Shown: positions 1 through 64,000 of the stretch, piece after piece
How the letters are laid out: each line of letters opens with the position of its first letter
Numbering within the stretch: the stretch's first letter is position 1
IMG/VR virus record: IMGVR_UViG_3300042691_042551
Coordinates: 1 to 64,000 of that record
From: a virus
DNA: 64,000 nucleotides
Strand: one strand, 5' to 3'
Notes under the pieces: model-generated
Database searches by the model: none
Seen by the model: only the letters and a program-made list of their open reading frames with translations
Told to the model about the DNA's origin: nothing
Program-made: the position numbers and the translations under genes

Positions 1-82
1 ATTTATATTTGTTTTAAGTTAAAAATTTTTATTTATAAATCCTTGCCTTCGCAAGTTTGCCGAACGTTAGCAGAAATAAAAA

Positions 83-334
83 TTATTCCGTGATACCTAA
101 CGCAATTTTTTGTTCTTCGGTCAATATATCGCCATATTTCTCAATTATCTCTTTTGGTGTAAGGTGTTCTATTTTCACACCAAAAATTGCTTCTTTTTGC
201 TTGTCGGTTAATGGGTCTGGATATTTAATGTTTAATTCTTCCATAATAATTTTTACTATCAAATTAAATTTAGTGCTGATAAACCGCCCAGCAGGTAATA
301 GCAAATAAGCTAAATGATTTGAAACCATTCCCAA
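83..334 (-). CDS. small hypothetical protein (start uncertain; may begin at MEELNIK, 244)
   Basis: ORF co-oriented with the minus-strand gene run; no motif recognised. Confidence 0.4.
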   Translation of the reverse strand: MGMVSNHLAYLLLPAGRFISTKFNLIVKIIMEELNIKYPDPLTDKQKEAIFGVKIEHLTPKEIIEKYGDILTEEQKIALGITE

Positions 335-415
335 ATCAAAATACTTATTCCTATTGCAATCAGTATTTTTAATGTTATTTCTATTTTCTTAATCATCACT
401 TCATTTATGTGTAAT

Positions 416-691
416 TTAATTAAGTATTTGTTCGGTTCTCCATTCTTCTTTCCACCTAGTCCAATAAAATTGGTATGACCAACCATCATCAAAAACTTTT
501 CTTCTTGAATAATATTTTCGTTCTAATATTTTTACTCTTTTTAACCAACGAAACTTTGAGTTTATCCAAATGGGTAAAAACGCAAACAATTCACGTTGTT
601 TTGTGATATTTGTTTTTCTTACTTCGTAATCATAGTTACATTCAACATCACTCGCTTTAAATGTTTCAATAATTTTTTCTTCGTTTTCCAT
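416..691 (-). CDS. hypothetical protein
   Basis: 91-aa ORF abutting the upstream gene; 'FAFLPIWINSKFRWL' resembles small phage proteins. Confidence 0.65.
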   Translation of the reverse strand: MENEEKIIETFKASDVECNYDYEVRKTNITKQRELFAFLPIWINSKFRWLKRVKILERKYYSRRKVFDDGWSYQFYWTRWKEEWRTEQILN

Positions 692-692
692 A

Positions 693-971
693 TCAAAATT
701 TAAAAGATTCGCGTGCCTTAGTTAAAAACTCAATCATATCATCAATAGATTTTTTGCTTGTAAGTTGGGCATCATTTATAATAATTCTATCAACATAATG
801 GGATACAGTTGAGTTTTTCATATCATCATCCATTTGATCGGATTTGTATGTTTTCCATCTGCTGTACCAGGTTGTTGATTTAATTTTGCCATCTATTCCA
901 TTAGATTCTTCAATCTCATTGTTTAGATAATTGATTTGTAGTTCCATATCTTTATTAAAATGTATAGCCAA
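693..971 (-). CDS. hypothetical protein
   Basis: Tightly packed minus-strand ORF. Confidence 0.6.
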   Translation of the reverse strand: MAIHFNKDMELQINYLNNEIEESNGIDGKIKSTTWYSRWKTYKSDQMDDDMKNSTVSHYVDRIIINDAQLTSKKSIDDMIEFLTKARESFKF

Positions 972-1260
972 GGGCCTTTCTAACCTTTTTGCTTAAGCTT
1001 TTGCTGTATTTGTTTCCGCTTGGCACTCCTGAATATCCATTTATTCTGTCGGGTATCCATGCACCTGAAAGTACTAACTGGTCGGCAAACTTTTCAATGG
1101 TGTTTTGTAGTGAGTACATAGTTGTTTCGGGATTATCTTGTATGAATGTATTTGTGTCAGCTACAATTTTTGTCCGCAATTTTTCAAATTGTTGCTCGTG
1201 TTTTTTCATCCTTGCTGTATATTGAGCAGTTGTCATTTTTGTTTTTCTTTTGGTATTCAT
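955..1260 (-). CDS. hypothetical protein
   Basis: 101-aa ORF overlapping the next gene, ATG preceded by an AT-rich leader. Confidence 0.65.
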   Translation of the reverse strand: MNTKRKTKMTTAQYTARMKKHEQQFEKLRTKIVADTNTFIQDNPETTMYSLQNTIEKFADQLVLSGAWIPDRINGYSGVPSGNKYSKSLSKKVRKALGYTF

Positions 1261-1303
1261 AACAATATTATTGTTTATCTATCAATTTTACAAAAAATAG
1301 TAT

Positions 1304-1333
1304 AAAAAAAGGGCAACCTAAGCTGCCCTTTTT
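1304..1333 (-). terminator. intrinsic terminator (probably bidirectional)
   Basis: A7-GGGCA-loop-TGCCC-T5, directly downstream of 1351..1716. Confidence 0.7.
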
Positions 1334-1350
1334 AAAATATTCTTTTTGTT

Positions 1351-1716
1351 TTATTCCCGCCTAATCTGTATTACCTGCGATGGTGAAATGCTTTTGATGC
1401 CGTAACTATTCTCATAAATACTGTAACTTGTTGAGGATTGCCCGGTACTTCGAATAATTGTAGTTGTCGGTAGAACTTCGGGTATTCCATAATTTGTTTT
1501 ATAGATCGAATATTCATTGGTTCCCGTCTTTCGAACTACTTTATCGGGCGAAATGTTCTTTAAGCCATAGGTAGTTGAGTAAATCGAGATTTCTTTTGCA
1601 TCAGACTTATCTATTGTCGTGACAATAGAGGTTTCGTCAAGGCTCTGAGCGATTACCTTGTTTTCGAACATTGCCCCCAGGGCAAGTGCGAAAAGAAAAA
1701 AGATTAACTTTTTCAT
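1351..1716 (-). CDS. secreted protein with Sec signal peptide and three internal YSIY..YG repeats
   Basis: MKKLIFFLFALALGA...IAQ N-terminus; repeats ISIYSTTYGL, YSIYKTNYGI, YSIYENSYGI. Confidence 0.75.
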   Translation of the reverse strand: MKKLIFFLFALALGAMFENKVIAQSLDETSIVTTIDKSDAKEISIYSTTYGLKNISPDKVVRKTGTNEYSIYKTNYGIPEVLPTTTIIRSTGQSSTSYSIYENSYGIKSISPSQVIQIRRE

Positions 1717-1735
1717 AAATTCAAATTTATAATAT

Positions 1736-1873
1736 CTATTCTAAATTTTCGGTATCTAAATCAAAATCTTCGCTTCCGCATCGTGGACATGATTCATAGG
1801 TTTCGTCACCATCAGTATCATCAGCCCTTTCAGGGTTGCTAAATTTGTGATTACAATTATTGCAGCAGTACAT
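1736..1873 (-). CDS. 45-aa zinc-ribbon protein (not in the ORF track)
   Basis: Manual translation MYCCNNCNHKFSNPERADDTDGDETYESCPRCGSEDFDLDTENLE*; CxxC...CPxCGS; fills the gap between neighbouring genes. Confidence 0.7.
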   Translation of the reverse strand: MYCCNNCNHKFSNPERADDTDGDETYESCPRCGSEDFDLDTENLE

Positions 1874-1876
1874 CGT

Positions 1877-2359
1877 TTAGATGTTTTCAGATACAAACTT
1901 GTCAAGCAATAAGAGGTTTTCTTTTATAACCTCATTAACATGCCGTGTTTTGTGAATAATTGAATATAGGTTTGTGCTGTCAACTTCATCTGTTGCCATA
2001 TTTAATGGCTCTGCAATATTGATTCCTTCTATCTTTTTGCTGATTTTGTTTGCCACTTCGGTTAACAAATATTTTACTTGTTCCGTGAGCTGATAGTTGT
2101 GGATTGCATTGCTAGTTAAATAGCCAGCTTCAAGGGTCGATTTAGAAATTTCTTTAGAAACCTCTTCAGCAACCTTAGCGTTTTGTTGATTGGTTTCAAT
2201 CTTGCTTTTAATCTGATTTGAAATTGAGTTAAGGGCAATTACTTCCTCTTCTTTAGTTACAGGAACATACCTGCTTCCTTTCAGTTTAAGGATTTGTCCT
2301 TGTTTGATTGAGTAAGCTACAGTTTCAATCTTTGCTTTTTTAGTTTTTAATTTTGCCAT
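1877..2359 (-). CDS. hypothetical protein
   Basis: 160-aa ORF overlapping the upstream gene. Confidence 0.7.
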   Translation of the reverse strand: MAKLKTKKAKIETVAYSIKQGQILKLKGSRYVPVTKEEEVIALNSISNQIKSKIETNQQNAKVAEEVSKEISKSTLEAGYLTSNAIHNYQLTEQVKYLLTEVANKISKKIEGINIAEPLNMATDEVDSTNLYSIIHKTRHVNEVIKENLLLLDKFVSENI

Positions 2360-2588
2360 TTTTTTTGTTTTTTAGGGTTTTTCTATATGCTATTTTTTCT
2401 ATTAGTGCTGTAAGCAATATTAGCGTTATAATTGATAATGAGGTTACAACATTTCTGGTTGTTTCATTCCATTGTCTAGGGGATTGCCCTGTCCATAGGT
2501 AAGCAACGTAGTAATAGGAGCATATGATAAAGATTATCAATGCACCAATAACAACATTTTCGAATTTGCTATATTTTTTATAATTCAT
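2340..2588 (-). CDS. small membrane protein (2 TM helices)
   Basis: Hydrophobic stretches VVIGALIIFIICSYYYVAYLW and VVTSLSIITLILLTALI. Confidence 0.65.
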   Translation of the reverse strand: MNYKKYSKFENVVIGALIIFIICSYYYVAYLWTGQSPRQWNETTRNVVTSLSIITLILLTALIEKIAYRKTLKNKKNGKIKN

Positions 2589-2612
2589 GTGGCAATTATG
2601 CTATTATTTTTT

Positions 2613-2643
2613 AAAAAAGCAAGCGGATTTCTCCGCCTGCTTT
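2613..2643 (-). terminator. intrinsic terminator
   Basis: Minus strand GCAGGCGGA-GAAA-TCCGCTTGC followed by T6, after 2659..3342. Confidence 0.75.
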
Positions 2644-2658
2644 AAATAGAACTATTGA

Positions 2659-3342
2659 CTAAAAGGGCAAATCATCGTTTATCGCTACTAGCGAAACCAT
2701 TTCAGATACGCCAGCAAGAGCTTCCTCAGCCATTTGTTCATTTTTGCTTTTAGCCGTGGCTGGTTCTTGTTGTGCGTTACTGGGTTCGCTTTTGGGGCGA
2801 ATATGCACTTTTCTATCATCACCCATATACAGGGTAAATGATATTTTGGAATCAGTGCTGTAAATACGCATTGGTAGTTTCATACCTTTTGCGATATTTT
2901 CCTCAATAGCCGTTTTACGATCGGTAGGTACCAGTTCGGCATAGTTTATCTTAGAGCTTTGAACAACCATAGGGGTTTTCATGTCAGCCATAAGTATTGG
3001 CCGGCCCGAATTATCTCTGGCAATTTCAAAGTCTTTGTTGGAAACATAGCACATGAACATGTATCCTTTAAGACTTTCATCACTGTAAGGGATGTATATA
3101 CCCTTTTCATGAGCGCAATACCGCTTTCCGTCAGGCTCAGCTTTGCCAGCAAAACCTTTGTGAACGTGAATGTACAAATCGGATGCGTGGATGGTACCAA
3201 TACGCTTATGCGATTCTTTGATACTTCCAATCATTTCCGTGTTTTCGGTTTTCAGTTCGATTACGGCCATGTTAGCAATTTTACCTGAGTTAAGAAATGC
3301 GAATACGGCAAAAGCCTTTTGTTTTTTTTCAGTTGTTGACAT
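2659..3342 (-). CDS. putative single-stranded DNA-binding-like protein
   Basis: Beta-rich N-terminal domain, low-complexity linker, SSB-type C-terminal tail NDDLPF. Confidence 0.55.
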   Translation of the reverse strand: MSTTEKKQKAFAVFAFLNSGKIANMAVIELKTENTEMIGSIKESHKRIGTIHASDLYIHVHKGFAGKAEPDGKRYCAHEKGIYIPYSDESLKGYMFMCYVSNKDFEIARDNSGRPILMADMKTPMVVQSSKINYAELVPTDRKTAIEENIAKGMKLPMRIYSTDSKISFTLYMGDDRKVHIRPKSEPSNAQQEPATAKSKNEQMAEEALAGVSEMVSLVAINDDLPF

Positions 3343-3401
3343 AATTAAATTAATGGATTAAATTGTATCTATTGGTGGTTAGTGTTCTATTGGTTTTATA
3401 C

Positions 3402-3794
3402 CTAAAACTTAGGTTTTATGGTATTTACCTTTATCTCTGGCATTTCTGTTGACGGGTTTTGAGGCTGATTATCGCCAATAATGTTTTTGCTTTTATTGGT
3501 TTCAGGAGGGATATTTCCCTCTGGCGCTGATTCAACCTTATCGGGTTCATTTTTGGGATAAATGCTTTCTTTAACCTTTGTCATGTAGGTAATGTACTCC
3601 TTGTTTTGGATAACACCGTACCTTGGATAGATTAATAGAAACGTTTTTTCTACTTCCTGACGGGCTTCTTGAATTTTCTGTTCAAGAGTTTTGCCAGGAT
3701 CTTCAGAAAGCATTACTTCTACTTCCTGCTTTTCGTTTGCATAATTGGCCATTGGGATTGTGCGGCCGATGGTGATTTTTGTGATTTTGGTCAT
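3402..3794 (-). CDS. hypothetical protein
   Basis: N-terminus 'GRTIPMANYANEKQEVEV' looks like a common small phage domain; function unknown. Confidence 0.7.
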   Translation of the reverse strand: MTKITKITIGRTIPMANYANEKQEVEVMLSEDPGKTLEQKIQEARQEVEKTFLLIYPRYGVIQNKEYITYMTKVKESIYPKNEPDKVESAPEGNIPPETNKSKNIIGDNQPQNPSTEMPEIKVNTIKPKF

Positions 3795-3877
3795 ACCGTT
3801 TAATAAAATTAGGTATCTATTGTTTATTTATTACTGCCATATAAATAATGGCAATGCTTTTAGCCCATTACAGCTAT

Positions 3878-4330
3878 TTATTTAGCTTTGGGGGTATTAT
3901 TATCGACCTTTTGTGTTTGGCGCTGTCTTTTCATTACCAAAACACCTGTAGGCACATCATTTTTGAGCATACCCATAACAGCTTTAAAGACATTAGGGTG
4001 GACACCGATTTTAATAACCATTGCTTTTTTGAATGAATCGGTAGGTGTAAACCTCACGGGGAATCTTAGTGCGCCCATATCTTCAACGGTTGTGGAGTTA
4101 TTAGCGATATAATATCGATAACCGTAGCCTTTGGCTTGTTCTGCAGTATTAACAATACTGAGTGGGTCGTGGTAGTTGTGCTTTTCAGCAAGCATACTGA
4201 CCACTGCGCCAAGGTATTCCTTGTCTTTAAGGTACTTGTCCTTTTGCTGTTTAAGGATCATTTGTTCATGTTCATGAATCTGTGCCAGTTTAGTTTCGGC
4301 AAACGGTGTGTTTTTAACTTGATTGTTCAT
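3878..4330 (-). CDS. hypothetical protein
   Basis: 150-aa ORF with an A-rich leader. Confidence 0.7.
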   Translation of the reverse strand: MNNQVKNTPFAETKLAQIHEHEQMILKQQKDKYLKDKEYLGAVVSMLAEKHNYHDPLSIVNTAEQAKGYGYRYYIANNSTTVEDMGALRFPVRFTPTDSFKKAMVIKIGVHPNVFKAVMGMLKNDVPTGVLVMKRQRQTQKVDNNTPKAK

Positions 4331-4356
4331 TGTTTTAATTAAAATTTAAAGGGTGA

Positions 4357-4749
4357 TTAATCTATCATGTATTTGGTTGGTATTCTAACGACAAGGTTGT
4401 TTATCTTGTCGCCTTTATACTCGTTTTTGACAACAAATGTGCTATTGAACTTCATAATACACTTAACTTCATCTTCACCGAAGACAACTGTGGCCCATTC
4501 AATACCAATATTGAGGTCTTTTATCAATAATGGTGTGTCACGGTCTTTACTTCTAATGGTTTTTGTAATTGTATCTATGTTTTCTCTAACAATTCTGAAT
4601 ACCTTTTCAATGGCATCATTTTTTTCCAGCTTATTTGTTCCTTTAAGTCGTTTATGTTCCGAAAGGAATTCATCGGTTATAAATTGATAGAGAGTGGCTA
4701 GGAGCATAGCATTTGCATTTGGTCCCATTGTGTTTTTAATTTCTAACAT
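4357..4749 (-). CDS. hypothetical protein
   Basis: 130-aa ORF in the operon-like run. Confidence 0.7.
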   Translation of the reverse strand: MLEIKNTMGPNANAMLLATLYQFITDEFLSEHKRLKGTNKLEKNDAIEKVFRIVRENIDTITKTIRSKDRDTPLLIKDLNIGIEWATVVFGEDEVKCIMKFNSTFVVKNEYKGDKINNLVVRIPTKYMID

Positions 4750-4760
4750 GGTTTTAATGG

Positions 4761-5084
4761 TTAATCGTTAACAATATGGATATCTAGGAGTGTGTATTCG
4801 GTGAATACGGATCTGGAGTTAACTGTAGCTATATGGAAATACTTTTGAGGTTTTCCTATTCTATCTGTAATTTCGATAGAGGCTACTAGAATGGAATGGT
4901 TTTTACCTGCAACAGTTAGTTGTATGTATTGGTCGCTATCTTTTAAGGGATATACACCTATCCATAGTTCTATCTGTGTGTTTTTACAGCGGAAATACTG
5001 TTCACTCTTACAGGCCATAGCCCTGTCCTTTACCTGCGATAGCAGCCCTTCTGCCATTACAAGGATTAATTCTTTTGTCGTCAT
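4761..5084 (-). CDS. hypothetical protein
   Basis: ATGA overlap with 5081..5404. Confidence 0.65.
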   Translation of the reverse strand: MTTKELILVMAEGLLSQVKDRAMACKSEQYFRCKNTQIELWIGVYPLKDSDQYIQLTVAGKNHSILVASIEITDRIGKPQKYFHIATVNSRSVFTEYTLLDIHIVND

Positions 5085-5404
5085 TTCAAACCACCCCCAT
5101 TCCCCAAGGTATCAATACCCTTTAACATAGGATGCTCCAACTCCCCCCTACTCTCCATCTCCCTCATAGTGTCAAACAAGCCCTTACCTCCCTTCTTTAC
5201 CCAATTACCCTTAGGCTCATCCATTACTACTGGATTAACTACCTTAACCCTCTTCCTGTCCTCTAACCCTTCTAAGGTAATACCAGTATCACTACGATAC
5301 AATAATGGCTTAATACGTGACCTGCGCTTTTTTGGATTAAGCTTAACCCCATCTAAACCCAGCCCTGCTGAATTCTCGATAGATACTCTGTTCAAATGCT
5401 TCAT
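5081..5404 (-). CDS. basic, Gly-rich hypothetical protein
   Basis: 107-aa ORF coupled to the downstream gene; unusually G-rich coding strand. Confidence 0.6.
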   Translation of the reverse strand: MKHLNRVSIENSAGLGLDGVKLNPKKRRSRIKPLLYRSDTGITLEGLEDRKRVKVVNPVVMDEPKGNWVKKGGKGLFDTMREMESRGELEHPMLKGIDTLGNGGGLK

Positions 5405-5527
5405 GGCATTGATGTTTATTATTTATTACGGAACTACCCGTTTACACGGCATTTAGGAAAAAAAATTGGTATTGAATTCGGATGAATACCAAAAAAAGGA
5501 TATAATTGCTGACCAATTATAGATAAA

Positions 5528-5767
5528 ATGGAATACGGAACGATACTAAAGCAGCTACGGAAGAGTAGCGGTAAGAGCGCATCGGAGGTTGCACGTCATT
5601 GTGGGGTAACGGCCAATACGATATACAACATAGAGAAAAGCAAGGCCGATGGCTCATACGGTCTTGTGTCAAGCTATTTGTCCTGCCTTGGGTTATCACT
5701 GGTAATAGTGCCAGATACAAGTTTGGAGCTTGCAAGAAAACTAAAGATTGGAAAATCAGACACATAG
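5528..5767 (+). CDS. XRE/Cro-family helix-turn-helix regulator
   Basis: 'ILKQLRKSSGKSASEVARHCGVTANTIYNIEK' is a typical HTH_XRE pattern. Confidence 0.85.
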   Translation: MEYGTILKQLRKSSGKSASEVARHCGVTANTIYNIEKSKADGSYGLVSSYLSCLGLSLVIVPDTSLELARKLKIGKSDT

Positions 5768-5991
5768 AGAGTTTTTTTGTAATGGTGTTGACTGTCCGGA
5801 ATTAGTTTTGTAGGATTGTTGGCTCAAAGGCAGCTCAAGGAGCAATACTAAGGGAGTGTTACCAACGCTTCTGGTGGGTGACAGATACACGGAGTATGCT
5901 ATTTGGATCATGGCAGCCTGTTAAATGTTATGTATGGACGCATGACACTATCCTATAACAGCCAACTCAGTTCGATTCCTGACGGGAAATG

Positions 5992-6050
5992 TTGGTCAGG
6001 TGTTATTCACCTGTTAGGGGTTAGGGGTGCATGACACCTTACCTGACCAA
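5992..6050. other. long stem-loop between convergent genes (terminator or part of an ncRNA)
   Basis: Perfect 10-bp arms TTGGTCAGGT/ACCTGACCAA, with an alternative inner pairing GGTGTTAT/ATGACACC. Confidence 0.55.
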
Positions 6051-6058
6051 TCTAATTC

Positions 6059-6319
6059 TCAAACCTTCAAGGAAATGGTATTGCTGTTGTTTCTTATTGG
6101 CTTATATTCTCTACCCATTATTGAATAGGATGAATAGAATATTGTACTATTAGGTATTAAACCTAAATTGTATAATTCAGCATCAATAAGATTAGTTACT
6201 TTAGCTCTAAACCATTTTAAGGGTATATGGTCACTACAGTGACATTCTACCTGTATGGCAACCAGAGGACCGGAAAGGCCCCCTGGTTTTGTTGTTTTAG
6301 ACGTTACGGATACGTACAT
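6059..6319 (-). CDS. hypothetical protein
   Basis: Starts 2 nt after the stop of the upstream gene. Confidence 0.55.
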   Translation of the reverse strand: MYVSVTSKTTKPGGLSGPLVAIQVECHCSDHIPLKWFRAKVTNLIDAELYNLGLIPNSTIFYSSYSIMGREYKPIRNNSNTISLKV

Positions 6320-6321
6320 GG

Positions 6322-6597
6322 CTATTTAAAATCTAATTGTTGAAGATCTTTAATTGGATAGCCATCTACTTTGACAAAGGATACCGGGCCCGAATACACG
6401 GCTGATATCTTAAGCATTTCGTCAAGGTACTTATCAAATTGGCTTTTAGAACAAACAAATGAATTGTTGTTTCTTTTGGCTAATTCAAAAGCATTACGCC
6501 TTGTTGCGGTTCCGTAAACGATTAGAGAACCTTCTTTCTTCAGGACTACCAAGTTTTCTGATGCGCCTGATTTGTTGATTACATTTATGTTTTTCAT
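6322..6597 (-). CDS. hypothetical early protein
   Basis: ATG lies 10 nt downstream of a conserved inverted-repeat motif. Confidence 0.75.
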   Translation of the reverse strand: MKNINVINKSGASENLVVLKKEGSLIVYGTATRRNAFELAKRNNNSFVCSKSQFDKYLDEMLKISAVYSGPVSFVKVDGYPIKDLQQLDFK

Positions 6598-6607
6598 GAC
6601 CTATTGT

Positions 6608-6629
6608 GGCTTAATATGGTAAGCCTTAC
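6608..6629 (-). repeat. motif A copy 1 (plus strand GGCTT-N8-AAGCCTTAC)
   Basis: Seen directly; 6591..6633 matches 6994..7036 with one mismatch. Confidence 0.9.
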
Positions 6630-6631
6630 CA

Positions 6632-7000
6632 TTAGTTGTTTTTGTTTAATTGTGTTGATAATTCTGCTTCCCATTTATCTGTTAATACTGCAAGTTTGAA
6701 GATGCCACTGCAACCGGCTAAACGAATATGGCCTTTAATTACGCCTTGCTCTACCAATACATCAGCAATTCCTTCATTCTCTGAATAGTCTTTAATAACA
6801 AGTAGAGGAAATTCAGGATATCTGCTTTCAGATGGTGTGTCTCTCCAAATCGTTTTCCAATGATCAGGAATGTATTTGGTAATTTCCATGTAAGGTTCGT
6901 GAGTTGATAGTTCAACTGCAGTCAAACAAAATGTTTTGTTCAACAAAATGTCAAGCACTAAATAGCACTCAACGCCATTAATCATAATTGTTTTTTTCAT
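6632..7000 (-). CDS. hypothetical protein, DUF4313-like
   Basis: 'HEPYMEITKYIP...IKDYSENEGIADVLVEQGVI' resembles phage DUF4313-type proteins (recalled, not searched). Confidence 0.6.
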   Translation of the reverse strand: MKKTIMINGVECYLVLDILLNKTFCLTAVELSTHEPYMEITKYIPDHWKTIWRDTPSESRYPEFPLLVIKDYSENEGIADVLVEQGVIKGHIRLAGCSGIFKLAVLTDKWEAELSTQLNKNN

Positions 7001-7003
7001 GAC

Positions 7004-7393
7004 CTATTGTGGCTTAATATGGCAAGCCTTACCATTGTTTTTTATTCTTTCTTTAAGCTCTTTAATCCTTGTGGAATCAAAGCATTGTATAAAACCATTT
7101 TCCACATCTATTTTAATGAATGCACATGTGTAAGAGTTTAATACTCCATCTACCAATTTGATACCAAATACCTCGTTTATGAATTTAGCGTTTGATGACC
7201 ATTCACCACCATGGCCAGGTCGGTTGTTAGGGTTTTTGGACATTATTCCAAAAGTATACCAACGGAATGCACCATCCCTGTAAAATCTTAATCTAACTTC
7301 ATCTCCGTTAGGCATTTGTTTTGTAAAGTTTTCTACAAAGTATTCATTCCAGTTTGAACCAATGTAGTCATGTTTGATATCTATTTTTTTCAT
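7004..7393 (-). CDS. hypothetical early protein
   Basis: 129-aa ORF; its C-terminus reads through motif A copy 2. Confidence 0.75.
   Translation of the reverse strand: MKKIDIKHDYIGSNWNEYFVENFTKQMPNGDEVRLRFYRDGAFRWYTFGIMSKNPNNRPGHGGEWSSNAKFINEVFGIKLVDGVLNSYTCAFIKIDVENGFIQCFDSTRIKELKERIKNNGKACHIKPQ
7011..7032 (-). repeat. motif A copy 2
   Basis: GGCTT-aatatggc-AAGCCTTAC. Confidence 0.9.
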
Positions 7394-7403
7394 GTTTCTA
7401 TTT

Positions 7404-7425
7404 GGCTTGATTTGGCAAGCCTTAC
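7404..7425 (-). repeat. motif A copy 3
   Basis: GGCTT-gatttggc-AAGCCTTAC. Confidence 0.85.
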
Positions 7426-7460
7426 CATTGTTTTTTATTAACTGATAGCGACATTGCTAT

Positions 7461-7516
7461 CATTGTTCCCCTGCACTCCGCAAAGAGTGTTACAGCCATT
7501 TGGCCCAAGGGAAAAA
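7461..7516. repeat. 56-bp direct repeat B, copy 1
   Basis: cattgttcccctgcactccgcaaagagtgttacagccatttggcccaagggaaaaa, identical to 7873..7928. Confidence 0.95.
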
Positions 7517-7522
7517 AGAAGA

Positions 7523-7837
7523 TTAAGAAAGCATCATAGGATTATACCTAAGTACAGTTCTTTCTTGAGGTAAAAAACCGCTAATCTCGTTTTCAACCTC
7601 TCCAACATCAACCCAATCCCCAAGGTCGATAGAATAGGTTGATGAATATTTTCTATCATTTACTTTCATAATGCATTTAATAAATGCACAAGTAGAACTA
7701 TTTGACGCAATTTCAAACCCAATGATTTCATCAGGCGGGAAAAGCTCCATAATAGAGGCAAATACTTTTTTGCCTAATTCTTTGTTGACGTAAGTTCTTA
7801 GAACCCACGATTCAATAACTGCATTAAATTGTACCAT
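7523..7837 (-). CDS. hypothetical protein flanked by direct repeats B
   Basis: 104-aa ORF between the two 56-bp repeats. Confidence 0.7.
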   Translation of the reverse strand: MVQFNAVIESWVLRTYVNKELGKKVFASIMELFPPDEIIGFEIASNSSTCAFIKCIMKVNDRKYSSTYSIDLGDWVDVGEVENEISGFLPQERTVLRYNPMMLS

Positions 7838-7872
7838 ATTCTAATTGTGCCTAATCAATTGGTCATAGGACA

Positions 7873-7928
7873 CATTGTTCCCCTGCACTCCGCAAAGAGT
7901 GTTACAGCCATTTGGCCCAAGGGAAAAA
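7873..7928. repeat. 56-bp direct repeat B, copy 2
   Basis: Identical to 7461..7516. Confidence 0.95.
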
Positions 7929-7930
7929 CT

Positions 7931-8263
7931 TTAGTTGAAATAAGTATCAACTAAAGCTTTGTCTTGACAAGCTTTACGCAACTGGTAAACTTGCTCTTCT
8001 TTTCTTTTGCGAGCTTCTTCTTTTCTTTTGCGAGCTTTCTCAAACTTGCCAATGATTTTAATCTCTGGCGTTTCATCAGCCTTGTCAAACGCACAAAGAA
8101 TAAGAGAAACAACTACACACATAACTGATATGCCAAAGAACATGACATAATCATTACGATGTAGATTAAGAGGATGCCAACCACCAACAGGTGTAGCAAG
8201 CATTACAAGAAGCATAAGAACTACTGATACTACAAGTATCACAACGTTTCTGGTCTTTACCAT
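7931..8263 (-). CDS. membrane protein (2 TM) with basic tail; first gene of the minus-strand run
   Basis: Two hydrophobic segments; ARKRKEE duplicated. Confidence 0.7.
   Translation of the reverse strand: MVKTRNVVILVVSVVLMLLVMLATPVGGWHPLNLHRNDYVMFFGISVMCVVVSLILCAFDKADETPEIKIIGKFEKARKRKEEARKRKEEQVYQLRKACQDKALVDTYFN
7995..8036. repeat. 21-bp in-frame tandem duplication
   Basis: tcttcttttcttttgcgagct x2. Confidence 0.9.
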
Positions 8264-8273
8264 AACTAGACAT

Positions 8274-8295
8274 GGCTTGAGAGTGCAAGCCTTAC
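8274..8295 (-). repeat. motif A copy 4
   Basis: GGCTT-gagagtgc-AAGCCTTAC, 10 nt upstream of the ATG at 8263. Confidence 0.85.
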
Positions 8296-8319
8296 ACGTA
8301 AGTTTAATGGTCGAACGAT

Positions 8320-8460
8320 GATGATGCGAGCGAGTGCGATGCCGACCGATGATCGCGAGCGCCCGTGAGTGAAAGGGGGGGGGCCGTGAAATTCGAGTGA
8401 CCCCCGGGGGGGGAGAAACCGGAAACCGAGAAGGCCCCCAAAAAGGGGGTGTAGTACCCT
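8320..8460. other. GC-rich non-coding element at the divergence of the two transcription blocks (candidate packaging site or genome terminus)
   Basis: G9 (8375-8383), C5G8 (8401-8413), C5A5G5 (8435-8449) and a GAAACCG tandem in an AT-rich genome; immediately upstream of the terminase region. Confidence 0.45.
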
Positions 8461-8490
8461 GTTATGCACTAGAGAAGGGCAATATATGAT

Positions 8491-8519
8491 TTTGATGTAT
8501 GTAGAATAGTATATATTTG
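8491..8519 (+). promoter_or_regulatory. Bacteroidota-type promoter (-33 TTTG, -7 TATATTTG)
   Basis: TTTG-N17-TATATTTG ending 4 nt before the ATG at 8524. Confidence 0.6.
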
Positions 8520-8523
8520 TGGT

Positions 8524-9180
8524 ATGAGTAATTTATTAATTGGAATAGATAAGGAGGGGAAGTTAGAGGAGAATGGCTGGCGGGAGATAGCAGAGTTTAA
8601 GCAGTTGGTAATGCGTTTTGGGGATGATAGTATGCGTACATTGATATTATCGTGGGATAGTTACAGTGTAATGCGTAGGATAGTTGATGATGTAGAACGG
8701 GAAAATCGTGTAGCGAGGATGTATTTGAAGGGGGATTCAAAGCAGGTTTTGAAGAGTAAGCATTACATTGAGGCGCGGTATTTGTATCAGGCGATGAATT
8801 ATGATGTAGATTTGGATGCAAAGCAGATTTACACTGAAAAGTTGATGAACATAAACCGGCAGATTTCGAAAGTTGATGTTGTGGAGAGTACGTCAAAGTT
8901 TAATGAGTTGATAGGGATACGGGGGAAATTGGAGCAGCAGTTAAATGATTTGAATGAGAAGTTGATGAATCGGGTAATCAACAAGAGGGATTTGGGGGAA
9001 ATGGTGTTAAGTGGTATTGAGGTGTTTTACCGTAGGGCTGAAAACAATAAGAAAGAGGATGAGTTGTTTAGAAATAAAAGGGATATGGCTAGAAAGGATG
9101 CCAGGAGAATAGCAAAGGAAAAGGTTGAAGCGGAATTGGAAGGGATAATACGTAAAAACAAAAAGGATGAGTTGGTATAA
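8524..9180 (+). CDS. putative terminase small subunit
   Basis: Helical/coiled-coil 218-aa protein overlapping the TerL start; assignment is positional. Confidence 0.5.
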   Translation: MSNLLIGIDKEGKLEENGWREIAEFKQLVMRFGDDSMRTLILSWDSYSVMRRIVDDVERENRVARMYLKGDSKQVLKSKHYIEARYLYQAMNYDVDLDAKQIYTEKLMNINRQISKVDVVESTSKFNELIGIRGKLEQQLNDLNEKLMNRVINKRDLGEMVLSGIEVFYRRAENNKKEDELFRNKRDMARKDARRIAKEKVEAELEGIIRKNKKDELV

Positions 9181-11065
9181 TCCGCATGTAGAATTAATGG
9201 AAAGTGGTTATGTTCAATCACTGGAAATTGGCAGTGAGGAATGGATTAACTACTGGTCTGAGCAGATTGAAAGGTGTTTGATAGGGTATTACTCTCCTCA
9301 AATGCCGGACATATACATTGAAGGTCGATATTACTTTGTGCTAAATTTTTGCAAGGCACTAAAAAAAGATGGGTGGACGTACCCGGAGTATCGAGATTAC
9401 CAAAACGAGTATTTTGAATTTGTCGAAGATAACGATGAACTAGGCGTCAATAGCGGAATGAAAAAAGCTAGGCGCAAAGGGTTTTCGTTTTTATCCCTTA
9501 TGGGAATATTGTACTACGATATGATATTCTACAACGGTATCATAGATGGTTTGGCCGTGGGCGATGATGAAACATTGACTTCAATGAGGAGCATGCTCTG
9601 GAATCACATAGAAAAAGTCGATCCATTCTTCTCTCTCACAGCAACGATCTGGAATAAGTCAATGATAAAGTTTGGCTGGGAAGAGGAAACAGAGAGCAAA
9701 CGAAAAAACAAATTTGGCACCGGTAACGAACTTAGAATGGAATTGTTCAGCAAAAACGTTGAATTATTTAAAGGTTTGATTATGAGGCATGTGCTTTTTG
9801 AGGAAATTGGAAAGTTTGAAAAGCTGCGCATGACCTATAACGGCACTAAGGATTGTTTTAAAGACGGAGCAATAACATTTGGTACCGGAATATTTGGGGG
9901 CACTGGCGGTAACGTGGAAAAGGGTTCTAAGGATTTTATGTACATGGTTAAAAACCCTCAGAACTTCAACCTTAAATGGATGTTTGTCAAGAGCACTAAA
10001 GGCATGGTTCCGTTTATTGATGAAAACGGAAAATCATTAGAAGAGCCGGTTCCAAGAGAATTAGCAGAAAAAGTAGCAAAACTTCATAATACCTCTGTCG
10101 ATTTGGTGATGAAGGGAGCTCAAAAGTTTTGGGAAGAGCAAGAAGGATTGCTTATGTCGGCACCCGACAAAACCGAACTGTATGCGTTTTACCAAGACAA
10201 CCCAATGAAGGATGAACACATCTTTCTCAATAAAGGTTCGGGTGTTTTTAATCAGGTTTTAATAGATCATCAGTACAACAAATTAATGGATTTTTCATTG
10301 TATGAAGGTTCTATACGCGGTTCGTGGAAACTGGTTTCTAACTGGAAAGACATTTACATAAACAACGGTTATGATTGGTGTCCTGAATGTGTTGAATTTG
10401 TCGAAAATGATGATGGCCCGGTTATAATGTGGGCCAGACCAAATTTAAAAGGAACAGATATTTTTGGACTTGACCCCTATGGTCAGGAAGAAACAGTTAC
10501 GTCCGATTCAATTGGTGTTTTATACGGATTTCGATTAAAAACAGCTTCTACGCAAAGGGATAATAGAATTATTCTAAAGTATGCAGACAGGCCGGCAAAC
10601 GTAAAAGACTTTCATTATCAAGTATTGTTTTCTTTGATAGGTTATGATGCCCTTGTAGATGCTGAATCAAATGCGGCCGGTGAGTTTTTTGCATTTATGG
10701 AATTGATGAAAGCCACTAAATACCTGAAGCCAGCGCCAAAAGAGTATGATGAATTTGAAACAAAAGCCAAAAACAAATATGGCAGAAGGATGTCTCCACC
10801 GGTAAAAAAGATACTCATAGGCAAAACAGCAGAATACATTAACGAGCAAATATCGGATGTGCCCGATCCGGCACTGTTAAACGACTGGAAATACTTTGGA
10901 AGCCAAAACACTGACCATGCAATGGCGTTTGGAATGTGTCTTTTATTTGCTGACGAGCATTACTCGATTGATGGGGTACACATGAGCGACCAAGAAGAAG
11001 AGCCGGAAAGCTCGTTAATAACCTACAAAAAGATTAATGGACAAATAGTTGCAATTTTAGGTTGA
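9167..11065 (+). CDS. terL: terminase large subunit
   Basis: Walker A KARRKGFS, Walker B VLFEEIGK, motif III GGTGG, nuclease acidic residues GLDPY...DS...D. Confidence 0.92.
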   Translation: MSWYNPHVELMESGYVQSLEIGSEEWINYWSEQIERCLIGYYSPQMPDIYIEGRYYFVLNFCKALKKDGWTYPEYRDYQNEYFEFVEDNDELGVNSGMKKARRKGFSFLSLMGILYYDMIFYNGIIDGLAVGDDETLTSMRSMLWNHIEKVDPFFSLTATIWNKSMIKFGWEEETESKRKNKFGTGNELRMELFSKNVELFKGLIMRHVLFEEIGKFEKLRMTYNGTKDCFKDGAITFGTGIFGGTGGNVEKGSKDFMYMVKNPQNFNLKWMFVKSTKGMVPFIDENGKSLEEPVPRELAEKVAKLHNTSVDLVMKGAQKFWEEQEGLLMSAPDKTELYAFYQDNPMKDEHIFLNKGSGVFNQVLIDHQYNKLMDFSLYEGSIRGSWKLVSNWKDIYINNGYDWCPECVEFVENDDGPVIMWARPNLKGTDIFGLDPYGQEETVTSDSIGVLYGFRLKTASTQRDNRIILKYADRPANVKDFHYQVLFSLIGYDALVDAESNAAGEFFAFMELMKATKYLKPAPKEYDEFETKAKNKYGRRMSPPVKKILIGKTAEYINEQISDVPDPALLNDWKYFGSQNTDHAMAFGMCLLFADEHYSIDGVHMSDQEEEPESSLITYKKINGQIVAILG

Positions 11066-11086
11066 TAATTTATTATTTTTGAAAAC

Positions 11087-13297
11087 ATGTATGTAAGAGA
11101 CATTGAAAAAGAAAACAGGGAGCCATTGTCATCAAAGTATAATGTTTATGAAGCTCCATATACAAAAAGCAAAAAAGTAATTGGCGAGTGGGGTTATTAT
11201 GTAACTACAACAATTATGGACATGGACAAAAACTATGTTCGTACATTTGGGAAGATTGATTCTGACACACCAATTATTGCTAACCCTTTAGTTTCTTTTA
11301 TTCAACGGTTAACATCGTTTTATGACAATACGTGGTCCGGTGGAAGTCTTGACTACATGAACAAACTGTATGGAAACGATCAGGTTTTGCCAACACGGTT
11401 TATAAACTATCCGCTTATGCGCGGAAAAATTGAATGGCTTGTTGGCCGATTTGAAGGTGCGCCTATTGACATGCACATGGGAGCCATTGATGAAAAGTCG
11501 GTAGAAGACAAAGTAAACAAAGCTACACAAAAGCTTTTTTTAAAGCTTATGCTTCCATTTATTGAGAACCTTGAGCAGATTACCAAAATTGAACTTGAAC
11601 CGGACAAGACAATACCGGAAGACATTGATAAGTGGTCACGGATAACCTATAAGCAGGCGCATGAAATAATTATGAGCAAGTTGACTGAGTATAATTTTAA
11701 AAAATACTCATGGATGAATGAGCTTACTAAAGGTTTTCGAGACACAGCCTTATATGGTTTTTCTTTTTTAAGCCATGTTCCAATTAATGATGAAGACATA
11801 AAGCTAAGGAAACCAAATCTTAATAACGTAGTATTTGATTGGGGTTGCGAAAATGATTATGGCGAAGATGCCATGTATTATGGCGAAAGAAGGTACATGA
11901 CTTTATCTGAAATTCAAAGAGAATTTGTTGTTGAAAAACAGTACCTAGATGAAATCAGAAAAGAAGTTTTTCGGTCAGAAGGAGTTACTACCGATCCGTA
12001 TACGCTTACTCATGGTTTTACCACCGAAATAGAAGTTATTGATTTGCTTCATAAAGCTTCAACCATTAAGAAGGTGAAAAAGACTCCAAACAAATACATC
12101 CCGGGAAAATACATTTACAAGATACTGGCCGAAGGTGAAGAAATACCTGAATCAAAACTTAAAAAAGAAGGTTCACAAATAGTTGAAATTGAAAAATTTG
12201 ATTGGTACCGCAGTGTTTTAGTGGCGAATAAGGTTGTAGTTAAATGCGAACCGGTGTATTCTCCAAGAAAAGACGAGCAATTAACCGATGTTGTCCAGCC
12301 ATTTACAGCATTTCTATACAATCGAATTAACAGTTATAAGCCAAACGGCTTTGGCGAACTAATGGAAGCAGCCCAAGAACTGTTTAATGCATGCATGGCT
12401 TTGCTAGAACTTGAACTTGCCACTTCTCCAGGAAACGTAGTTGAGTACGATACGCGATTTAAGCCAAAAAACGTACCATTGACTAACGTATTCTATCACA
12501 TGAGAGCGAACAAGTTAATTCAGGTAGACAGATCAAAAGCCGGTTCAAATGCCGGCACAATGTTTAATCAGGTTAACCTAACTCCAAACGGGGCAACGAT
12601 TTACTTAAATGTTGCCATGTACGTAGAAAATTTTATGGATCGGTTAACCGGTATAAGCAGTTTAGCTCAGGGAAATGTACCACAAGATACTTTTGTTGGA
12701 ACGCTGCAAACCGCTATTGAGCAATCCAATTTTATAACAAAACCGCTATACACATTTTACAGAGAAGGTATAAGAAAGACTTTTAAAAATTGCTCTTGCT
12801 ACATTAAGGAAATGAACAAGGGCAAAAAGAGAAGACTTGCTCTTGTAGCTCCCGATGCCGCAATACAATATTTTGCAATAGAAGGAGATATTGCTTTTTC
12901 TGATTATGATTTCTTTTACAATGACGGGATGGAAGATGAGCAAAAACGACAAATGCTTATTAATCTCGGTCAAAATGGATTGTCGGCCGGAACCGTTACC
13001 TTTAAAACTTTGAAAGATTTGATTATGACTAAAAACATAACCGAAGTATCGGTTATGATTGATCAAGAACTTGAGAAGTTTGAACAACGTCAGCAACAAA
13101 TGCAGCAAATTCAACAACAGTTGGAAAATGCAAAAATGATGCAACCGCAAGAACTTGCTAGACTTAAAGGCGAAATTGAAATGCTTATTAAACAGCAAGT
13201 CGGCCAGACAAATAAAGAAGTTGCTCAAATTTATGCTCAGGAAAAAATGAAGGACAGAATCCTAGAGCACGAGTTGAAAAAAGGAGAAAATTTGTAA
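11087..13297 (+). CDS. portal protein
   Basis: 736 aa directly after TerL; 'LTGIS..AQG...VGTLQTAIEQS' segment and Q-rich C-terminal coiled coil as in crAss/P22-type portals. Confidence 0.88.
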   Translation: MYVRDIEKENREPLSSKYNVYEAPYTKSKKVIGEWGYYVTTTIMDMDKNYVRTFGKIDSDTPIIANPLVSFIQRLTSFYDNTWSGGSLDYMNKLYGNDQVLPTRFINYPLMRGKIEWLVGRFEGAPIDMHMGAIDEKSVEDKVNKATQKLFLKLMLPFIENLEQITKIELEPDKTIPEDIDKWSRITYKQAHEIIMSKLTEYNFKKYSWMNELTKGFRDTALYGFSFLSHVPINDEDIKLRKPNLNNVVFDWGCENDYGEDAMYYGERRYMTLSEIQREFVVEKQYLDEIRKEVFRSEGVTTDPYTLTHGFTTEIEVIDLLHKASTIKKVKKTPNKYIPGKYIYKILAEGEEIPESKLKKEGSQIVEIEKFDWYRSVLVANKVVVKCEPVYSPRKDEQLTDVVQPFTAFLYNRINSYKPNGFGELMEAAQELFNACMALLELELATSPGNVVEYDTRFKPKNVPLTNVFYHMRANKLIQVDRSKAGSNAGTMFNQVNLTPNGATIYLNVAMYVENFMDRLTGISSLAQGNVPQDTFVGTLQTAIEQSNFITKPLYTFYREGIRKTFKNCSCYIKEMNKGKKRRLALVAPDAAIQYFAIEGDIAFSDYDFFYNDGMEDEQKRQMLINLGQNGLSAGTVTFKTLKDLIMTKNITEVSVMIDQELEKFEQRQQQMQQIQQQLENAKMMQPQELARLKGEIEMLIKQQVGQTNKEVAQIYAQEKMKDRILEHELKKGENL

Positions 13298-13319
13298 TTC
13301 ATATTTTTTTATAACTTTG
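13291..13319 (+). promoter_or_regulatory. Bacteroidota-type promoter
   Basis: TTTG-N17-TAACTTTG upstream of 13335. Confidence 0.6.
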
Positions 13320-13334
13320 TAAAAACAAAATGTT

Positions 13335-14486
13335 ATGACCGACACAACAGATTTCGAAGAAGATTTTGGTGGAGAAGACACCAAAAATTTATTTAACAAC
13401 GATGATGGATCAGCAGCCGCATCACAAAGCAATGATTTTTCTGATGATTACATCCCTGATGAAAGATCAGAATTTCCGGATGGCATTGCTCCATTTGGCG
13501 TAGACGATACTGGAAAACCTATTATTCCTGGAAACGAAACCGAAGCTGACAAAAACAACAAAAACGAAAACACAGTTGAATTGGATGAAAACGGTAATCC
13601 GATTGAAAAGCAAAAGCCAAGCAATCAAAAAAATGATGAAGAGGTAAGTGACGAGGAGTTAGAAAAAATTGCCAGTGGAATAGTTGATGGCAAAAAACCG
13701 CAACTGCCAGAAATAACCGTTAATTCGATTGCTACCGAACTAGGTTTAAAAGCCGAAACCGGAAAAGAAATTACTCTTGAACAAATCAATTCTGAAATCA
13801 AGCGTTTAAAAGAAATAAACACTGAGGAAGAAGACGAGATTAAAGAGTTTAAGCGATACAAAATTGCTAATCCGGAAGCGACATTGCAATCATTTGCTGA
13901 AGAACTGATTTCACCTGCCTCAAAGTTATTAAACTTAGGTAACGAAGCCGTGTATGCAGCATATTTAAAATCAAAAGATCCGTCAATGACTGACGATGCA
14001 ATTCGTTATGAGGTTGAACTTGCTGTAAAAGACGGAACACTGGAAGAGAAAGTAAAAGAACCGGTGTCTATTCTTCAGCAGCGTGATTTATCGCACAAGT
14101 CGGCCATTAATCAAAAAAAGCAAGACAAAATTAACGAGTACAACCAAACCGTCCTAAAAAACAGACAGCAAATGCTTTCTTCATTAAAAGAAAAGCCGGA
14201 AGTTTTTGAGGGCATGTTTAAATTGAAAAATTCAGATATCAAGGCTATATTAGAATCATCAGCTTCGGCAAGTGTAGAACAGGCGATCAAAGATCACCGT
14301 ACATACGCAGAAGTTGCTTATTTTTTGAAAAACCGTTCCGAAATTATCAAAGTAATCAAAGACAATGGCTTTGAAGATGGTAAAGGTATGGTAATCGAGA
14401 AAATGGCCAACGATAAACCAAATATACCAAGGCGAAGCTCCGCGCCTAGGGACCAGTTTAATATAACTGAGGATGAATGGGGCTAA
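13335..14486 (+). CDS. acidic scaffold-like head assembly protein
   Basis: Very acidic N-terminus, helical C-terminus, located between portal and capsid genes. Confidence 0.65.
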   Translation: MTDTTDFEEDFGGEDTKNLFNNDDGSAAASQSNDFSDDYIPDERSEFPDGIAPFGVDDTGKPIIPGNETEADKNNKNENTVELDENGNPIEKQKPSNQKNDEEVSDEELEKIASGIVDGKKPQLPEITVNSIATELGLKAETGKEITLEQINSEIKRLKEINTEEEDEIKEFKRYKIANPEATLQSFAEELISPASKLLNLGNEAVYAAYLKSKDPSMTDDAIRYEVELAVKDGTLEEKVKEPVSILQQRDLSHKSAINQKKQDKINEYNQTVLKNRQQMLSSLKEKPEVFEGMFKLKNSDIKAILESSASASVEQAIKDHRTYAEVAYFLKNRSEIIKVIKDNGFEDGKGMVIEKMANDKPNIPRRSSAPRDQFNITEDEWG

Positions 14487-14512
14487 TCATCAACCAATAA
14501 AAAAAATTTCTC

Positions 14513-15916
14513 ATGATACAAGTAACCAAAGGAAAGTATGGCAAAGCTAATATTCGCCAAAATGCTTTAGTAGAAAACGCACTTGAAAAGCCTGCTGTTT
14601 ACAGCACAATGATGCGTATTCGTTCACAATACGGTTTTACCTACCTAACAGAAGGTACCGGCCGTGTTAAAATGTTTGACACTCAGCAAACTGAGTGGGG
14701 CAACAACAAAATCGAATGGTTTTTAAAAGCTCCGGGTGAGCGCCCAGCTACAGTTGCAGGTGCAATCGTTGCCGGTTCGGGAACATTCAAGTTTACTCTC
14801 CCTGTAAACGAAGGACACCTGAACAAAAACGAAGTAGTACGTTTTGAAAACGGATACCTTGCTATGATTATGTCAGAAGCACAAGGTTCTGGACCATATT
14901 ACTACAATTTTGAAATCATCAATGTTGATGAAGCAACCACAAACCGACTCACTGTAACCAGTGCAGACATTCCGGCCGGTTCTCAAATCAGCATTTACTC
15001 AAATCTTTACGAAGAAAAATCACGCGAATCAGCCGGCACTGTTAGCTATCCTGATAAATACGCTCAATACCTGTCTATTCACAGACGCGGTTTGACTATT
15101 TCCGGATCAGCTCTTGCCAACGTAGCTTGGGTAACTAACACAAAAGGTACTCAGTCGTTGTGGTATTTCGAAAGCGAAGATGAAGTTGAAAAACAAATGC
15201 TTTCTCACATGGATCGCTGGCGTTTATACGGCCGTAATACAATCGGTCCTGATGGAAAACCGTTCTTAAGCCTTGGTGGTAAACCAATTTGGGCTGGTGA
15301 CGGACTTTTTGCACAAATCGAAGGTATAAATGACTGGTCATTCTCGGATGATTCAGCTATTAACCGTAACAACCTTGCTGATTACATCAGCCACCTTGCA
15401 ACCAAAGCAAATGACTTTGATGGCAACGAATGGGTTGTAATGACCGGTTCTCGTGGTGCAGTATTGTTCCATAAGTATTTTGAAAGCTCGGTTATCGAAA
15501 ACGGTAACACTACCTACAACATCCAAACCGGAAAACCAATTACAATGGGTGGTAACTTTACCAGCTATCAAATTGGAACAAACAAAATCCGTTTGGTTCG
15601 CGCAGCAGTATTTGATGATGAAAACATACACTCAAAACGTGATGCTAATGGCTACTTGATGGAATCAAGCCGTATGGTATTCATGAATATGGGTAAAATT
15701 GACAATGAGTCAAACATCATGATTGCTGTTCGTAAATCCGCATACGGAAATCGCGGCCTGATTAAAAAGTACATCCCAGGAATGGTTGATCCATTCAACA
15801 TTAAAATGGGAGCTACTGCAATGAATTCAGGTGACGGATTTGACGTAGAATGGTTGAGCGAATCAGGTGTTGTGGTTAAAAATCCATTTGCTTGCGGTCA
15901 GTGGATGCGTAAGTAA
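14513..15916 (+). CDS. major capsid protein
   Basis: 467 aa, position, crAss-like motifs ('IWAGDGLFAQI', 'VMTGSRG', 'DGFDVEWLSESG..V.NP'), strong terminator downstream. Confidence 0.85.
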   Translation: MIQVTKGKYGKANIRQNALVENALEKPAVYSTMMRIRSQYGFTYLTEGTGRVKMFDTQQTEWGNNKIEWFLKAPGERPATVAGAIVAGSGTFKFTLPVNEGHLNKNEVVRFENGYLAMIMSEAQGSGPYYYNFEIINVDEATTNRLTVTSADIPAGSQISIYSNLYEEKSRESAGTVSYPDKYAQYLSIHRRGLTISGSALANVAWVTNTKGTQSLWYFESEDEVEKQMLSHMDRWRLYGRNTIGPDGKPFLSLGGKPIWAGDGLFAQIEGINDWSFSDDSAINRNNLADYISHLATKANDFDGNEWVVMTGSRGAVLFHKYFESSVIENGNTTYNIQTGKPITMGGNFTSYQIGTNKIRLVRAAVFDDENIHSKRDANGYLMESSRMVFMNMGKIDNESNIMIAVRKSAYGNRGLIKKYIPGMVDPFNIKMGATAMNSGDGFDVEWLSESGVVVKNPFACGQWMRK

Positions 15917-15963
15917 TAGAAAAGACTACAAGCCGTTGCTGATTGGCTTGTCGGTCAAAACAC

Positions 15964-15994
15964 AAAGGGGGGCTTCGGCCCCTTTTTGTTTTTT
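15964..15994 (+). terminator. intrinsic terminator after the MCP gene
   Basis: GGGGC-TTCG-GCCCC followed by a T-rich tail. Confidence 0.85.
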
Positions 15995-16013
15995 ACAATA
16001 AATCATATATTTG
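15985..16013 (+). promoter_or_regulatory. Bacteroidota-type promoter overlapping the terminator tail
   Basis: TTTG-N17-TATATTTG; implies the next gene starts at ATG 16035, not TTG 16011. Confidence 0.55.
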
Positions 16014-16034
16014 TGTACTAATAAAAAACAGTTT

Positions 16035-16877
16035 ATGGCCGTACAGCAAAAAAAACAAGATCCTGAATCAGTAAGAATACAGGACCTTTCTATTCCAGAC
16101 AAAGAATACCCAATTACAGCAAAAAAGGTAATTGACAGGTCTAAGTCAGTTGTAAAAATTTATGATTTTATCGGGCCGGATGGCAAGGTAAAAGAAAAAG
16201 AACTGAAAGCACTTGGTAAAGTCAAGCTTGAGTACTTAAAAAACAAGCGTAAATTCAATCAGCAGCGTTTTTCATCTTACTATGATCCTGACAGAAATTT
16301 TGTTTGGGGTTCTTATTTAGATGCAGAAAAAACCGAACTCCGTTCGTATCTAATTGACAAAACAGAAAAAACACTTGATTTATCAAAAGAAACTGATTAC
16401 AAAATGTTTTTGGCGTTCATGACTGAGCCATTTGTTATGGGTTCGCTTAATCAAAGGGATGTTGCAATCTGGAAAGTAATTTGCATCACAGAAAAAGCAA
16501 AAGAAGACTACGAAAAATCGGACAACATAATTACTGCCACAAGTGCACTTCGCGATTTGACTGATGTTCAGATTAAAAACCTGGGCATTGTTCTTGGTTT
16601 GATAGCTTTTGAATCAATGGACAAAAAAGAGCAAATCACTATGCTGGCTAAAATTGCCGTAGAAAACCCTGAATCTATCCTTAAAGCAATCAAAAACGAA
16701 GATGCTGAGATTATCCTACTACTTGATCAGGCAAAACGCTCTGGAGTAATTGTAGAAGATGCTGGCATATTCAAATATGAGCGATATGAGCTCGGAACTA
16801 CATCGGAGCAAGCTATCCGCTTTTTGAAAAAGAATGAGAACGTAGCAAACCTAATCCGAAGCGAAATAACCGAATAA
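16035..16877 (+). CDS. conserved crAss-like virion-module protein (post-capsid gene)
   Basis: Position after MCP; C-terminal 'GIFKYERYELGTTSEQAIRFLKKNEN' typical of this slot; start revised to MAVQQKK. Confidence 0.7.
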   Translation: MAVQQKKQDPESVRIQDLSIPDKEYPITAKKVIDRSKSVVKIYDFIGPDGKVKEKELKALGKVKLEYLKNKRKFNQQRFSSYYDPDRNFVWGSYLDAEKTELRSYLIDKTEKTLDLSKETDYKMFLAFMTEPFVMGSLNQRDVAIWKVICITEKAKEDYEKSDNIITATSALRDLTDVQIKNLGIVLGLIAFESMDKKEQITMLAKIAVENPESILKAIKNEDAEIILLLDQAKRSGVIVEDAGIFKYERYELGTTSEQAIRFLKKNENVANLIRSEITE

Positions 16878-16880
16878 GAC

Positions 16881-17516
16881 ATGACAACCCTCGAAATGAT
16901 AAACCAGTTTAATACACTGAAGGATCTTTATCAAGCACCATACTATGATAATGACGATATCATTTTGTTTTTAAACCGGGCTATTGAGTCGAGGGTTGAT
17001 TCATATTATCCGCGAGAAAACGAACCTACTTTGGAAGGTTCATTTGGTCAATCACAGCGTTCCTTAGACGGAATACATACTTTAATTAAATCGACCACAA
17101 CGGGTTTAAATGCTGGCGGAACAGAATTTCACAAAAGGGCAAAGGCATACGTTGAATTACCAGAAGATTACAGGCATTTTGAAACAATTGAAATAGACTT
17201 CCCACCATACCCTAAAAAAATAACGGTAAAAGGTTTTGATGAAATTAATCAGGTTTTTGCTGATCCGTTTAGCACCCCGAACAATAGTTCAAATGTTTAC
17301 CTAGTTTGGCATGCAGGCAAAATTTTAATTTTTTCTCAAACGGTTCCTGCGGAAATCAATTTGATTTATTGTAAGAATCCGGAAATCATATCATTAAGTC
17401 AAGATTGTGATTTGCCTATTCTTGAGCATAGAAATGTTGTTGAGATTGCCGTAAAAATGGCAATAGGCATAGCAGAAGAAACAGATAGAGCAAAACTTAC
17501 ACCTTTGATTAAATAA
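16881..17516 (+). CDS. putative tail ring/adaptor protein
   Basis: 'IILFLNRA', 'ELPEDY', 'CDLPILEHRNVVEIAV' resemble crAss-like ring proteins; position. Confidence 0.65.
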   Translation: MTTLEMINQFNTLKDLYQAPYYDNDDIILFLNRAIESRVDSYYPRENEPTLEGSFGQSQRSLDGIHTLIKSTTTGLNAGGTEFHKRAKAYVELPEDYRHFETIEIDFPPYPKKITVKGFDEINQVFADPFSTPNNSSNVYLVWHAGKILIFSQTVPAEINLIYCKNPEIISLSQDCDLPILEHRNVVEIAVKMAIGIAEETDRAKLTPLIK

Positions 17517-18178
17517 TGAACCTAACACTCGAAAAAATACGTCAAACGTTCATAAATACCTATCAAGCTGGGTATGATAAAGAAGACAGAAAGCTTCAGA
17601 ACAATTTTATTGATGAATTGATATATCAGGCCCGCGCAGCATTAATTCAAAATGATGCTAAATACCATGAACAGTGCTTGCAAAGAAAGGTTTATGATAT
17701 TACCAAAATTGCCGAACCTAACAGCATATACTACACAACTCCAATTGAAACCATAAACCAAACCCGAAATGGCGCTGGCATATTCATTGTAAAGCCAATA
17801 TCATCTTCTAAAAGAGCTGAGGTTCCATTTGAGTTAATGACAATAATCAAGTTTTTTCAGGCTAAATACGACCGTATAACTAAAAACAAGACTAAGGTGG
17901 CAATATCAGGCAACACTATGTTTTTGAGGTTTCCGCCATTGTATGCAGATGTTAAGCAAATCGAGGTTCACGCAATATTTTACAATCCGTTTGCGGTAAT
18001 TGACTTTTCAGAATCATCACCATTTCCATTTTCTTCTGGCAACATATCTGTATTGATTGAAACAATGTACAATATTTACTTGCAAAAAATATCGCAGTCA
18101 AATGATACACGAAACGACTCTGCTGAAAAAATTAAAAGTTTGCCAGAAGTTCCACAAAGACAGCAACAGCAAGAGTAG
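17516..18178 (+). CDS. putative tail ring protein
   Basis: 'LIYQARAALI', 'AIFYNP', 'PFPF', 'NDTRNDS' resemble the adjacent crAss-like ring gene; TAATG coupling. Confidence 0.65.
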   Translation: MNLTLEKIRQTFINTYQAGYDKEDRKLQNNFIDELIYQARAALIQNDAKYHEQCLQRKVYDITKIAEPNSIYYTTPIETINQTRNGAGIFIVKPISSSKRAEVPFELMTIIKFFQAKYDRITKNKTKVAISGNTMFLRFPPLYADVKQIEVHAIFYNPFAVIDFSESSPFPFSSGNISVLIETMYNIYLQKISQSNDTRNDSAEKIKSLPEVPQRQQQQE

Positions 18179-18200
18179 GTTTTTTGAAACTGCTGTTTTA

Positions 18201-18734
18201 ATGTATTTTGGTAGAAAGTCCAAGAATATTGAAATAAAAGAATACTGCACTGCAGTAACCAATAAAGAGCTTTATCAGATACTTAAAGCCAACAATCCAA
18301 AAATCTTAAAAAAGAACGGCAAGCTAATTACCTATGCCGAATTTAACCGGCACATAAACCAGTACATATCTGTTGTAAAAGACAGTGTTGTTTCTGGCTA
18401 TCCAATGATGCTTCCTTATTTTGGAGCTATTGGAATGGCCATGGAAGAAGTTAAAAAAACAGTTCCCAAAACAAAAACATTGCCCTGGAAAAACAGAAAG
18501 TTTGTTTTGGTGCCTAGACCAATAGTAATGCACACAGATTACGCAACAAACAGGCAAATATCCCCTTTAATTAACACGCTAGGCTTTTCTATAAAATTTA
18601 AGAATATTAACGAAAACGAAATAATTAATCGATATTTGAAAGACAAATCTGTATTTAATTTAACCGGTCCGTACATGTATCGATACGCAAGAAGAATAAA
18701 AAATGGAACTTACACAGAAAATATCGCTTCCTGA
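18201..18734 (+). CDS. IHF/HU-like protein of the crAss-like virion module
   Basis: 'ISVVKDSVVSGYPMMLPYFGAIGM' resembles the HU/IHF core; start moved from 18057 to ATG 18201 to avoid a 120-bp overlap. Confidence 0.55.
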   Translation: MYFGRKSKNIEIKEYCTAVTNKELYQILKANNPKILKKNGKLITYAEFNRHINQYISVVKDSVVSGYPMMLPYFGAIGMAMEEVKKTVPKTKTLPWKNRKFVLVPRPIVMHTDYATNRQISPLINTLGFSIKFKNINENEIINRYLKDKSVFNLTGPYMYRYARRIKNGTYTENIAS

Positions 18735-19380
18735 GGCTATTTATTTAGCTTTTGATGAAATGAATGAGCAAAGGTTTATAACCTATTTGCGGTACGCTCA
18801 AAGAGCAATAGAAAACTTTGGTGTTTATCCAATACTTGTTACAAAAGAAGAGAAACACACAATTAAACAAGGTCGATTTACTCCAATACCGGATTATTTT
18901 TACATTCGATCTGTTTCTGTAAATGGAATAAAGGCCATTATCTCAAACGAGCAATCATCAATACAAGGTCTTGGCTATCCATCATCACAGAGAGAGTATT
19001 TGTACACTGTAGAAGATGGAAACGTGCTTTTTGAAAAACAGGCAAGAGAGTTTTTAGAAAACCAGCAAGCCGATGTTGATTACCGTGTATTTGATAGAAA
19101 TAGCGAAGGAGACATATTGGTACCTATCCAAATGCAAGAATGCATTATATGGTTTATTCGAAAAGAAGAAGCCTATAAACGGTACATGGCATCCAATGGC
19201 CGAGAAGGAAGAGGTTTGTACAACGATAGCAACAGCCAATGGTTAATATCACGTACTGAAGCGCTAAATGATATAGAAACGCCATCAGAGGATGAAATTG
19301 CTTTGATATCAATGATTTGGAAAACAAAAAGTCCATTAAACTATGGACGAGGCTATCGAGATTTTAATAAGATTCACTAA
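18703..19380 (+). CDS. putative tail tubular/ring protein
   Basis: Directly precedes the large stabilisation protein; 'DRNSEGDILVP...IIWFI' pattern. Confidence 0.6.
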   Translation: MELTQKISLPEAIYLAFDEMNEQRFITYLRYAQRAIENFGVYPILVTKEEKHTIKQGRFTPIPDYFYIRSVSVNGIKAIISNEQSSIQGLGYPSSQREYLYTVEDGNVLFEKQAREFLENQQADVDYRVFDRNSEGDILVPIQMQECIIWFIRKEEAYKRYMASNGREGRGLYNDSNSQWLISRTEALNDIETPSEDEIALISMIWKTKSPLNYGRGYRDFNKIH

Positions 19381-22300
19381 TGGAAAAAAGTCAAGACGCT
19401 TTTAGCAAAATGGACATGGACATTAACGAGTCCAATATGTCTACAAACCAAGGTGTTTACAAATACAGTAAAAACGGAAAAATATTTAACAGTGGCGATG
19501 GAAATTTTCAGTGGGTTTGCGATGATGGCTCTGTCTTTGCATTTAAAATACCACATATTCAAACCAATGTTATTCCAGAAAAAAAAGCTATAATTAACGT
19601 GTACCCTATACATGGAGGATCAACCGGTTATGTAAATGATACAGTTGGTAGCTACACAAAAAGATTTAGGTTAAAATTTTACATCAATAGTATTTTGTCT
19701 GGTACTGTAGATGTTCAATCATCATACATAGGAACGCCAGTTTTAAAATCTAATTTTCGAGTAACTGTACAGTTTACTAATTTTGGTGGATATAGTGGAA
19801 CACATCAAATTGATGGTGCTCCGGGTTCAGTTTCATTTGAAAGGCTTATTTGTCAAAGATTTAAAACCATTTTTGATGCAAATTTAACAACAGCACAAAA
19901 GCAAGGAATAACGGTATTAGCTAAAAAGCACGGAATACGTCCTGATGAATCTGATTTTGTACCAGAACTTGAAACGATAGATGTTGCTTTTAATGACTAT
20001 ACGTGGTTTTTAGAGTTTACCCAAAACGATGTAACAAAAAATCTTGAAATTGAAACTACAGTTTATGGTTCTTTAAATGGCGAAGTTATTAATGTGTTTG
20101 GCTGGGGAACTGGTTCTGTTAATGGATCAAGTGTAAAGTTTCCTTGTTCAGCTCCATATCCGGTACCGGGAACTAATCAAAAAAACAAAACATACGGTAC
20201 ACCAAAACCAGAAGGAAAAGCAATATATCTAAAACAAGGAAAATATTATTATGTAAGCTCAGGAGACGTTGTATTGTCTTCACCTGACCATCCAACCAGA
20301 AATCAATGGGATGGAGCCAAATATTCTGTATTGTATCCACAACCAATAACAATAGAAGGAACTTTATTTTTTTTGGGAGACACAGATTCAAAAGACTATT
20401 CAGGTTTGTCTAACAATGCTGAGATAATAGAATGTAATCCTATTACATACGCCTTTGCAATACCTGTTCAAGACAATTTTCCTACGGTTACAATAAACCC
20501 AATGCCAATTGAAATAGTCCATTACTATCGCTATTCTCACAATATTGGTGTTGTTTTTTGTATAGCTGGATACAATGAAAGATTTTTGATATACAAAATC
20601 GATTATTCTAACTTTAATAATCCTATTTTAACAAAGCTTTTAGACAGCGATACTCCTTTAGATTGGACTTTTGAAAACCCAATTATTAAAGTAGATTCAA
20701 GATCTGAGTCTGATGAAAACGCTTTTTTGTTTTGGTGTTCTGAAAAAGGACATTTAAGAAGCCTTAACATTAATACTCCGGTAACTGAAGATATTGATTT
20801 TCAAACAAGAATTTACAAACCTGTTAATTTTGGCAAAATACAAGTTTCAAATGTGTTTCGATCTGGTGGAATGTTGCTTGCTGGTGCTTATCAATATGCT
20901 TATCAGTTATCTATTGATGGTGTTAATTGGACAAGATGTTCTTCTCATACCAATGCTATTCATATTGGCTCTGGCAAAAAATACATTGAAACAGTTAATG
21001 AAGAAACAGCCACATCAACATTTCCGATGCCGGTTCCAACAAATGATCCAAGCTATAAAGGATTTCCTGCCGGCACAAAAACAACACAATCAATTGAAGT
21101 TAGAATAACCGGAATAGATAGAAGGTACAAGTTTTTACGAATTTATTCTATTGAAGCAATATCTGGTAGCGGCCAATATGGAAGTGCGGTTGTTAACATG
21201 ATACACGAAGGACAACTAGAATCAAAAGACTATTATGAATTTAATAAAATTCATACTGGAATAAATGAGGTTTTAAAAGGTGGTTTAAATGTATCTGAAG
21301 TAACAAAGCCCTATTTTGTGCCATACAACATTAAATCGTTTTGTTTTAACAACAACAGGCTAATAATTAGCGGATATGAGGAGTTTCAGTCAATTGTTAC
21401 TGAACAAGAAAAAAACTTGTTGCTTCATGAAACAAAACCAGCATGCAAATACATAGGAACAGATATAACGGCAAGCGATACCGTTAATAACGGGCATAAA
21501 AATTGGTTTAACCAGCAATGGTATAGAAGTCTTCAAATAAACGAAGAATATGAATATGCTTGGGTTTTTGAAGATGAATATGGTAATCATACAGAACCAA
21601 TTCCGGTTATTAAATATACTGTCCCTTTTCATAGAACAAGAACAAAACAAAACTGGTTTGATTTTTTAGCTTTGAGCGTAAACCCTGTAGAAGAAGAACA
21701 TGATTATTATTATGGTCCCGGGGTAAAGGAATATTTAAACGCAGCATATCATTTTTGGGCTCAAGGGTTTTATTTAAAAATGACTGGTTCTTTTCCGTCT
21801 TGGGCTAAAAAAGCAAAACTTGTTCAAAAGCAAAAAAGTCAAATACGCGATCAAAGATATTGGGCTATTGACGAAGAAATATTTACTGAGAACAAAAGAC
21901 TTTGTTTTGTACCAGATTTTTATGGCTACAATTCATTTAGAAAAGATTCATTGTCGATAGGTGATGAGGTTGAGACTTTTTTAAGGAAAGACGAGTTTAT
22001 ACCATCTACTAGAAGAAAGATTGCTGGTAGTTATACTCCTTCAGATGTTTTTGCGGTTGTTAGAAACATTGGGTCTATTGAAGAAACAGCTAGTGAATTC
22101 GTGCCCGGTTCATTTTACGCTTATTTTTTCAATATAAAAGAAAAGATAACTAAGGTTTCTATTAAAGATTACTTTAATACTCCTTTTAAATCTAGACTTT
22201 TTTATGTTTATGGTTTAGGTTCAGAAACAAATTTATCGTTATGCCAAATCATAAAAAAAGAAGAACCATCGACTGAAACCGGCAAAGTTTTATTTGTTGA

Positions 22301-24416
22301 CACCGGATATGAAATTGATTTAAATTATAAGTATGACGGCCTTTTCCAATCTTTTTATGGAGGCGATTGTTTTTCTGGAAATGTTACAAAACCAATACAG
22401 TATCCAAGTAGCTACAACGATAATACGTCTGGAAATGATTGTGAGTTTTATTACATGCCTGTATTAAGCAGGTTTAATTATGCAATGGGCAATGAGGGCT
22501 GGTTTGTCACAGCAGGTCAATTTGAACCAGATTATGCAAAGACAACCATAAACAGAGACTACGGCACAATAAATAGTTGGTTAAAGCATATAATCATAAA
22601 GGACGATTTCCTAAAAGAAAAAACTAAGTTTTTTACTCAAATAGCCTGGTCGTCTCCAAAAGAACCAAACTCTTTATTTAATCCATTTACAACAATATTG
22701 GCAAACAATTTTGTTGACCTTACAGCAACTTTTGGAAACATAACCTCAATAGAGGATTATTATGGCAATCTCTATGTTTTTTTTGAGCGTGGTTTGGTAA
22801 TACTTTATCCAAGCGATAAAGAACTAATAAACACTAGTGCTGGCACTACAATATCCGTTGGAGATGGAAGTTATCTCATTTCTAGAGAAGAAAATATTTC
22901 CAATATAAAGGGAACAACAAGTCATGTATTAAAAACAGATAAAGGAGTTTATTTTTACGATCCATATTCTGGAAGCTTTTGCATAACAACCGAAAAAGAA
23001 CCAGCAGACCTTTCATTGATTTCCGGAGGAAAAGGTTTTTTTGATAAAAGAATATCAAAAACGGTAAACCGTACAAAACACATAGGTTATTGGCTTTCTT
23101 ACAATAGTAGAAGTGGTGAAGTATTAGCAACATTATCAACTAAAATAAGTGAGGACACAGAGTTTATAGCTACTACAATATCCGGTATTATTTATTTAGC
23201 TGTAAAAATTAAATCTGAATTGCTAAAAAAAGGAGAAAAAGTAATTTTAAATACAACTACAACCAAATTTATTGGTACAGTAACAGATATTGTAGTGTTG
23301 TCCGGAGTTAAGTGTTATTTGATAGGAAACATATTTAGATCAAACATTTTACAAACCGTTGCCGAATCTTTTACGGTATATAGACTATGTACTTTGACAA
23401 CTGCGGTTTTTGATATTGAACAAATAGTTTTTGATGAAAATCTTAAATCTTTTGAATCTTTATCTGATAAACTGTCTGTTGGCTCTGAAAATGCATTTAC
23501 AAACCAAGTTTTTGTACCACTGTTCAATAACAATGAAATTCACTATGAAACAAAAGAATTAACGACTATCTATCAGTCAGGTAGTGTTTTGCCATCATTT
23601 CGATATTCGGATCCATACTCAACATTAATGTTTTCTAATGCTGGCCAAGTATTCTTTAACATAAAAAATCCTATTGTTCCTCTTCCAAATGAGAATCCTA
23701 TAGTTCGCGGATCTGTACAGGGTAGCACATCTGGAGTACAGAATGGAACATTGTTTATGGTTTCTAAAAAAGACTTTGTGTTTTTTAAAGGGTACGAATA
23801 CAAAATAGTTGCAACAGTAAACATTTCCGGTTCTGTTTTAGGCCAAATAGCTTTACAACCACACAGAGAGTTTGCTGACTTTATAAATGTGTTTACTGAA
23901 GACAATTATAACTTAATCAATGGTGCAAAAACAATAACCTTTGAGTTTGAGGCTCTTCAAACCTTCGAAAGTCCATTGTGTCTGTACCAAAAAACAAGTT
24001 CAAACAGTTTAATTACTGCTCTTTTAATAGAAATTACTGAATTTACTTCAATCTGTAGGCCTCAAGCAGAGTTACATGTAGTATTAAATTCAACTAAAGG
24101 AGCTTTAGAAAGTAAGGTGTTAAATCCTAACTCTGACCAGTTTGTATATGACAATGGAGTTATAACTGGTTCTTCAGTAGAAGCAGATTTATCTGTTCAG
24201 GTAAACTCACCACAAATAAACGAGGATGTAACTGTTAATGAAGAAATTATCAAAAAAAGGCTTAATGAGTACCGGTTTTCCGTGCCTTATTATGTCGATG
24301 TAGCAGGCAAACAAAGGGTTCGGGGAATATTTGTTACCGTAAAGTATAAATTCAAAAACTATCTACGTAAATTTGCTATACAATCAGTAAAACACACATA
24401 TAGAAAATCTTCATAA
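19380..24416 (+). CDS. tail stabilisation/muzzle protein (P22 gp10-like slot)
   Basis: 1678 aa, beta-rich; 'GGMLLAGAYQYAYQL', 'RSLQINEEYEYAWVF.D..G' and 'FYGGDCF' resemble crAss-like muzzle proteins. Confidence 0.75.
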   Translation: MEKSQDAFSKMDMDINESNMSTNQGVYKYSKNGKIFNSGDGNFQWVCDDGSVFAFKIPHIQTNVIPEKKAIINVYPIHGGSTGYVNDTVGSYTKRFRLKFYINSILSGTVDVQSSYIGTPVLKSNFRVTVQFTNFGGYSGTHQIDGAPGSVSFERLICQRFKTIFDANLTTAQKQGITVLAKKHGIRPDESDFVPELETIDVAFNDYTWFLEFTQNDVTKNLEIETTVYGSLNGEVINVFGWGTGSVNGSSVKFPCSAPYPVPGTNQKNKTYGTPKPEGKAIYLKQGKYYYVSSGDVVLSSPDHPTRNQWDGAKYSVLYPQPITIEGTLFFLGDTDSKDYSGLSNNAEIIECNPITYAFAIPVQDNFPTVTINPMPIEIVHYYRYSHNIGVVFCIAGYNERFLIYKIDYSNFNNPILTKLLDSDTPLDWTFENPIIKVDSRSESDENAFLFWCSEKGHLRSLNINTPVTEDIDFQTRIYKPVNFGKIQVSNVFRSGGMLLAGAYQYAYQLSIDGVNWTRCSSHTNAIHIGSGKKYIETVNEETATSTFPMPVPTNDPSYKGFPAGTKTTQSIEVRITGIDRRYKFLRIYSIEAISGSGQYGSAVVNMIHEGQLESKDYYEFNKIHTGINEVLKGGLNVSEVTKPYFVPYNIKSFCFNNNRLIISGYEEFQSIVTEQEKNLLLHETKPACKYIGTDITASDTVNNGHKNWFNQQWYRSLQINEEYEYAWVFEDEYGNHTEPIPVIKYTVPFHRTRTKQNWFDFLALSVNPVEEEHDYYYGPGVKEYLNAAYHFWAQGFYLKMTGSFPSWAKKAKLVQKQKSQIRDQRYWAIDEEIFTENKRLCFVPDFYGYNSFRKDSLSIGDEVETFLRKDEFIPSTRRKIAGSYTPSDVFAVVRNIGSIEETASEFVPGSFYAYFFNIKEKITKVSIKDYFNTPFKSRLFYVYGLGSETNLSLCQIIKKEEPSTETGKVLFVDTGYEIDLNYKYDGLFQSFYGGDCFSGNVTKPIQYPSSYNDNTSGNDCEFYYMPVLSRFNYAMGNEGWFVTAGQFEPDYAKTTINRDYGTINSWLKHIIIKDDFLKEKTKFFTQIAWSSPKEPNSLFNPFTTILANNFVDLTATFGNITSIEDYYGNLYVFFERGLVILYPSDKELINTSAGTTISVGDGSYLISREENISNIKGTTSHVLKTDKGVYFYDPYSGSFCITTEKEPADLSLISGGKGFFDKRISKTVNRTKHIGYWLSYNSRSGEVLATLSTKISEDTEFIATTISGIIYLAVKIKSELLKKGEKVILNTTTTKFIGTVTDIVVLSGVKCYLIGNIFRSNILQTVAESFTVYRLCTLTTAVFDIEQIVFDENLKSFESLSDKLSVGSENAFTNQVFVPLFNNNEIHYETKELTTIYQSGSVLPSFRYSDPYSTLMFSNAGQVFFNIKNPIVPLPNENPIVRGSVQGSTSGVQNGTLFMVSKKDFVFFKGYEYKIVATVNISGSVLGQIALQPHREFADFINVFTEDNYNLINGAKTITFEFEALQTFESPLCLYQKTSSNSLITALLIEITEFTSICRPQAELHVVLNSTKGALESKVLNPNSDQFVYDNGVITGSSVEADLSVQVNSPQINEDVTVNEEIIKKRLNEYRFSVPYYVDVAGKQRVRGIFVTVKYKFKNYLRKFAIQSVKHTYRKSS

Positions 24417-24417
24417 A

Positions 24418-24882
24418 ATGGATTACAGAGGTCAATTTATGTCTGGGGCCGGTGGCCAAAAAATACAAGGTATTCAGCAATATGTTGGCGAATTTCAAAA
24501 GGCTAATGAAACAGATAGTTACGGCTTTGGAGAAGGAGCAATAGATGTATTAACTTCTACTGGATCTTGGGCCGGAACTGGCGCATCAATAGGAACTGCA
24601 ATAGGTGGTCCTGTGGGTACAGCAGTAGGAGCCGTTGGTGGTGCTGTTGTAGGACTTGGAATTGGTTTATACAATGCTTTTAAATCCGATGCAGAATCAG
24701 AAAAGCAACAAGCCGCGGCAAAAGAATATAACGCCAAAATGGAAGCTGAACGACTTCAAAAAAACGCATTGATAAAAACTCAAAATGAAATGCTTATAGA
24801 CCAGTTTGAGTCAAAAACGCAACAAGAAAATTTAGCTGCTTATAAAATGGCAGCATCTACTCCAAACTATCAATTTGTATAA
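24418..24882 (+). CDS. glycine-zipper ejection/cargo protein
   Basis: GTAIGGPVGTAVGAVGGAVVGLGIG followed by a coiled coil. Confidence 0.65.
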   Translation: MDYRGQFMSGAGGQKIQGIQQYVGEFQKANETDSYGFGEGAIDVLTSTGSWAGTGASIGTAIGGPVGTAVGAVGGAVVGLGIGLYNAFKSDAESEKQQAAAKEYNAKMEAERLQKNALIKTQNEMLIDQFESKTQQENLAAYKMAASTPNYQFV

Positions 24883-24884
24883 AA

Positions 24885-25760
24885 ATGACTAATAAGAAGA
24901 AAAAAGATGAACCGATAGAAACTATTTTAGAATCTCAGGATCAATCAATAACGTCTTTATTTGATAACCTTAATAAAGACATGGGAAAAAGATCAACTTC
25001 TGCTATAATTGGTGGAACAAAGGGTTTATTGGATTTTGGTTTGGGTTTGTATGGTTTATTCAAAGATGATAACATTGGCGCTCCAGCGTATGAATCTACT
25101 TATCAAACAAGCAATGTGTTGCCAGCATTACGTGATAGGGCAATGATGGAAGCTTTTTCCGGTAAAGATGATTATGCTGCTCGCATACGCGCGAGAAATC
25201 AAAGAGATATGGCTGTTCAGTCAGCAATTAACCGTTCCGGTGGTAGCCGTGCATTTGTTCAATCTAATGTGGCTGCAGCCGATGATGTATTTAATCTTGG
25301 AAATCTTAGCATTGATAAAGAAATGGAAGCAGCAAGAATTAATGCATTAAATACTGCAGGAAACCTTGAAAATCTTGTTATTCAAGACAAGCTGAATAAA
25401 ATGAAAGATATGCAGTATTCAAATGAGGACAAATACAGAAAGCTTATGGCTGAAATTACGCTTGATAGAGAAAATCGTCAAGGTGCCATGGGCATGATGT
25501 CTTCCGGTTTAAATGATGTTGCTCAAGCAGCTTCAATGGAAGATATGTGGGGTAAAAATGGAACGATGAAGCAAATTCAGCTTGCAAATTTGATGTTATC
25601 TGCTAAAAAAGCAGGCGTAGACTTATTTGGAGGAGAAAAACAATCGACTTTTGTGTTGGGTCCGGTTGATACTGGTATGAATCACACTCCTATGGAAAAT
25701 CCAGCTAATGTGTTTCTTTTTGGCCGTAATGGAGAGTGGGTTTCAACAAAAAAAAATTAA
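24885..25760 (+). CDS. putative internal virion (cargo) protein
   Basis: Helical Ala/Met-rich protein between the muzzle and RNAP genes. Confidence 0.6.
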   Translation: MTNKKKKDEPIETILESQDQSITSLFDNLNKDMGKRSTSAIIGGTKGLLDFGLGLYGLFKDDNIGAPAYESTYQTSNVLPALRDRAMMEAFSGKDDYAARIRARNQRDMAVQSAINRSGGSRAFVQSNVAAADDVFNLGNLSIDKEMEAARINALNTAGNLENLVIQDKLNKMKDMQYSNEDKYRKLMAEITLDRENRQGAMGMMSSGLNDVAQAASMEDMWGKNGTMKQIQLANLMLSAKKAGVDLFGGEKQSTFVLGPVDTGMNHTPMENPANVFLFGRNGEWVSTKKN

Positions 25761-25772
25761 AAAACAATAACT

Positions 25773-27170
25773 ATGGTTGATTTTGGAAATTTATACGCTG
25801 GAAACCTTAACAAAGGTTCACAAGAGCAAAAATTTAATTGGGAAGCACTTCAGAAAAACAAATTATTAGAGCTCGAAGCATTTAATCAACAGCTTGCAAG
25901 AGAAAACGCCTTTCAAGATCAGGAAAGAGCCGTAATGCAAGATATATGGAAAAACCTTGCTGAAACACTAAAAGAAAGTAACGGTTTTCTTGCCGGCAAT
26001 GCAAAGGAATTTAAAAACGTTTACGAACAAAAAAAACAAGAGTTATTTAAACATATGTCTAATTATACGTCTGTACAAGCTTTTATGGCTTCTGATGGCG
26101 TATCTCATTTGACAAAGTTTACTGAAGATGTATTAACTGACCAGTCTTTTAAAAACGGGATTCAAACAGCAAAAAGCTACGAAGCCTATCAAAAATCGAT
26201 TTTAGAAGGAAAAACAGCACATAAATTAGTAATGACAAGTGACGGAGATCCTTTGGGAGCTGATAATGCATTTAGAGATGTTATATCTGGAGAATCATCA
26301 AAAGGTATTCAATACAGAGGTTCACTTAGCAATAATGTTGATGTACCACCACCAATTGCCGGTGAAAAAGATGAATACTATACATTTGAAGAAATTAGTC
26401 AAATTGCAACTGTACAAAATCCTCAATTTTTTGATCAGGAATTTAAAGACGAAATGAATAAAGTAATTCAGTCTGGAAAAGGAAAATCAAACAGTCCATT
26501 TCTCAAACGATTTAAAGATCCAAACTATGACATTAGAAGACGTGAAAGTGATGCTGATGCTGAATTAAAAAGAGCACAAGCAAATTATTACAATGCTCGT
26601 CCGTCAGCAGGTGGCGGTGGTGGTGGAAATCCATTAACTACTCAAAAAATTCCAGGCATAACAACTACAAAAGTATCAAGCGAAAAAAATGAAAATGGTG
26701 TAGAAGTAAAAGCAGAAAGAACCGTAAATAGTGTTACTCAAGTTTCTGGATTTATTACTTTAAACGAAAATGGATCCGTAAATAGCATTTTAAATACTAT
26801 AGATCTTGCAAATACAGGAAATTCACTGCTTCCATCTTATACTAGATTGGTTGATGAAGCTATTAGATTTTCTTCTTTTACAACAGAAGAATATTCAGTT
26901 GGTGAAATTGGTGGCAAAAAGGTTAGTTATTTAAAAAATGTAAACTTGGATGAATTTAAAAGAAAACTTTTTAAAGGAATTACCGATAAAAGAGAATCCT
27001 TGTATTTAACTCCTGACGAATCAGCTGCTATGAAAGTTGGTGTTGAAGAATATATTGCCCATTTACAACGTGAAAGAGCTGCGGGAAGAAACACTGGTAT
27101 ATTACTTGGAGTTTGGGACCCTCAATCTAATCGAGTAGAAGGATTTGCTAACGAAAGAAGAATTGAATAA
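25773..27170 (+). CDS. putative internal virion (cargo) protein
   Basis: 465-aa helical protein with a poly-Gly linker, directly before the giant gene. Confidence 0.6.
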   Translation: MVDFGNLYAGNLNKGSQEQKFNWEALQKNKLLELEAFNQQLARENAFQDQERAVMQDIWKNLAETLKESNGFLAGNAKEFKNVYEQKKQELFKHMSNYTSVQAFMASDGVSHLTKFTEDVLTDQSFKNGIQTAKSYEAYQKSILEGKTAHKLVMTSDGDPLGADNAFRDVISGESSKGIQYRGSLSNNVDVPPPIAGEKDEYYTFEEISQIATVQNPQFFDQEFKDEMNKVIQSGKGKSNSPFLKRFKDPNYDIRRRESDADAELKRAQANYYNARPSAGGGGGGNPLTTQKIPGITTTKVSSEKNENGVEVKAERTVNSVTQVSGFITLNENGSVNSILNTIDLANTGNSLLPSYTRLVDEAIRFSSFTTEEYSVGEIGGKKVSYLKNVNLDEFKRKLFKGITDKRESLYLTPDESAAMKVGVEEYIAHLQRERAAGRNTGILLGVWDPQSNRVEGFANERRIE

Positions 27171-27172
27171 TA

Positions 27173-30100
27173 ATGGAAACTGGAGACCCTAAAAAACAAA
27201 AAGCTCAACAGGTAAAACAAGAAGTTATTGAAAACTCACCTGAATTGCAAGATGCATTGCATGGACTTAATACAGCTCAAAAAAGAAAAGATGATGTATT
27301 AGCCAATAAAATTGATCAGGTGTGGAAACCTATTGAGCGTTCCGATAAAGAAATAGCTGAAGCTTATAAACGTGCACCGGAACCAATAAGTCCTGATGAA
27401 CAAGAAGTTGAACTAAGAAATAAAGAAAGTATAGCTTTTTTGTTAAAGGCTAAATACGGCTATAAAAATGATGCTGTAATATTAAGTCTTGCTGAAAAAG
27501 CTATGCGTTATCCGGAATTTAAAAACAAGATAATTTCTCATAAAAGCTTAGTCCAATTACAGGCAGAAGAAGATGCTGCTAAATACGAGCTTAATGAAAG
27601 CATGAAAAAAGCACAATCTGGGTTTAATGCATCATTAGCCGCAAGCGGTGAAACTACTGAAGACTTTAGATTGCAAGACGAACAAATAGTAACAGCTAGA
27701 CAAAAATACGATAAAGCAAAATCTATAAAATCTGCTTATGAAGATGCTATAAGAAGAGATCCGGCATTTGTTGAAAAGCAAAAGTTTGATTTAATGCGTT
27801 CTTTGATAGATGTGGATATGAAATATAGACAATCTATTGCAAACAATGCTATTCGCAAAATAGGTGGACCAGATAAAGCAATAGAAGTTACTGAGGCCAA
27901 TTCTCAATACAATTACTTGCTTCAAGAACAACAAAAAGCTGAATCGCTACTTCAAGATCCAAATTATCCAGCCGAGAAAAAACCTAAGCTAGAAAAATAT
28001 TTAAACGAGCAACTACCAATACTTATTAAGCAAAAAGAAGATCAGTTACGAAAATTTGGTAACGTATCGGAAGAGGTAAAAAAACTGGAAGATGCAAGTA
28101 AAACTGCTATTGAATCTTATCAAACCATAAAAGAGGTGTTAAATGAAAGTCCCGAAACCTTAAAAAGCAATAAGGAAATTGCACTTAGGTTAATGGATAG
28201 AGCTAAAACAATAGTAACTACAGGTGGTGTACAAGAATTAGTTATACCAGATTTAGGCAAAAGTTTTGGTTTGTCGTTTGCCGGAACCATAGTTGACATG
28301 GGTGAGTTTTTTACAGGAAAAACATCTGTAGGGGATTTTATAAAAAGAGAAATTGGCATAAATGAACAAATCACCGAAAAAGAATGGGGTGGAGGCAAAT
28401 GGATGGTTAATATTGCTTCCGCAGCAGGTGCGACTGCTCCATATTTAATATTAGGAGGTATTGGTGGTGGGGCAAGAGCTGCAACAGCAAAAATGCTAAC
28501 TGCTAGGTTTGCAACCAATATTGGAGGAAAAATAGCAAAAGCCGGTGTTAACTATTTAACAAACACGCTATTATCGCCAGCAACTTATGGATCCCTTGCC
28601 GGTGTGTATACAAATTCATTTGATCAAGAGTTTTCCAATTTAATCTTAGCCGGTAAATCACCTGAAGAATCATATAACATTGCAAGCAAAAAAGCTACTG
28701 CTGATGCGGTAGTTAACGTAATTTCTGAAGGTATATTTGACGAGGCCAGTGTAATTTTTAAAGGTAGTGGAGTAAACCAATGGATTGCAAAAACTGGTTT
28801 TGGTCAATTTTTGCAAGAGTCAAATGTATTGGATGCTATGTCAAAAGGAAAATACGGTATGGCTCAAGAACTTGGCAAACGTGTATTTAACTCATGGGCC
28901 AGCGAAACTTTAGAAGAAGTTGTTGCTATGGGTGGCGAATCATACAACAAACACATGGTTAATATTCTTGCTCAGCAAGAAATTTACAAGGATATATTAC
29001 CTACAATGCATGAAGTAGGTGTAATGTTAGGTTCTGTATTGCTTACTACCGGAGCTATGACTATGGCTAATCGTGGAAAGTCCATAGATATAGAACTTGC
29101 TGAAATGTCAAAATCTGGTTATGATAAGGCTGTAAGAGGGTTTAAAACCTTAGTTGATACGGGTGTATATAGCGAAGAAGAAGTTAAACCGTATATGGAT
29201 AAACTACAGCGCTATTCAAATTTATCTATGGCTATGGCTAGAAACGCTTTGCCGGAAGATATTGTAAAATACGATAACCTATTAAATCAGCAAGAAGAGC
29301 TCAAAAAAAACATGAGCAATCCATCTATATCACTTGGAGAGAAAAATCGCTTACAGTTTGAGATAAATAGCATTGAGGCGCAAAAAAATGAGCTTTTTCA
29401 ACAAGCCGTTGTCAACAGTGTTGAAAAAGAGATAAGTGACAAAATAGAAGCTAAAAACAAAAGTTTTATTGAAAACAATAAAAAACAAGTTGAAAAAATA
29501 AAAGCCGAAAGTAACCAAAAGGGTGCAACAAAAGAAGAGCAAGCAGCTTTAAACTATCTTGAATCAACCACCAATAACGTATCTGAGGAAGCAAAAAAAA
29601 ACGGACTTCTTTCATCTTCTATTACTAATGTAAATAGTTCTATCGCTCAAACCGAAGAACAGTTACAAAAAGAAGAAAACTTACTGAAACAGTTAAAGCA
29701 GGAAAAAAATGAACGTGGCGTAGCCGCGCAAGAAGAAAAGGTTGCTGAAGTAAAGAATCAACTTGATAACTTAAATCAGGTAGCCGTTGGTTTAAAAAGC
29801 TTGCAATCTGCACAAGAAGCAAAAGTGGGTGATGGTTTAGCCGCTAGGGGTAAATCTACTACTACTGGAACAGTAAAACCTTCATCTGAGGTTGAAAAAA
29901 CTATTCAAGAAAAAAACCAAGCCAAACCAATAACAAAAGCTGAAGAAGCTACAAAAATGCCTGAATTTCAGGAACTATTAGCATCTTACAAAACCGAAGG
30001 ATTAACCAAAGAACAGGTAAGGCAAAGGCTAATTGACCAATTTGGCGATAACATGTCGGGTAAAGAATTTTCAAAACTTGAACAGAGTTTGAATAATTAT

Positions 30101-33100
30101 GATGTGGCCCCTGCTCAAACTGCTAAAGAAAATGCTCCTCAGCAGCCTCAAGGAAAACAATTTGCCGCCAGTCCTGCAGCAACTAAAACATCAAACTTTT
30201 ATAGCAAAACAAACGGAAATACTATAAAGGTTGAAACTCAGGAAGATGGAACAAAACAAGTTGTTGAAATAGACCAAAAAACTAAAAAAGAAGTTAAACG
30301 TACTTCTGTACCTGAAGCGCAATCAAAAAAATCTGATTTTGAAATAGCTTCAGAAATTACTGGTCAAAAGCTAGACAAGCAATTTACCGGTAAAACCAAA
30401 AAAACAGCTAAAAAAAGCGATAGTGAATATGTTGCTGAAGCCAAAAAAACTTTAGGTGAAAATGTGCAAGAAAGCGATATAGCCGAATATGTAAGAAAAA
30501 AAATTGCTTCTGGCGAGTTGGATATGAAAACAGCAAAACGAGTAAGCACGGCTTTAAAAAATGCCTTTCTAGATAAAAAGGGAAAAGCTAGACAAGCTCG
30601 CGGAAGAAAAAACCAAGAAGAGGAAGCAAAAGCCGAAGAACAACGCAAAAAAGAAGTAAATGACCTTATTGAGCAAGCTGAAAGCGCAAGAGAAACCATA
30701 AGACAAGCTAATCAGTTGCAAGAAGTGTTTCAAGAAGCAACACAAGAAAGTGTAGTACAGTCTGACACTCATGAAGCTGCAGTCGAAGCTGAAACTGCCA
30801 AAACCAAGGCTAATGGTATAGGAAGCCTGAGCAAAAAAGAAATAATGCTCATGAACATCAAAAACATAACAGGAAAGGTGTTTAGTGGCGTTATGGGTTT
30901 TCACAAACAAGCAATGGTTGATGGCAAATTTGTTGAAGAATCATACAAACGGGTTCAAGAGATGATTTATGAACAGTTTAAATCATTAATGATGAACAAG
31001 TTTGATCTGGACTTGACCACATACGAAAGAAATGAAGAAGGATATCTACTGTTTGACGAAAACGATGAAAACGTAGAAGCATTAACTGAAATGAATCGAG
31101 TATTGAGTGTGTTTGATCCCAACGTGGCAGAAATACTACTTGAATCGATTGACGATACCGCCAAAGTGTTTGGCGAAAAAGGGGCTAATTTTCACGCCCT
31201 TATAAAACACGCTATTTCTGAATTGGGTAAAAGTTATGGCTTTCCTAATTATGCAGCAATAGAAGAATCGGTAGAAGATGCAGAGGTTCTCGAGCATACC
31301 GCAGAAATACTAGAGTCAGGAGAAAGCATTTTGCAGGAAGTTATTGACAAGGAAATGAACAGTAAAGCTGTCAAGTCCGCAGAAGCTATTGCAAAACTTG
31401 CTCATGCTGTTTTTCTTCAAAAAGCCAAGAACGCTAATGTAAACGTAAGCATTAACCCGGACTATTCGTTATCGTTTTTGATGCCATTGTTTAAGGGAGT
31501 CAACGGACAATCGAGAACGATAACGGACGTGTTGAATTATATTCAAGCAAGATTAGCTAGCGAAAACCATCCTATAAATGATACTCAGGGAAGATTGCTT
31601 ATGGAGTCTATCGGCCAGGTTTTGTACGATTTGCAAAACAAAATGTATGAACAAACCGATGGTATCAATGAGTTGAAACAAAATCCAATGACTATGACCT
31701 TTATAGAGCGTTCATTGTCAAGTATTTTTAATTCTCAGATAAGTGATGTTTATGCCACTTATTTGTCTGCAAAAGGCAAGGTATCTGTATATGTTGCCAA
31801 CCGAGACAAAATTAAAAAAGACGTAATTTCTCAAATACGATCTGAAGTACGGAATTTTGTTCAGTCTATATATGCCGTTTCTGATTTAGAAGGTGGCCAA
31901 AGACGTTCTCGCTTTATACAAGCTATTGCAAAAGTAAGAATGAATATAGACAATCCCGAATCTGTATTATTTGCTGGTGACGAAGTTTTATTGGCAATGG
32001 GTAACGAGTATCCATACATTAAAGATATTTTAACAAGGAAACTTGATGCCATAAGAAACACAACAGTAAAATCTCCAACACAAGTAGAAGAGGTTGGAAG
32101 ATACATTTTAATGCTCAGTTCACCACAAGCTGCAAATCTGGAAAGTAATCCAATGATTGAGCAAATGGCTTTTGAGCAAATAGCTAACTCTGAAAAAATA
32201 TTTGGCAAAATATCTCAAAGCCAGTATTGGTCAAATCGGTTAAGCCAAAATCAAAGCGCTGTAAAAAGGCCCAATAGAATGTCAAGTTCTATTTCTGAAG
32301 CAAAAGCAGAGGCACTAAACAACAAGAAAAAACCTACTGAAGATGCTCAGAAAAACGATATGGACGATTCTGTAAATGTCGTAACCAATTCAAAAAACAG
32401 AAATTTTGGTTCCGAAGGTTCAGATCGAAAGGCTCGACTAAGCAAAAACCCGCTTGTAGCAATTAAGTCAATAGCCAAAAACTTATCTGTAACCATGTTA
32501 GGCGAGTTTTCTATTGAAAAGGGAAAAACTATTGCTTTAAAAGCTGAAAAAATGTCAAGGGAAATGGTACATTTAGCTAAGATTGCTATGTTTTACCAAA
32601 CCAAAAACTTTGGCAAGTACGGGTATGGTGTAATTGATCAAGTAAGTGATTCTCCAAGAATACACATGATTAATGGTGCACGTATACAGTTAAATGGTGA
32701 AAACAAGTTTGTATTTGCCGGTGATGTAAAATATCCAGGAAGTTTGATTGAAGATGGCTCTTTGCTTCTTGATGCCGTTCAAACTGCGGTTATGAAAGCA
32801 AAAGAAATGTTTCCGGGAATTACCATTAAACAAATGGAACAGCATATACCGTCATTCTACAAGATTGATGGTACCGGAAAAGTAACATATAATCCAACAG
32901 CACTTGAAAATGAAGCTTTTAAGTCATTTAACGACTACATTAAGGCTAAAAGTAAAATGTACTATGATCCTAAAGCCGGAGATTCAATAGCCAAAACAGA
33001 AAGGGCTTATAAAGCAATACTTGAAGCAACAAAAGAACTTTACTATGCTAATGACTACAAGACAGGTAAAGAAAACTTTGAGAAGAAGATTGCCTTTATT

Positions 33101-36100
33101 AAAAACAACCGAGATATGGAGGTTACTAAAGGAATGTCCGATTTCGCGAAGAATTTAATTGACAATGATCAAATTGTCGAATGGTCTAAGAAAAAGAAAG
33201 GAAACTTTAAAAACTTCTTCAAAGAATTTGTTGCAAACGAAGAGTTTAATCGATTTTATGCAAATCAGTATGTCCGCGGTGATTTAGAAAGCTACATGAA
33301 CCTTGACCCGGATAATGTTTTTGTTCGTTCAAAAATGATAACAGCTCCAGGTATAGGTGTAAACGTAGATTTACCAATGCGATACATGATTTTGGATAAA
33401 AATCTGTACAATGGAAGCGACAAAATAATGCTTGATGTAAACGGAAATCAGGTGCCTTGGGTACCAAATGATGGTGTTATGTTTTTGTCTGAAGGTGCTG
33501 GAAACGTAATTACTGCAGGTGTTGGTCCGCATCATGGATACAGAGGAACATTTAAGTATGCTATGCACTCGGTAAATGACCAAAACGTAGCTACTTCTCA
33601 TAAAGGTATGCAGATAGTATTGACAAAGAAGCTGGCAGAATCAAATCCGGCTTTAATGTCAATATATAACATGATGAAGGAAAACAACTTGGATGCGGTA
33701 CTTGACCATTCAGCAGAAAAAATAGGTGCTGAAAAAAGAACCAAAGCCGGATGGAACGAAAGCGGTGTAACTCTTGAAGAAGCCCCTATTGTGCATACAG
33801 CCAATTTTGGGGATATTTATGTTCAACTTTCGGTTTCTGAAAACCAAAAAGGAATGTGGTCGAAGGATTCTGACCAAAAAAACAGACAAACGCCATTGTA
33901 TGCCGGTAGCAGCGAACAGGGTATTGAGTACGTAAACAAGATTCAAAACTTTATAGCGAACAGAATAAAAAGTGGAGTATTTAACTCTGCGCAACGAAGC
34001 GCAAGGTTTAACAAGTTAATGAATAATTACAGGTTCAGTACTGAAGAAAACAAACAAGAAGCCAAAGATGAACTTATTAGCTACTTAAAAAGAAAATCTA
34101 AAAGAGAACCACTATCTGTAAGGGAAAAATACAACCAAATTATCAGCAGGATAGAAACAGGTTATGTATTTGAGTACGATGATGGATTATTGTATCAAGT
34201 TCACGCATCAACTTTTAGGGAAGGTATGTCAAATAGAATGGAATCGTTTTATATGGCATTGACCTCACCATTGCTTGGCAAAGAACAACCAAAGTACAGA
34301 TTAGAAGATCGCCCAGGTTTTTCAGAAGTTGTATTGCCGGCAAAAATGAAAGAATTGCTTAGCGATTATGCAGATAATGATGGTAACTATTGGGTAACTG
34401 GTGTGAAAATACCATATAACAACTCCGCTACTCAGCTACGAGCAAAAGTAATTTTTGACGAAAGTTTGGATGATAACGGTTCCAATGTTATTCCACCGGC
34501 AGAATTTTACGCCTTGTCCAACTCAGATAATGACGGAGATAGACTATTTATCTTTCCAATGCATCCAAATCCGGAAAATATAGTTTCGCCTTTAAAAGAG
34601 TTTGGAATTAACATAGATGAAAACACAACATTTGACTCATTATTAAGCGAATACACTACAAAATCTCAAGAAGATGATTGGAATGGTCCTTCGTTTGACT
34701 ACGTATCTATGTTGTATGAAGATTACCTTGCTGCTAAAGAACTGGAATACAACGGAAAGTTGTTTAACGATGTAGCTTTTGCTCAGCAAATGGCTGTTCA
34801 GTCAAATGACGTTAATGTGTTTCTGTCAGTTGTGGAATCTGAAGGTTATAAAACTAAAACCAAAAACACGTCTTCAAATGAGGGCCAATTACAACGCGTT
34901 ACAGAAAAGAATTTTTCTGCTGGTGGTATTGGCACTGCAGCATCATATATCCGTTCTATATCTCAATTTATTCAGCTTGGAATGGATTACGGATTGCGTG
35001 TAGCAATGAGATCTTCACGATCAAAGCCGTATTTGTTTAATTTCAACAATGAGGTATTTGATCCGGCTGTTATGGAAACTGTTCCTACGTTAAATCAAAA
35101 ACCGATTAATATAAGGGATATTGAAAGTCAAGCAGTTCAAAAAGCTATTGCCAACAATCCAGATTATGCAAATCTCACCCCTGATTTACAAGAAAATCTT
35201 GTAAGTAATGAAAGAAATAAGCTATTGCAAGAACTTGAATCATTGGTTGAGGAAGAATCAATGCTTAATACGCAAAACGCGACTTCTCAAATACTGCAGG
35301 TTTATGTGGATGCTGTTAAAAAAGGTTATTTGAATAAGGTTGGACTAAATAATCAGAATATGCAGGTGTTTATACACCTTGCAACAAGATTAGGGCTCAA
35401 CGAGAAAGTTCCGGGCCAAGGCATAAGAATGGCTTTAAGACTTGTTAATCAGCCTATTGTTAAAAAGTATTTTGAACTGACTGAGTACAATCCAATGATT
35501 CAGGATCAATACTCCCAGAGAGATTACGAGTTAATTGATAAACTAAAGAAAAATCTGGCCGAACTGGTACCTAACGATATGCAAAACAACATCAATACCC
35601 TTGATGTGAACCTAAACGCATTAAAAAATGAGTACAATGGAAAGCATATACAAGATACTGAATACAATACTGAAAATCAACTTATAGGTGACTATGCGTT
35701 GGCGCAAATTGAAGCCATAAAAGCACTGGAATCTTTACTTGATATACAAGCTGCGGTAAGTCCGTACAGTTTAAATTCTAAGAAGTTTTCAGAAGTTCCT
35801 ACGACAATAGAAGAAGCAAGGACATTTATCCATGAAATGGAAAAATATCAGGCATTAGCTACCGATGAAGAGGTTAAGGCGACATTGAAAAAAATAGAAA
35901 ATGCTCAAAGGACTGGTAAAAATGCAAACCTTGTAATTTCGGAAATGCTGCAAAACAATGGCCGGTATTCAAGTCCAATGGTATTTAATGTTCGAAATGA
36001 TGCAGACAATTACCAAAGGCTTGTAAATTCATACGAATTTTTAAAGCAACTGAACGACAAATCAGGTCCATTATACGAAAAAGAAAAAGGCAAATATATT

Positions 36101-39100
36101 GAAGCTGGCTTTAGCGAAAGCGCTATTAGTGATATGCTCAATAATCTAGCTAAGATACATACTAACATGTTGCTAACCGGTAACATGCACGTTTTTGAAA
36201 ACCAGGAAATGTTTGCTAAAGCTGAAGGTTATTTTATGATGATGGCTTCAATAGCAGATTCAAATACTGCTTACGATTCCAAAAACAACAAAATGGTTTT
36301 TGATTTTATGTCAAGGTTGTTTCCAAGAGCCGGCAAAATGTTTCACAAGTTAGTTGGTAAGTTTCAAGAAGGATACAACAGACAAATATTACAAGAGGTA
36401 TTAAGCCAAAAAGTAATGCTTTCTGAAAATCAGAAAAAAGACTTCAGCTATGCAATGTCTAAAATACTGAAGGTTTTGTTTGAAAATAAACAATACTTTT
36501 CCGGTAACTTATTTTTGAATAACCTTGAAATTCAAACATTTGAGGACAAAAACATACTACCAATACGAGTAGAATCAGACGGTTCTGCAGTATACATTGA
36601 CAAACATTATGTCCTTGAAGATGGAATATTTAAGCAGGCTAATCTTGTTCCAATAAACAAGTTGACAGATGCTATCATTTTTAATGATGTGCTTAAAACA
36701 GATCCACTAAGAGCGTTTTTAGACGTTATACTTGGCAATCAGATATTGTCCGAAAACATAATGTTTGATGAAACAAGAAAGCGTTTTGTCAATAAAAAAA
36801 CAGGGTATATTTACGGAAGTGAGAAAAACACACAAGCATCTGATGTAAAAGATTCTGAACGCATATTTACTGCTGGTACCACATCTGTACCCGAATACAG
36901 AGAGGCTTTAATATCGTTGGCCAGTGATATTTTTGGAACCATCAGGCAATCTAGCTTAGAAGGTATTGAGAACGAAAGCACAGAAACCATGTGGAATTGG
37001 GCAGCAATGATGTATTTTGACAAAAACGAAAACCAAAGGTTATCTCCAAGATACAATACGCCTCAAAACGAAGAAATAACTTTAAGCCAAAATGGACGTG
37101 TGACTTTTAGCCAAGAGCAATTAAAGGATATAGCCAATGGAATATCTACTTTGTTTGATGGATTGAATAACATACGGTACAATGCAAATGGTGAAGCAAT
37201 TGGAACTATTGCAGATGCTATACGGTATGAATTGGAATCAAATCAAATCGATGAAGGGTTTCTTTCGGAAGATATTATATCCAATCCGAACGCCTGGTTA
37301 CTTTATTTTTCAAATAACAATACATACCCTCAGGTAGAAAAATTACTAGGTATTCTCAAAGCTGATAATGAAGAAAATCATGCTAATATTAGGAGTTTGA
37401 TTAACGAAAACTTTCTGGGCTATGACATGATAAGCTTTGCCAAAAACTCAATAAAAACAATACTTAATAATCCTACACTTACTCAATTTTATGATCAAGC
37501 TATGATTTCTCAAATGAAAAGCGATGATCCTAAAGCACAAAGTATTGCCAAAAGACACGAGTTTTTCCATACTAAGTTAGATAACGGACAAATAGTGCTT
37601 TATAAACGAGTTCAAGCCGGGTATACAGAAACAAAGAATTTCTTTGGTCGTTTTCAAAAAGTACCAAACTACAAATACATTGCCATTGGTAGATACAGTT
37701 CTAATGGTGAAGTAGAACGGTCAATGTTTACCAATGGTCGCCTTGAAAGCAGTGTTGATGGCGTATTGCAATTACTAACCCAAGAAGGTGTTCATAATTT
37801 AGATTACGATAGCGCGATTAAGAAAATAAGCGAGATAATATACGGTTCATCTTCTGGAAGTATTGATACTGTTGGTTTTCTAGCTGATATTCAGAAAAAG
37901 TTTGAAACTCTCAAATCGGAAAAATTCAAGAAAATACGCGGTTATAACCACCCCGAGTTTTTTGATATGATGATTTCAGAGTTTGAGCAAGCCGTTGTAA
38001 AAGGAATATACGATAACAAAGGCGATGTGTTTAAAGATACTAAGGCTCAGCTATTGCTTCAAACAATCAGAGCAATAAGAAGTGTAAAACAGGCAAATGA
38101 TAAACTGTTTGTAAACAACAACTTTGTTATTGACAATGCTGAATTTACCGAAATAACCAATGCTCCTATTGACTCTCAAAACACAAGAGAAAAGGCAAGA
38201 CGTGCAACTAATCGAGTATGGCAACGTAATGCCGAATCTCAAACATTATCTGCATTTGACATAGCCAGAAACATTGTAGAAACATTAAAAGGAAACGTTT
38301 CTACCACTAGAAGCAAATCATTGTTTGAGTATTTGGAGGTGAAAAGCAAAGGAAACAAAGGAAGAAGAATTGCACAAAGCACTTCAGCCGGTTCCGGACC
38401 TAAAATGTTTTCTAACGTCAACGATATGATTGACTTGTTTCAGGCTCAGCTTAATGGAAATCCATTATTAGGTAGCGTAGCTAAGTTTTTAAAAGAACAA
38501 GTGGGTGGAATACCGGTATCTGTTGTTGACAATCAAGAATTTGAAGCATTGGAACAAAGCATATTTGGAACAACCGGTACCGCAAGAGCCATTTACATAC
38601 CAAGCCAAAGACAGATTGTATTCAATGGAGATAGAAGTTCATTAGACGCTCCTGAGCTTATTATTCACGAAGCGTTTCACGCATTTACTAATGCAGCTAT
38701 TAATGACCCTAACAATGTTGATTTAAGAAACGACATGGTAGAGTTAAGAAACGTAGTGTTTAACTCAAATTACCGATTAAACACTACTAACCCAATGGCC
38801 GTGCAAACCCTTAATGACATATTTGCCGATCCAAACCTTGATGAATTTGGTCAAATGGAAGAAATTATATCAGAAATGTTTTCTGATAAAACTGGCCAGA
38901 TGCAAGCTTTATTGAACAACATTAGGGTTGGTCAGGGTACTCTTGAACAATATAAAGGTGAAAACAAAACTTTATTTGGTAAAATACTCGATACGATATC
39001 AAAATATCTTGCAAAAATGGGAATTGGTAAAAACACCGATTCAGTACGTCAAGTCCTTGAAAACATATTGACAACGTACGAAGATATAATGACATATGAA

Positions 39101-42100
39101 AAAGCAATGCCTCAGCATGTTACATCAAATATATACGAGTACAACGGGAGGACATTTGTAAATAGCAATCAACTTGTTAACGATAACTACGGTGTTAACC
39201 AAAACACAATGGAAACCATTGCTAACGATATGGGTATTAGCATAGGCAGAATCATCAAAATGGCTGAAGATTTAGATACTGCATCCGATTTTTTGCATCA
39301 GTTTGTAATGGATAATGTTCTTGGAAGAAACTCAAACCACAATAGAACTGAAGCAAAAAGAATGATGGCCGGCTTTAATTCAAATGTTGTAAACAACATA
39401 CCAGATGATATTATGCGTCTGTTTGATTCAAAAATGAACGGTTGGACTATTGATGAAGATTTATCTCAAGGATCTTACTTCTCAACCGGCATGATGGTTT
39501 CTGGAAACAACAACATTGTTTCTTTCAATAATCAAGGGGATGTAAAAGTAACCAGTATTGGGGCTTCATTTAAAGAAAGCGATTATTCAGTTTATGATAC
39601 TCAAAGTCCTATTTTAAACGCAAAAGCTGCTCATAAACAAAAACTTATGATGAAGGCTGCAATACAAGGTGTGTTTTTAGAAGGTCAGGGCTATCCGGTA
39701 AAAAAACTTGAAATTATTGTTGCTGAAGCCAATGGTGTAGTTGGTGGGGCCGAAGCTATTGAAATGACAATGGATGAAGCAAGAAGTATTGTAAGAGCTT
39801 ATGTTATTGACAAGGTTGCAGATCGCATGGGCGCTTTTGAAGCAATGCCAATAAGTAATGAGGACTTTATGAAAAATCCTCAGAACATATATGGCAATTA
39901 TTACATTGATAAAGCCTTATCTGCATTACGCGATATTACCGATGAAGATAGAGAAGCACTTCGCCAGGGTTTTAAAAAGAATACAATGGTTAGTCTTGGC
40001 AATGTGGACCTAGAAGCTCAGGTATCGCTTTATGAGCAATCGTATAATAACGTAAAAGCATTGCTAAAAAGCGGAAGTATTGAAAACATGACTGAAAAGG
40101 ACATGATTGAATTGCTGGGTGACATTAAGCATTTAGAAAGAATGAGTGATGATGCTGATGTTTCCGGGATAAAATCAATCTTAAATGGCATTACCGATGT
40201 AATACTGATGCAGCGAGAGGGAAATACCTTAAAAGAGTCAATAGCTATATCAAAAGCATCTAATGTTACAGACATCGCTCAGTGGATTCCTTCCATTACC
40301 AATTCACTTCAAACCTTAAACCTTGGAGTTAACACGTCCGAAATAACAGATACCATTGCTCACTCAATCGAAGAAAATCAGAATGAAGCACAAGATTTTC
40401 AAACCAAATTGAGAAAAGCAGCCATAGAAGCTGTTAAGTCAAGAAATGTTCGTTTTGCTAAAGCAAGAGCGACCTTGAACAAATACTATTTGAGCGATAA
40501 TCCATTAGAGAAAGCTTTTCAAAGATTAACGGTGCCTTATTATGGTTCGGTTCAAACTACACGGCTTAAATCTCTTAGCGAAGCTTCAGTTGACTTAGCA
40601 AATGGAAACATTACTCAGGCAGAATATGAGTTATTGCAGTTAGTAAATGGTTTTTATCAAAAAAACGCAAGATACATATACAATAACAAGGGTGTCAACC
40701 ATGGTGGTTTATCATCTGAAGGTGCAGCTATATTTGAAACTCCGGCAAACGATAGACAATTCTTCTTACCATACTACCCAAGCAAAGTATTTGAACGGTA
40801 TAAAAACAAACCAAAAGCATTTGCTGCATTGGCTTCTTACTGGCATAATTTCAGAAATAACAGTTCTGAATTACAGAATGTTAAGTTAGATTCATACGAG
40901 TTTCGGGATGCAAACGGTTCTTTAGTTCGCGTATTTAAAAACAGTACAGTACGTGAGATAATGAAAGAAATGGAGGATTTGGAAAGAAAAGAAGGTGAAT
41001 TAAGAAGGATTGCTTTCCAACGAAACCCAAATGCAGTATTGCCACAGGCCAAGTATTCAACAGAAAAAGCAATTAAAAACCTATACGATGCTGCTATTAA
41101 AGCGGATAAAGGTAAAAATGCACAAAACCAAAGCAAACAGCAACAACACACAATGACGTTGCCGGGCATGGTTCGAACTAAAGAAAACGTAGCTAATGGA
41201 AACATGTTTTCAAATCTGATGAATTATTCCGGTGAGGTTTATAAAGCAAAAGCACTAGTTGAATCAAGGGGTGCGTATTCAATATTGGACATACTTGCAG
41301 CAAACTTAAACCTGAATGAAATCCGAAACTATATTGATTGGGATGAACGCGTTAGATTGCTAAAACAGAAATACAAAGAAGATAAACACGAGTTTATACA
41401 TCAAGTAGCTCGTTTTGCTTCTTCAATGGCCAGATATGCACAACTTGCATTTAAGATACCAAATGCTATGTTTGACTTTGCAGCAACATCATTAAGTGCT
41501 GCTACGGCAATGGACGGCATTACAAAAGAAGATAAACTTGCTTGGGCCAAATACATTGGGAACGCATCATTTGTAAATTATCCATTCGCTGTAATGAAGC
41601 TTGTCTATAATTTTCATGAAATACGCGATATAGCATTGGCTTTTGGGTTGTTTAATCATAGAGATTACTCTACAAGAAAAAAATCACCATTAGGGCTTGT
41701 AAAAGGGGCTATGTTATTAAACTACTGGCTATCTGGCAATATACCCAGGTTGGTATTTTTGGCCGATCAATTAACACTAAAAGATCTCAAGAACATACAA
41801 AATATCACTCAAACCAATAAAACTGGCGAATGGCTAAGTTTTCTTACCGGGCAACGTGAAAAACGCGATATACTGAAAGGTTTAGATAAACAAACCCTTA
41901 CAAATGTAAGGCGTGCATTAGATCGGACTGAAAATGAATTAGGTAAATTTAGAAATTCAACGGAACGTATTTATTTGTCAAATGGCACTATTTCAGCATT
42001 TATGCAGTACAAGTCGTGGGCACCAGATTTAATATGGGCGCGTTTTGGTGGAGAGTATAAAACAAACGGTGTAACTTACATGGGTAGATACAGAGCTTTG

Positions 42101-42631
42101 GCCAAAATGATAAATGGTACTATGCCTGATAATATGTCACAACAAGAGAAGAACAAATACATAATACAGGCTACAAATGGTATTGCCATGACCTCATTGA
42201 TGGTTTACATACTTGCACAACCGGTAGATTCTGGGGATGATGATGAAGAAAAATACAGGAATTTATTTGAGAAAATTATGGTTCAGTATCTATTTTTAAG
42301 CCCAAAGAGTATTATACAAGCAGCTTCCCGTTCATTGCCGGCAATCGGTTGGATGGCCGATGTTTATTACAATGGATGGAAAATACTCTCACAAAAAGAA
42401 GAATTATACCAAAAAAACTCAGGTAGAAACTCCAAAACCCAATATAAGAAAGGAGATAGCAAAAACGTAAGAGCTTTTGTCAAAACATTACCAGGAAACG
42501 CGTTGTATGTAGATAAACTAAGTAATGAAATAAACGCTATGAGGAGACAATCAAGTAGCGGATCTGGCTTTGGTGATTTTGGAGGCGACTTCGGTGGAGA
42601 TTTTGGAGGCGATTTTGGAGGTGGATTTTAA
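27173..42631 (+). CDS. giant virion polyprotein containing a two-barrel RNA polymerase and a zincin metallopeptidase domain
   Basis: 5152 aa; DxDGD motif 'SNSDNDGDRLFIFP' (34526-34540) preceded by 'GVKIPY'; HExxH 'IIHEAFHAF' (38666-38680) with downstream 'EEIISE'; crAss-like position. Confidence 0.8.
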   Translation: METGDPKKQKAQQVKQEVIENSPELQDALHGLNTAQKRKDDVLANKIDQVWKPIERSDKEIAEAYKRAPEPISPDEQEVELRNKESIAFLLKAKYGYKNDAVILSLAEKAMRYPEFKNKIISHKSLVQLQAEEDAAKYELNESMKKAQSGFNASLAASGETTEDFRLQDEQIVTARQKYDKAKSIKSAYEDAIRRDPAFVEKQKFDLMRSLIDVDMKYRQSIANNAIRKIGGPDKAIEVTEANSQYNYLLQEQQKAESLLQDPNYPAEKKPKLEKYLNEQLPILIKQKEDQLRKFGNVSEEVKKLEDASKTAIESYQTIKEVLNESPETLKSNKEIALRLMDRAKTIVTTGGVQELVIPDLGKSFGLSFAGTIVDMGEFFTGKTSVGDFIKREIGINEQITEKEWGGGKWMVNIASAAGATAPYLILGGIGGGARAATAKMLTARFATNIGGKIAKAGVNYLTNTLLSPATYGSLAGVYTNSFDQEFSNLILAGKSPEESYNIASKKATADAVVNVISEGIFDEASVIFKGSGVNQWIAKTGFGQFLQESNVLDAMSKGKYGMAQELGKRVFNSWASETLEEVVAMGGESYNKHMVNILAQQEIYKDILPTMHEVGVMLGSVLLTTGAMTMANRGKSIDIELAEMSKSGYDKAVRGFKTLVDTGVYSEEEVKPYMDKLQRYSNLSMAMARNALPEDIVKYDNLLNQQEELKKNMSNPSISLGEKNRLQFEINSIEAQKNELFQQAVVNSVEKEISDKIEAKNKSFIENNKKQVEKIKAESNQKGATKEEQAALNYLESTTNNVSEEAKKNGLLSSSITNVNSSIAQTEEQLQKEENLLKQLKQEKNERGVAAQEEKVAEVKNQLDNLNQVAVGLKSLQSAQEAKVGDGLAARGKSTTTGTVKPSSEVEKTIQEKNQAKPITKAEEATKMPEFQELLASYKTEGLTKEQVRQRLIDQFGDNMSGKEFSKLEQSLNNYDVAPAQTAKENAPQQPQGKQFAASPAATKTSNFYSKTNGNTIKVETQEDGTKQVVEIDQKTKKEVKRTSVPEAQSKKSDFEIASEITGQKLDKQFTGKTKKTAKKSDSEYVAEAKKTLGENVQESDIAEYVRKKIASGELDMKTAKRVSTALKNAFLDKKGKARQARGRKNQEEEAKAEEQRKKEVNDLIEQAESARETIRQANQLQEVFQEATQESVVQSDTHEAAVEAETAKTKANGIGSLSKKEIMLMNIKNITGKVFSGVMGFHKQAMVDGKFVEESYKRVQEMIYEQFKSLMMNKFDLDLTTYERNEEGYLLFDENDENVEALTEMNRVLSVFDPNVAEILLESIDDTAKVFGEKGANFHALIKHAISELGKSYGFPNYAAIEESVEDAEVLEHTAEILESGESILQEVIDKEMNSKAVKSAEAIAKLAHAVFLQKAKNANVNVSINPDYSLSFLMPLFKGVNGQSRTITDVLNYIQARLASENHPINDTQGRLLMESIGQVLYDLQNKMYEQTDGINELKQNPMTMTFIERSLSSIFNSQISDVYATYLSAKGKVSVYVANRDKIKKDVISQIRSEVRNFVQSIYAVSDLEGGQRRSRFIQAIAKVRMNIDNPESVLFAGDEVLLAMGNEYPYIKDILTRKLDAIRNTTVKSPTQVEEVGRYILMLSSPQAANLESNPMIEQMAFEQIANSEKIFGKISQSQYWSNRLSQNQSAVKRPNRMSSSISEAKAEALNNKKKPTEDAQKNDMDDSVNVVTNSKNRNFGSEGSDRKARLSKNPLVAIKSIAKNLSVTMLGEFSIEKGKTIALKAEKMSREMVHLAKIAMFYQTKNFGKYGYGVIDQVSDSPRIHMINGARIQLNGENKFVFAGDVKYPGSLIEDGSLLLDAVQTAVMKAKEMFPGITIKQMEQHIPSFYKIDGTGKVTYNPTALENEAFKSFNDYIKAKSKMYYDPKAGDSIAKTERAYKAILEATKELYYANDYKTGKENFEKKIAFIKNNRDMEVTKGMSDFAKNLIDNDQIVEWSKKKKGNFKNFFKEFVANEEFNRFYANQYVRGDLESYMNLDPDNVFVRSKMITAPGIGVNVDLPMRYMILDKNLYNGSDKIMLDVNGNQVPWVPNDGVMFLSEGAGNVITAGVGPHHGYRGTFKYAMHSVNDQNVATSHKGMQIVLTKKLAESNPALMSIYNMMKENNLDAVLDHSAEKIGAEKRTKAGWNESGVTLEEAPIVHTANFGDIYVQLSVSENQKGMWSKDSDQKNRQTPLYAGSSEQGIEYVNKIQNFIANRIKSGVFNSAQRSARFNKLMNNYRFSTEENKQEAKDELISYLKRKSKREPLSVREKYNQIISRIETGYVFEYDDGLLYQVHASTFREGMSNRMESFYMALTSPLLGKEQPKYRLEDRPGFSEVVLPAKMKELLSDYADNDGNYWVTGVKIPYNNSATQLRAKVIFDESLDDNGSNVIPPAEFYALSNSDNDGDRLFIFPMHPNPENIVSPLKEFGINIDENTTFDSLLSEYTTKSQEDDWNGPSFDYVSMLYEDYLAAKELEYNGKLFNDVAFAQQMAVQSNDVNVFLSVVESEGYKTKTKNTSSNEGQLQRVTEKNFSAGGIGTAASYIRSISQFIQLGMDYGLRVAMRSSRSKPYLFNFNNEVFDPAVMETVPTLNQKPINIRDIESQAVQKAIANNPDYANLTPDLQENLVSNERNKLLQELESLVEEESMLNTQNATSQILQVYVDAVKKGYLNKVGLNNQNMQVFIHLATRLGLNEKVPGQGIRMALRLVNQPIVKKYFELTEYNPMIQDQYSQRDYELIDKLKKNLAELVPNDMQNNINTLDVNLNALKNEYNGKHIQDTEYNTENQLIGDYALAQIEAIKALESLLDIQAAVSPYSLNSKKFSEVPTTIEEARTFIHEMEKYQALATDEEVKATLKKIENAQRTGKNANLVISEMLQNNGRYSSPMVFNVRNDADNYQRLVNSYEFLKQLNDKSGPLYEKEKGKYIEAGFSESAISDMLNNLAKIHTNMLLTGNMHVFENQEMFAKAEGYFMMMASIADSNTAYDSKNNKMVFDFMSRLFPRAGKMFHKLVGKFQEGYNRQILQEVLSQKVMLSENQKKDFSYAMSKILKVLFENKQYFSGNLFLNNLEIQTFEDKNILPIRVESDGSAVYIDKHYVLEDGIFKQANLVPINKLTDAIIFNDVLKTDPLRAFLDVILGNQILSENIMFDETRKRFVNKKTGYIYGSEKNTQASDVKDSERIFTAGTTSVPEYREALISLASDIFGTIRQSSLEGIENESTETMWNWAAMMYFDKNENQRLSPRYNTPQNEEITLSQNGRVTFSQEQLKDIANGISTLFDGLNNIRYNANGEAIGTIADAIRYELESNQIDEGFLSEDIISNPNAWLLYFSNNNTYPQVEKLLGILKADNEENHANIRSLINENFLGYDMISFAKNSIKTILNNPTLTQFYDQAMISQMKSDDPKAQSIAKRHEFFHTKLDNGQIVLYKRVQAGYTETKNFFGRFQKVPNYKYIAIGRYSSNGEVERSMFTNGRLESSVDGVLQLLTQEGVHNLDYDSAIKKISEIIYGSSSGSIDTVGFLADIQKKFETLKSEKFKKIRGYNHPEFFDMMISEFEQAVVKGIYDNKGDVFKDTKAQLLLQTIRAIRSVKQANDKLFVNNNFVIDNAEFTEITNAPIDSQNTREKARRATNRVWQRNAESQTLSAFDIARNIVETLKGNVSTTRSKSLFEYLEVKSKGNKGRRIAQSTSAGSGPKMFSNVNDMIDLFQAQLNGNPLLGSVAKFLKEQVGGIPVSVVDNQEFEALEQSIFGTTGTARAIYIPSQRQIVFNGDRSSLDAPELIIHEAFHAFTNAAINDPNNVDLRNDMVELRNVVFNSNYRLNTTNPMAVQTLNDIFADPNLDEFGQMEEIISEMFSDKTGQMQALLNNIRVGQGTLEQYKGENKTLFGKILDTISKYLAKMGIGKNTDSVRQVLENILTTYEDIMTYEKAMPQHVTSNIYEYNGRTFVNSNQLVNDNYGVNQNTMETIANDMGISIGRIIKMAEDLDTASDFLHQFVMDNVLGRNSNHNRTEAKRMMAGFNSNVVNNIPDDIMRLFDSKMNGWTIDEDLSQGSYFSTGMMVSGNNNIVSFNNQGDVKVTSIGASFKESDYSVYDTQSPILNAKAAHKQKLMMKAAIQGVFLEGQGYPVKKLEIIVAEANGVVGGAEAIEMTMDEARSIVRAYVIDKVADRMGAFEAMPISNEDFMKNPQNIYGNYYIDKALSALRDITDEDREALRQGFKKNTMVSLGNVDLEAQVSLYEQSYNNVKALLKSGSIENMTEKDMIELLGDIKHLERMSDDADVSGIKSILNGITDVILMQREGNTLKESIAISKASNVTDIAQWIPSITNSLQTLNLGVNTSEITDTIAHSIEENQNEAQDFQTKLRKAAIEAVKSRNVRFAKARATLNKYYLSDNPLEKAFQRLTVPYYGSVQTTRLKSLSEASVDLANGNITQAEYELLQLVNGFYQKNARYIYNNKGVNHGGLSSEGAAIFETPANDRQFFLPYYPSKVFERYKNKPKAFAALASYWHNFRNNSSELQNVKLDSYEFRDANGSLVRVFKNSTVREIMKEMEDLERKEGELRRIAFQRNPNAVLPQAKYSTEKAIKNLYDAAIKADKGKNAQNQSKQQQHTMTLPGMVRTKENVANGNMFSNLMNYSGEVYKAKALVESRGAYSILDILAANLNLNEIRNYIDWDERVRLLKQKYKEDKHEFIHQVARFASSMARYAQLAFKIPNAMFDFAATSLSAATAMDGITKEDKLAWAKYIGNASFVNYPFAVMKLVYNFHEIRDIALAFGLFNHRDYSTRKKSPLGLVKGAMLLNYWLSGNIPRLVFLADQLTLKDLKNIQNITQTNKTGEWLSFLTGQREKRDILKGLDKQTLTNVRRALDRTENELGKFRNSTERIYLSNGTISAFMQYKSWAPDLIWARFGGEYKTNGVTYMGRYRALAKMINGTMPDNMSQQEKNKYIIQATNGIAMTSLMVYILAQPVDSGDDDEEKYRNLFEKIMVQYLFLSPKSIIQAASRSLPAIGWMADVYYNGWKILSQKEELYQKNSGRNSKTQYKKGDSKNVRAFVKTLPGNALYVDKLSNEINAMRRQSSSGSGFGDFGGDFGGDFGGDFGGGF

Positions 42632-42662
42632 ATAAGAAACAATTAATTTTGAAAGAAAAAAA

Positions 42663-43256
42663 ATGGCATTAGGAAAATTAGAATTATCAATAGCTCAACC
42701 GACACTTGAAGAAATGCAATTTCGGGATACCACCCCAATAAATGATTTGGAAGGTTGGGCAATTCCACCAGCAACAGTTGGAACGGATATTACTCTTTAT
42801 GATGGCTATAAAATAGAGTTAGAGCATCATGAAGTAGGCCCTTTTGGTCAATTAATCTTTAATGAAGATTTAAAACCAAACATTTTTGATCAGCCTAAGT
42901 CAATACTAATTGAAGATTGGCCGGATCCAGATGTATCTTCATTGGAAAAATATCCTGATGGCATTTACATTTTAAAGTACAACCCAAGAATTGGTGGCGT
43001 TGATGCATTACCTCAACCGTTTCAAACAATATTGCTGGCTTGCCCGGCATGTATGATAGAATACGGAAAACTCCTGATTAAGTACAAAAAGCTTGAATAT
43101 GGTTCTCAAAAAGAAAGACTAATGAACATCCTCAATAAGTTTCGAGTAGCTTTTGATGTGTGTCAAAATGAGGTGCTTTTAGACCAATATACCAGTTCAT
43201 GTGAAAGTTATAAAACGCTAGTTAACATACTTGCAGAAGCAAAAGGAGAATACTAA
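42663..43256 (+). CDS. putative tail hub/fibre-attachment protein
   Basis: 'YPDGIYILKY' beta-sandwich with helical C-terminus; first gene of the tail-fibre block; TAATTTTG -7 box at 42644. Confidence 0.5.
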   Translation: MALGKLELSIAQPTLEEMQFRDTTPINDLEGWAIPPATVGTDITLYDGYKIELEHHEVGPFGQLIFNEDLKPNIFDQPKSILIEDWPDPDVSSLEKYPDGIYILKYNPRIGGVDALPQPFQTILLACPACMIEYGKLLIKYKKLEYGSQKERLMNILNKFRVAFDVCQNEVLLDQYTSSCESYKTLVNILAEAKGEY

Positions 43257-43510
43257 TGGCCTATTTAAGAACAGAAGCACAAAAAACATCAGCCTGGCAA
43301 TCAATAATGCTGGGCTTTTCTGGTTTATACAATACCATTAAGTCGGCTAATGAAATGCAGGCAAACCATGATAACTATGAGGAGCACCTTATACTTATTA
43401 GCCACCTTATGTTTTTTAGGGAGCGAGGGCTTGCATACTTTACTGAAGAACAAGAAAATGAAATGTTGGACTATTTTTTAGACGTAGCAATTTATGGGGC
43501 AAATAATTAA
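43256..43510 (+). CDS. hypothetical virion-module protein
   Basis: Overlaps both neighbouring genes. Confidence 0.65.
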   Translation: MAYLRTEAQKTSAWQSIMLGFSGLYNTIKSANEMQANHDNYEEHLILISHLMFFRERGLAYFTEEQENEMLDYFLDVAIYGANN

Positions 43511-44651
43511 TAGTACATTCAAATTTGGTTTCCAATTAACCTCTATCAAGCTAGAACCAAAGATAGTAAGGGAACGTCAAGTATTGAGCACTCGATTTGA
43601 TGGGCTTAAGCTATTTGAATTTAACATAGGGTCTTACAGTACTACCGTTAACAACATATTAAGAAGAATTGGTGAAATCTGGTTTACTTCTGAAGATGTT
43701 GCAGATGATGATGAAAACATGGTATGCGATGGACGTTATTTGGATCCTATCGAATATCCTGAGCTTTTTGATATGATTGGTTACTCGTTTGGTCAAGACG
43801 GAGATTTGTACATGATACCGGATTTAAGAAAGCGATCACCAGTTGGTTCCGGTTCTGGTTGGCTAGTAGGTCAAAAACAAGGTTCGGCCCAACAAAACGT
43901 ATCGCATAACCACAATGTAAGTGTTGAAATTAGTTCTCACGTAGCGGATATAACTGGGTTTGAAAATCTTTCATTTACCGTATCTGAAGAAGTATTTAGT
44001 TTTACGCAAGAATTAACTGGTAATTTAATCTTAAACGATGTTATACCATTAACATTAAACTATTCGCAAACAGGAACAGATTGGAATACTATTGACAATG
44101 GGTATTACGAGCTAAACCCAAACATAACAGTTCAAATGGCTTTATCAACGCCATTAACTAGTCCAATAGATCAACACTCTGGAACATTAACCGAATCACC
44201 GGCACACGCTCATGCAATTAATCCAAATTATACTCAAGTCAATCCACATGATGGTGGATCTTCAGTTGATGTAGTTACTTATCCTATGCCTGATACTGAT
44301 ATTTATGCAGTTGTATTAGATGCATCCGCTATTAACAATCACAGCGATATATCAATAGATGCAGAACACAATCATACTGTTTTAGTAGACACAATCATTA
44401 TTGATGCTACTCATACGCACACTGGAACTGCCAGTGGTGATTTAGTCCTTGACTATTCAATACCACAAAATTTTGGAAGCATTGACTTATATTACTCTCA
44501 TAATCACACAATTAATGTAACAGAAACCGGAACCGGTTTAAGTTCGGATATTGAAAATCATACAGCTATAGCTATTGCGGAAGCTGAAGATTTGTTAGTA
44601 AATTTGTACCACCCCGTAACAGTATTTAAAGCCTTAATAAGATACAAATGA
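43494..44651 (+). CDS. tail fibre protein with tail-collar domain and HxH metal-binding motifs
   Basis: 'CDGRYLDPIEYPELFDMIGYSFG...IPDLRKRSPVG' collar motif; HNH, HAH, HNH, HTH, HNH. Confidence 0.85.
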   Translation: MGQIINSTFKFGFQLTSIKLEPKIVRERQVLSTRFDGLKLFEFNIGSYSTTVNNILRRIGEIWFTSEDVADDDENMVCDGRYLDPIEYPELFDMIGYSFGQDGDLYMIPDLRKRSPVGSGSGWLVGQKQGSAQQNVSHNHNVSVEISSHVADITGFENLSFTVSEEVFSFTQELTGNLILNDVIPLTLNYSQTGTDWNTIDNGYYELNPNITVQMALSTPLTSPIDQHSGTLTESPAHAHAINPNYTQVNPHDGGSSVDVVTYPMPDTDIYAVVLDASAINNHSDISIDAEHNHTVLVDTIIIDATHTHTGTASGDLVLDYSIPQNFGSIDLYYSHNHTINVTETGTGLSSDIENHTAIAIAEAEDLLVNLYHPVTVFKALIRYK

Positions 44652-44890
44652 AAGAACCAGAAGTATTTGTAAATCATTTTTTTGTAAGCTTTTATTATGA
44701 AAAGATGATATTGGGTTTTATTAAAGTTTGTCGCTTTGGTAACGAATACATAGCTATTACTTCTCCAGCCGAAATAAAAATTATTGATCGAATACGGCTT
44801 AACGAGTTTGAAAAGAAACTTTCTAAACCGTACAAGAATGCAAAAATTGTTTCCTGGAATCACATCATATCAACGAAAAAAGCAAAATGA
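44648..44890 (+). CDS. small hypothetical protein
   Basis: ATGA overlaps on both sides. Confidence 0.6.
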   Translation: MKEPEVFVNHFFVSFYYEKMILGFIKVCRFGNEYIAITSPAEIKIIDRIRLNEFEKKLSKPYKNAKIVSWNHIISTKKAK

Positions 44891-45243
44891 CAAAAGACTT
44901 TGATTTTATATTGGAAAACAAAATAATAGAAGGTACAACACTGGAGCCTTTGGTCATAGATTATTTTGAAAATAACCTACCGGTTTCGGTTGCTGCTGTA
45001 GAAAATATTGAATTTGTGTTTTCTAGGGAGCAAGGCGTTATTGAATCTTCTCTGTACATGAGCAAGCAAAATAACACTGTAACTCTTCCGGGAACACCTA
45101 CAAACCGTTTTCAAAGCACTCAAAAACTGGCAAATGCAAAACCCGGTAAATACCTAATAACCATATACATTAAATTTAGTAGTATAAAAGCAGAAGCCTT
45201 AAGGGGTTACATGGAAATAATACCAAGAAGTAAAAACACATGA
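44887..45243 (+). CDS. small Ig-like/BppU-like tail accessory protein
   Basis: Beta-rich 118 aa with 'PGKYLITIYI', precedes a fibre gene. Confidence 0.5.
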   Translation: MTKDFDFILENKIIEGTTLEPLVIDYFENNLPVSVAAVENIEFVFSREQGVIESSLYMSKQNNTVTLPGTPTNRFQSTQKLANAKPGKYLITIYIKFSSIKAEALRGYMEIIPRSKNT

Positions 45244-47576
45244 CAATTCAAGTAAACATAACCAAAACCGAAAAGCTCATTAATGCCAATGTTTATAAAG
45301 GTATTCCGGGCAAGTCAGCTTATGAAATAGCTGTTGATAATGGTTTTGTTGGAACTGAAGCCGATTGGCTTAACTACATTGCATCTGATCCAATATTTAG
45401 CGCGTCACCCGCGTTTGCTATAACCAATACCCAAATATCAAATTGGAATACAGCTTTTTCTTGGGGAAACCATGCATCAGTAGGCTATTTAACTTCAGAA
45501 TCAGATCCAATATATACAGCTTCAAGTTGGTATGGAACTACAAACAATAGTTCTAATTGGGATACTGCTTATGGCTGGGGAGATCATTCGTTGTACAATT
45601 ATTTGACTTCAACAGGAAGTTATGCAGACCCAATATGGTTAACTTCATTAGACTGGAGTAAAATTATCAATGCACCGGCTTTTATAACGGGTAATCAAAC
45701 TATAACCTTATCCGGAGCCATAACAGGAAGCGGAACAACAGCAATAACTACAGATATTACTAATGCGGCAGTAACGTATGCTAAAATACAGAATGTAGCA
45801 GCTAATTCGTTTCTTGCCAATATTACAGCAAGTGCAGCATCGGTTCAGGCTATAGCAACGAATAGAATACCCTTGTTTTCGTCAGCTATAACTGGCACAC
45901 CTTCAGCAACTACATTTTTAAGAGGTGATGGTACGTGGGCTACTCCTGCTGGCGGTGGTGGAAGTTCGTGGTTAATAGGTGGTAATACATTAACAGGCAC
46001 ATCTAAATTTGGTTCAACATCTAACCATACTATTGAGTTTATTGTCAATAATCAAAACAGGTTAATAATAAACCCCACAACTTCAACTCAATTAATTGAT
46101 GGTTTAAAAATAACTAACGCAAATACAGGTTTTTTTGGACTTGTAATTGAAGGAGCCCAGGCGGGAGCATTTATAAATCCAAGAGACGGTGGTTGGCATA
46201 CGTTAGTAATGAGAGCCGATGTAGACGGTAGGGGTTTTTTAATTTTAGAAAATGCAGGTTCTGCAACTAATTTTTCTGTAAAAGGCTTAGATATAACTGT
46301 ACAATCAAATACCAACAACATTCAATCATACGATGATGTAAGTATAGGAACTACAAGGCCGTTTAATATAAATCCATTAGGTGGTTATGTAGGAATAAAT
46401 CTTGGTAATACCGTTATACCCGCTGCTCAATTAGAAATAAGAGGTTCTGGCAATACAGATTCTACTTCAGCATTAATTGTTAAAAACGATAGCAACACCG
46501 AAACGTTAAGGGTTTATGATGATGGCCACGTTCAAGTAGGTTATGCCGGAGTTGAACCGTCAGCTATTTTTGCGGCAAATTCAACCACAAGAGGCTTTCT
46601 ATTTCCTCGACTATACGGTACGGATGCCGAATCTATATCTTTTCCGGCTGACGGTTTAACTGTATATGTCACTCTCGGAAATGGTGCAACCATAAATAGT
46701 ACAGGTTGGTGGGGTTATGATGGATCTACAAGTTCTTGGGTTAAGATTAATGGTGGAGGTAGTGGAAGTTCTATAACCTTGCAAACAAATGGTACAAATA
46801 ATGGAAATCAAACTTTATTAAACTTACAGGGCGCAGGAATTACTATTACGGATGATACTACAGGAAATATAAGTTTTTCACCTGACCCGTATAGTATAAT
46901 TTTAAACAATGGAAATACTATAGGCCAAACAGTAACTTTAGGAACCCTGGACGCACACTCTGTAGATATTATTGCAAATAATTTTGCTGTAGTTCGAGTC
47001 ATTCCGGACTTAATTCTGAATGAATACATTGTAAGTATTAAGGGTTCTTTATGGATTGAACAACAGGCAGGCGCAACAACCGAAAAATTTTTAAACATAG
47101 AATCTACTACCGGAGCTCTTATTGAAGGATACGGTGGAACTCAAAACATAGTTTCTATTGGTAGTTTTGTTACTACAAATGCTGAAGATTGTGCGGCATT
47201 TATCATAGAATCTACCGATAGAGGCTTTTTAATGAGTCGAATGTCAGGTACAAGCATTGAAGCCATAAGCAACCCAATAGGAGGTTTAACTGTTTATTGC
47301 AATAACGGAAACGGCACTACTGTCAATACTACTGGATGGTGGGGTTATAACGGAACAACTTGGGAAAAAATAAACGCTGCTGGCGGAGGGGGAACAACAA
47401 CTAATTCTATCTCATTTGATAATACAGGCTTAGGTGATGTTTCGGGAACTTCATTTGACGGTTCGGCAGCAAAAACAATAAGCTACAATACAATCGGAGC
47501 TAACAAAGAAATAACTTCTGGAACAGCGGCACCAACCGGTGGTTCAGATGGTGATATATATATTCAGTATGTTTAA
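45240..47576 (+). CDS. tail fibre protein
   Basis: 'GKSAYEIAVDNGFVGTEADWL', SDPI(F/Y/W) repeats, 'TTFLRGDGTW', Gly linkers, duplicated 'ST.RGFL..R...GWWGY' module. Confidence 0.85.
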   Translation: MTIQVNITKTEKLINANVYKGIPGKSAYEIAVDNGFVGTEADWLNYIASDPIFSASPAFAITNTQISNWNTAFSWGNHASVGYLTSESDPIYTASSWYGTTNNSSNWDTAYGWGDHSLYNYLTSTGSYADPIWLTSLDWSKIINAPAFITGNQTITLSGAITGSGTTAITTDITNAAVTYAKIQNVAANSFLANITASAASVQAIATNRIPLFSSAITGTPSATTFLRGDGTWATPAGGGGSSWLIGGNTLTGTSKFGSTSNHTIEFIVNNQNRLIINPTTSTQLIDGLKITNANTGFFGLVIEGAQAGAFINPRDGGWHTLVMRADVDGRGFLILENAGSATNFSVKGLDITVQSNTNNIQSYDDVSIGTTRPFNINPLGGYVGINLGNTVIPAAQLEIRGSGNTDSTSALIVKNDSNTETLRVYDDGHVQVGYAGVEPSAIFAANSTTRGFLFPRLYGTDAESISFPADGLTVYVTLGNGATINSTGWWGYDGSTSSWVKINGGGSGSSITLQTNGTNNGNQTLLNLQGAGITITDDTTGNISFSPDPYSIILNNGNTIGQTVTLGTLDAHSVDIIANNFAVVRVIPDLILNEYIVSIKGSLWIEQQAGATTEKFLNIESTTGALIEGYGGTQNIVSIGSFVTTNAEDCAAFIIESTDRGFLMSRMSGTSIEAISNPIGGLTVYCNNGNGTTVNTTGWWGYNGTTWEKINAAGGGGTTTNSISFDNTGLGDVSGTSFDGSAAKTISYNTIGANKEITSGTAAPTGGSDGDIYIQYV

Positions 47577-47581
47577 TAAAA

Positions 47582-47749
47582 ATGAATGTTGAAATAATTA
47601 AAAATGAAGAGGTCAAGGAAAACCCAAATTATATAACTTGCGAGCAAGGCGAGTTTAACGAAACAGAATTTGTACTATGTAAAGAAAAAACGGAGTCTAG
47701 AGATAATACAGTAATGTTTTTGGCTTCACAAATTAAAGATAACACATGA
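47582..47749 (+). CDS. 55-aa hypothetical protein (not in the ORF track)
   Basis: Manual translation MNVEIIKNEEVKENPNYITCEQGEFNETEFVLCKEKTESRDNTVMFLASQIKDNT*; ATGA overlap with 47746. Confidence 0.65.
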   Translation: MNVEIIKNEEVKENPNYITCEQGEFNETEFVLCKEKTESRDNTVMFLASQIKDNT

Positions 47750-49887
47750 AAGTAGCATTTGAACAAGTATTTAATGGCTCATTAGAGCAAGTTGCAATTG
47801 GTGGAAGCTATGATGCAACAAAAATTAATCGAGGAAAGCATACAGGACAATTTAATTTAGGCTCAGGTGCTATTGATAAATTTGTAGGCCCTGCTCCGTT
47901 AGGGGTTGGTAATTTAGCTGAAAGTTCTTTGGCTATACCGTCTTTATTTATCCACCCTATAAAAATTACAGATGATTTGTTTTGGGTATTCGGCTCGGAC
48001 GGAGCTACAGCAGCAGCAACAAGAAGGGTTCAATTATGGACTTGGGTACCTTCAACAAATACCTATACTTTTATAGGTGCAATTACTTGTACATTTCCAA
48101 CAGCTACTAACCATACTGTAAGAGGTATTCGTGCTATTCTTGAAAATTACACTACAGGTACCGTAAGCGTTAGCGGAACGGGCGTAACAGGTTCAGGAAC
48201 AAGTTGGAATACGGGTTTATCCGTAGGTTCACGCATTGGCTTTGGTTCAACAAATCCAAATAACATAACCACTTGGTATCAAATATCAGCTATTAACTCG
48301 GACACATCTATTACGTTAACCGGGTCAGCAGGTACAATTTCAGCCGGTACACCGTACGTTATACAAGATTTAATGATTATACAAGCAACTACCAATGCAA
48401 CAGCAACTAACGGTGGTTTATTTATCACTAAAGGACTTCAATATGCCGATTTTACAAACCCGGCTACGGCTATTCCCGCAGCTACAACTGTTGATAAAAT
48501 CAAAGCAACTTATTGGTTACGTGATGCCGCAACAATAACTAATACCGTAATTGGTGGTTGTGCAATAGGGGATAGAGATTCTTGGACACAACAATACGTG
48601 TATGCAGGAAACGGGGCCGCAACTTCGTTAGTACTATACCGATATAATATACGCGCAGCATTAACTCCAACAGCCGGTGGTTTTACTTTAACCGGTACTG
48701 ATATAGTAATTACGGGTGCTCAAACCGTAACTGGTAACATATCTCAAGCAAATAATGGAAGAGTAGCAACATTACAACACGGAGCAGGTAGTGGAGTTTC
48801 TTCTTTGTATATGTTTACCGCATCGCGTATATTAAGAATACCATTGTCAAGTATAATAAATGGAAGTACAACTTTTGTGGCTGATTCAATGTCTGAAGTA
48901 CCCCCAGGAAGTGCAAACACTAACTTAGCCACTACAACATTTACCTCTTTAGACATCGCAGGTTCTTTAGATAAATTGGTCATAACGGGTACTGCATCTA
49001 ACGCACCGTCTTTGTACATTACTGACTACTATACCGGTGGTCAACAAATAGATAGACGGGCTGGTTCAAGTACATCGCAATTGGTGTCTTCACTTCGAGA
49101 CACTGATTCCCCAGTATTTGTTCACTACGTTGCAACGAATACTCCTTTTGTATGGGTTGAGGATGGTTGGTTATTTTGGCTTTATGCCCAGGCTACAACC
49201 ACAACTTTAAATGCTTTTACTGCATACCCTTTAGCAGCCGATTTAGATTTTCAGGCTGATGTTAACAACCGAATAATTTTACCAAAAATAACTTTGGGCG
49301 CAACACCGGCTAAATTATATCGAGTATGCACAACAAGCGTTGGTAACATAGGTGATCATACAATGGGTGTATCGCCCGATATGTACAAATTACAAGCTCG
49401 TACTTCAGGAATAGATGATAATACAGGTTCTTGGACTGATGTAGCTGAAAATGGAGATTTATCAGGATTAGGTACACCATCAACAATTCAATTTGCCCTA
49501 CAATTTAGAACAGCCGGAATAATGATGTTACCGGCTCGTGTATTGAGTTTGGCATTGATATATGAAACTGATGATGCTTTACCTTCACAATACCGTTGGA
49601 ATTATGCAGACTTTAATACCTCAAATGGAACATTTGCTTGGGTACAGTCTACTTTATTTGGAGCTACTCCCGGAGTCCACACAATCAATATTTACAGAGC
49701 TGATACAAATGCGCTTGTACTAACACAAGCAAGTAGTGGAACTACTAATGGTACTTTTGAAAATTGGAATGGAACTGCTTGGGTTTCCGGTATAGGTGCA
49801 GATACAGTTGGTCGCAGAAGAAGGTTTGTGCCATCGGGTTCATTACCAGGCTCCGTTGATTTGTACGCTAAAATAACTGTTGCTTAA
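47746..49887 (+). CDS. Thr/Gly-rich beta-sheet virion protein (putative receptor-binding/spike)
   Basis: 713 aa; 'TTGTVSVSGTGVTGSGTSW' fibre motif; located in the fibre block. Confidence 0.65.
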   Translation: MKVAFEQVFNGSLEQVAIGGSYDATKINRGKHTGQFNLGSGAIDKFVGPAPLGVGNLAESSLAIPSLFIHPIKITDDLFWVFGSDGATAAATRRVQLWTWVPSTNTYTFIGAITCTFPTATNHTVRGIRAILENYTTGTVSVSGTGVTGSGTSWNTGLSVGSRIGFGSTNPNNITTWYQISAINSDTSITLTGSAGTISAGTPYVIQDLMIIQATTNATATNGGLFITKGLQYADFTNPATAIPAATTVDKIKATYWLRDAATITNTVIGGCAIGDRDSWTQQYVYAGNGAATSLVLYRYNIRAALTPTAGGFTLTGTDIVITGAQTVTGNISQANNGRVATLQHGAGSGVSSLYMFTASRILRIPLSSIINGSTTFVADSMSEVPPGSANTNLATTTFTSLDIAGSLDKLVITGTASNAPSLYITDYYTGGQQIDRRAGSSTSQLVSSLRDTDSPVFVHYVATNTPFVWVEDGWLFWLYAQATTTTLNAFTAYPLAADLDFQADVNNRIILPKITLGATPAKLYRVCTTSVGNIGDHTMGVSPDMYKLQARTSGIDDNTGSWTDVAENGDLSGLGTPSTIQFALQFRTAGIMMLPARVLSLALIYETDDALPSQYRWNYADFNTSNGTFAWVQSTLFGATPGVHTINIYRADTNALVLTQASSGTTNGTFENWNGTAWVSGIGADTVGRRRRFVPSGSLPGSVDLYAKITVA

Positions 49888-50183
49888 TGAGTTATCAACT
49901 AACTTTTGGAAGTAATGAAACTATTCTTATAAGGGATAAGGGTACTGCTAATTCAGTATTAAACTTTGTTAATAGCGAAAATACCGTAGGAAAAAACGTG
50001 ACAGCTTTACCTACAGTATTTCTTTTTCAATTATTAAACTATATTCAGTTTCCATTAGGGGTAAGTTCAATAGTTTGGCTTAAAGTATCAGGAGTTTGGA
50101 AACAAGGTATTGTTTGGATAAAGCAAGGTGGTGTATGGAAACAAGGCACAACTTACATAAAAGAATCTGGGCAATGGAAATAA
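49887..50183 (+). CDS. small fibre-tip protein
   Basis: Three (V/Y)xKxxGxWK repeats of the kind found at phage fibre C-termini. Confidence 0.65.
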   Translation: MSYQLTFGSNETILIRDKGTANSVLNFVNSENTVGKNVTALPTVFLFQLLNYIQFPLGVSSIVWLKVSGVWKQGIVWIKQGGVWKQGTTYIKESGQWK

Positions 50184-50207
50184 ATACAATTTTATTATTT
50201 TTGAACT

Positions 50208-50501
50208 ATGCTAGTAATAACCGGAACAATTAAAAACCCCAATTTGCCAAATATGGAAGTTAAAAATCCACATTTGAGAATCACTCCAATATTTTTACCG
50301 TTTGGGAAATTAAAAGTGGATGTTCAAGCGTTTATTGGCAAAAACATTCTGTTTAGCTATAGCAAAGACATTGATGCAAATAGCCTACAATACCTAAAGT
50401 CTGAGGCTAATTTGTACACAGCAGTAATTAAATCAATCGAAAACCTGTTAATTTTGGAACTTCAAAACAATAATCCATCAATAACAATTACTCAATTATG
50501 A
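50208..50501 (+). CDS. hypothetical protein (tail-fibre associated)
   Basis: TATTTTTG -7 box at 50196-50203; overlap with the next gene. Confidence 0.6.
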   Translation: MLVITGTIKNPNLPNMEVKNPHLRITPIFLPFGKLKVDVQAFIGKNILFSYSKDIDANSLQYLKSEANLYTAVIKSIENLLILELQNNNPSITITQL

Positions 50502-50839
50502 AGATCAATTTACTACAACCAATCTTAGATTTTGAAGGTGTCCAATATGTTGAACCTGTATATGATATGGTCGATGATAAACCAATCAAAGTTCGAGAGG
50601 TAAGGCTGGACCTAAAAACAATAATCATGCGCGGCTTAAACCATCTTCCAAAGGATAAGGAAATTAGCCCGGAAACAATTTATGATCGCGGAAAGTTAAT
50701 ATCAAAGGTTCGTTCTAATGATGAAGTAGATTTATCTGCAAAACAAATTGAGGAAATTAAAAAATGCGTTGCTAAAATAACCAGTCCGTTTGTAACCTTT
50801 CAGGTTTGGGAAATGCTAGACAAAGAACCTAATGACTGA
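50498..50839 (+). CDS. hypothetical protein (possible fibre assembly chaperone)
   Basis: 'MKINLLQPILDFEG...VDLSAKQIEEIKK' pattern often follows fibre genes (recalled). Confidence 0.6.
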   Translation: MKINLLQPILDFEGVQYVEPVYDMVDDKPIKVREVRLDLKTIIMRGLNHLPKDKEISPETIYDRGKLISKVRSNDEVDLSAKQIEEIKKCVAKITSPFVTFQVWEMLDKEPND

Positions 50840-51483
50840 TGGAAACCGGAATTTTTGAAATAGTAGAAAAACTCGCTATCGGAGCTGCTGCATTTATCTA
50901 CTTTTTAGATAGAATATTTCGTAGTCTTAAAGACAAAAAACAATCAAAAGCTATTGGTGAAATTCAAAAGTCAATAGTAAAGCCTGAGAAGTCTATTTGC
51001 CAAACGTCCGAACAAGTAATTGCTATTGATAGGATATGCAATGAAATAGTAGGTTATTTTTCTGACAGGCCGATTGCTTCAGTTTTGTTATGGCAATTCA
51101 ACAATGGTAGTTATTCCGGTGCTAACTTTTCTTACAAGTTTGCATCTTGCGTTGGTGAAGCTGTTTCACCAGGAAGGGAAAGAACTAGAAAACATTTGCA
51201 AAATCGGCCAATGTATGACTATTCGATTCTTTTGGTTGATATTAAAAATACTGAAGAAAAACAGTTATTTTACAATTACAATAGTTATCCATCTAGCATT
51301 ATTTCAACAGAAATGCATACTCGCGGCATATTTAGCTGCATTGAAACTGCACTGTCTGATAATTTAGACAAGGGTTTGCTATCTGTATCTTTTTATACTG
51401 AATGCGATATTTATTCGGATGATTTTGAATATTTGAAAATTTGTGCTTCTCGTATTTATAGCATACTTTCGAATAATATTTAA
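50839..51483 (+). CDS. single-TM protein with a GAF-like soluble domain (T4 holin T-like architecture)
   Basis: N-terminal TM followed by 'LWQFNNG...K.ASC..E.V.PG'; first gene of the lysis cluster. Confidence 0.5.
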   Translation: METGIFEIVEKLAIGAAAFIYFLDRIFRSLKDKKQSKAIGEIQKSIVKPEKSICQTSEQVIAIDRICNEIVGYFSDRPIASVLLWQFNNGSYSGANFSYKFASCVGEAVSPGRERTRKHLQNRPMYDYSILLVDIKNTEEKQLFYNYNSYPSSIISTEMHTRGIFSCIETALSDNLDKGLLSVSFYTECDIYSDDFEYLKICASRIYSILSNNI

Positions 51484-51489
51484 TGTATT

Positions 51490-51792
51490 ATGGATTCAAT
51501 AGAAACAATTTTTAATCAGGTATTGATGTATCTTGATGTTCCTTACTGTTTAGTTGTAGTTCTTTTGTCTTATGCTTTAAGAAATGTTTTGGCATCTATG
51601 CTGGAGTATTTTCGTTTTCCGGAAAAGCATTCAAGGACTTTTGCCGTTTTAATCCTAGCAACTGTAATTGCTCTAATTTGGCACTTTTTTATTGGTTCAG
51701 ACCTAGTAAAACTGTTTGTTTCTTATTCGGCCACTACTACTCTTTACGAACTATTTTTAAAACACATATCAAAGGATTTAATATATGGCTAA
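51490..51792 (+). CDS. holin-like membrane protein
   Basis: 100 aa with 2-3 TM helices, directly upstream of the endolysin. Confidence 0.65.
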   Translation: MDSIETIFNQVLMYLDVPYCLVVVLLSYALRNVLASMLEYFRFPEKHSRTFAVLILATVIALIWHFFIGSDLVKLFVSYSATTTLYELFLKHISKDLIYG

Positions 51793-52339
51793 TGGCATTA
51801 AAGAAATCTACCTGATAGCAGGTCACTCAAACGGTGATCCCGGAGCTATTGGAGTGAAAAAAACCAAAGAAGCAGACTTAACTAAAGAACTTCGCGATTT
51901 AGTGGCCCAGCGACTAAAACTTAAAAACGTACCGGTGGTAACAGACGATGATCGGCTGTCGCTTTCTCAGGTATTGAGTTCGATAAAAAGCACTGAACAG
52001 GATATTGTATGTGATATTCATTTTAATGCTAGTGAAAACCCTAAGGCTAACGGTGTTGAAGTTTTGATACCCGGCCGGCACACAACCAAAGAAAGAACTG
52101 GGGCCCTTAGAATACTTACAGGTATTACTGCAGCAACCGGCTTGCGTTCAAGGGGTGTAATTACCGAATTGCAATCTCACCGTGGTTCATTAGGGGTAAT
52201 GCGAGAGTCAGGTTCAAACTTTTTGATTGAGGTATGTTTTATATCCAACCAAAATGATTTTGAGGTTTACCACCAAAAAAAGACTGCTGTTGCCGATAGC
52301 ATTGCTGATTCTCTTTTACAAATCTACAATGAGCTATGA
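51785..52339 (+). CDS. endolysin, N-acetylmuramoyl-L-alanine amidase (Amidase_3)
   Basis: Zn ligands in 'AGH...DPGA', 'KEADL', 'DIHFNA', catalytic 'LIEVCFISN'. Confidence 0.93.
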   Translation: MANGIKEIYLIAGHSNGDPGAIGVKKTKEADLTKELRDLVAQRLKLKNVPVVTDDDRLSLSQVLSSIKSTEQDIVCDIHFNASENPKANGVEVLIPGRHTTKERTGALRILTGITAATGLRSRGVITELQSHRGSLGVMRESGSNFLIEVCFISNQNDFEVYHQKKTAVADSIADSLLQIYNEL

Positions 52340-52689
52340 GCCAGCTACACAAACTAATTATTTTTGTTGTTATTGCGTCTATTGTTCTTTTTCTTCTATT
52401 TTGGGTTAATGATCCACCTAAAGAAGAAACCGAAATAAACCTTGGAGAATACCATATTGCTCTACTAATGGCCCAGAAATACAAAGAACAGGCCGATTCA
52501 TTTCAAAACTTATATTTAACTACAGATTATGGAAAAGATTCTATTGTTTACAGGACTAAAAAAATATTCATTAATTCTCAGTATTTGCCTGCTGATTCCA
52601 GCGTTAAGTTACTCGCAGAAATTTTTGCCGAAGTTGACAGTATTAGGGAAAGATACCAAAGCGATAGCGCTTTCGGTTCACGATGGTAA
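52336..52689 (+). CDS. putative i-spanin-like membrane protein
   Basis: N-terminal TM plus helical domain directly after the endolysin. Confidence 0.5.
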   Translation: MSQLHKLIIFVVIASIVLFLLFWVNDPPKEETEINLGEYHIALLMAQKYKEQADSFQNLYLTTDYGKDSIVYRTKKIFINSQYLPADSSVKLLAEIFAEVDSIRERYQSDSAFGSRW

Positions 52690-52966
52690 CAATGTTATCG
52701 GACTTCATTCTCTATACACTGGTTTAAAAATGTATTCTGATAGCCTAGAAAAGCAATACTTAAACTGCCGGCTTGAGTCTACATCATTAAGGCTTTCATT
52801 AAACTTTTGCGATACAGCCAGACAAGAAGCTTTTGAATACTTTTCGCGCTGCAAAGAAGTAAATCAAAAGTTAAACACTGAAAATCATAAACTTAAAAAA
52901 ACTAACGTAATTTTGAAGTATATTCTTGGTGGAAGTTTACTACTTAATTTTATATTTGTATTGTAA
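52529..52966 (+). CDS. putative spanin partner (overlapping frame)
   Basis: Signal-like N-terminus, coiled coil, C-terminal hydrophobic segment; overlaps the previous gene as spanin pairs do; start uncertain. Confidence 0.45.
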   Translation: MEKILLFTGLKKYSLILSICLLIPALSYSQKFLPKLTVLGKDTKAIALSVHDGNNVIGLHSLYTGLKMYSDSLEKQYLNCRLESTSLRLSLNFCDTARQEAFEYFSRCKEVNQKLNTENHKLKKTNVILKYILGGSLLLNFIFVL

Positions 52967-52981
52967 AAATACAAGTATATT

Positions 52982-53275
52982 ATGAAATTATCTGAATTAA
53001 CAACTAACCTTTTAGAAGAAAACAAAGTAATCCGCAGATCAAATCATGATTGGATTCAAAACGATAAATTTGTTTTTCCGGGCAGATTAAGAGAAATATT
53101 ATTGGCTCCTGAAGTCATTCAGATATGTCAAAACAAAAAAGCACTGATATACTCAAAAGAAGTAACCTTGTTCATCAATGAAAATGGAAAAATCCGCGTG
53201 TGGCAACCTACACAATACGATATAGTAGCAAATGATTGGGAATACGTCCATACAGGTGAATCAGCGTTGGGTTAA
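52982..53275 (+). CDS. Tad2/DUF2829-like protein (candidate anti-Thoeris signal sponge)
   Basis: N-terminal 'KVIRR..W' and C-terminal 'WQPTQYDIVANDWE' match the DUF2829 W-x-P/S-x-x-D-x-L-A-x-D-W signature; TATATTTG box at 52951. Confidence 0.7.
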   Translation: MKLSELTTNLLEENKVIRRSNHDWIQNDKFVFPGRLREILLAPEVIQICQNKKALIYSKEVTLFINENGKIRVWQPTQYDIVANDWEYVHTGESALG

Positions 53276-53447
53276 TGTGCACGATAATATCATTCGCGAA
53301 ATCACTTATATTTACGAATCTGCTAACAAAAAAGAAGTTTTAATTAAAATGGTTAGGTTATCAGATAAAAATGTTGCAACTTTGAAGCTGTCCCAGTTTG
53401 AAGACATGGTAAAGCTTGGTTGTTTTACTCTTTACACTGGTGGATAG
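53232..53447 (+). CDS. small hypothetical protein
   Basis: Last plus-strand ORF before the terminator. Confidence 0.5.
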   Translation: MIGNTSIQVNQRWVNVHDNIIREITYIYESANKKEVLIKMVRLSDKNVATLKLSQFEDMVKLGCFTLYTGG

Positions 53448-54487
53448 TGTCGAAAAGGCGGCTTAACGGCCGCTTTTTTTTTGATCACCGGTTCAATTTT
53501 AGCAAATCGCCATCCAGACTTAGTAGGACCAAATTCATAAACAATAGTAGACTGTATCTGCATTAAACGCCACATTGGGCCAAAATTTGGTTTAGGTGGC
53601 AACTGGCATTTTTTTATGAAGGTATACACTTCATCTTTAGTCCATTCTTTGTCAGCACAATCCCAGCCTTTGGGCAAGCTTTTAGTAATCGGTATAATCA
53701 TTATTTTACGCTCAATAATGTGCTGTATGTGCAGCATTGCATTAAGCCCTTGTACATCGTTATCCGGCCACTGAAGAATTGACCTATCTTTTATTGGCGA
53801 CCAGTCAGTATTATGCACAGCATTGGTGCCACCGATCCATGTTGTTACTACTAACTTTTCTGAACCAATTATTTTCTGAAGGTGATCAGCGCATTTTTCG
53901 CCTTCTACAATGATAATTTTGGCTTCTTTGTACTTTTCTATTAAGTCAAGGTTATATAACGGCCTAGGCAAAGAAAACCCCATAAAACGCCATTCTTGTT
54001 TATTTCCATTGGTTGCATATACGTAGGGCATTATTTCTTTTCCTTCTGGAGTATCAAACCGGCATATATACCCGTAGCTTTTTCCTTCTTTGGTTTTATA
54101 CACCCAAACTTTTGATGGTTTACCATACATGTAATGATTAATTGACTTTACCGGAGATGGTGGAACACACTGTATCCAGTCAGGAGTCTTTTTTTCGATT
54201 ACTTTTTTTTCAAATTTAGGTCCGCTTATGTTATTGCCGGTTATTTCTCTGCAGGCATCAACAAAAGAACTGTTTGTATAGTCCATCACAAACTTGATGG
54301 TATCTCCACCCCATCCGCATGCAAAGCACTTGGCTATGTGCTTGGTTGAATTAATCTTCAATGACGGTTTAGTATCAGAGTGGAATGGACAGATAGATTG
54401 GTATTGAGATCCTTTTTTGCGTACATCTAGATATCGGCCAATTACCTGCTCAATTGGATATGAAGATAAAATTTGCTTAGCATCCAT
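53432..54487 (-). CDS. DNA primase (CHC2 zinc finger + Toprim)
   Basis: CPFH..TKPS...CFACG zinc-binding domain; Toprim motifs IIVEGEKCAD and WPDND..G. Confidence 0.88.
   Translation of the reverse strand: MDAKQILSSYPIEQVIGRYLDVRKKGSQYQSICPFHSDTKPSLKINSTKHIAKCFACGWGGDTIKFVMDYTNSSFVDACREITGNNISGPKFEKKVIEKKTPDWIQCVPPSPVKSINHYMYGKPSKVWVYKTKEGKSYGYICRFDTPEGKEIMPYVYATNGNKQEWRFMGFSLPRPLYNLDLIEKYKEAKIIIVEGEKCADHLQKIIGSEKLVVTTWIGGTNAVHNTDWSPIKDRSILQWPDNDVQGLNAMLHIQHIIERKIMIIPITKSLPKGWDCADKEWTKDEVYTFIKKCQLPPKPNFGPMWRLMQIQSTIVYEFGPTKSGWRFAKIEPVIKKKAAVKPPFRHYPPV
53453..53482 (+). terminator. terminator of the late operon, embedded in the primase 3' end
   Basis: GCGGC-TTAACG-GCCGC followed by T9. Confidence 0.75.
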
Positions 54488-54515
54488 TGATTTTTTAAAT
54501 TTATATCTACATTTG
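54487..54515 (+). promoter_or_regulatory. antisense Bacteroidota-type promoter
   Basis: TTG (54487-89)-N18-TACATTTG (54508-15). Confidence 0.5.
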
Positions 54516-54519
54516 CAAT

Positions 54520-54591
54520 TATCCGTTGCGTTAGGCAGCTAGTTTTTTCATCTTGATTTTACCCCTAGGCTAATAACCTGGGGGTTTTTTT
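54520..54591 (+). ncRNA. candidate ~70-nt antisense sRNA
   Basis: Bounded by the promoter above and a plus-strand terminator; complementary to the primase leader. Confidence 0.4.
54561..54591 (+). terminator. plus-strand intrinsic terminator
   Basis: CCCCTAGG-loop-CCTGGGGG-T7; the U-G pair and U-tail work only on the plus strand. Confidence 0.75.
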
Positions 54592-54976
54592 ATACCTTTT
54601 CCCATTTATTTGTCTTTATGTTAAGCGTATATCGGTCAATAGTGTTTTCGTTAATCTTAACCTCGATATTGTAAAAATCAATACGATAAACGACAATGAA
54701 AAAGTTGTTTTCACCAATAGCGCCCATGTTAAACAACAGTTCTTCAGTATCTATTACTTTGCCTTGAAATGGCATTTCTTCGGGAAATAAACCAAAGAAG
54801 TTTGTTTTTTGCATTGGAAAAAGCGTTTCTACACCGACAAATACAGGCGCTCGACTTACCATTTTGGCTAAAAAATCAGGAACCTCGTTTTCTTTTACAA
54901 TGTAGCATTCGATTGTAGTTTCGGATGATTCATCTACGAGAACTACTTGTTTTGTGAAGTTATTCATGTTATTCAA
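54590..54976 (-). CDS. hypothetical protein
   Basis: Overlaps the helicase stop codon. Confidence 0.65.
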   Translation of the reverse strand: MNNMNNFTKQVVLVDESSETTIECYIVKENEVPDFLAKMVSRAPVFVGVETLFPMQKTNFFGLFPEEMPFQGKVIDTEELLFNMGAIGENNFFIVVYRIDFYNIEVKINENTIDRYTLNIKTNKWEKV

Positions 54977-57149
54977 ATTTAAAATCTTCTTCTATTGGGG
55001 TTTCATCTGTTATATCTGATGAAGTTTTAAGGAATATATCTACTCCAAACTGTTGATGCATTAACTCAGCAAATATGTTTACGTTTCGTTTTGCGTAATC
55101 TTCAGAACCAGTTGCAGCGTTTGACATGTTTCTTTTGCTTTCTATCAACTCAAATATCTTTTCATCAATAGTTTCGGGAGCTATAAAGTAATACGCGTTT
55201 ACCGTGCTTAATTGGCCGTTTCTATGCGCTCTGTCCTCAGCTTGATCATGTTGCGCAGCGGTCCAGTCTAGCTCTGCAAATACAACATTGGAACATACGT
55301 CTTGAAGTCCATCAATACCAGTTGAGGCAGCTCTAATTGATAAGATGATATTCATTTCATTTTGCTGCTGTTGGAATCGCTCAATCATGGTTTGCCGCAT
55401 TTTAGTTTCTGTTTCACCAGTTATTTTTAGAGAACAGTCTAGTTTTTTAGACAGTTCATCAATTATTGCTCGGTGGTGAGCAAAGATGATAACCTTTTCC
55501 CCGTTTTCGTTCATGTTTTTTACAAACTCAATCATACCTTCTATTCTTCCTGTAGCAGCAATCTTCTTTAAGTGATTGATTTTTGTAATAAATTCAGCTC
55601 TCAATATTTTTCTAGCTTGCTCGGCCGTCATTTTAAGCTTTTCATTAAGATAGTCTACAAACTGCTTATTGGCCATATTATAGAGCTCGCGATTTTCGAT
55701 GTCAATATTGATGATTTGCCGTATTTTCTCAGGCAATTCTTTTTGAACGTCAATCTTCATTCTTCTAACCATGCATGTTGATCTTAACTTCATCTGCAAT
55801 TCATCCAGATTTTTACCCGTGTTTTTAGGGCCAACGTACCGACTTAAGAACTTTGGCTTTGTTTCTGCTTTTAAGTACCCTAAAACGTATAGCTGAGGTA
55901 TTAATTCTGCTGGCTGGTTTATCACTGGCGTTCCCGTCAACAAATAGCGGTATTCTTTATTTTCAGATAGCTCTTTTACTATTTTGTACCGTTGAGTTTT
56001 TTCGTCTTTAATGTAATGGCTTTCATCCACTATTATTGACTTAAACATGTGTTTTGCTTTCAACATCTTTTTGGCGTTGTTGTACGAGCAAATGATTACA
56101 TCAGCTTTGTTGGAGTACTCACCATATACGCTAGCGGTAATGTGTGTAAACTTTGTCCATTCTTTCTTCCAGTTATAAACCACTGATTTTGGACATATAA
56201 CTATGCAAGGAAAAGCGTTTTCATGTAGCACACAAGCAATGGCTTGAACTGTTTTACCCAAACCCATTTCATCGGCAAACAATACCCTTTTTTTGGTAGT
56301 TCCATACTTTATGCCGGCTTTTTGATACGGATATGGCTCCAACTTCATATTTTCAATTTGAAACTCTTCACCGGCTTGTAGTGAGGCAATAACCGATTCT
56401 CTGTCACCGTACCATTGATACATTAAGTCTGAATGCAAGGTTATGTCGTGTTGCATTACAAACTCTTTTACTTTATTTTCTAAAGCTTTTGCTTGCCCTT
56501 CGTGGCCCATTATTGTAGGATTAACATACCATAGTTTATTGGTTGCATCCCATCCGGTTTCCATGGATATAGCCTTAAAAGTTTCTTTAAATGCGTCTTT
56601 TAGGTTAAATGGTATTATGAAATAAAAGATTGAATATTCTACGTCACCTCTAGTCATAGTAGATTCTTTCCATACCTGTTTTTCTATGCCTTTCATTCTT
56701 AGCCGTACTATCTCTTCGTTTCTGTTTAACTCCTTATGGCCTATTACAATATCAATAGTGGATGTTTTATCGGCTTTTTCTGAGTACCATTCTTCAAGCG
56801 AGTATCGCTTTATTTTTTTGAAATAGTCTTTTACAGCTTTTGCAAGGTTGCTCAACTCTTCCGGCTTTACTTTATCGTCATAGTTTGGCTCAAGGCCTGT
56901 AAGAAAAGAATTAACTTCTTGAACTTCTTTGTACTGTATTCCGCTTACTAGCTCTACTCTTGCAATATTGAAGCCTTTTTTTCTTTTACTGGCATATATT
57001 AGCTGTTCAATAGTTGATTCCGATATCATATTGCCATGAGGTCGGAGTATGCTTTCAACGTATAGCAAATCTCTTATTGGTTCTTGATACTCTTTGTCTA
57101 GTTTATCAATTAAAACTTCAATATTTTCGTTAATTCTTACTCGATTCAT
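54969..57149 (-). CDS. SNF2-family (SMARCAL1/HARP-like) helicase
   Basis: PYPYQ, ADEMGLGKT, IVDESH, LLTGTP..N, QAEDRAHRNGQ; HARP-like 'GWDATNKLWYV' upstream. Confidence 0.92.
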   Translation of the reverse strand: MNRVRINENIEVLIDKLDKEYQEPIRDLLYVESILRPHGNMISESTIEQLIYASKRKKGFNIARVELVSGIQYKEVQEVNSFLTGLEPNYDDKVKPEELSNLAKAVKDYFKKIKRYSLEEWYSEKADKTSTIDIVIGHKELNRNEEIVRLRMKGIEKQVWKESTMTRGDVEYSIFYFIIPFNLKDAFKETFKAISMETGWDATNKLWYVNPTIMGHEGQAKALENKVKEFVMQHDITLHSDLMYQWYGDRESVIASLQAGEEFQIENMKLEPYPYQKAGIKYGTTKKRVLFADEMGLGKTVQAIACVLHENAFPCIVICPKSVVYNWKKEWTKFTHITASVYGEYSNKADVIICSYNNAKKMLKAKHMFKSIIVDESHYIKDEKTQRYKIVKELSENKEYRYLLTGTPVINQPAELIPQLYVLGYLKAETKPKFLSRYVGPKNTGKNLDELQMKLRSTCMVRRMKIDVQKELPEKIRQIINIDIENRELYNMANKQFVDYLNEKLKMTAEQARKILRAEFITKINHLKKIAATGRIEGMIEFVKNMNENGEKVIIFAHHRAIIDELSKKLDCSLKITGETETKMRQTMIERFQQQQNEMNIILSIRAASTGIDGLQDVCSNVVFAELDWTAAQHDQAEDRAHRNGQLSTVNAYYFIAPETIDEKIFELIESKRNMSNAATGSEDYAKRNVNIFAELMHQQFGVDIFLKTSSDITDETPIEEDFKFE

Positions 57150-57456
57150 CAGTTTTGATTTTTTTTATGTTTCTACTTTCCTTGCGCTCCCAGTCTTTTC
57201 TGTTTTTTTGAATGATGTCTAGAGCGTGTTTTACCTCTAACTTATTGTTTACGTCAGCGATACGATACATTATGTTGTCAAATAAATTAGTTGTTCCATG
57301 AATGTGAAACGCTTTTTTTTGTTCCCGGCTAATTCTTATCGAGTAACCGCTTGGAAACTTTACTTCACAACCTTGAATCAATAGAGAAATCAATGTTGGG
57401 TTTTTGTAGAGCTTAGTTTTCTTTTTTGTCATAATTTTTGGCATAAAACTCGTCAA
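57130..57456 (-). CDS. basic hypothetical protein
   Basis: Lies between the JAB and helicase genes, overlapping the helicase start; exact start uncertain. Confidence 0.6.
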   Translation of the reverse strand: MTSFMPKIMTKKKTKLYKNPTLISLLIQGCEVKFPSGYSIRISREQKKAFHIHGTTNLFDNIMYRIADVNNKLEVKHALDIIQKNRKDWERKESRNIKKIKTDESSKN

Positions 57457-57471
57457 ATCTATACTTTTTTT

Positions 57472-57912
57472 TTATAATACACCTTCATCTCTCATACTAT
57501 AGTAATTATCTTCAGTAATTATTAAGCTATCAAGCAATTCTATATCTAGTAACGCAAGAGCAGCTTTTATTTTACTTGACAATTTTTTGTCAGTATCACT
57601 AGGGTTTTTGTTACCGGATGGATGATTGTGTGCTACAATAACGCTTGATGCATGCGAAAGCAAAGCTGTTTGAGCAATCATTTTTATATCTGCAGTCGTA
57701 TAATCTGTAGCACCGCTACTATGTTTGTGTATAGCAATTACACGATTTGCCCGGTTTAATGCTATTACTAGAAACTCTTCACGCCATAGCATTGTATCTG
57801 AGTTGAAATAATTCCGTATTACCTTGGCTGTATCATCTGAAGATTTTACTATGTATTTTTCGTCTGTTTTGTTTTTCCACTTTACTGTTATTTCGATTTC
57901 TGGGAGTACCAT
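57472..57912 (-). CDS. RadC-like JAB/MPN metalloprotease domain protein
   Basis: 'REEFLVIALNRANRV' and JAMM motif 'AHNHPSG...PS..D', 'LLDSLII'. Confidence 0.92.
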   Translation of the reverse strand: MVLPEIEITVKWKNKTDEKYIVKSSDDTAKVIRNYFNSDTMLWREEFLVIALNRANRVIAIHKHSSGATDYTTADIKMIAQTALLSHASSVIVAHNHPSGNKNPSDTDKKLSSKIKAALALLDIELLDSLIITEDNYYSMRDEGVL

Positions 57913-58619
57913 AATTTTTGAATTTTTAATGTTTTACTATTGATAAATGCACCGTACCAATCGGTTTTATTATCGTTGAATAGAGACCAAACTAATTTGC
58001 CGGCTACTAATGCAACAAACTTATTAATCATTAAATCTTGCCTTTCTAATGCTTCTGCCAGTGAGCAGCTATTTCTGTTTTTTCTATCTACTTTGGTTTT
58101 TAAGTCGGGGTTAAAGTCAAATATTGACTTTGTGTTTTCAGCTTTTAATAGTACCTGGCCGGTTTCTTTGTCATTGCCGGTATCAAGCCACCCAAATAGT
58201 CTATTTTGTTCTATGTAATGAGGATTCATTGCTAATAGACTGTCGGCAAATATTCTAGGCTTTATTCTATCTGTACAGGTAATTATTAAGTTTGGATATT
58301 CTCTATAGCTTTTCTCGCTAAACAAGTTTGGGCTACTTTCCCATTTGTAACCATAAAATCGGTTAATTCGTTCTATCGTTACTTCGGCTTTGTTTCTACC
58401 AATATCTTGTTCGTTGAATAGTTGCCTACCAAAATTTGCTTCAGTCACTACATCTGGATCCATCGCAGCTACTTTTATACCCTTTTTACCTAGCTTTATA
58501 AGGGCATGGTTGATTCTGGCCAACTCCTGCAATAGCATTGAACCGGTGCCACCGCAACCAGCTACAAGTATCTTGGTTTGGTGTATGTCTCTTAAAACAT
58601 ATTTTTTTAGATTTTCCAT
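57888..58619 (-). CDS. PRTRC-type ThiF/E1 ubiquitin-like activating enzyme
   Basis: VAGCGGTG, 'DPDVVTEANFGRQ', 'NKA', 'TCTD', 'WLDTGN...GQV', catalytic 'SCSLAEALERQDLMIN'. Confidence 0.93.
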   Translation of the reverse strand: MENLKKYVLRDIHQTKILVAGCGGTGSMLLQELARINHALIKLGKKGIKVAAMDPDVVTEANFGRQLFNEQDIGRNKAEVTIERINRFYGYKWESSPNLFSEKSYREYPNLIITCTDRIKPRIFADSLLAMNPHYIEQNRLFGWLDTGNDKETGQVLLKAENTKSIFDFNPDLKTKVDRKNRNSCSLAEALERQDLMINKFVALVAGKLVWSLFNDNKTDWYGAFINSKTLKIQKLWYSQKSK

Positions 58620-59242
58620 TTTCTTTTTACCAATAATTCTATTGGAAACTCTTTTTTACCTAGGAGTTTTCCATATTTTGATGTGCTTAGTTTAGTCTTA
58701 TTTGTAAAATGAGTGAATATTGAGTTTTCAAAAACGCATGATTCAACTTCTTTTATGATCTCAGCAATGTTTTGTTTTTTCTTAGGTTCTGCATTTCCAA
58801 AGCAAAATGTATCAGAATTATTAGGGATAGGTCCATAATAGTAGTTTTCTTCACCGCATTCGGCCACAATTTCTAAAATGAATAATTTGGTGTTGTATTT
58901 CCAAATTAGGTCAGGTACCGGATACATTCCAGATTCAATGCCCATATCTACATCAAAATACATCTGTCTTTGTCCTTTTGAGGTTTTCCACCATAATGTG
59001 CATCCATTTCCTTTTGCATTAATTTTTATGAGGTTTTGAGGAATATCTCCTTCTAGTACGGTATTTTCTTCCTTTTTAAGCAATTCAGCAGCATACTTTT
59101 CAAAAGATGAAAGATCTACTGGTTTACCAGCAGATAATTTGCCATCTATAATTCTTCTTTCTTCTATTAATGTTTCATTACCCAAATTAGATCCATAGAA
59201 TATTAAGGCTTTACTTGGTACGTATTTTTTATCGAATTGCAT
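58607..59242 (-). CDS. PRTRC system protein B (prokaryotic E2-like)
   Basis: 'LSAGKPV', 'IPQNLI', 'LWW....R.MYF', 'PVPDLIW', 'GPIPN..DTFCFGNA', 'FENSIFTH'. Confidence 0.82.
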   Translation of the reverse strand: MQFDKKYVPSKALIFYGSNLGNETLIEERRIIDGKLSAGKPVDLSSFEKYAAELLKKEENTVLEGDIPQNLIKINAKGNGCTLWWKTSKGQRQMYFDVDMGIESGMYPVPDLIWKYNTKLFILEIVAECGEENYYYGPIPNNSDTFCFGNAEPKKKQNIAEIIKEVESCVFENSIFTHFTNKTKLSTSKYGKLLGKKEFPIELLVKRKWKI

Positions 59243-60162
59243 AAATTAAAGATTATTTCATCATTGATTAAAGCACATACTTTATCATGATAATCTTCTA
59301 TTTTTACTTTTTTTTCAGGTGTATAAAGATTTCCAACAAGCTTGCTTCCACACATTCCAAAGCCCTCTTCGTGTGATCTAATCTGACTTATTATTTCTTG
59401 TTCTTGCGGTCCATCATCTCTTACAAAAACGTAAGTTAGCGATTCATGTATTGATTCTTCCGAATTTTTTATTGCAAATCCAGCCTGCAGATAAACATTC
59501 TTATAAACCAATTCCAAAACTTTACAAAGCCATTCATATAGTTTAGCTGATTTTACCAATTTAATTTGATCAGAAAACTCTTTTATCGTGCATGGTATTT
59601 TAGGACTAGCAATGTACTTTTTTTTAATAAGTTGCGAATAATACATACTTGCAGCCTTTTTTTCTTCTATAGTAGTTGCGGAAGATAGATTATCATAGTA
59701 TATTTCTTTGGTATAGTCTGCAAAAACATTATCGCTCATGCTATAAAAACCCATTCTTTCAAATATCCATAATGCCATTCTAATTGCTTTGCTATCGGGC
59801 AATCTCATATCTAAGCTTAGTATTGGACCGATTCTTACAATGTGAGGCCTTATTTCAAGTTCTTGGCTAACAGTGATAAGCAGTTCATAGTCAGATTCAA
59901 TAATATCAAAATCGCCTATTTTTTGGTGTGTTAAATCAATTAATTTGGAAATAGCCTCTTGTCGATTCTTGCACTGTTCAAAATCAGTATGCTTTATAAA
60001 TCGATTTTTCAGAGCAATGTTATACAAGATTTCAAGTTTATCGATTGATATGTCTTTTTCTGAATTTATTTCTATTTCATACTTTGGCCTTATGGTAATG
60101 TGCTCGGTAAGCAATCTTTCGCTGTTTCTTTTTGGTCTTCGAACTCCCTGTATGTTTGCCAT
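59203..60162 (-). CDS. PRTRC cassette protein in the protein-F position (function unknown)
   Basis: 319 aa between protein C and protein B, overlapping B; assignment is positional only. Confidence 0.5.
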   Translation of the reverse strand: MANIQGVRRPKRNSERLLTEHITIRPKYEIEINSEKDISIDKLEILYNIALKNRFIKHTDFEQCKNRQEAISKLIDLTHQKIGDFDIIESDYELLITVSQELEIRPHIVRIGPILSLDMRLPDSKAIRMALWIFERMGFYSMSDNVFADYTKEIYYDNLSSATTIEEKKAASMYYSQLIKKKYIASPKIPCTIKEFSDQIKLVKSAKLYEWLCKVLELVYKNVYLQAGFAIKNSEESIHESLTYVFVRDDGPQEQEIISQIRSHEEGFGMCGSKLVGNLYTPEKKVKIEDYHDKVCALINDEIIFNLCNSIKNTYQVKP

Positions 60163-60194
60163 TTTTTAAGCCGTTTTTTAACTTTAATTAAACT

Positions 60195-60224
60195 AAAAAA
60201 GCGAGGAGTTTCCCCCTCGCTTTT
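60195..60224 (-). terminator. intrinsic terminator/attenuator after the Ubl gene
   Basis: Plus strand A6-GCGAGG-loop-CCTCGC-TTTT, giving a U6 tail on the minus strand. Confidence 0.7.
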
Positions 60225-60240
60225 CTTTCTATTGTTACTT

Positions 60241-60450
60241 TTAGCCATTGGTACCCATTTTTGTTTTTATCTCGTAGATAAGCAGTTCCTCGGTTGAGTT
60301 CTTTGAGCGTTGTATAGCTGCAGAAATAAACTCGGGATACTGGTTTGAATAAAATTCTATCACCTGATAAGGCGTTGCGGTCGGGTCCGGATCCGGGAGA
60401 GTTTTATTATCATAGATAAACTCTCGTTTGATAGATTGTACTTTTAGCAT
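60241..60450 (-). CDS. PRTRC system protein C (prokaryotic ubiquitin-like protein)
   Basis: 'REFIYDNKTLPDPDP..TP.QV.EFYSNQYPE...A.I' and C-terminal GTNG (family consensus GTKG). Confidence 0.9.
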   Translation of the reverse strand: MLKVQSIKREFIYDNKTLPDPDPTATPYQVIEFYSNQYPEFISAAIQRSKNSTEELLIYEIKTKMGTNG

Positions 60451-60452
60451 AA

Positions 60453-60899
60453 TTAAAACAAGGTTGGAGTTTCTACTGCTTTTGGTTTTGCTATTTCGGC
60501 TGATGAATCAGTTTCTTCTGCATTATCTTCTTCTTCTTCTTCTTCTTCTATTTTTTGCAAACTAGCGTTTGATGTTGCCGGTTTAGATGGTTGTTTAGGG
60601 TTTCTTTTCTTTTGAAGCTTGTCTTTTTCAGCTTGATCAATTTGGCGAAGGATTTTAATGTTTTCCTCAATGTTGGAAACAATTCCTTTTACCTCGTTGA
60701 TTTTGTCTTTGTTTAGCACGCTAAAAAACTCACTGTCAAGTTCATCTATTGTACCGCTAATAACGATAGGTTCAAAAGCTTTTTCTTTACTTTCAAGCAC
60801 TATCATTACTGATACTTTCTCATTGATTTTTGCAATAGTCATGTTTAGTTTGCCCGCTTCCATTAGCGGCAATACTTGGCTGAAAAAATTAGTTGTCAT
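60453..60899 (-). CDS. PRTRC system protein E
   Basis: 'NFFSQV' N-terminus, 'PIVISGTIDELDSEFF', acidic low-complexity tail; directly upstream of protein C. Confidence 0.85.
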   Translation of the reverse strand: MTTNFFSQVLPLMEAGKLNMTIAKINEKVSVMIVLESKEKAFEPIVISGTIDELDSEFFSVLNKDKINEVKGIVSNIEENIKILRQIDQAEKDKLQKKRNPKQPSKPATSNASLQKIEEEEEEEDNAEETDSSAEIAKPKAVETPTLF

Positions 60900-60901
60900 T
60901 G

Positions 60902-61441
60902 TTATTTATTTAAGCTTTCTATGAACTGTTCTAGCGTATAGACAGTGTAGTTTATTTTTTTATTTCTACCGGTAGGAGTCAGCAAATACTTTTTAGGCGT
61001 AAAAGTGCTCTTAAATAGCTTTGTGGGCTGTACTAGATTAACAAATAGCCCGTAATTGGCCATCAACCATTTTCTATTGAGAGAGTTTAACCTGGTCATG
61101 TTGTGATGATCGTACTCCGGCTTTACTTCAAAAATGCAGGGAGTGCCCTCTTTTGTTTGAAGGAACATGTGCTTTTCCCACTTTTGACCATTCTTTGCTA
61201 CAAATACACCATAAGCCTTTTCCGTAAACTCTATTTCAGCATCAGGCGTATATACGTGTTGCTCTAGTATTGTTTGAACTTCTAAAACAACACCTTTTTT
61301 GCTTTGCCGTTCATATTGACGGGCAAAACCACCGGTAAGTGCATATGTTTTGGGAGCTTCCCAAGATTTAATATAACCGGCTTCTTTTAGTTCTTCTATC
61401 CACCAAGAGAACCATATTTCTTCATTACTTTTAAACTCCAT
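60902..61441 (-). CDS. PD-(D/E)xK endonuclease (DUF1064/resolvase-like)
   Basis: 'FKSNEE', 'YTPD', 'FEVK' catalytic pattern. Confidence 0.75.
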   Translation of the reverse strand: MEFKSNEEIWFSWWIEELKEAGYIKSWEAPKTYALTGGFARQYERQSKKGVVLEVQTILEQHVYTPDAEIEFTEKAYGVFVAKNGQKWEKHMFLQTKEGTPCIFEVKPEYDHHNMTRLNSLNRKWLMANYGLFVNLVQPTKLFKSTFTPKKYLLTPTGRNKKINYTVYTLEQFIESLNK

Positions 61442-61706
61442 CGATTGATTTCATTATGTTTTCTATTGGTTGTTCGTATATTAATGTGATTTTTGATACG
61501 TTGAATGGCGAAGATTGGCGGTTTCTGAATAGGTAAATAGCCGAAGGATTATCTTTTTCATCGTATTTTTCCTTAATGATATTAACCAGTTTGTTTTCGT
61601 ATTGAATATAATCTGCTTGATTAACAATCAATTCATCAGCATCAAATATGAACTCGTATTCCCTTGATATGTTTGTTTCAGTCTTGTTTATTTCTTTTAT
61701 GTGCAT
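61431..61706 (-). CDS. hypothetical protein
   Basis: Overlaps the nuclease gene. Confidence 0.6.
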   Translation of the reverse strand: MHIKEINKTETNISREYEFIFDADELIVNQADYIQYENKLVNIIKEKYDEKDNPSAIYLFRNRQSSPFNVSKITLIYEQPIENIMKSIDGV

Positions 61707-61731
61707 AAAACAAAAGGGGCTTTCGCCCCTT
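61707..61731 (-). terminator. intrinsic terminator
   Basis: Minus strand GGGGC-GAAA-GCCCC-TTTTGTTTT after the SSB-like gene. Confidence 0.8.
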
Positions 61732-61733
61732 GA

Positions 61734-62375
61734 TTAGAATGGTAAATCATCTTCAGGCAATACCTTTGGAATATCCTGAATTGTGTTGAATACCGGAGCA
61801 TTCATTTTTGGTTCGGGATGGTGCTGGTTTTGCTGTGCATTTCCACCTGACTCTTTTTCTGAAGACAATTCAGCAGTGTAGTTTTTGATAACTTTGTTTA
61901 GTCCTGATTGTTCTAGCATCATTGCCATTGTTTCTTCAGTGTATAGCGCAAGAGCTGAACTGAAGGAATGACCAGCCGGAATACCTTCAACTGACATTCT
62001 CTGAATGGCAATATCGGTAGCAGCAATAGTAAGCTTTACCTTATTGTTGCAGATCAGGTCTAATTTGCTGTACTTACTCGAACCGGAGTATCCACCAGGC
62101 TTATATCCATTTGATGGTTTTTGTTCATTTACCGGCTTATAGACAATATTGGTGTATTGTCCATTCTGGCGAACACTTCTCTCAAACTTGGTTTCTACCC
62201 CTACGGTAAACTTATTACACGTTGAAGATGTAGAATGCCATTCACCGGTTTCTGTGCCGTTGTTATACTGCATTGTAATTGAATGGACGTAAATTGTGCC
62301 ACCCATCTTTGATTGGTAGCTTTTTTTGGCTTCTGTGATTTCGGTTGGTGTACCTGTTAGAATTGTTGGTGTCAT
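61734..62375 (-). CDS. putative single-stranded DNA-binding protein
   Basis: OB-like N-terminus, Gly/Ser linker, C-terminal EDDLPF; located in the replication block. Confidence 0.65.
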   Translation of the reverse strand: MTPTILTGTPTEITEAKKSYQSKMGGTIYVHSITMQYNNGTETGEWHSTSSTCNKFTVGVETKFERSVRQNGQYTNIVYKPVNEQKPSNGYKPGGYSGSSKYSKLDLICNNKVKLTIAATDIAIQRMSVEGIPAGHSFSSALALYTEETMAMMLEQSGLNKVIKNYTAELSSEKESGGNAQQNQHHPEPKMNAPVFNTIQDIPKVLPEDDLPF

Positions 62376-62377
62376 AA

Positions 62378-62638
62378 TTAAAAATTGGTATTTGTATCTA
62401 GTTCTTCTATTAATATTTTAGCTACTGCTTCTGGAGTTACTCCAAACGGGCTACAATATTCACCATAATTTTCGGTTTTCAAAACTATTTTATTGTGACT
62501 GTTTACAAAAATACCAGTTATAATATCGGTAGATATACACTGTATTTTGTTATCTTTCATTCCATAAATTTTAGAATGGTGCAATATGTCCAGGGATTGG
62601 CATAAAATTGCTGTCATTTTCTTCTTCAGAGTACTCAT
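62378..62638 (-). CDS. hypothetical protein
   Basis: Fills the gap between DnaB and the SSB-like gene; start uncertain. Confidence 0.55.
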   Translation of the reverse strand: MSTLKKKMTAILCQSLDILHHSKIYGMKDNKIQCISTDIITGIFVNSHNKIVLKTENYGEYCSPFGVTPEAVAKILIEELDTNTNF

Positions 62639-63980
62639 TTGATGAATTATTAAATCTTCTATTTAGTTCTATTGATAGCTCGTTTTCTGCTATTTGTGGA
62701 TCTTCTATGTAGGCAAACGCTTTTTGCCACGTCATTTTCTTGGTAAAAGGACTTCCACCACGAAACTTCTTGAAGATAAACATTATTTTGTCTTGGTCCT
62801 CAGGGGCAACATCTACTTTATCTTTGTAGTAATCTGGTCGAAATAAAAAACAAACCATGTCGGCATCCTGTTCCAATGAACCAGAATCACGCAAATCTTC
62901 CAAATCGGGTATAAAGTCTTCTATTTTAGCCTTTTTGTTATCTGTTCTCTTGGTTATCCTAGATAGTTGAGATAAAGCAATAATTGGCACATCAAGCTTT
63001 TTTGCTAGTCTTTTTAGACGTTGTGATACGTTGCCTACCTTCTCATTCATATTGTTGCCGTTTCCGCCTGTAATGAGTTGCAAATAGTCAATTACTATGA
63101 TTTTTACTCCTTTGTTGATTACTAAGGCTTCGGTTTTGGTTTCAATATCGTCTATCGAGTATATGTTGTCTATCAAATGACCGTGCTCGGGCATCGTTTT
63201 ACAGACCATTTGAAACAATCTCATTTCTTCTTCGCTAAAAGCGCCAGCCGTAATCTTGTTAAGATTAGTATGGTTTATCGCTGAGAATATCCGCTTTATG
63301 ATTTCGGATGAACGCATTTCCAAAGAGAAAAAAGCAAATGGTATTGAACTTTTAAATAGGTAGTTTTGGATCATTGATACAACACATGCAGTTTTGCCCA
63401 TCCCGGGCCGTCCGGCTATAAGTATCAAATTAGTCTTTCCCCAACCACCTGTATGCTGATCTATTGATAAAAAACCGGTAGATACGCCAGGCGTTCTTCC
63501 TTTTTCCTTGTTTATCCTTTCTTCTTCAGCTATTTGCTTTGCAATGGTCCTTGTATCTGTTGGTGTTATGTTCTTTAGTTCAATCATTTCATCAAGCTTT
63601 CCACGTATTCCATTTATCCACTCAAATACATCTTCATTTGATTTATTAGCATTTACCATTGCAAATGCTGTGCTTAGTAGGTCTTTTGCATGAACTTCTA
63701 TTGAGAGTTCTTTTAACAATCTTGTCTCTTTTACAATGAGTTGTTGGCTTTTTTGCTCAAGATAATACTCTTGTATCTTAGCAATTTTTGAAGGTACTAT
63801 TTTTTCAAGAACTTTGTCCTTTTTTAACCATAACAACAATAGTTCGGGAGAGTCAATAACTGTGGCCGATTTGTACGCATTTACAATGGAACTAAAGATA
63901 AGCCTGTTTTCTTCATCTGAAAAATCAGTTTCTTTTATGTACTGAAGTATTTTCAGGTAATTCTCTTCCGATGTTATCAT
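62571..63980 (-). CDS. dnaB: replicative DNA helicase, DnaB family
   Basis: AGRPGMGKT, FFSLEM, VIDYLQL, ALSQLSR, LRDSGSLEQDADMV. Confidence 0.95.
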   Translation of the reverse strand: MITSEENYLKILQYIKETDFSDEENRLIFSSIVNAYKSATVIDSPELLLLWLKKDKVLEKIVPSKIAKIQEYYLEQKSQQLIVKETRLLKELSIEVHAKDLLSTAFAMVNANKSNEDVFEWINGIRGKLDEMIELKNITPTDTRTIAKQIAEEERINKEKGRTPGVSTGFLSIDQHTGGWGKTNLILIAGRPGMGKTACVVSMIQNYLFKSSIPFAFFSLEMRSSEIIKRIFSAINHTNLNKITAGAFSEEEMRLFQMVCKTMPEHGHLIDNIYSIDDIETKTEALVINKGVKIIVIDYLQLITGGNGNNMNEKVGNVSQRLKRLAKKLDVPIIALSQLSRITKRTDNKKAKIEDFIPDLEDLRDSGSLEQDADMVCFLFRPDYYKDKVDVAPEDQDKIMFIFKKFRGGSPFTKKMTWQKAFAYIEDPQIAENELSIELNRRFNNSSNEYSEEENDSNFMPIPGHIAPF

Positions 63981-64000
63981 GCTTGAAATTACCTTTAATT

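What the first reader, a model, noticed from the sequence alone, without database searches (positions are those of the whole stretch)
57472..60899. Ubiquitin-like conjugation cassette (PRTRC type) inside the replication block of a crAss-like phage
Seen: six co-directional genes, in order protein E, Ubl (ends GTNG), 319-aa unknown, E2-like protein B (PN..xC.G), ThiF/E1 (GxGGxG, SCS), JAB protease (HNHPSG..PS..D). Catalytic residues look intact. Known: this set matches the TIGRFAM PRTRC cassette, described mainly from plasmids and integrative elements and of unknown function; related bacterial E1-E2-JAB systems (CBASS Cap2/Cap3, Bil) are host anti-phage defences. Inference: here a phage with no lysogeny genes in this window carries its own writer-tag-eraser set next to DnaB, SSB and SNF2 genes. 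It could be a phage-encoded ubiquitylation system that tags host defence or replication proteins, modifies its own proteins, or decoys host Ubl defences. I do not know of such a system described for Crassvirales, but could not check.
Basis: partly seen in the sequence, partly recalled or inferred. Interest (0 to 1): 0.92.

Follow-up and report, generated by a model that had tools for sequence, protein, structure and literature searches.

The report
Phage PRTRC-type ubiquitin-like tagging cassette
A freshwater phage distantly related to crAss phages carries, among its DNA-replication genes, a stripped-down copy of a catalogued but never-tested gene set for attaching a small ubiquitin-like protein to other proteins, here with an extra protease gene attached; such kits are common in phages, so this is a sound lead, not a first.

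Summary
Six co-directional minus-strand genes at 57472-60899 match PRTRC protein E, the Prok_Ub ubiquitin-like protein (ends in Gly), Prok-E2_D and the PRTRC ThiF-type E1. A 319-aa orphan sits between them and a JAMM peptidase follows. Catalytic residues are intact. The contig is a divergent crAss-like phage. Contigs from four other studies cover the block at 99-100% identity, so it is not an assembly chimera.

The interpretation needs three corrections.
- The peptidase is a short RadC-type JAB, not PRTRC protein A. Of the 80 nearest viral PRTRC records, 69 have no JAB, 7 have a Prok-JAB and 4 have a RadC gene, never adjacent.
- ParB and proteins A and F are absent, so this is the five-gene Bacteroidota-type variant E-C-X-B-ThiF.
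- PRTRC in phages is already annotated (Ralstonia phage Dina) and in print (PMC13366799). At least 351 IMG/VR contigs encode the E1.

This scan had already reported the JAB-less variant in other crAss-like phages. Function is untested. The likeliest mechanism is E1-E2 conjugation of the Ubl during replication. Interest is moderate.

The parts
60453..60899 (-). PRTRC protein E: conserved N-terminal domain of about 95 aa, then a Lys-rich and finally acidic disordered tail. Function unknown; a candidate adaptor or substrate.
   Evidence: PF19556 1e-14; TIGR03741 41.8 bits, above the 37.95 cut-off. In alignment A8, F6, V31, P44, G49, E53 and F58 are invariant in 8 of 8 sequences and the tails vary. 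Atlas neighbours are all PRTRC_E clusters. No PDB relative.
60241..60450 (-). Ubiquitin-like protein (PRTRC protein C, Prok_Ub), 69 aa. It ends exactly at the conserved C-terminal Gly69, so it needs no processing.
   Evidence: PF14454 2.5e-16; TIGR03738 52.8 bits, above the 45.95 cut-off. All 7 Bacteroidota-type homologues aligned end at G(T/V)(K/N)G. The Dina and BgVeeders33 versions carry about 60 further residues.
60195..60226 (-). Terminator-like hairpin (14-bp stem, 6 G-C pairs, T6 tail) in the 78-base gap between the Ubl gene and gene X. It may be an attenuator that gives more E and Ubl than enzymes.
   Evidence: Consensus scan only; function not shown. Most other loci examined have a gap of 35 bases or less or an overlap here, but L198 has about 100 bases; none was scanned for a hairpin.
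59203..60162 (-). Gene X: a 319-aa, mostly helical orphan in the position that protein F (alpha-hel2) holds in canonical PRTRC. A candidate specificity factor.
   Evidence: No family hit. In 1.84 billion representatives there is one full-length homologue, P0123 (298 aa, 24% identity, E 5e-10), and a hit to a repetitive 2215-aa protein that I discounted. BLASTP and hhalign against the equivalent proteins of other cassettes and against Dina F found nothing. The AF2 model is unusable (pLDDT 37.9).
58607..59242 (-). E2-like protein (PRTRC protein B, Prok-E2_D) with candidate catalytic Cys147 (C-x-G-N) and downstream His178.
   Evidence: PF14460 1.7e-10, 41.4 bits, above the cut-off of 25. TIGR03737 scores only 36.9 bits against a cut-off of 131.45. 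In alignment A11, W85, F96, P110, N141, C147, G149, S174 and F176 are invariant in 9 of 9 sequences; His178 is present in 7 of 9.
57888..58619 (-). ThiF-type E1 (PRTRC ThiF family) with a GxGGxG nucleotide loop and Cys185 in the S-C-S motif.
   Evidence: TIGR03736 1.2e-57, 195.1 bits, above the 144.75 cut-off. G21, G23, G24, G26, R65, Q66, K77, D117, S184, C185 and S186 are invariant in 32 of 32 sequences. The best PDB relatives are the UBA6, UBA1 and NAE adenylation domains (3e-10).
57472..57912 (-). Short stand-alone RadC-type JAB/JAMM metallopeptidase whose start overlaps the E1 gene by 25 bases. Possibly a deconjugase for this cassette, possibly an unrelated neighbour.
   Evidence: PF04002 1.2e-35; Prok-JAB scores only 16.2 bits, below the cut-off of 25. 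E45, H95, H97, S105 and D108 are invariant in 32 of 32 sequences. It is the only JAB in the 72.7-kb record.

Best explanation
This is a working copy of the five-gene, Bacteroidota-type reduction of the PRTRC cassette (operon type 6d of Iyer, Burroughs and Aravind 2006). The order is E, Ubl, X, E2, E1. It sits inside the replication operon of a freshwater crAss-like phage, with a RadC-type JAMM peptidase gene joined to its 3' end.

Inferred mechanism, by analogy with E1/E2 chemistry:
1. The ThiF-type E1 adenylates the free C-terminal Gly69 of the 69-aa Ubl.
2. The E1 takes the Ubl as a thioester on Cys185 and passes it to Cys147 of the E2-like protein.
3. The Ubl is then linked to lysines of one or a few targets.
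4. The two fast-evolving, non-enzymatic partners (E and X) act as adaptors or as the substrates themselves.
5. The RadC-type peptidase, if it belongs to the system, removes or limits the tag.

The cassette is co-directional with DnaB, SNF2 helicase and primase in this phage. It sits next to DnaB, SNF2 or sliding-clamp genes in other phages, and next to SSB in a conjugative transposon. I therefore think it acts when the element's DNA starts to replicate in a new cell, modifying a replication-associated or defence-associated protein to the element's benefit.

Shown here: gene identities, intact motifs, recurring context and the reality of the DNA. Inferred: every biochemical step, the targets and the direction of benefit. 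My odds: a real PRTRC-derived Ubl cassette 0.9; it conjugates the Ubl to protein 0.6; its role favours the element rather than host defence 0.45; the RadC-type JAB is a functional part 0.4.
For: - HMM matches are above curated cut-offs for E, Ubl and E1, and above the Pfam cut-off for E2.
- Catalytic and nucleotide-binding residues are kept: E1 32 of 32, E2 Cys147 9 of 9, JAB JAMM residues 32 of 32.
- The Ubl ends at the conserved Gly in 7 of 7 Bacteroidota-type copies.
- The gene order E-C-X-B-ThiF recurs in all six other loci examined: L058, L065, L022, L009, L175 and L198.
- In five of those six the neighbours were replication or DNA-handling genes: a clamp-like gene (L058), DnaB and AAA_24 (L065), SNF2 (L022), a sliding clamp (L009), and SSB plus integrase plus Tra genes (L198). 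In L175 the only such neighbour seen was a VRR-NUC nuclease gene about 2.6 kb upstream.
- Tight overlaps suggest co-translation, including the 25-base ThiF/JAB overlap.
- GC content is uniform with the rest of the phage.
- Contigs from four other studies cover the block and bridge both of its edges. The 8-kb stretch is held by 20 runs of 12 studies.
- The nearest E1 is only 51% identical, so this is not a recent capture.
- In the 4 of 80 viral records that have a RadC gene, it lies on the cassette's strand about 5-6 kb upstream of ThiF (coordinates).
Against: - No biochemical study of any 6d/PRTRC member turned up, and the PDB holds no structure of its E2, Ubl or E. Conjugation itself is an analogy.
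- The E2 scores far below the NCBIfam equivalog cut-off (36.9 against 131.45 bits). Its AF2 model was too poor to confirm a UBC fold.
- X has no detectable relation to protein F or to the X proteins of other cassettes.
- 69 of the 80 nearest viral cassettes have no JAB, and none has RadC directly downstream of ThiF. The JAB here may be an unrelated neighbour, since short RadC genes are common on mobile DNA.
- No target is known.
- All characterised bacterial E1/E2/Ubl systems (CBASS type II, Bil) are host defences, which favours the rival reading.
- The contig is only 57% complete.
Confidence: 0.6

Rival explanations
1. The cassette is a defence or exclusion system carried by the phage. It would tag proteins of competing phages or mobile elements, as Bil tags phage tail proteins, and so protect the infected cell for its owner.
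For: The characterised bacterial E1/E2/Ubl systems (type II CBASS, Bil) are anti-phage (passages read). Defence systems are often carried by prophages and ICEs. Many of the PRTRC-bearing IMG/VR records are classed as proviruses, and one copy sits in a Capnocytophaga conjugative transposon. Iyer et al. 2006 already suggested addiction or protection roles.
Against: PADLOC models gave only Rossmann-level matches of the E1 to Cap2 (best 33.8 bits over residues 10-99) and nothing for the other five genes. In 5 of the 6 other loci examined the cassette sits next to replication or DNA-handling genes, not in defence islands. This phage record has no integrase.
Confidence: 0.2
2. The Ubl is a sulfur carrier of the ThiS/MoaD type. 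The E1 would make a thiocarboxylate used to modify DNA, a nucleotide or a cofactor during replication, not to tag proteins.
For: ThiF-family E1s with small beta-grasp partners ending in Gly do this in thiamine and molybdopterin synthesis (Iyer 2006). The window's E1 matches ThiF, MoeB and TcdA models weakly. A PAPS-reductase-domain gene lies two genes downstream of the cassette in L058, and radical-SAM genes lie near it in L175 and L065.
Against: A conserved E2-like protein with an invariant Cys is always present and has no role in sulfur transfer. There is no rhodanese, cysteine desulfurase or sulfur-acceptor enzyme in the cassette. The E1 profile matches the UBA6, UBA1 and NAE adenylation domains better than ThiF or MoeB.
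Confidence: 0.08
3. It is a partitioning or maintenance module ('ThiF-partitioning cassette'), as the literature on plasmids and temperate phages assumes. It would help a plasmid-like phage genome segregate.
For: The family name and the interpretation in PMC13366799 (passages read). Canonical cassettes are linked to ParB.
Against: No ParB_N domain occurs anywhere in the 72.7-kb record. None appeared among the genes scanned around the six other five-gene cassettes. Nothing in E1/E2/Ubl chemistry points to segregation. The paper itself says the function has not been studied.
Confidence: 0.04
4. The five core genes are a functional cassette, but the RadC-type JAB is an unrelated neighbour with its own job, for example acting on DNA-protein or other adducts, or anti-defence. 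It is not the cassette's eraser.
For: 76 of the 80 nearest viral PRTRC records lack RadC, and none has it next to ThiF. The crAss-like record G003 has no JAB at all. The Ubl is already mature, so no processing protease is needed. Short RadC genes are widespread by themselves (324 homologues at E <= 1e-10).
Against: The 25-base overlap with the E1 gene. In all 4 records with RadC it lies on the cassette's strand within about 6 kb, two of them in records of 69 and 92 kb. Canonical PRTRC does include a JAB.
Confidence: 0.5
5. The block is an assembly chimera or a recent insertion from a plasmid or ICE.
For: PRTRC is best known from plasmids and ICEs. The record is a metagenomic contig.
Against: Contigs from four other studies match at 99-100% and bridge both edges: X11 record 9 spans 53162-57915, X10 record 6 spans 57715-60679, and X10 record 7 spans 60658-64000 and beyond. 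GC is 0.33-0.36 across the block against 0.32-0.41 for the window. The closest bacterial E1 is 40% identical or less.
Confidence: 0.02

Closest known systems
PRTRC system (ParB-Related, ThiF-Related Cassette; NCBIfam TIGR03734-03742), which is operon type 6d of Iyer, Burroughs and Aravind 2006 (PMC1779556). An annotated phage example is Ralstonia phage Dina, NC_055026, gp02-gp07.
   Same: The families of E, Ubl (Prok_Ub), E2 (Prok-E2_D) and E1 (PRTRC ThiF) are the same. The order E-C-(middle gene)-B-...-ThiF is the same. It is carried by mobile DNA. The function is untested.
   Different: There is no ParB. There is no protein A (DUF2016/JAB-N + Prok-JAB). The middle gene has no detectable similarity to protein F (alpha-hel2). 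The Ubl is made in mature form, whereas Dina and BgVeeders33 have a tail of about 60 aa after the Gly. The E2 is below the equivalog cut-off. A RadC-type JAB follows the E1.
Five-gene Bacteroidota-type PRTRC variant, for example in a Capnocytophaga leadbetteri DSM 22902 conjugative transposon (L198), a Prevotella MAG (L175), and IMG/VR phage records L022, L009, L058 and L065.
   Same: The architecture E-C-X-B-ThiF is the same, with a 69-73 aa Ubl ending in Gly and an unannotated middle gene of 370-400 aa. These loci have no JAB adjacent to the cassette. Most (5 of 6) sit beside replication or DNA-handling genes. Two of the records (L058, L065) are also crAss-like.
   Different: E1 identity is only 36-42%. 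The window's middle gene is shorter (319 aa) and not detectably homologous. Only here does a RadC-type JAB overlap the end of the E1 gene.
Bil (operon type 6C), type II CBASS Cap2/Cap3 (6B) and Bub (6E) bacterial ubiquitination-like systems.
   Same: They share an E1 adenylation domain, an E2-like Cys enzyme, a beta-grasp or C-terminal Gly substrate, and often a JAB peptidase. The thioester-relay chemistry is probably the same.
   Different: The protein families differ: PADLOC gave only weak Rossmann-level matches. There is no E1-E2 fusion, no CD-NTase and no CEHH protein. Those systems are host defences, whereas this one sits in a phage replication operon.
The ThiF-domain plus Prok-JAB gene pair of crAss001-like phages (cr106_1 gp069/gp070, Steigviridae).
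   Same: It is an E1-like adenylation domain next to a JAB peptidase in a member of Crassvirales.
   Different: No Prok_Ub, Prok-E2_D or PRTRC_E genes were seen beside it. The E1-like protein is 403 aa and matches the window's E1 only over residues 10-91. It is a different system.

Membership tests
PRTRC (NCBIfam TIGR03734-03742; operon type 6d) | ThiF-family E1 matching TIGR03736 above its cut-off, with the nucleotide loop and conserved Cys | tested here: met
   195.1 bits against a cut-off of 144.75. The G21/G23/G24/G26 loop and S184-C185-S186 are invariant in 32 of 32 sequences.
PRTRC (NCBIfam TIGR03734-03742; operon type 6d) | Small beta-grasp protein C (Prok_Ub) with a conserved C-terminal Gly | tested here: met
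   TIGR03738 52.8 bits against 45.95; PF14454 59.7 bits against 25. G69 is the last residue.
PRTRC (NCBIfam TIGR03734-03742; operon type 6d) | Protein E | tested here: met
   TIGR03741 41.8 bits against 37.95; PF19556 55.1 bits against 26.
PRTRC (NCBIfam TIGR03734-03742; operon type 6d) | E2-like protein B with a conserved Cys and a downstream His | tested here: inconclusive
   Pfam Prok-E2_D is met (41.4 bits against 25), but the NCBIfam equivalog TIGR03737 is not (36.9 bits against 131.45). C147 is invariant in 9 of 9 sequences and His178 is present here. The fold could not be confirmed.
PRTRC (NCBIfam TIGR03734-03742; operon type 6d) | Protein A: JAB peptidase with the JAB-N/DUF2016 domain, next to ThiF | tested here: not met
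   No protein A model (TIGR03735, accession recalled) or DUF2016 family appeared among the hits. The only JAB in the record is RadC-type; Prok-JAB scores 16.2-16.4 bits, below the cut-off of 25. Dina gp03 shows the canonical form.
PRTRC (NCBIfam TIGR03734-03742; operon type 6d) | Protein F (alpha-helical, Pfam alpha-hel2) | tested here: not met
   The 319-aa protein in F's position has no family hit. BLASTP and hhalign against the Dina and BgVeeders33 F proteins found nothing. The equivalence is positional only.
PRTRC (NCBIfam TIGR03734-03742; operon type 6d) | Linked ParB homologue | tested here: not met
   There is no ParB_N match at E <= 0.1 in the 72,690-base record. Caveat: the record is 57% complete.
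Type II CBASS (Cap2/Cap3) and Bil defence systems | Matches to the systems' own protein models; an E1-E2 fusion or a multidomain E1; a CD-NTase or CEHH partner | tested here: not met
   PADLOC gave only E1 residues 10-99 against E1-E2 models (33.8 bits or less) and nothing for the other five proteins. E1 and E2 are separate small proteins.
RadC-like JAB (PF04002), short stand-alone form | JAMM motif E...HxH...S...D in a protein of about 145-150 aa without the RadC N-terminal domain | tested here: met
   PF04002 122.6 bits. E45, H95, H97, S105 and D108 are invariant in 32 of 32 sequences. The nearest homologues are 145-152 aa with PF04002 only.
crAss-like phages (Crassvirales and relatives) | crAss-type capsid, portal, terminase and muzzle proteins, and a giant virion protein | tested here: met
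   The capsid protein matches phrog_11589 and is 21-28% identical to cr6_1, cr4_1 and cr10_1. crAss_MUZ scores 112.6 bits. There is a 5152-aa ORF, not itself scanned. Formal placement in the order was not tested.

The most novel reading that the evidence does not exclude
A virulent crAss-like phage uses its own ubiquitin-like conjugation machinery offensively. Early in infection it would tag a host replication or defence protein, or one of its own replisome parts, to secure replication. This lineage would have recruited a RadC-family JAMM peptidase as the matching eraser. That would give the first function for the PRTRC/6d family and the first defined substrate for a short mobile-element RadC protein.
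Probability: 0.2. Interest if true: 0.85.

Novelty: new variant of a known kind. Interest (0 to 1): 0.5.

Why it matters
Every bacterial E1/E2/Ubl system with a known function is a host defence against phages. PRTRC (type 6d) was predicted in 2006 and none of my paper or PDB searches found any functional study or solved structure of it. It turns out to be widespread on the other side of the conflict. At least 351 IMG/VR contigs encode its E1, and in most phage loci examined the cassette sits beside replication genes. If it conjugates a tag to host or phage proteins, it would be a phage-run ubiquitination-like pathway. It would also be a way into what mobile elements must change in a cell to start replicating. 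This particular copy adds little beyond the others, with one exception. It is the only one of those examined with a RadC-type peptidase fused to the operon, which gives a direct test of whether short RadC proteins are Ubl deconjugases.

Tried and rejected
- Complex prediction of the RadC-type JAB (A9) with the Ubl (A10) gave no verdict (score 0.00). It counts neither for nor against binding.
- The AF2 model of the 319-aa protein from a 2-row alignment had pLDDT 37.9 and was unusable, so I made no fold search.
- The AF2 model of the E2 from a 7-row alignment had pLDDT 57.7 and pTM 0.46. Foldseek against the PDB gave no match at E <= 0.001, so the UBC fold is not confirmed structurally.
- The ESM Atlas gave nothing for the 319-aa protein and only PRTRC_E clusters for E.
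- PDB profile searches for E, E2 and Ubl found nothing meaningful.
- BLASTP and hhalign of gene X against the middle genes of other cassettes and against protein F found nothing.
- blastn of the block against 50,697 phage records gave no match.
- A single-protein IMG/VR scan found no relatives. An alignment was needed.
- The metagenome scan did not recover the 51%-identical relative P0002. Its best hit was 42% identical.
- No RNA holder was listed among the sequencing runs, so expression is unknown.
- The 'SSB' call for 61734-62375 could not be verified.
- I looked for a conserved C-terminal docking motif in protein E. The tails are not conserved, so I make no clamp- or SSB-mimic claim.
- The Python machine was lost. 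I therefore made no trees, no E1-versus-capsid comparison and no statistics on RadC proximity over all 351 contigs. The distances I give were worked out by hand from tool coordinates.
- bioRxiv supplements are closed, and I opened no PMC supplements. They might list PRTRC genes in phage catalogues.

Full report
**What is there**

One search lists six co-directional minus-strand ORFs at 57472-60899.

| Coordinates | Length | Identity | Support |
|---|---|---|---|
| 60453-60899 | 148 aa | PRTRC protein E | PF19556 1e-14; TIGR03741 41.8 bits (cut-off 37.95) |
| 60241-60450 | 69 aa | Prok_Ub / PRTRC protein C, last residue Gly | PF14454 2.5e-16; TIGR03738 52.8 bits (cut-off 45.95) |
| 59203-60162 | 319 aa | 'X', unknown | no match in Pfam, NCBIfam, PHROGs or PADLOC |
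| 58607-59242 | 211 aa | Prok-E2_D | 41.4 bits (cut-off 25); NCBIfam protein B only 36.9 bits (cut-off 131.45) |
| 57888-58619 | 243 aa | PRTRC ThiF-family E1 | TIGR03736 195.1 bits (cut-off 144.75) |
| 57472-57912 | 146 aa | RadC-like JAB | PF04002 1.2e-35 |

The genes overlap by 40, 13 and 25 bases at X/B, B/E1 and E1/JAB.

**Are the enzymes intact?**

- E1: in a 32-sequence alignment, the nucleotide loop (G21, G23, G24, G26), R65, Q66, K77, D117 and the S184-C185-S186 motif are invariant, and the window's protein keeps them.
- E2: in a 9-sequence alignment, C147 (C-x-G-N) is invariant, together with W85, F96, P110, N141, G149, S174 and F176. The downstream His that Iyer et al. noted is present here and in 7 of 9 sequences (paper section read).
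- JAB: in a 32-sequence alignment, E45, H95, H97, S105 and D108 (the JAMM motif) are invariant.
- Ubl: all 7 Bacteroidota-type sequences aligned end exactly at the conserved Gly. The copies in Ralstonia phage Dina and Burkholderia phage BgVeeders33 run on for about 60 residues.

**The host genome**

The window is bases 1-64000 of a 72,690-base IMG/VR virus record. The record is linear and 57% complete by CheckV. Evidence that it is a divergent crAss-like phage:
- It has a terminase, portal and capsid protein of PHROG families 6681, 6547 and 11589.
- Its capsid protein is 21-28% identical to cr6_1, cr4_1, cr10_1, Azobacteroides phage ProJPt-Bp1 and Flavobacterium phages. There were 66 records, all under 60% identity.
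- It has a crAss muzzle-protein match of 112.6 bits.
- It has a 5152-aa ORF.

The cassette lies in one long minus-strand block. The order is DnaB (509 aa in full), four small genes, the cassette, a 108-aa gene, an SNF2 helicase, a 128-aa gene and a primase. The record has no tyrosine integrase and no ParB_N domain.

**Is the DNA real?**

- GC content is 0.33-0.36 across the block, against 0.32-0.41 for the window.
- The 8-kb stretch 55000-63000 is held by 20 runs of 12 studies, mostly freshwater metagenomes.
- I laid contigs of four runs from four studies, none flagged as a possible source. They match at 99-100% and bridge both edges. X11 record 9 covers 53162-57915. X10 record 6 covers 57715-60679. 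X10 record 7 covers 60658-64000 and runs on.

The chimera reading is rejected.

**What family is it, and what is missing?**

The canonical cassette, as RefSeq annotates it in Ralstonia phage Dina, runs E, C, F, B, A, ThiF. There F is Pfam alpha-hel2 and A is DUF2016 plus Prok-JAB. This is operon type 6d of Iyer, Burroughs and Aravind 2006. That type comprises a Ubl with a C-terminal Gly, a helical protein, an E2-like protein with a Cys and a downstream His, a JAB with an N-terminal domain, and an E1.

The window lacks A, F and ParB. Its JAB belongs to a different Pfam family and lies after the E1, not before it.

Gene X is an orphan. In 1.84 billion representative proteins only one full-length homologue appeared, at 24% identity and E 5e-10; I discounted a hit to a repetitive 2215-aa protein. 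Neither BLASTP nor hhalign links X to protein F or to the middle genes of other cassettes.

**The same reduced form elsewhere**

I examined six other loci in detail. All have E, a 69-73 aa Ubl, an unannotated protein of 372-403 aa, Prok-E2_D and ThiF, with no JAB beside them.

| Locus | Source | Neighbours |
|---|---|---|
| L058 | 90.5-kb IMG/VR record, CheckV 100%, crAss_MUZ 70 bits | clamp-like gene; PAPS-reductase gene two genes further on; no RadC or Prok-JAB anywhere in the record |
| L065 | 69.2-kb record, CheckV 100%, crAss-type capsid 168 bits | DnaB and an AAA_24 ATPase follow; RadC gene 3.2 kb upstream of E |
| L022 | IMG/VR record | SNF2 helicase |
| L009 | IMG/VR record | full sliding clamp |
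| L175 | Prevotella MAG | VRR-NUC nuclease gene about 2.6 kb upstream |
| L198 | Capnocytophaga leadbetteri DSM 22902 | between integrase/SSB and TraQ/TraO genes of a conjugative transposon |

In bacterial genomes 84 relatives were confirmed and 80 kept. By my reading of the record titles about 70 of the 80 are Bacteroidota. None exceeds 40% identity to the window's E1. The nearest E1 anywhere is 51% identical.

**How common, and how often with a JAB?**

- IMG/VR holds at least 351 contigs that encode a relative of the E1. 423 stretches matched a pattern and the best 80 loci were kept.
- Over those 80 records, RadC (PF04002) is present in 4: 1 of 50 and 3 of 30.
- Prok-JAB is over its cut-off in 7: 1 of 50 and 6 of 30. 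In the two I checked by coordinates (G044, G076) it lies directly upstream of ThiF, as protein A does.
- So 69 of 80 records have neither.
- In the four with RadC, the gene lies on the cassette's strand about 5-6 kb upstream of ThiF. I worked this out by hand. It is never adjacent.
- The crAss-type capsid model hit 1 of the 80. crAss_MUZ hit 1 of the 10 records tested.

The window is therefore one of at least three crAss-like carriers seen here. It is the only record examined with RadC joined to the cassette.

**What is in print**

- A full-text search for 'PRTRC' found 45 papers.
- From passages of PMC13366799 (BMC Genomics 2026): Burkholderia phage AB2 carries ParB, ThiF and proteins A, B, F, C and E. 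The authors call it a partitioning cassette. They state that the function has not been studied and that, apart from NCBI accessions, it had not been recorded in phages.
- From passages of a 2026 preprint (10.64898/2026.10.01.756045): PRTRC protein B of a Phocaeicola vulgatus prophage is a recurrent mutation hotspot.
- An Elizabethkingia ICE preprint says the function is unknown.
- Passages and the introduction of the Corbett-laboratory preprints equate Bil with 6C and Bub with 6E, and describe Cap2 of type II CBASS. The equation of type II CBASS with 6B is my own, from Iyer's row 6b. I saw no study of 6d there, nor among the listings.
- Searches for crAss + ubiquitin-like + ThiF (7 papers), crAss-like + JAB (29 papers) and Crassvirales + ubiquitin (4 papers) gave nothing relevant by title or abstract.
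- The PDB holds no sequence relative of the E2, Ubl or E.

**Earlier findings of this scan**

A word search returned 77 earlier notes in at least 64 genomes. Several describe the JAB-less five-gene cassette in replication operons of crAss-like or aquatic phages. None mentions RadC. I made these look-ups after my own analysis, and they agree with it.

**How it most likely works**

Shown: gene identities, intact motifs, the mature Ubl end, the recurring order and context, and the tight coupling of the genes.

Inferred from E1/E2 chemistry:
1. The E1 adenylates Gly69 of the Ubl.
2. The Ubl is held as a thioester on Cys185 and passed to Cys147 of the E2.
3. It is then attached to lysines of a target.

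E and X vary greatly between cassettes while the enzymes are conserved. That fits adaptors, substrates or partners locked in an arms race. The Lys-rich tail of E is a plausible acceptor.

A terminator-like hairpin (14-bp stem, T6) lies directly after the Ubl gene, at 60195-60226. It may raise the ratio of E and Ubl to the enzymes. It is only a consensus match. Most other loci examined have a gap of 35 bases or less or an overlap at this position, although L198 has about 100 bases, and none was scanned for a hairpin.

The cassette travels with DnaB, SNF2, clamp or SSB genes in phages and in a conjugative transposon. I therefore favour a role at the start of element replication, to the element's benefit.

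The rivals are:
- A defence or exclusion system. All characterised bacterial E1/E2/Ubl systems are defences. PADLOC, however, gave only Rossmann-level matches.
- A sulfur-carrier role. PAPS-reductase and radical-SAM genes lie near some cassettes. The invariant E2 Cys, however, has no place in that chemistry.
- Partitioning. There is no ParB here.

Whether the RadC-type JAB is the eraser is about even. The 25-base overlap and the loose linkage in four other records speak for it. Its absence from 76 of 80 relatives speaks against it, as does the lack of any need for Ubl processing.

**Verdict**

This is a real, intact-looking, PRTRC-derived ubiquitin-like cassette in a crAss-like phage. It is a variant of a known, untested kind, and it is common in phages. 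The RadC coupling is the only feature peculiar to this copy.

Noticed in passing
window 60195-60226 (minus strand); also 61714-61731: Strong terminator-like hairpins lie directly after the Ubl gene and after the 213-aa gene. The region 53000-64000 has 16 terminator-like sites, against 7.0 +/- 2.8 in shuffles. This may be operon-internal attenuation.
   Followed up: partly
L002 (CrAssphage cr106_1, NC_055871) 2237-3454 and 3458-4669: A classified Steigviridae phage (crAss001-like) has adjacent genes for a Prok-JAB-domain protein (gp070, 28.9 bits) and a 403-aa ThiF-domain protein (gp069, 62.2 bits). No Prok_Ub, E2 or PRTRC_E was seen beside them. This is a different, undescribed E1/JAB pair in Crassvirales.
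   Followed up: partly
window 27173-42631 (+): A 5152-aa ORF, too long for the family-scan tool. It is presumably the crAss-type giant virion protein, but I did not test this.
   Followed up: no
window 61734-62375 (-): A 213-aa protein with no family or PDB match. It ends in an acidic ...EDDLPF tip, which from memory resembles SSB C-terminal tips.
   Followed up: partly
L084 3127-4389 (own record, about 65126-66388, minus strand): A 420-aa AAA_15/SMC_N-type ATPase gene lies beyond the window's end, upstream of DnaB in the same strand block.
   Followed up: no
L058 10744-13147; L009 5847-6971: In two other phage records the five-gene cassette is flanked by a DNA polymerase III beta (sliding clamp) gene. 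L058 also has a PAPS-reductase-domain gene two genes downstream.
   Followed up: partly
preprint 10.64898/2026.10.01.756045 (passages): PRTRC protein B of a Phocaeicola vulgatus prophage is reported as one of two recurrent mutation hotspots during transfer in mice. The authors link this to a diversity-generating retroelement. It hints that the E2-like protein is under diversifying pressure.
   Followed up: no
window 57130-57456 (-): A 108-aa basic protein sits between the RadC-type JAB and the SNF2 helicase and overlaps SNF2 by 20 bases. It has no family match.
   Followed up: no
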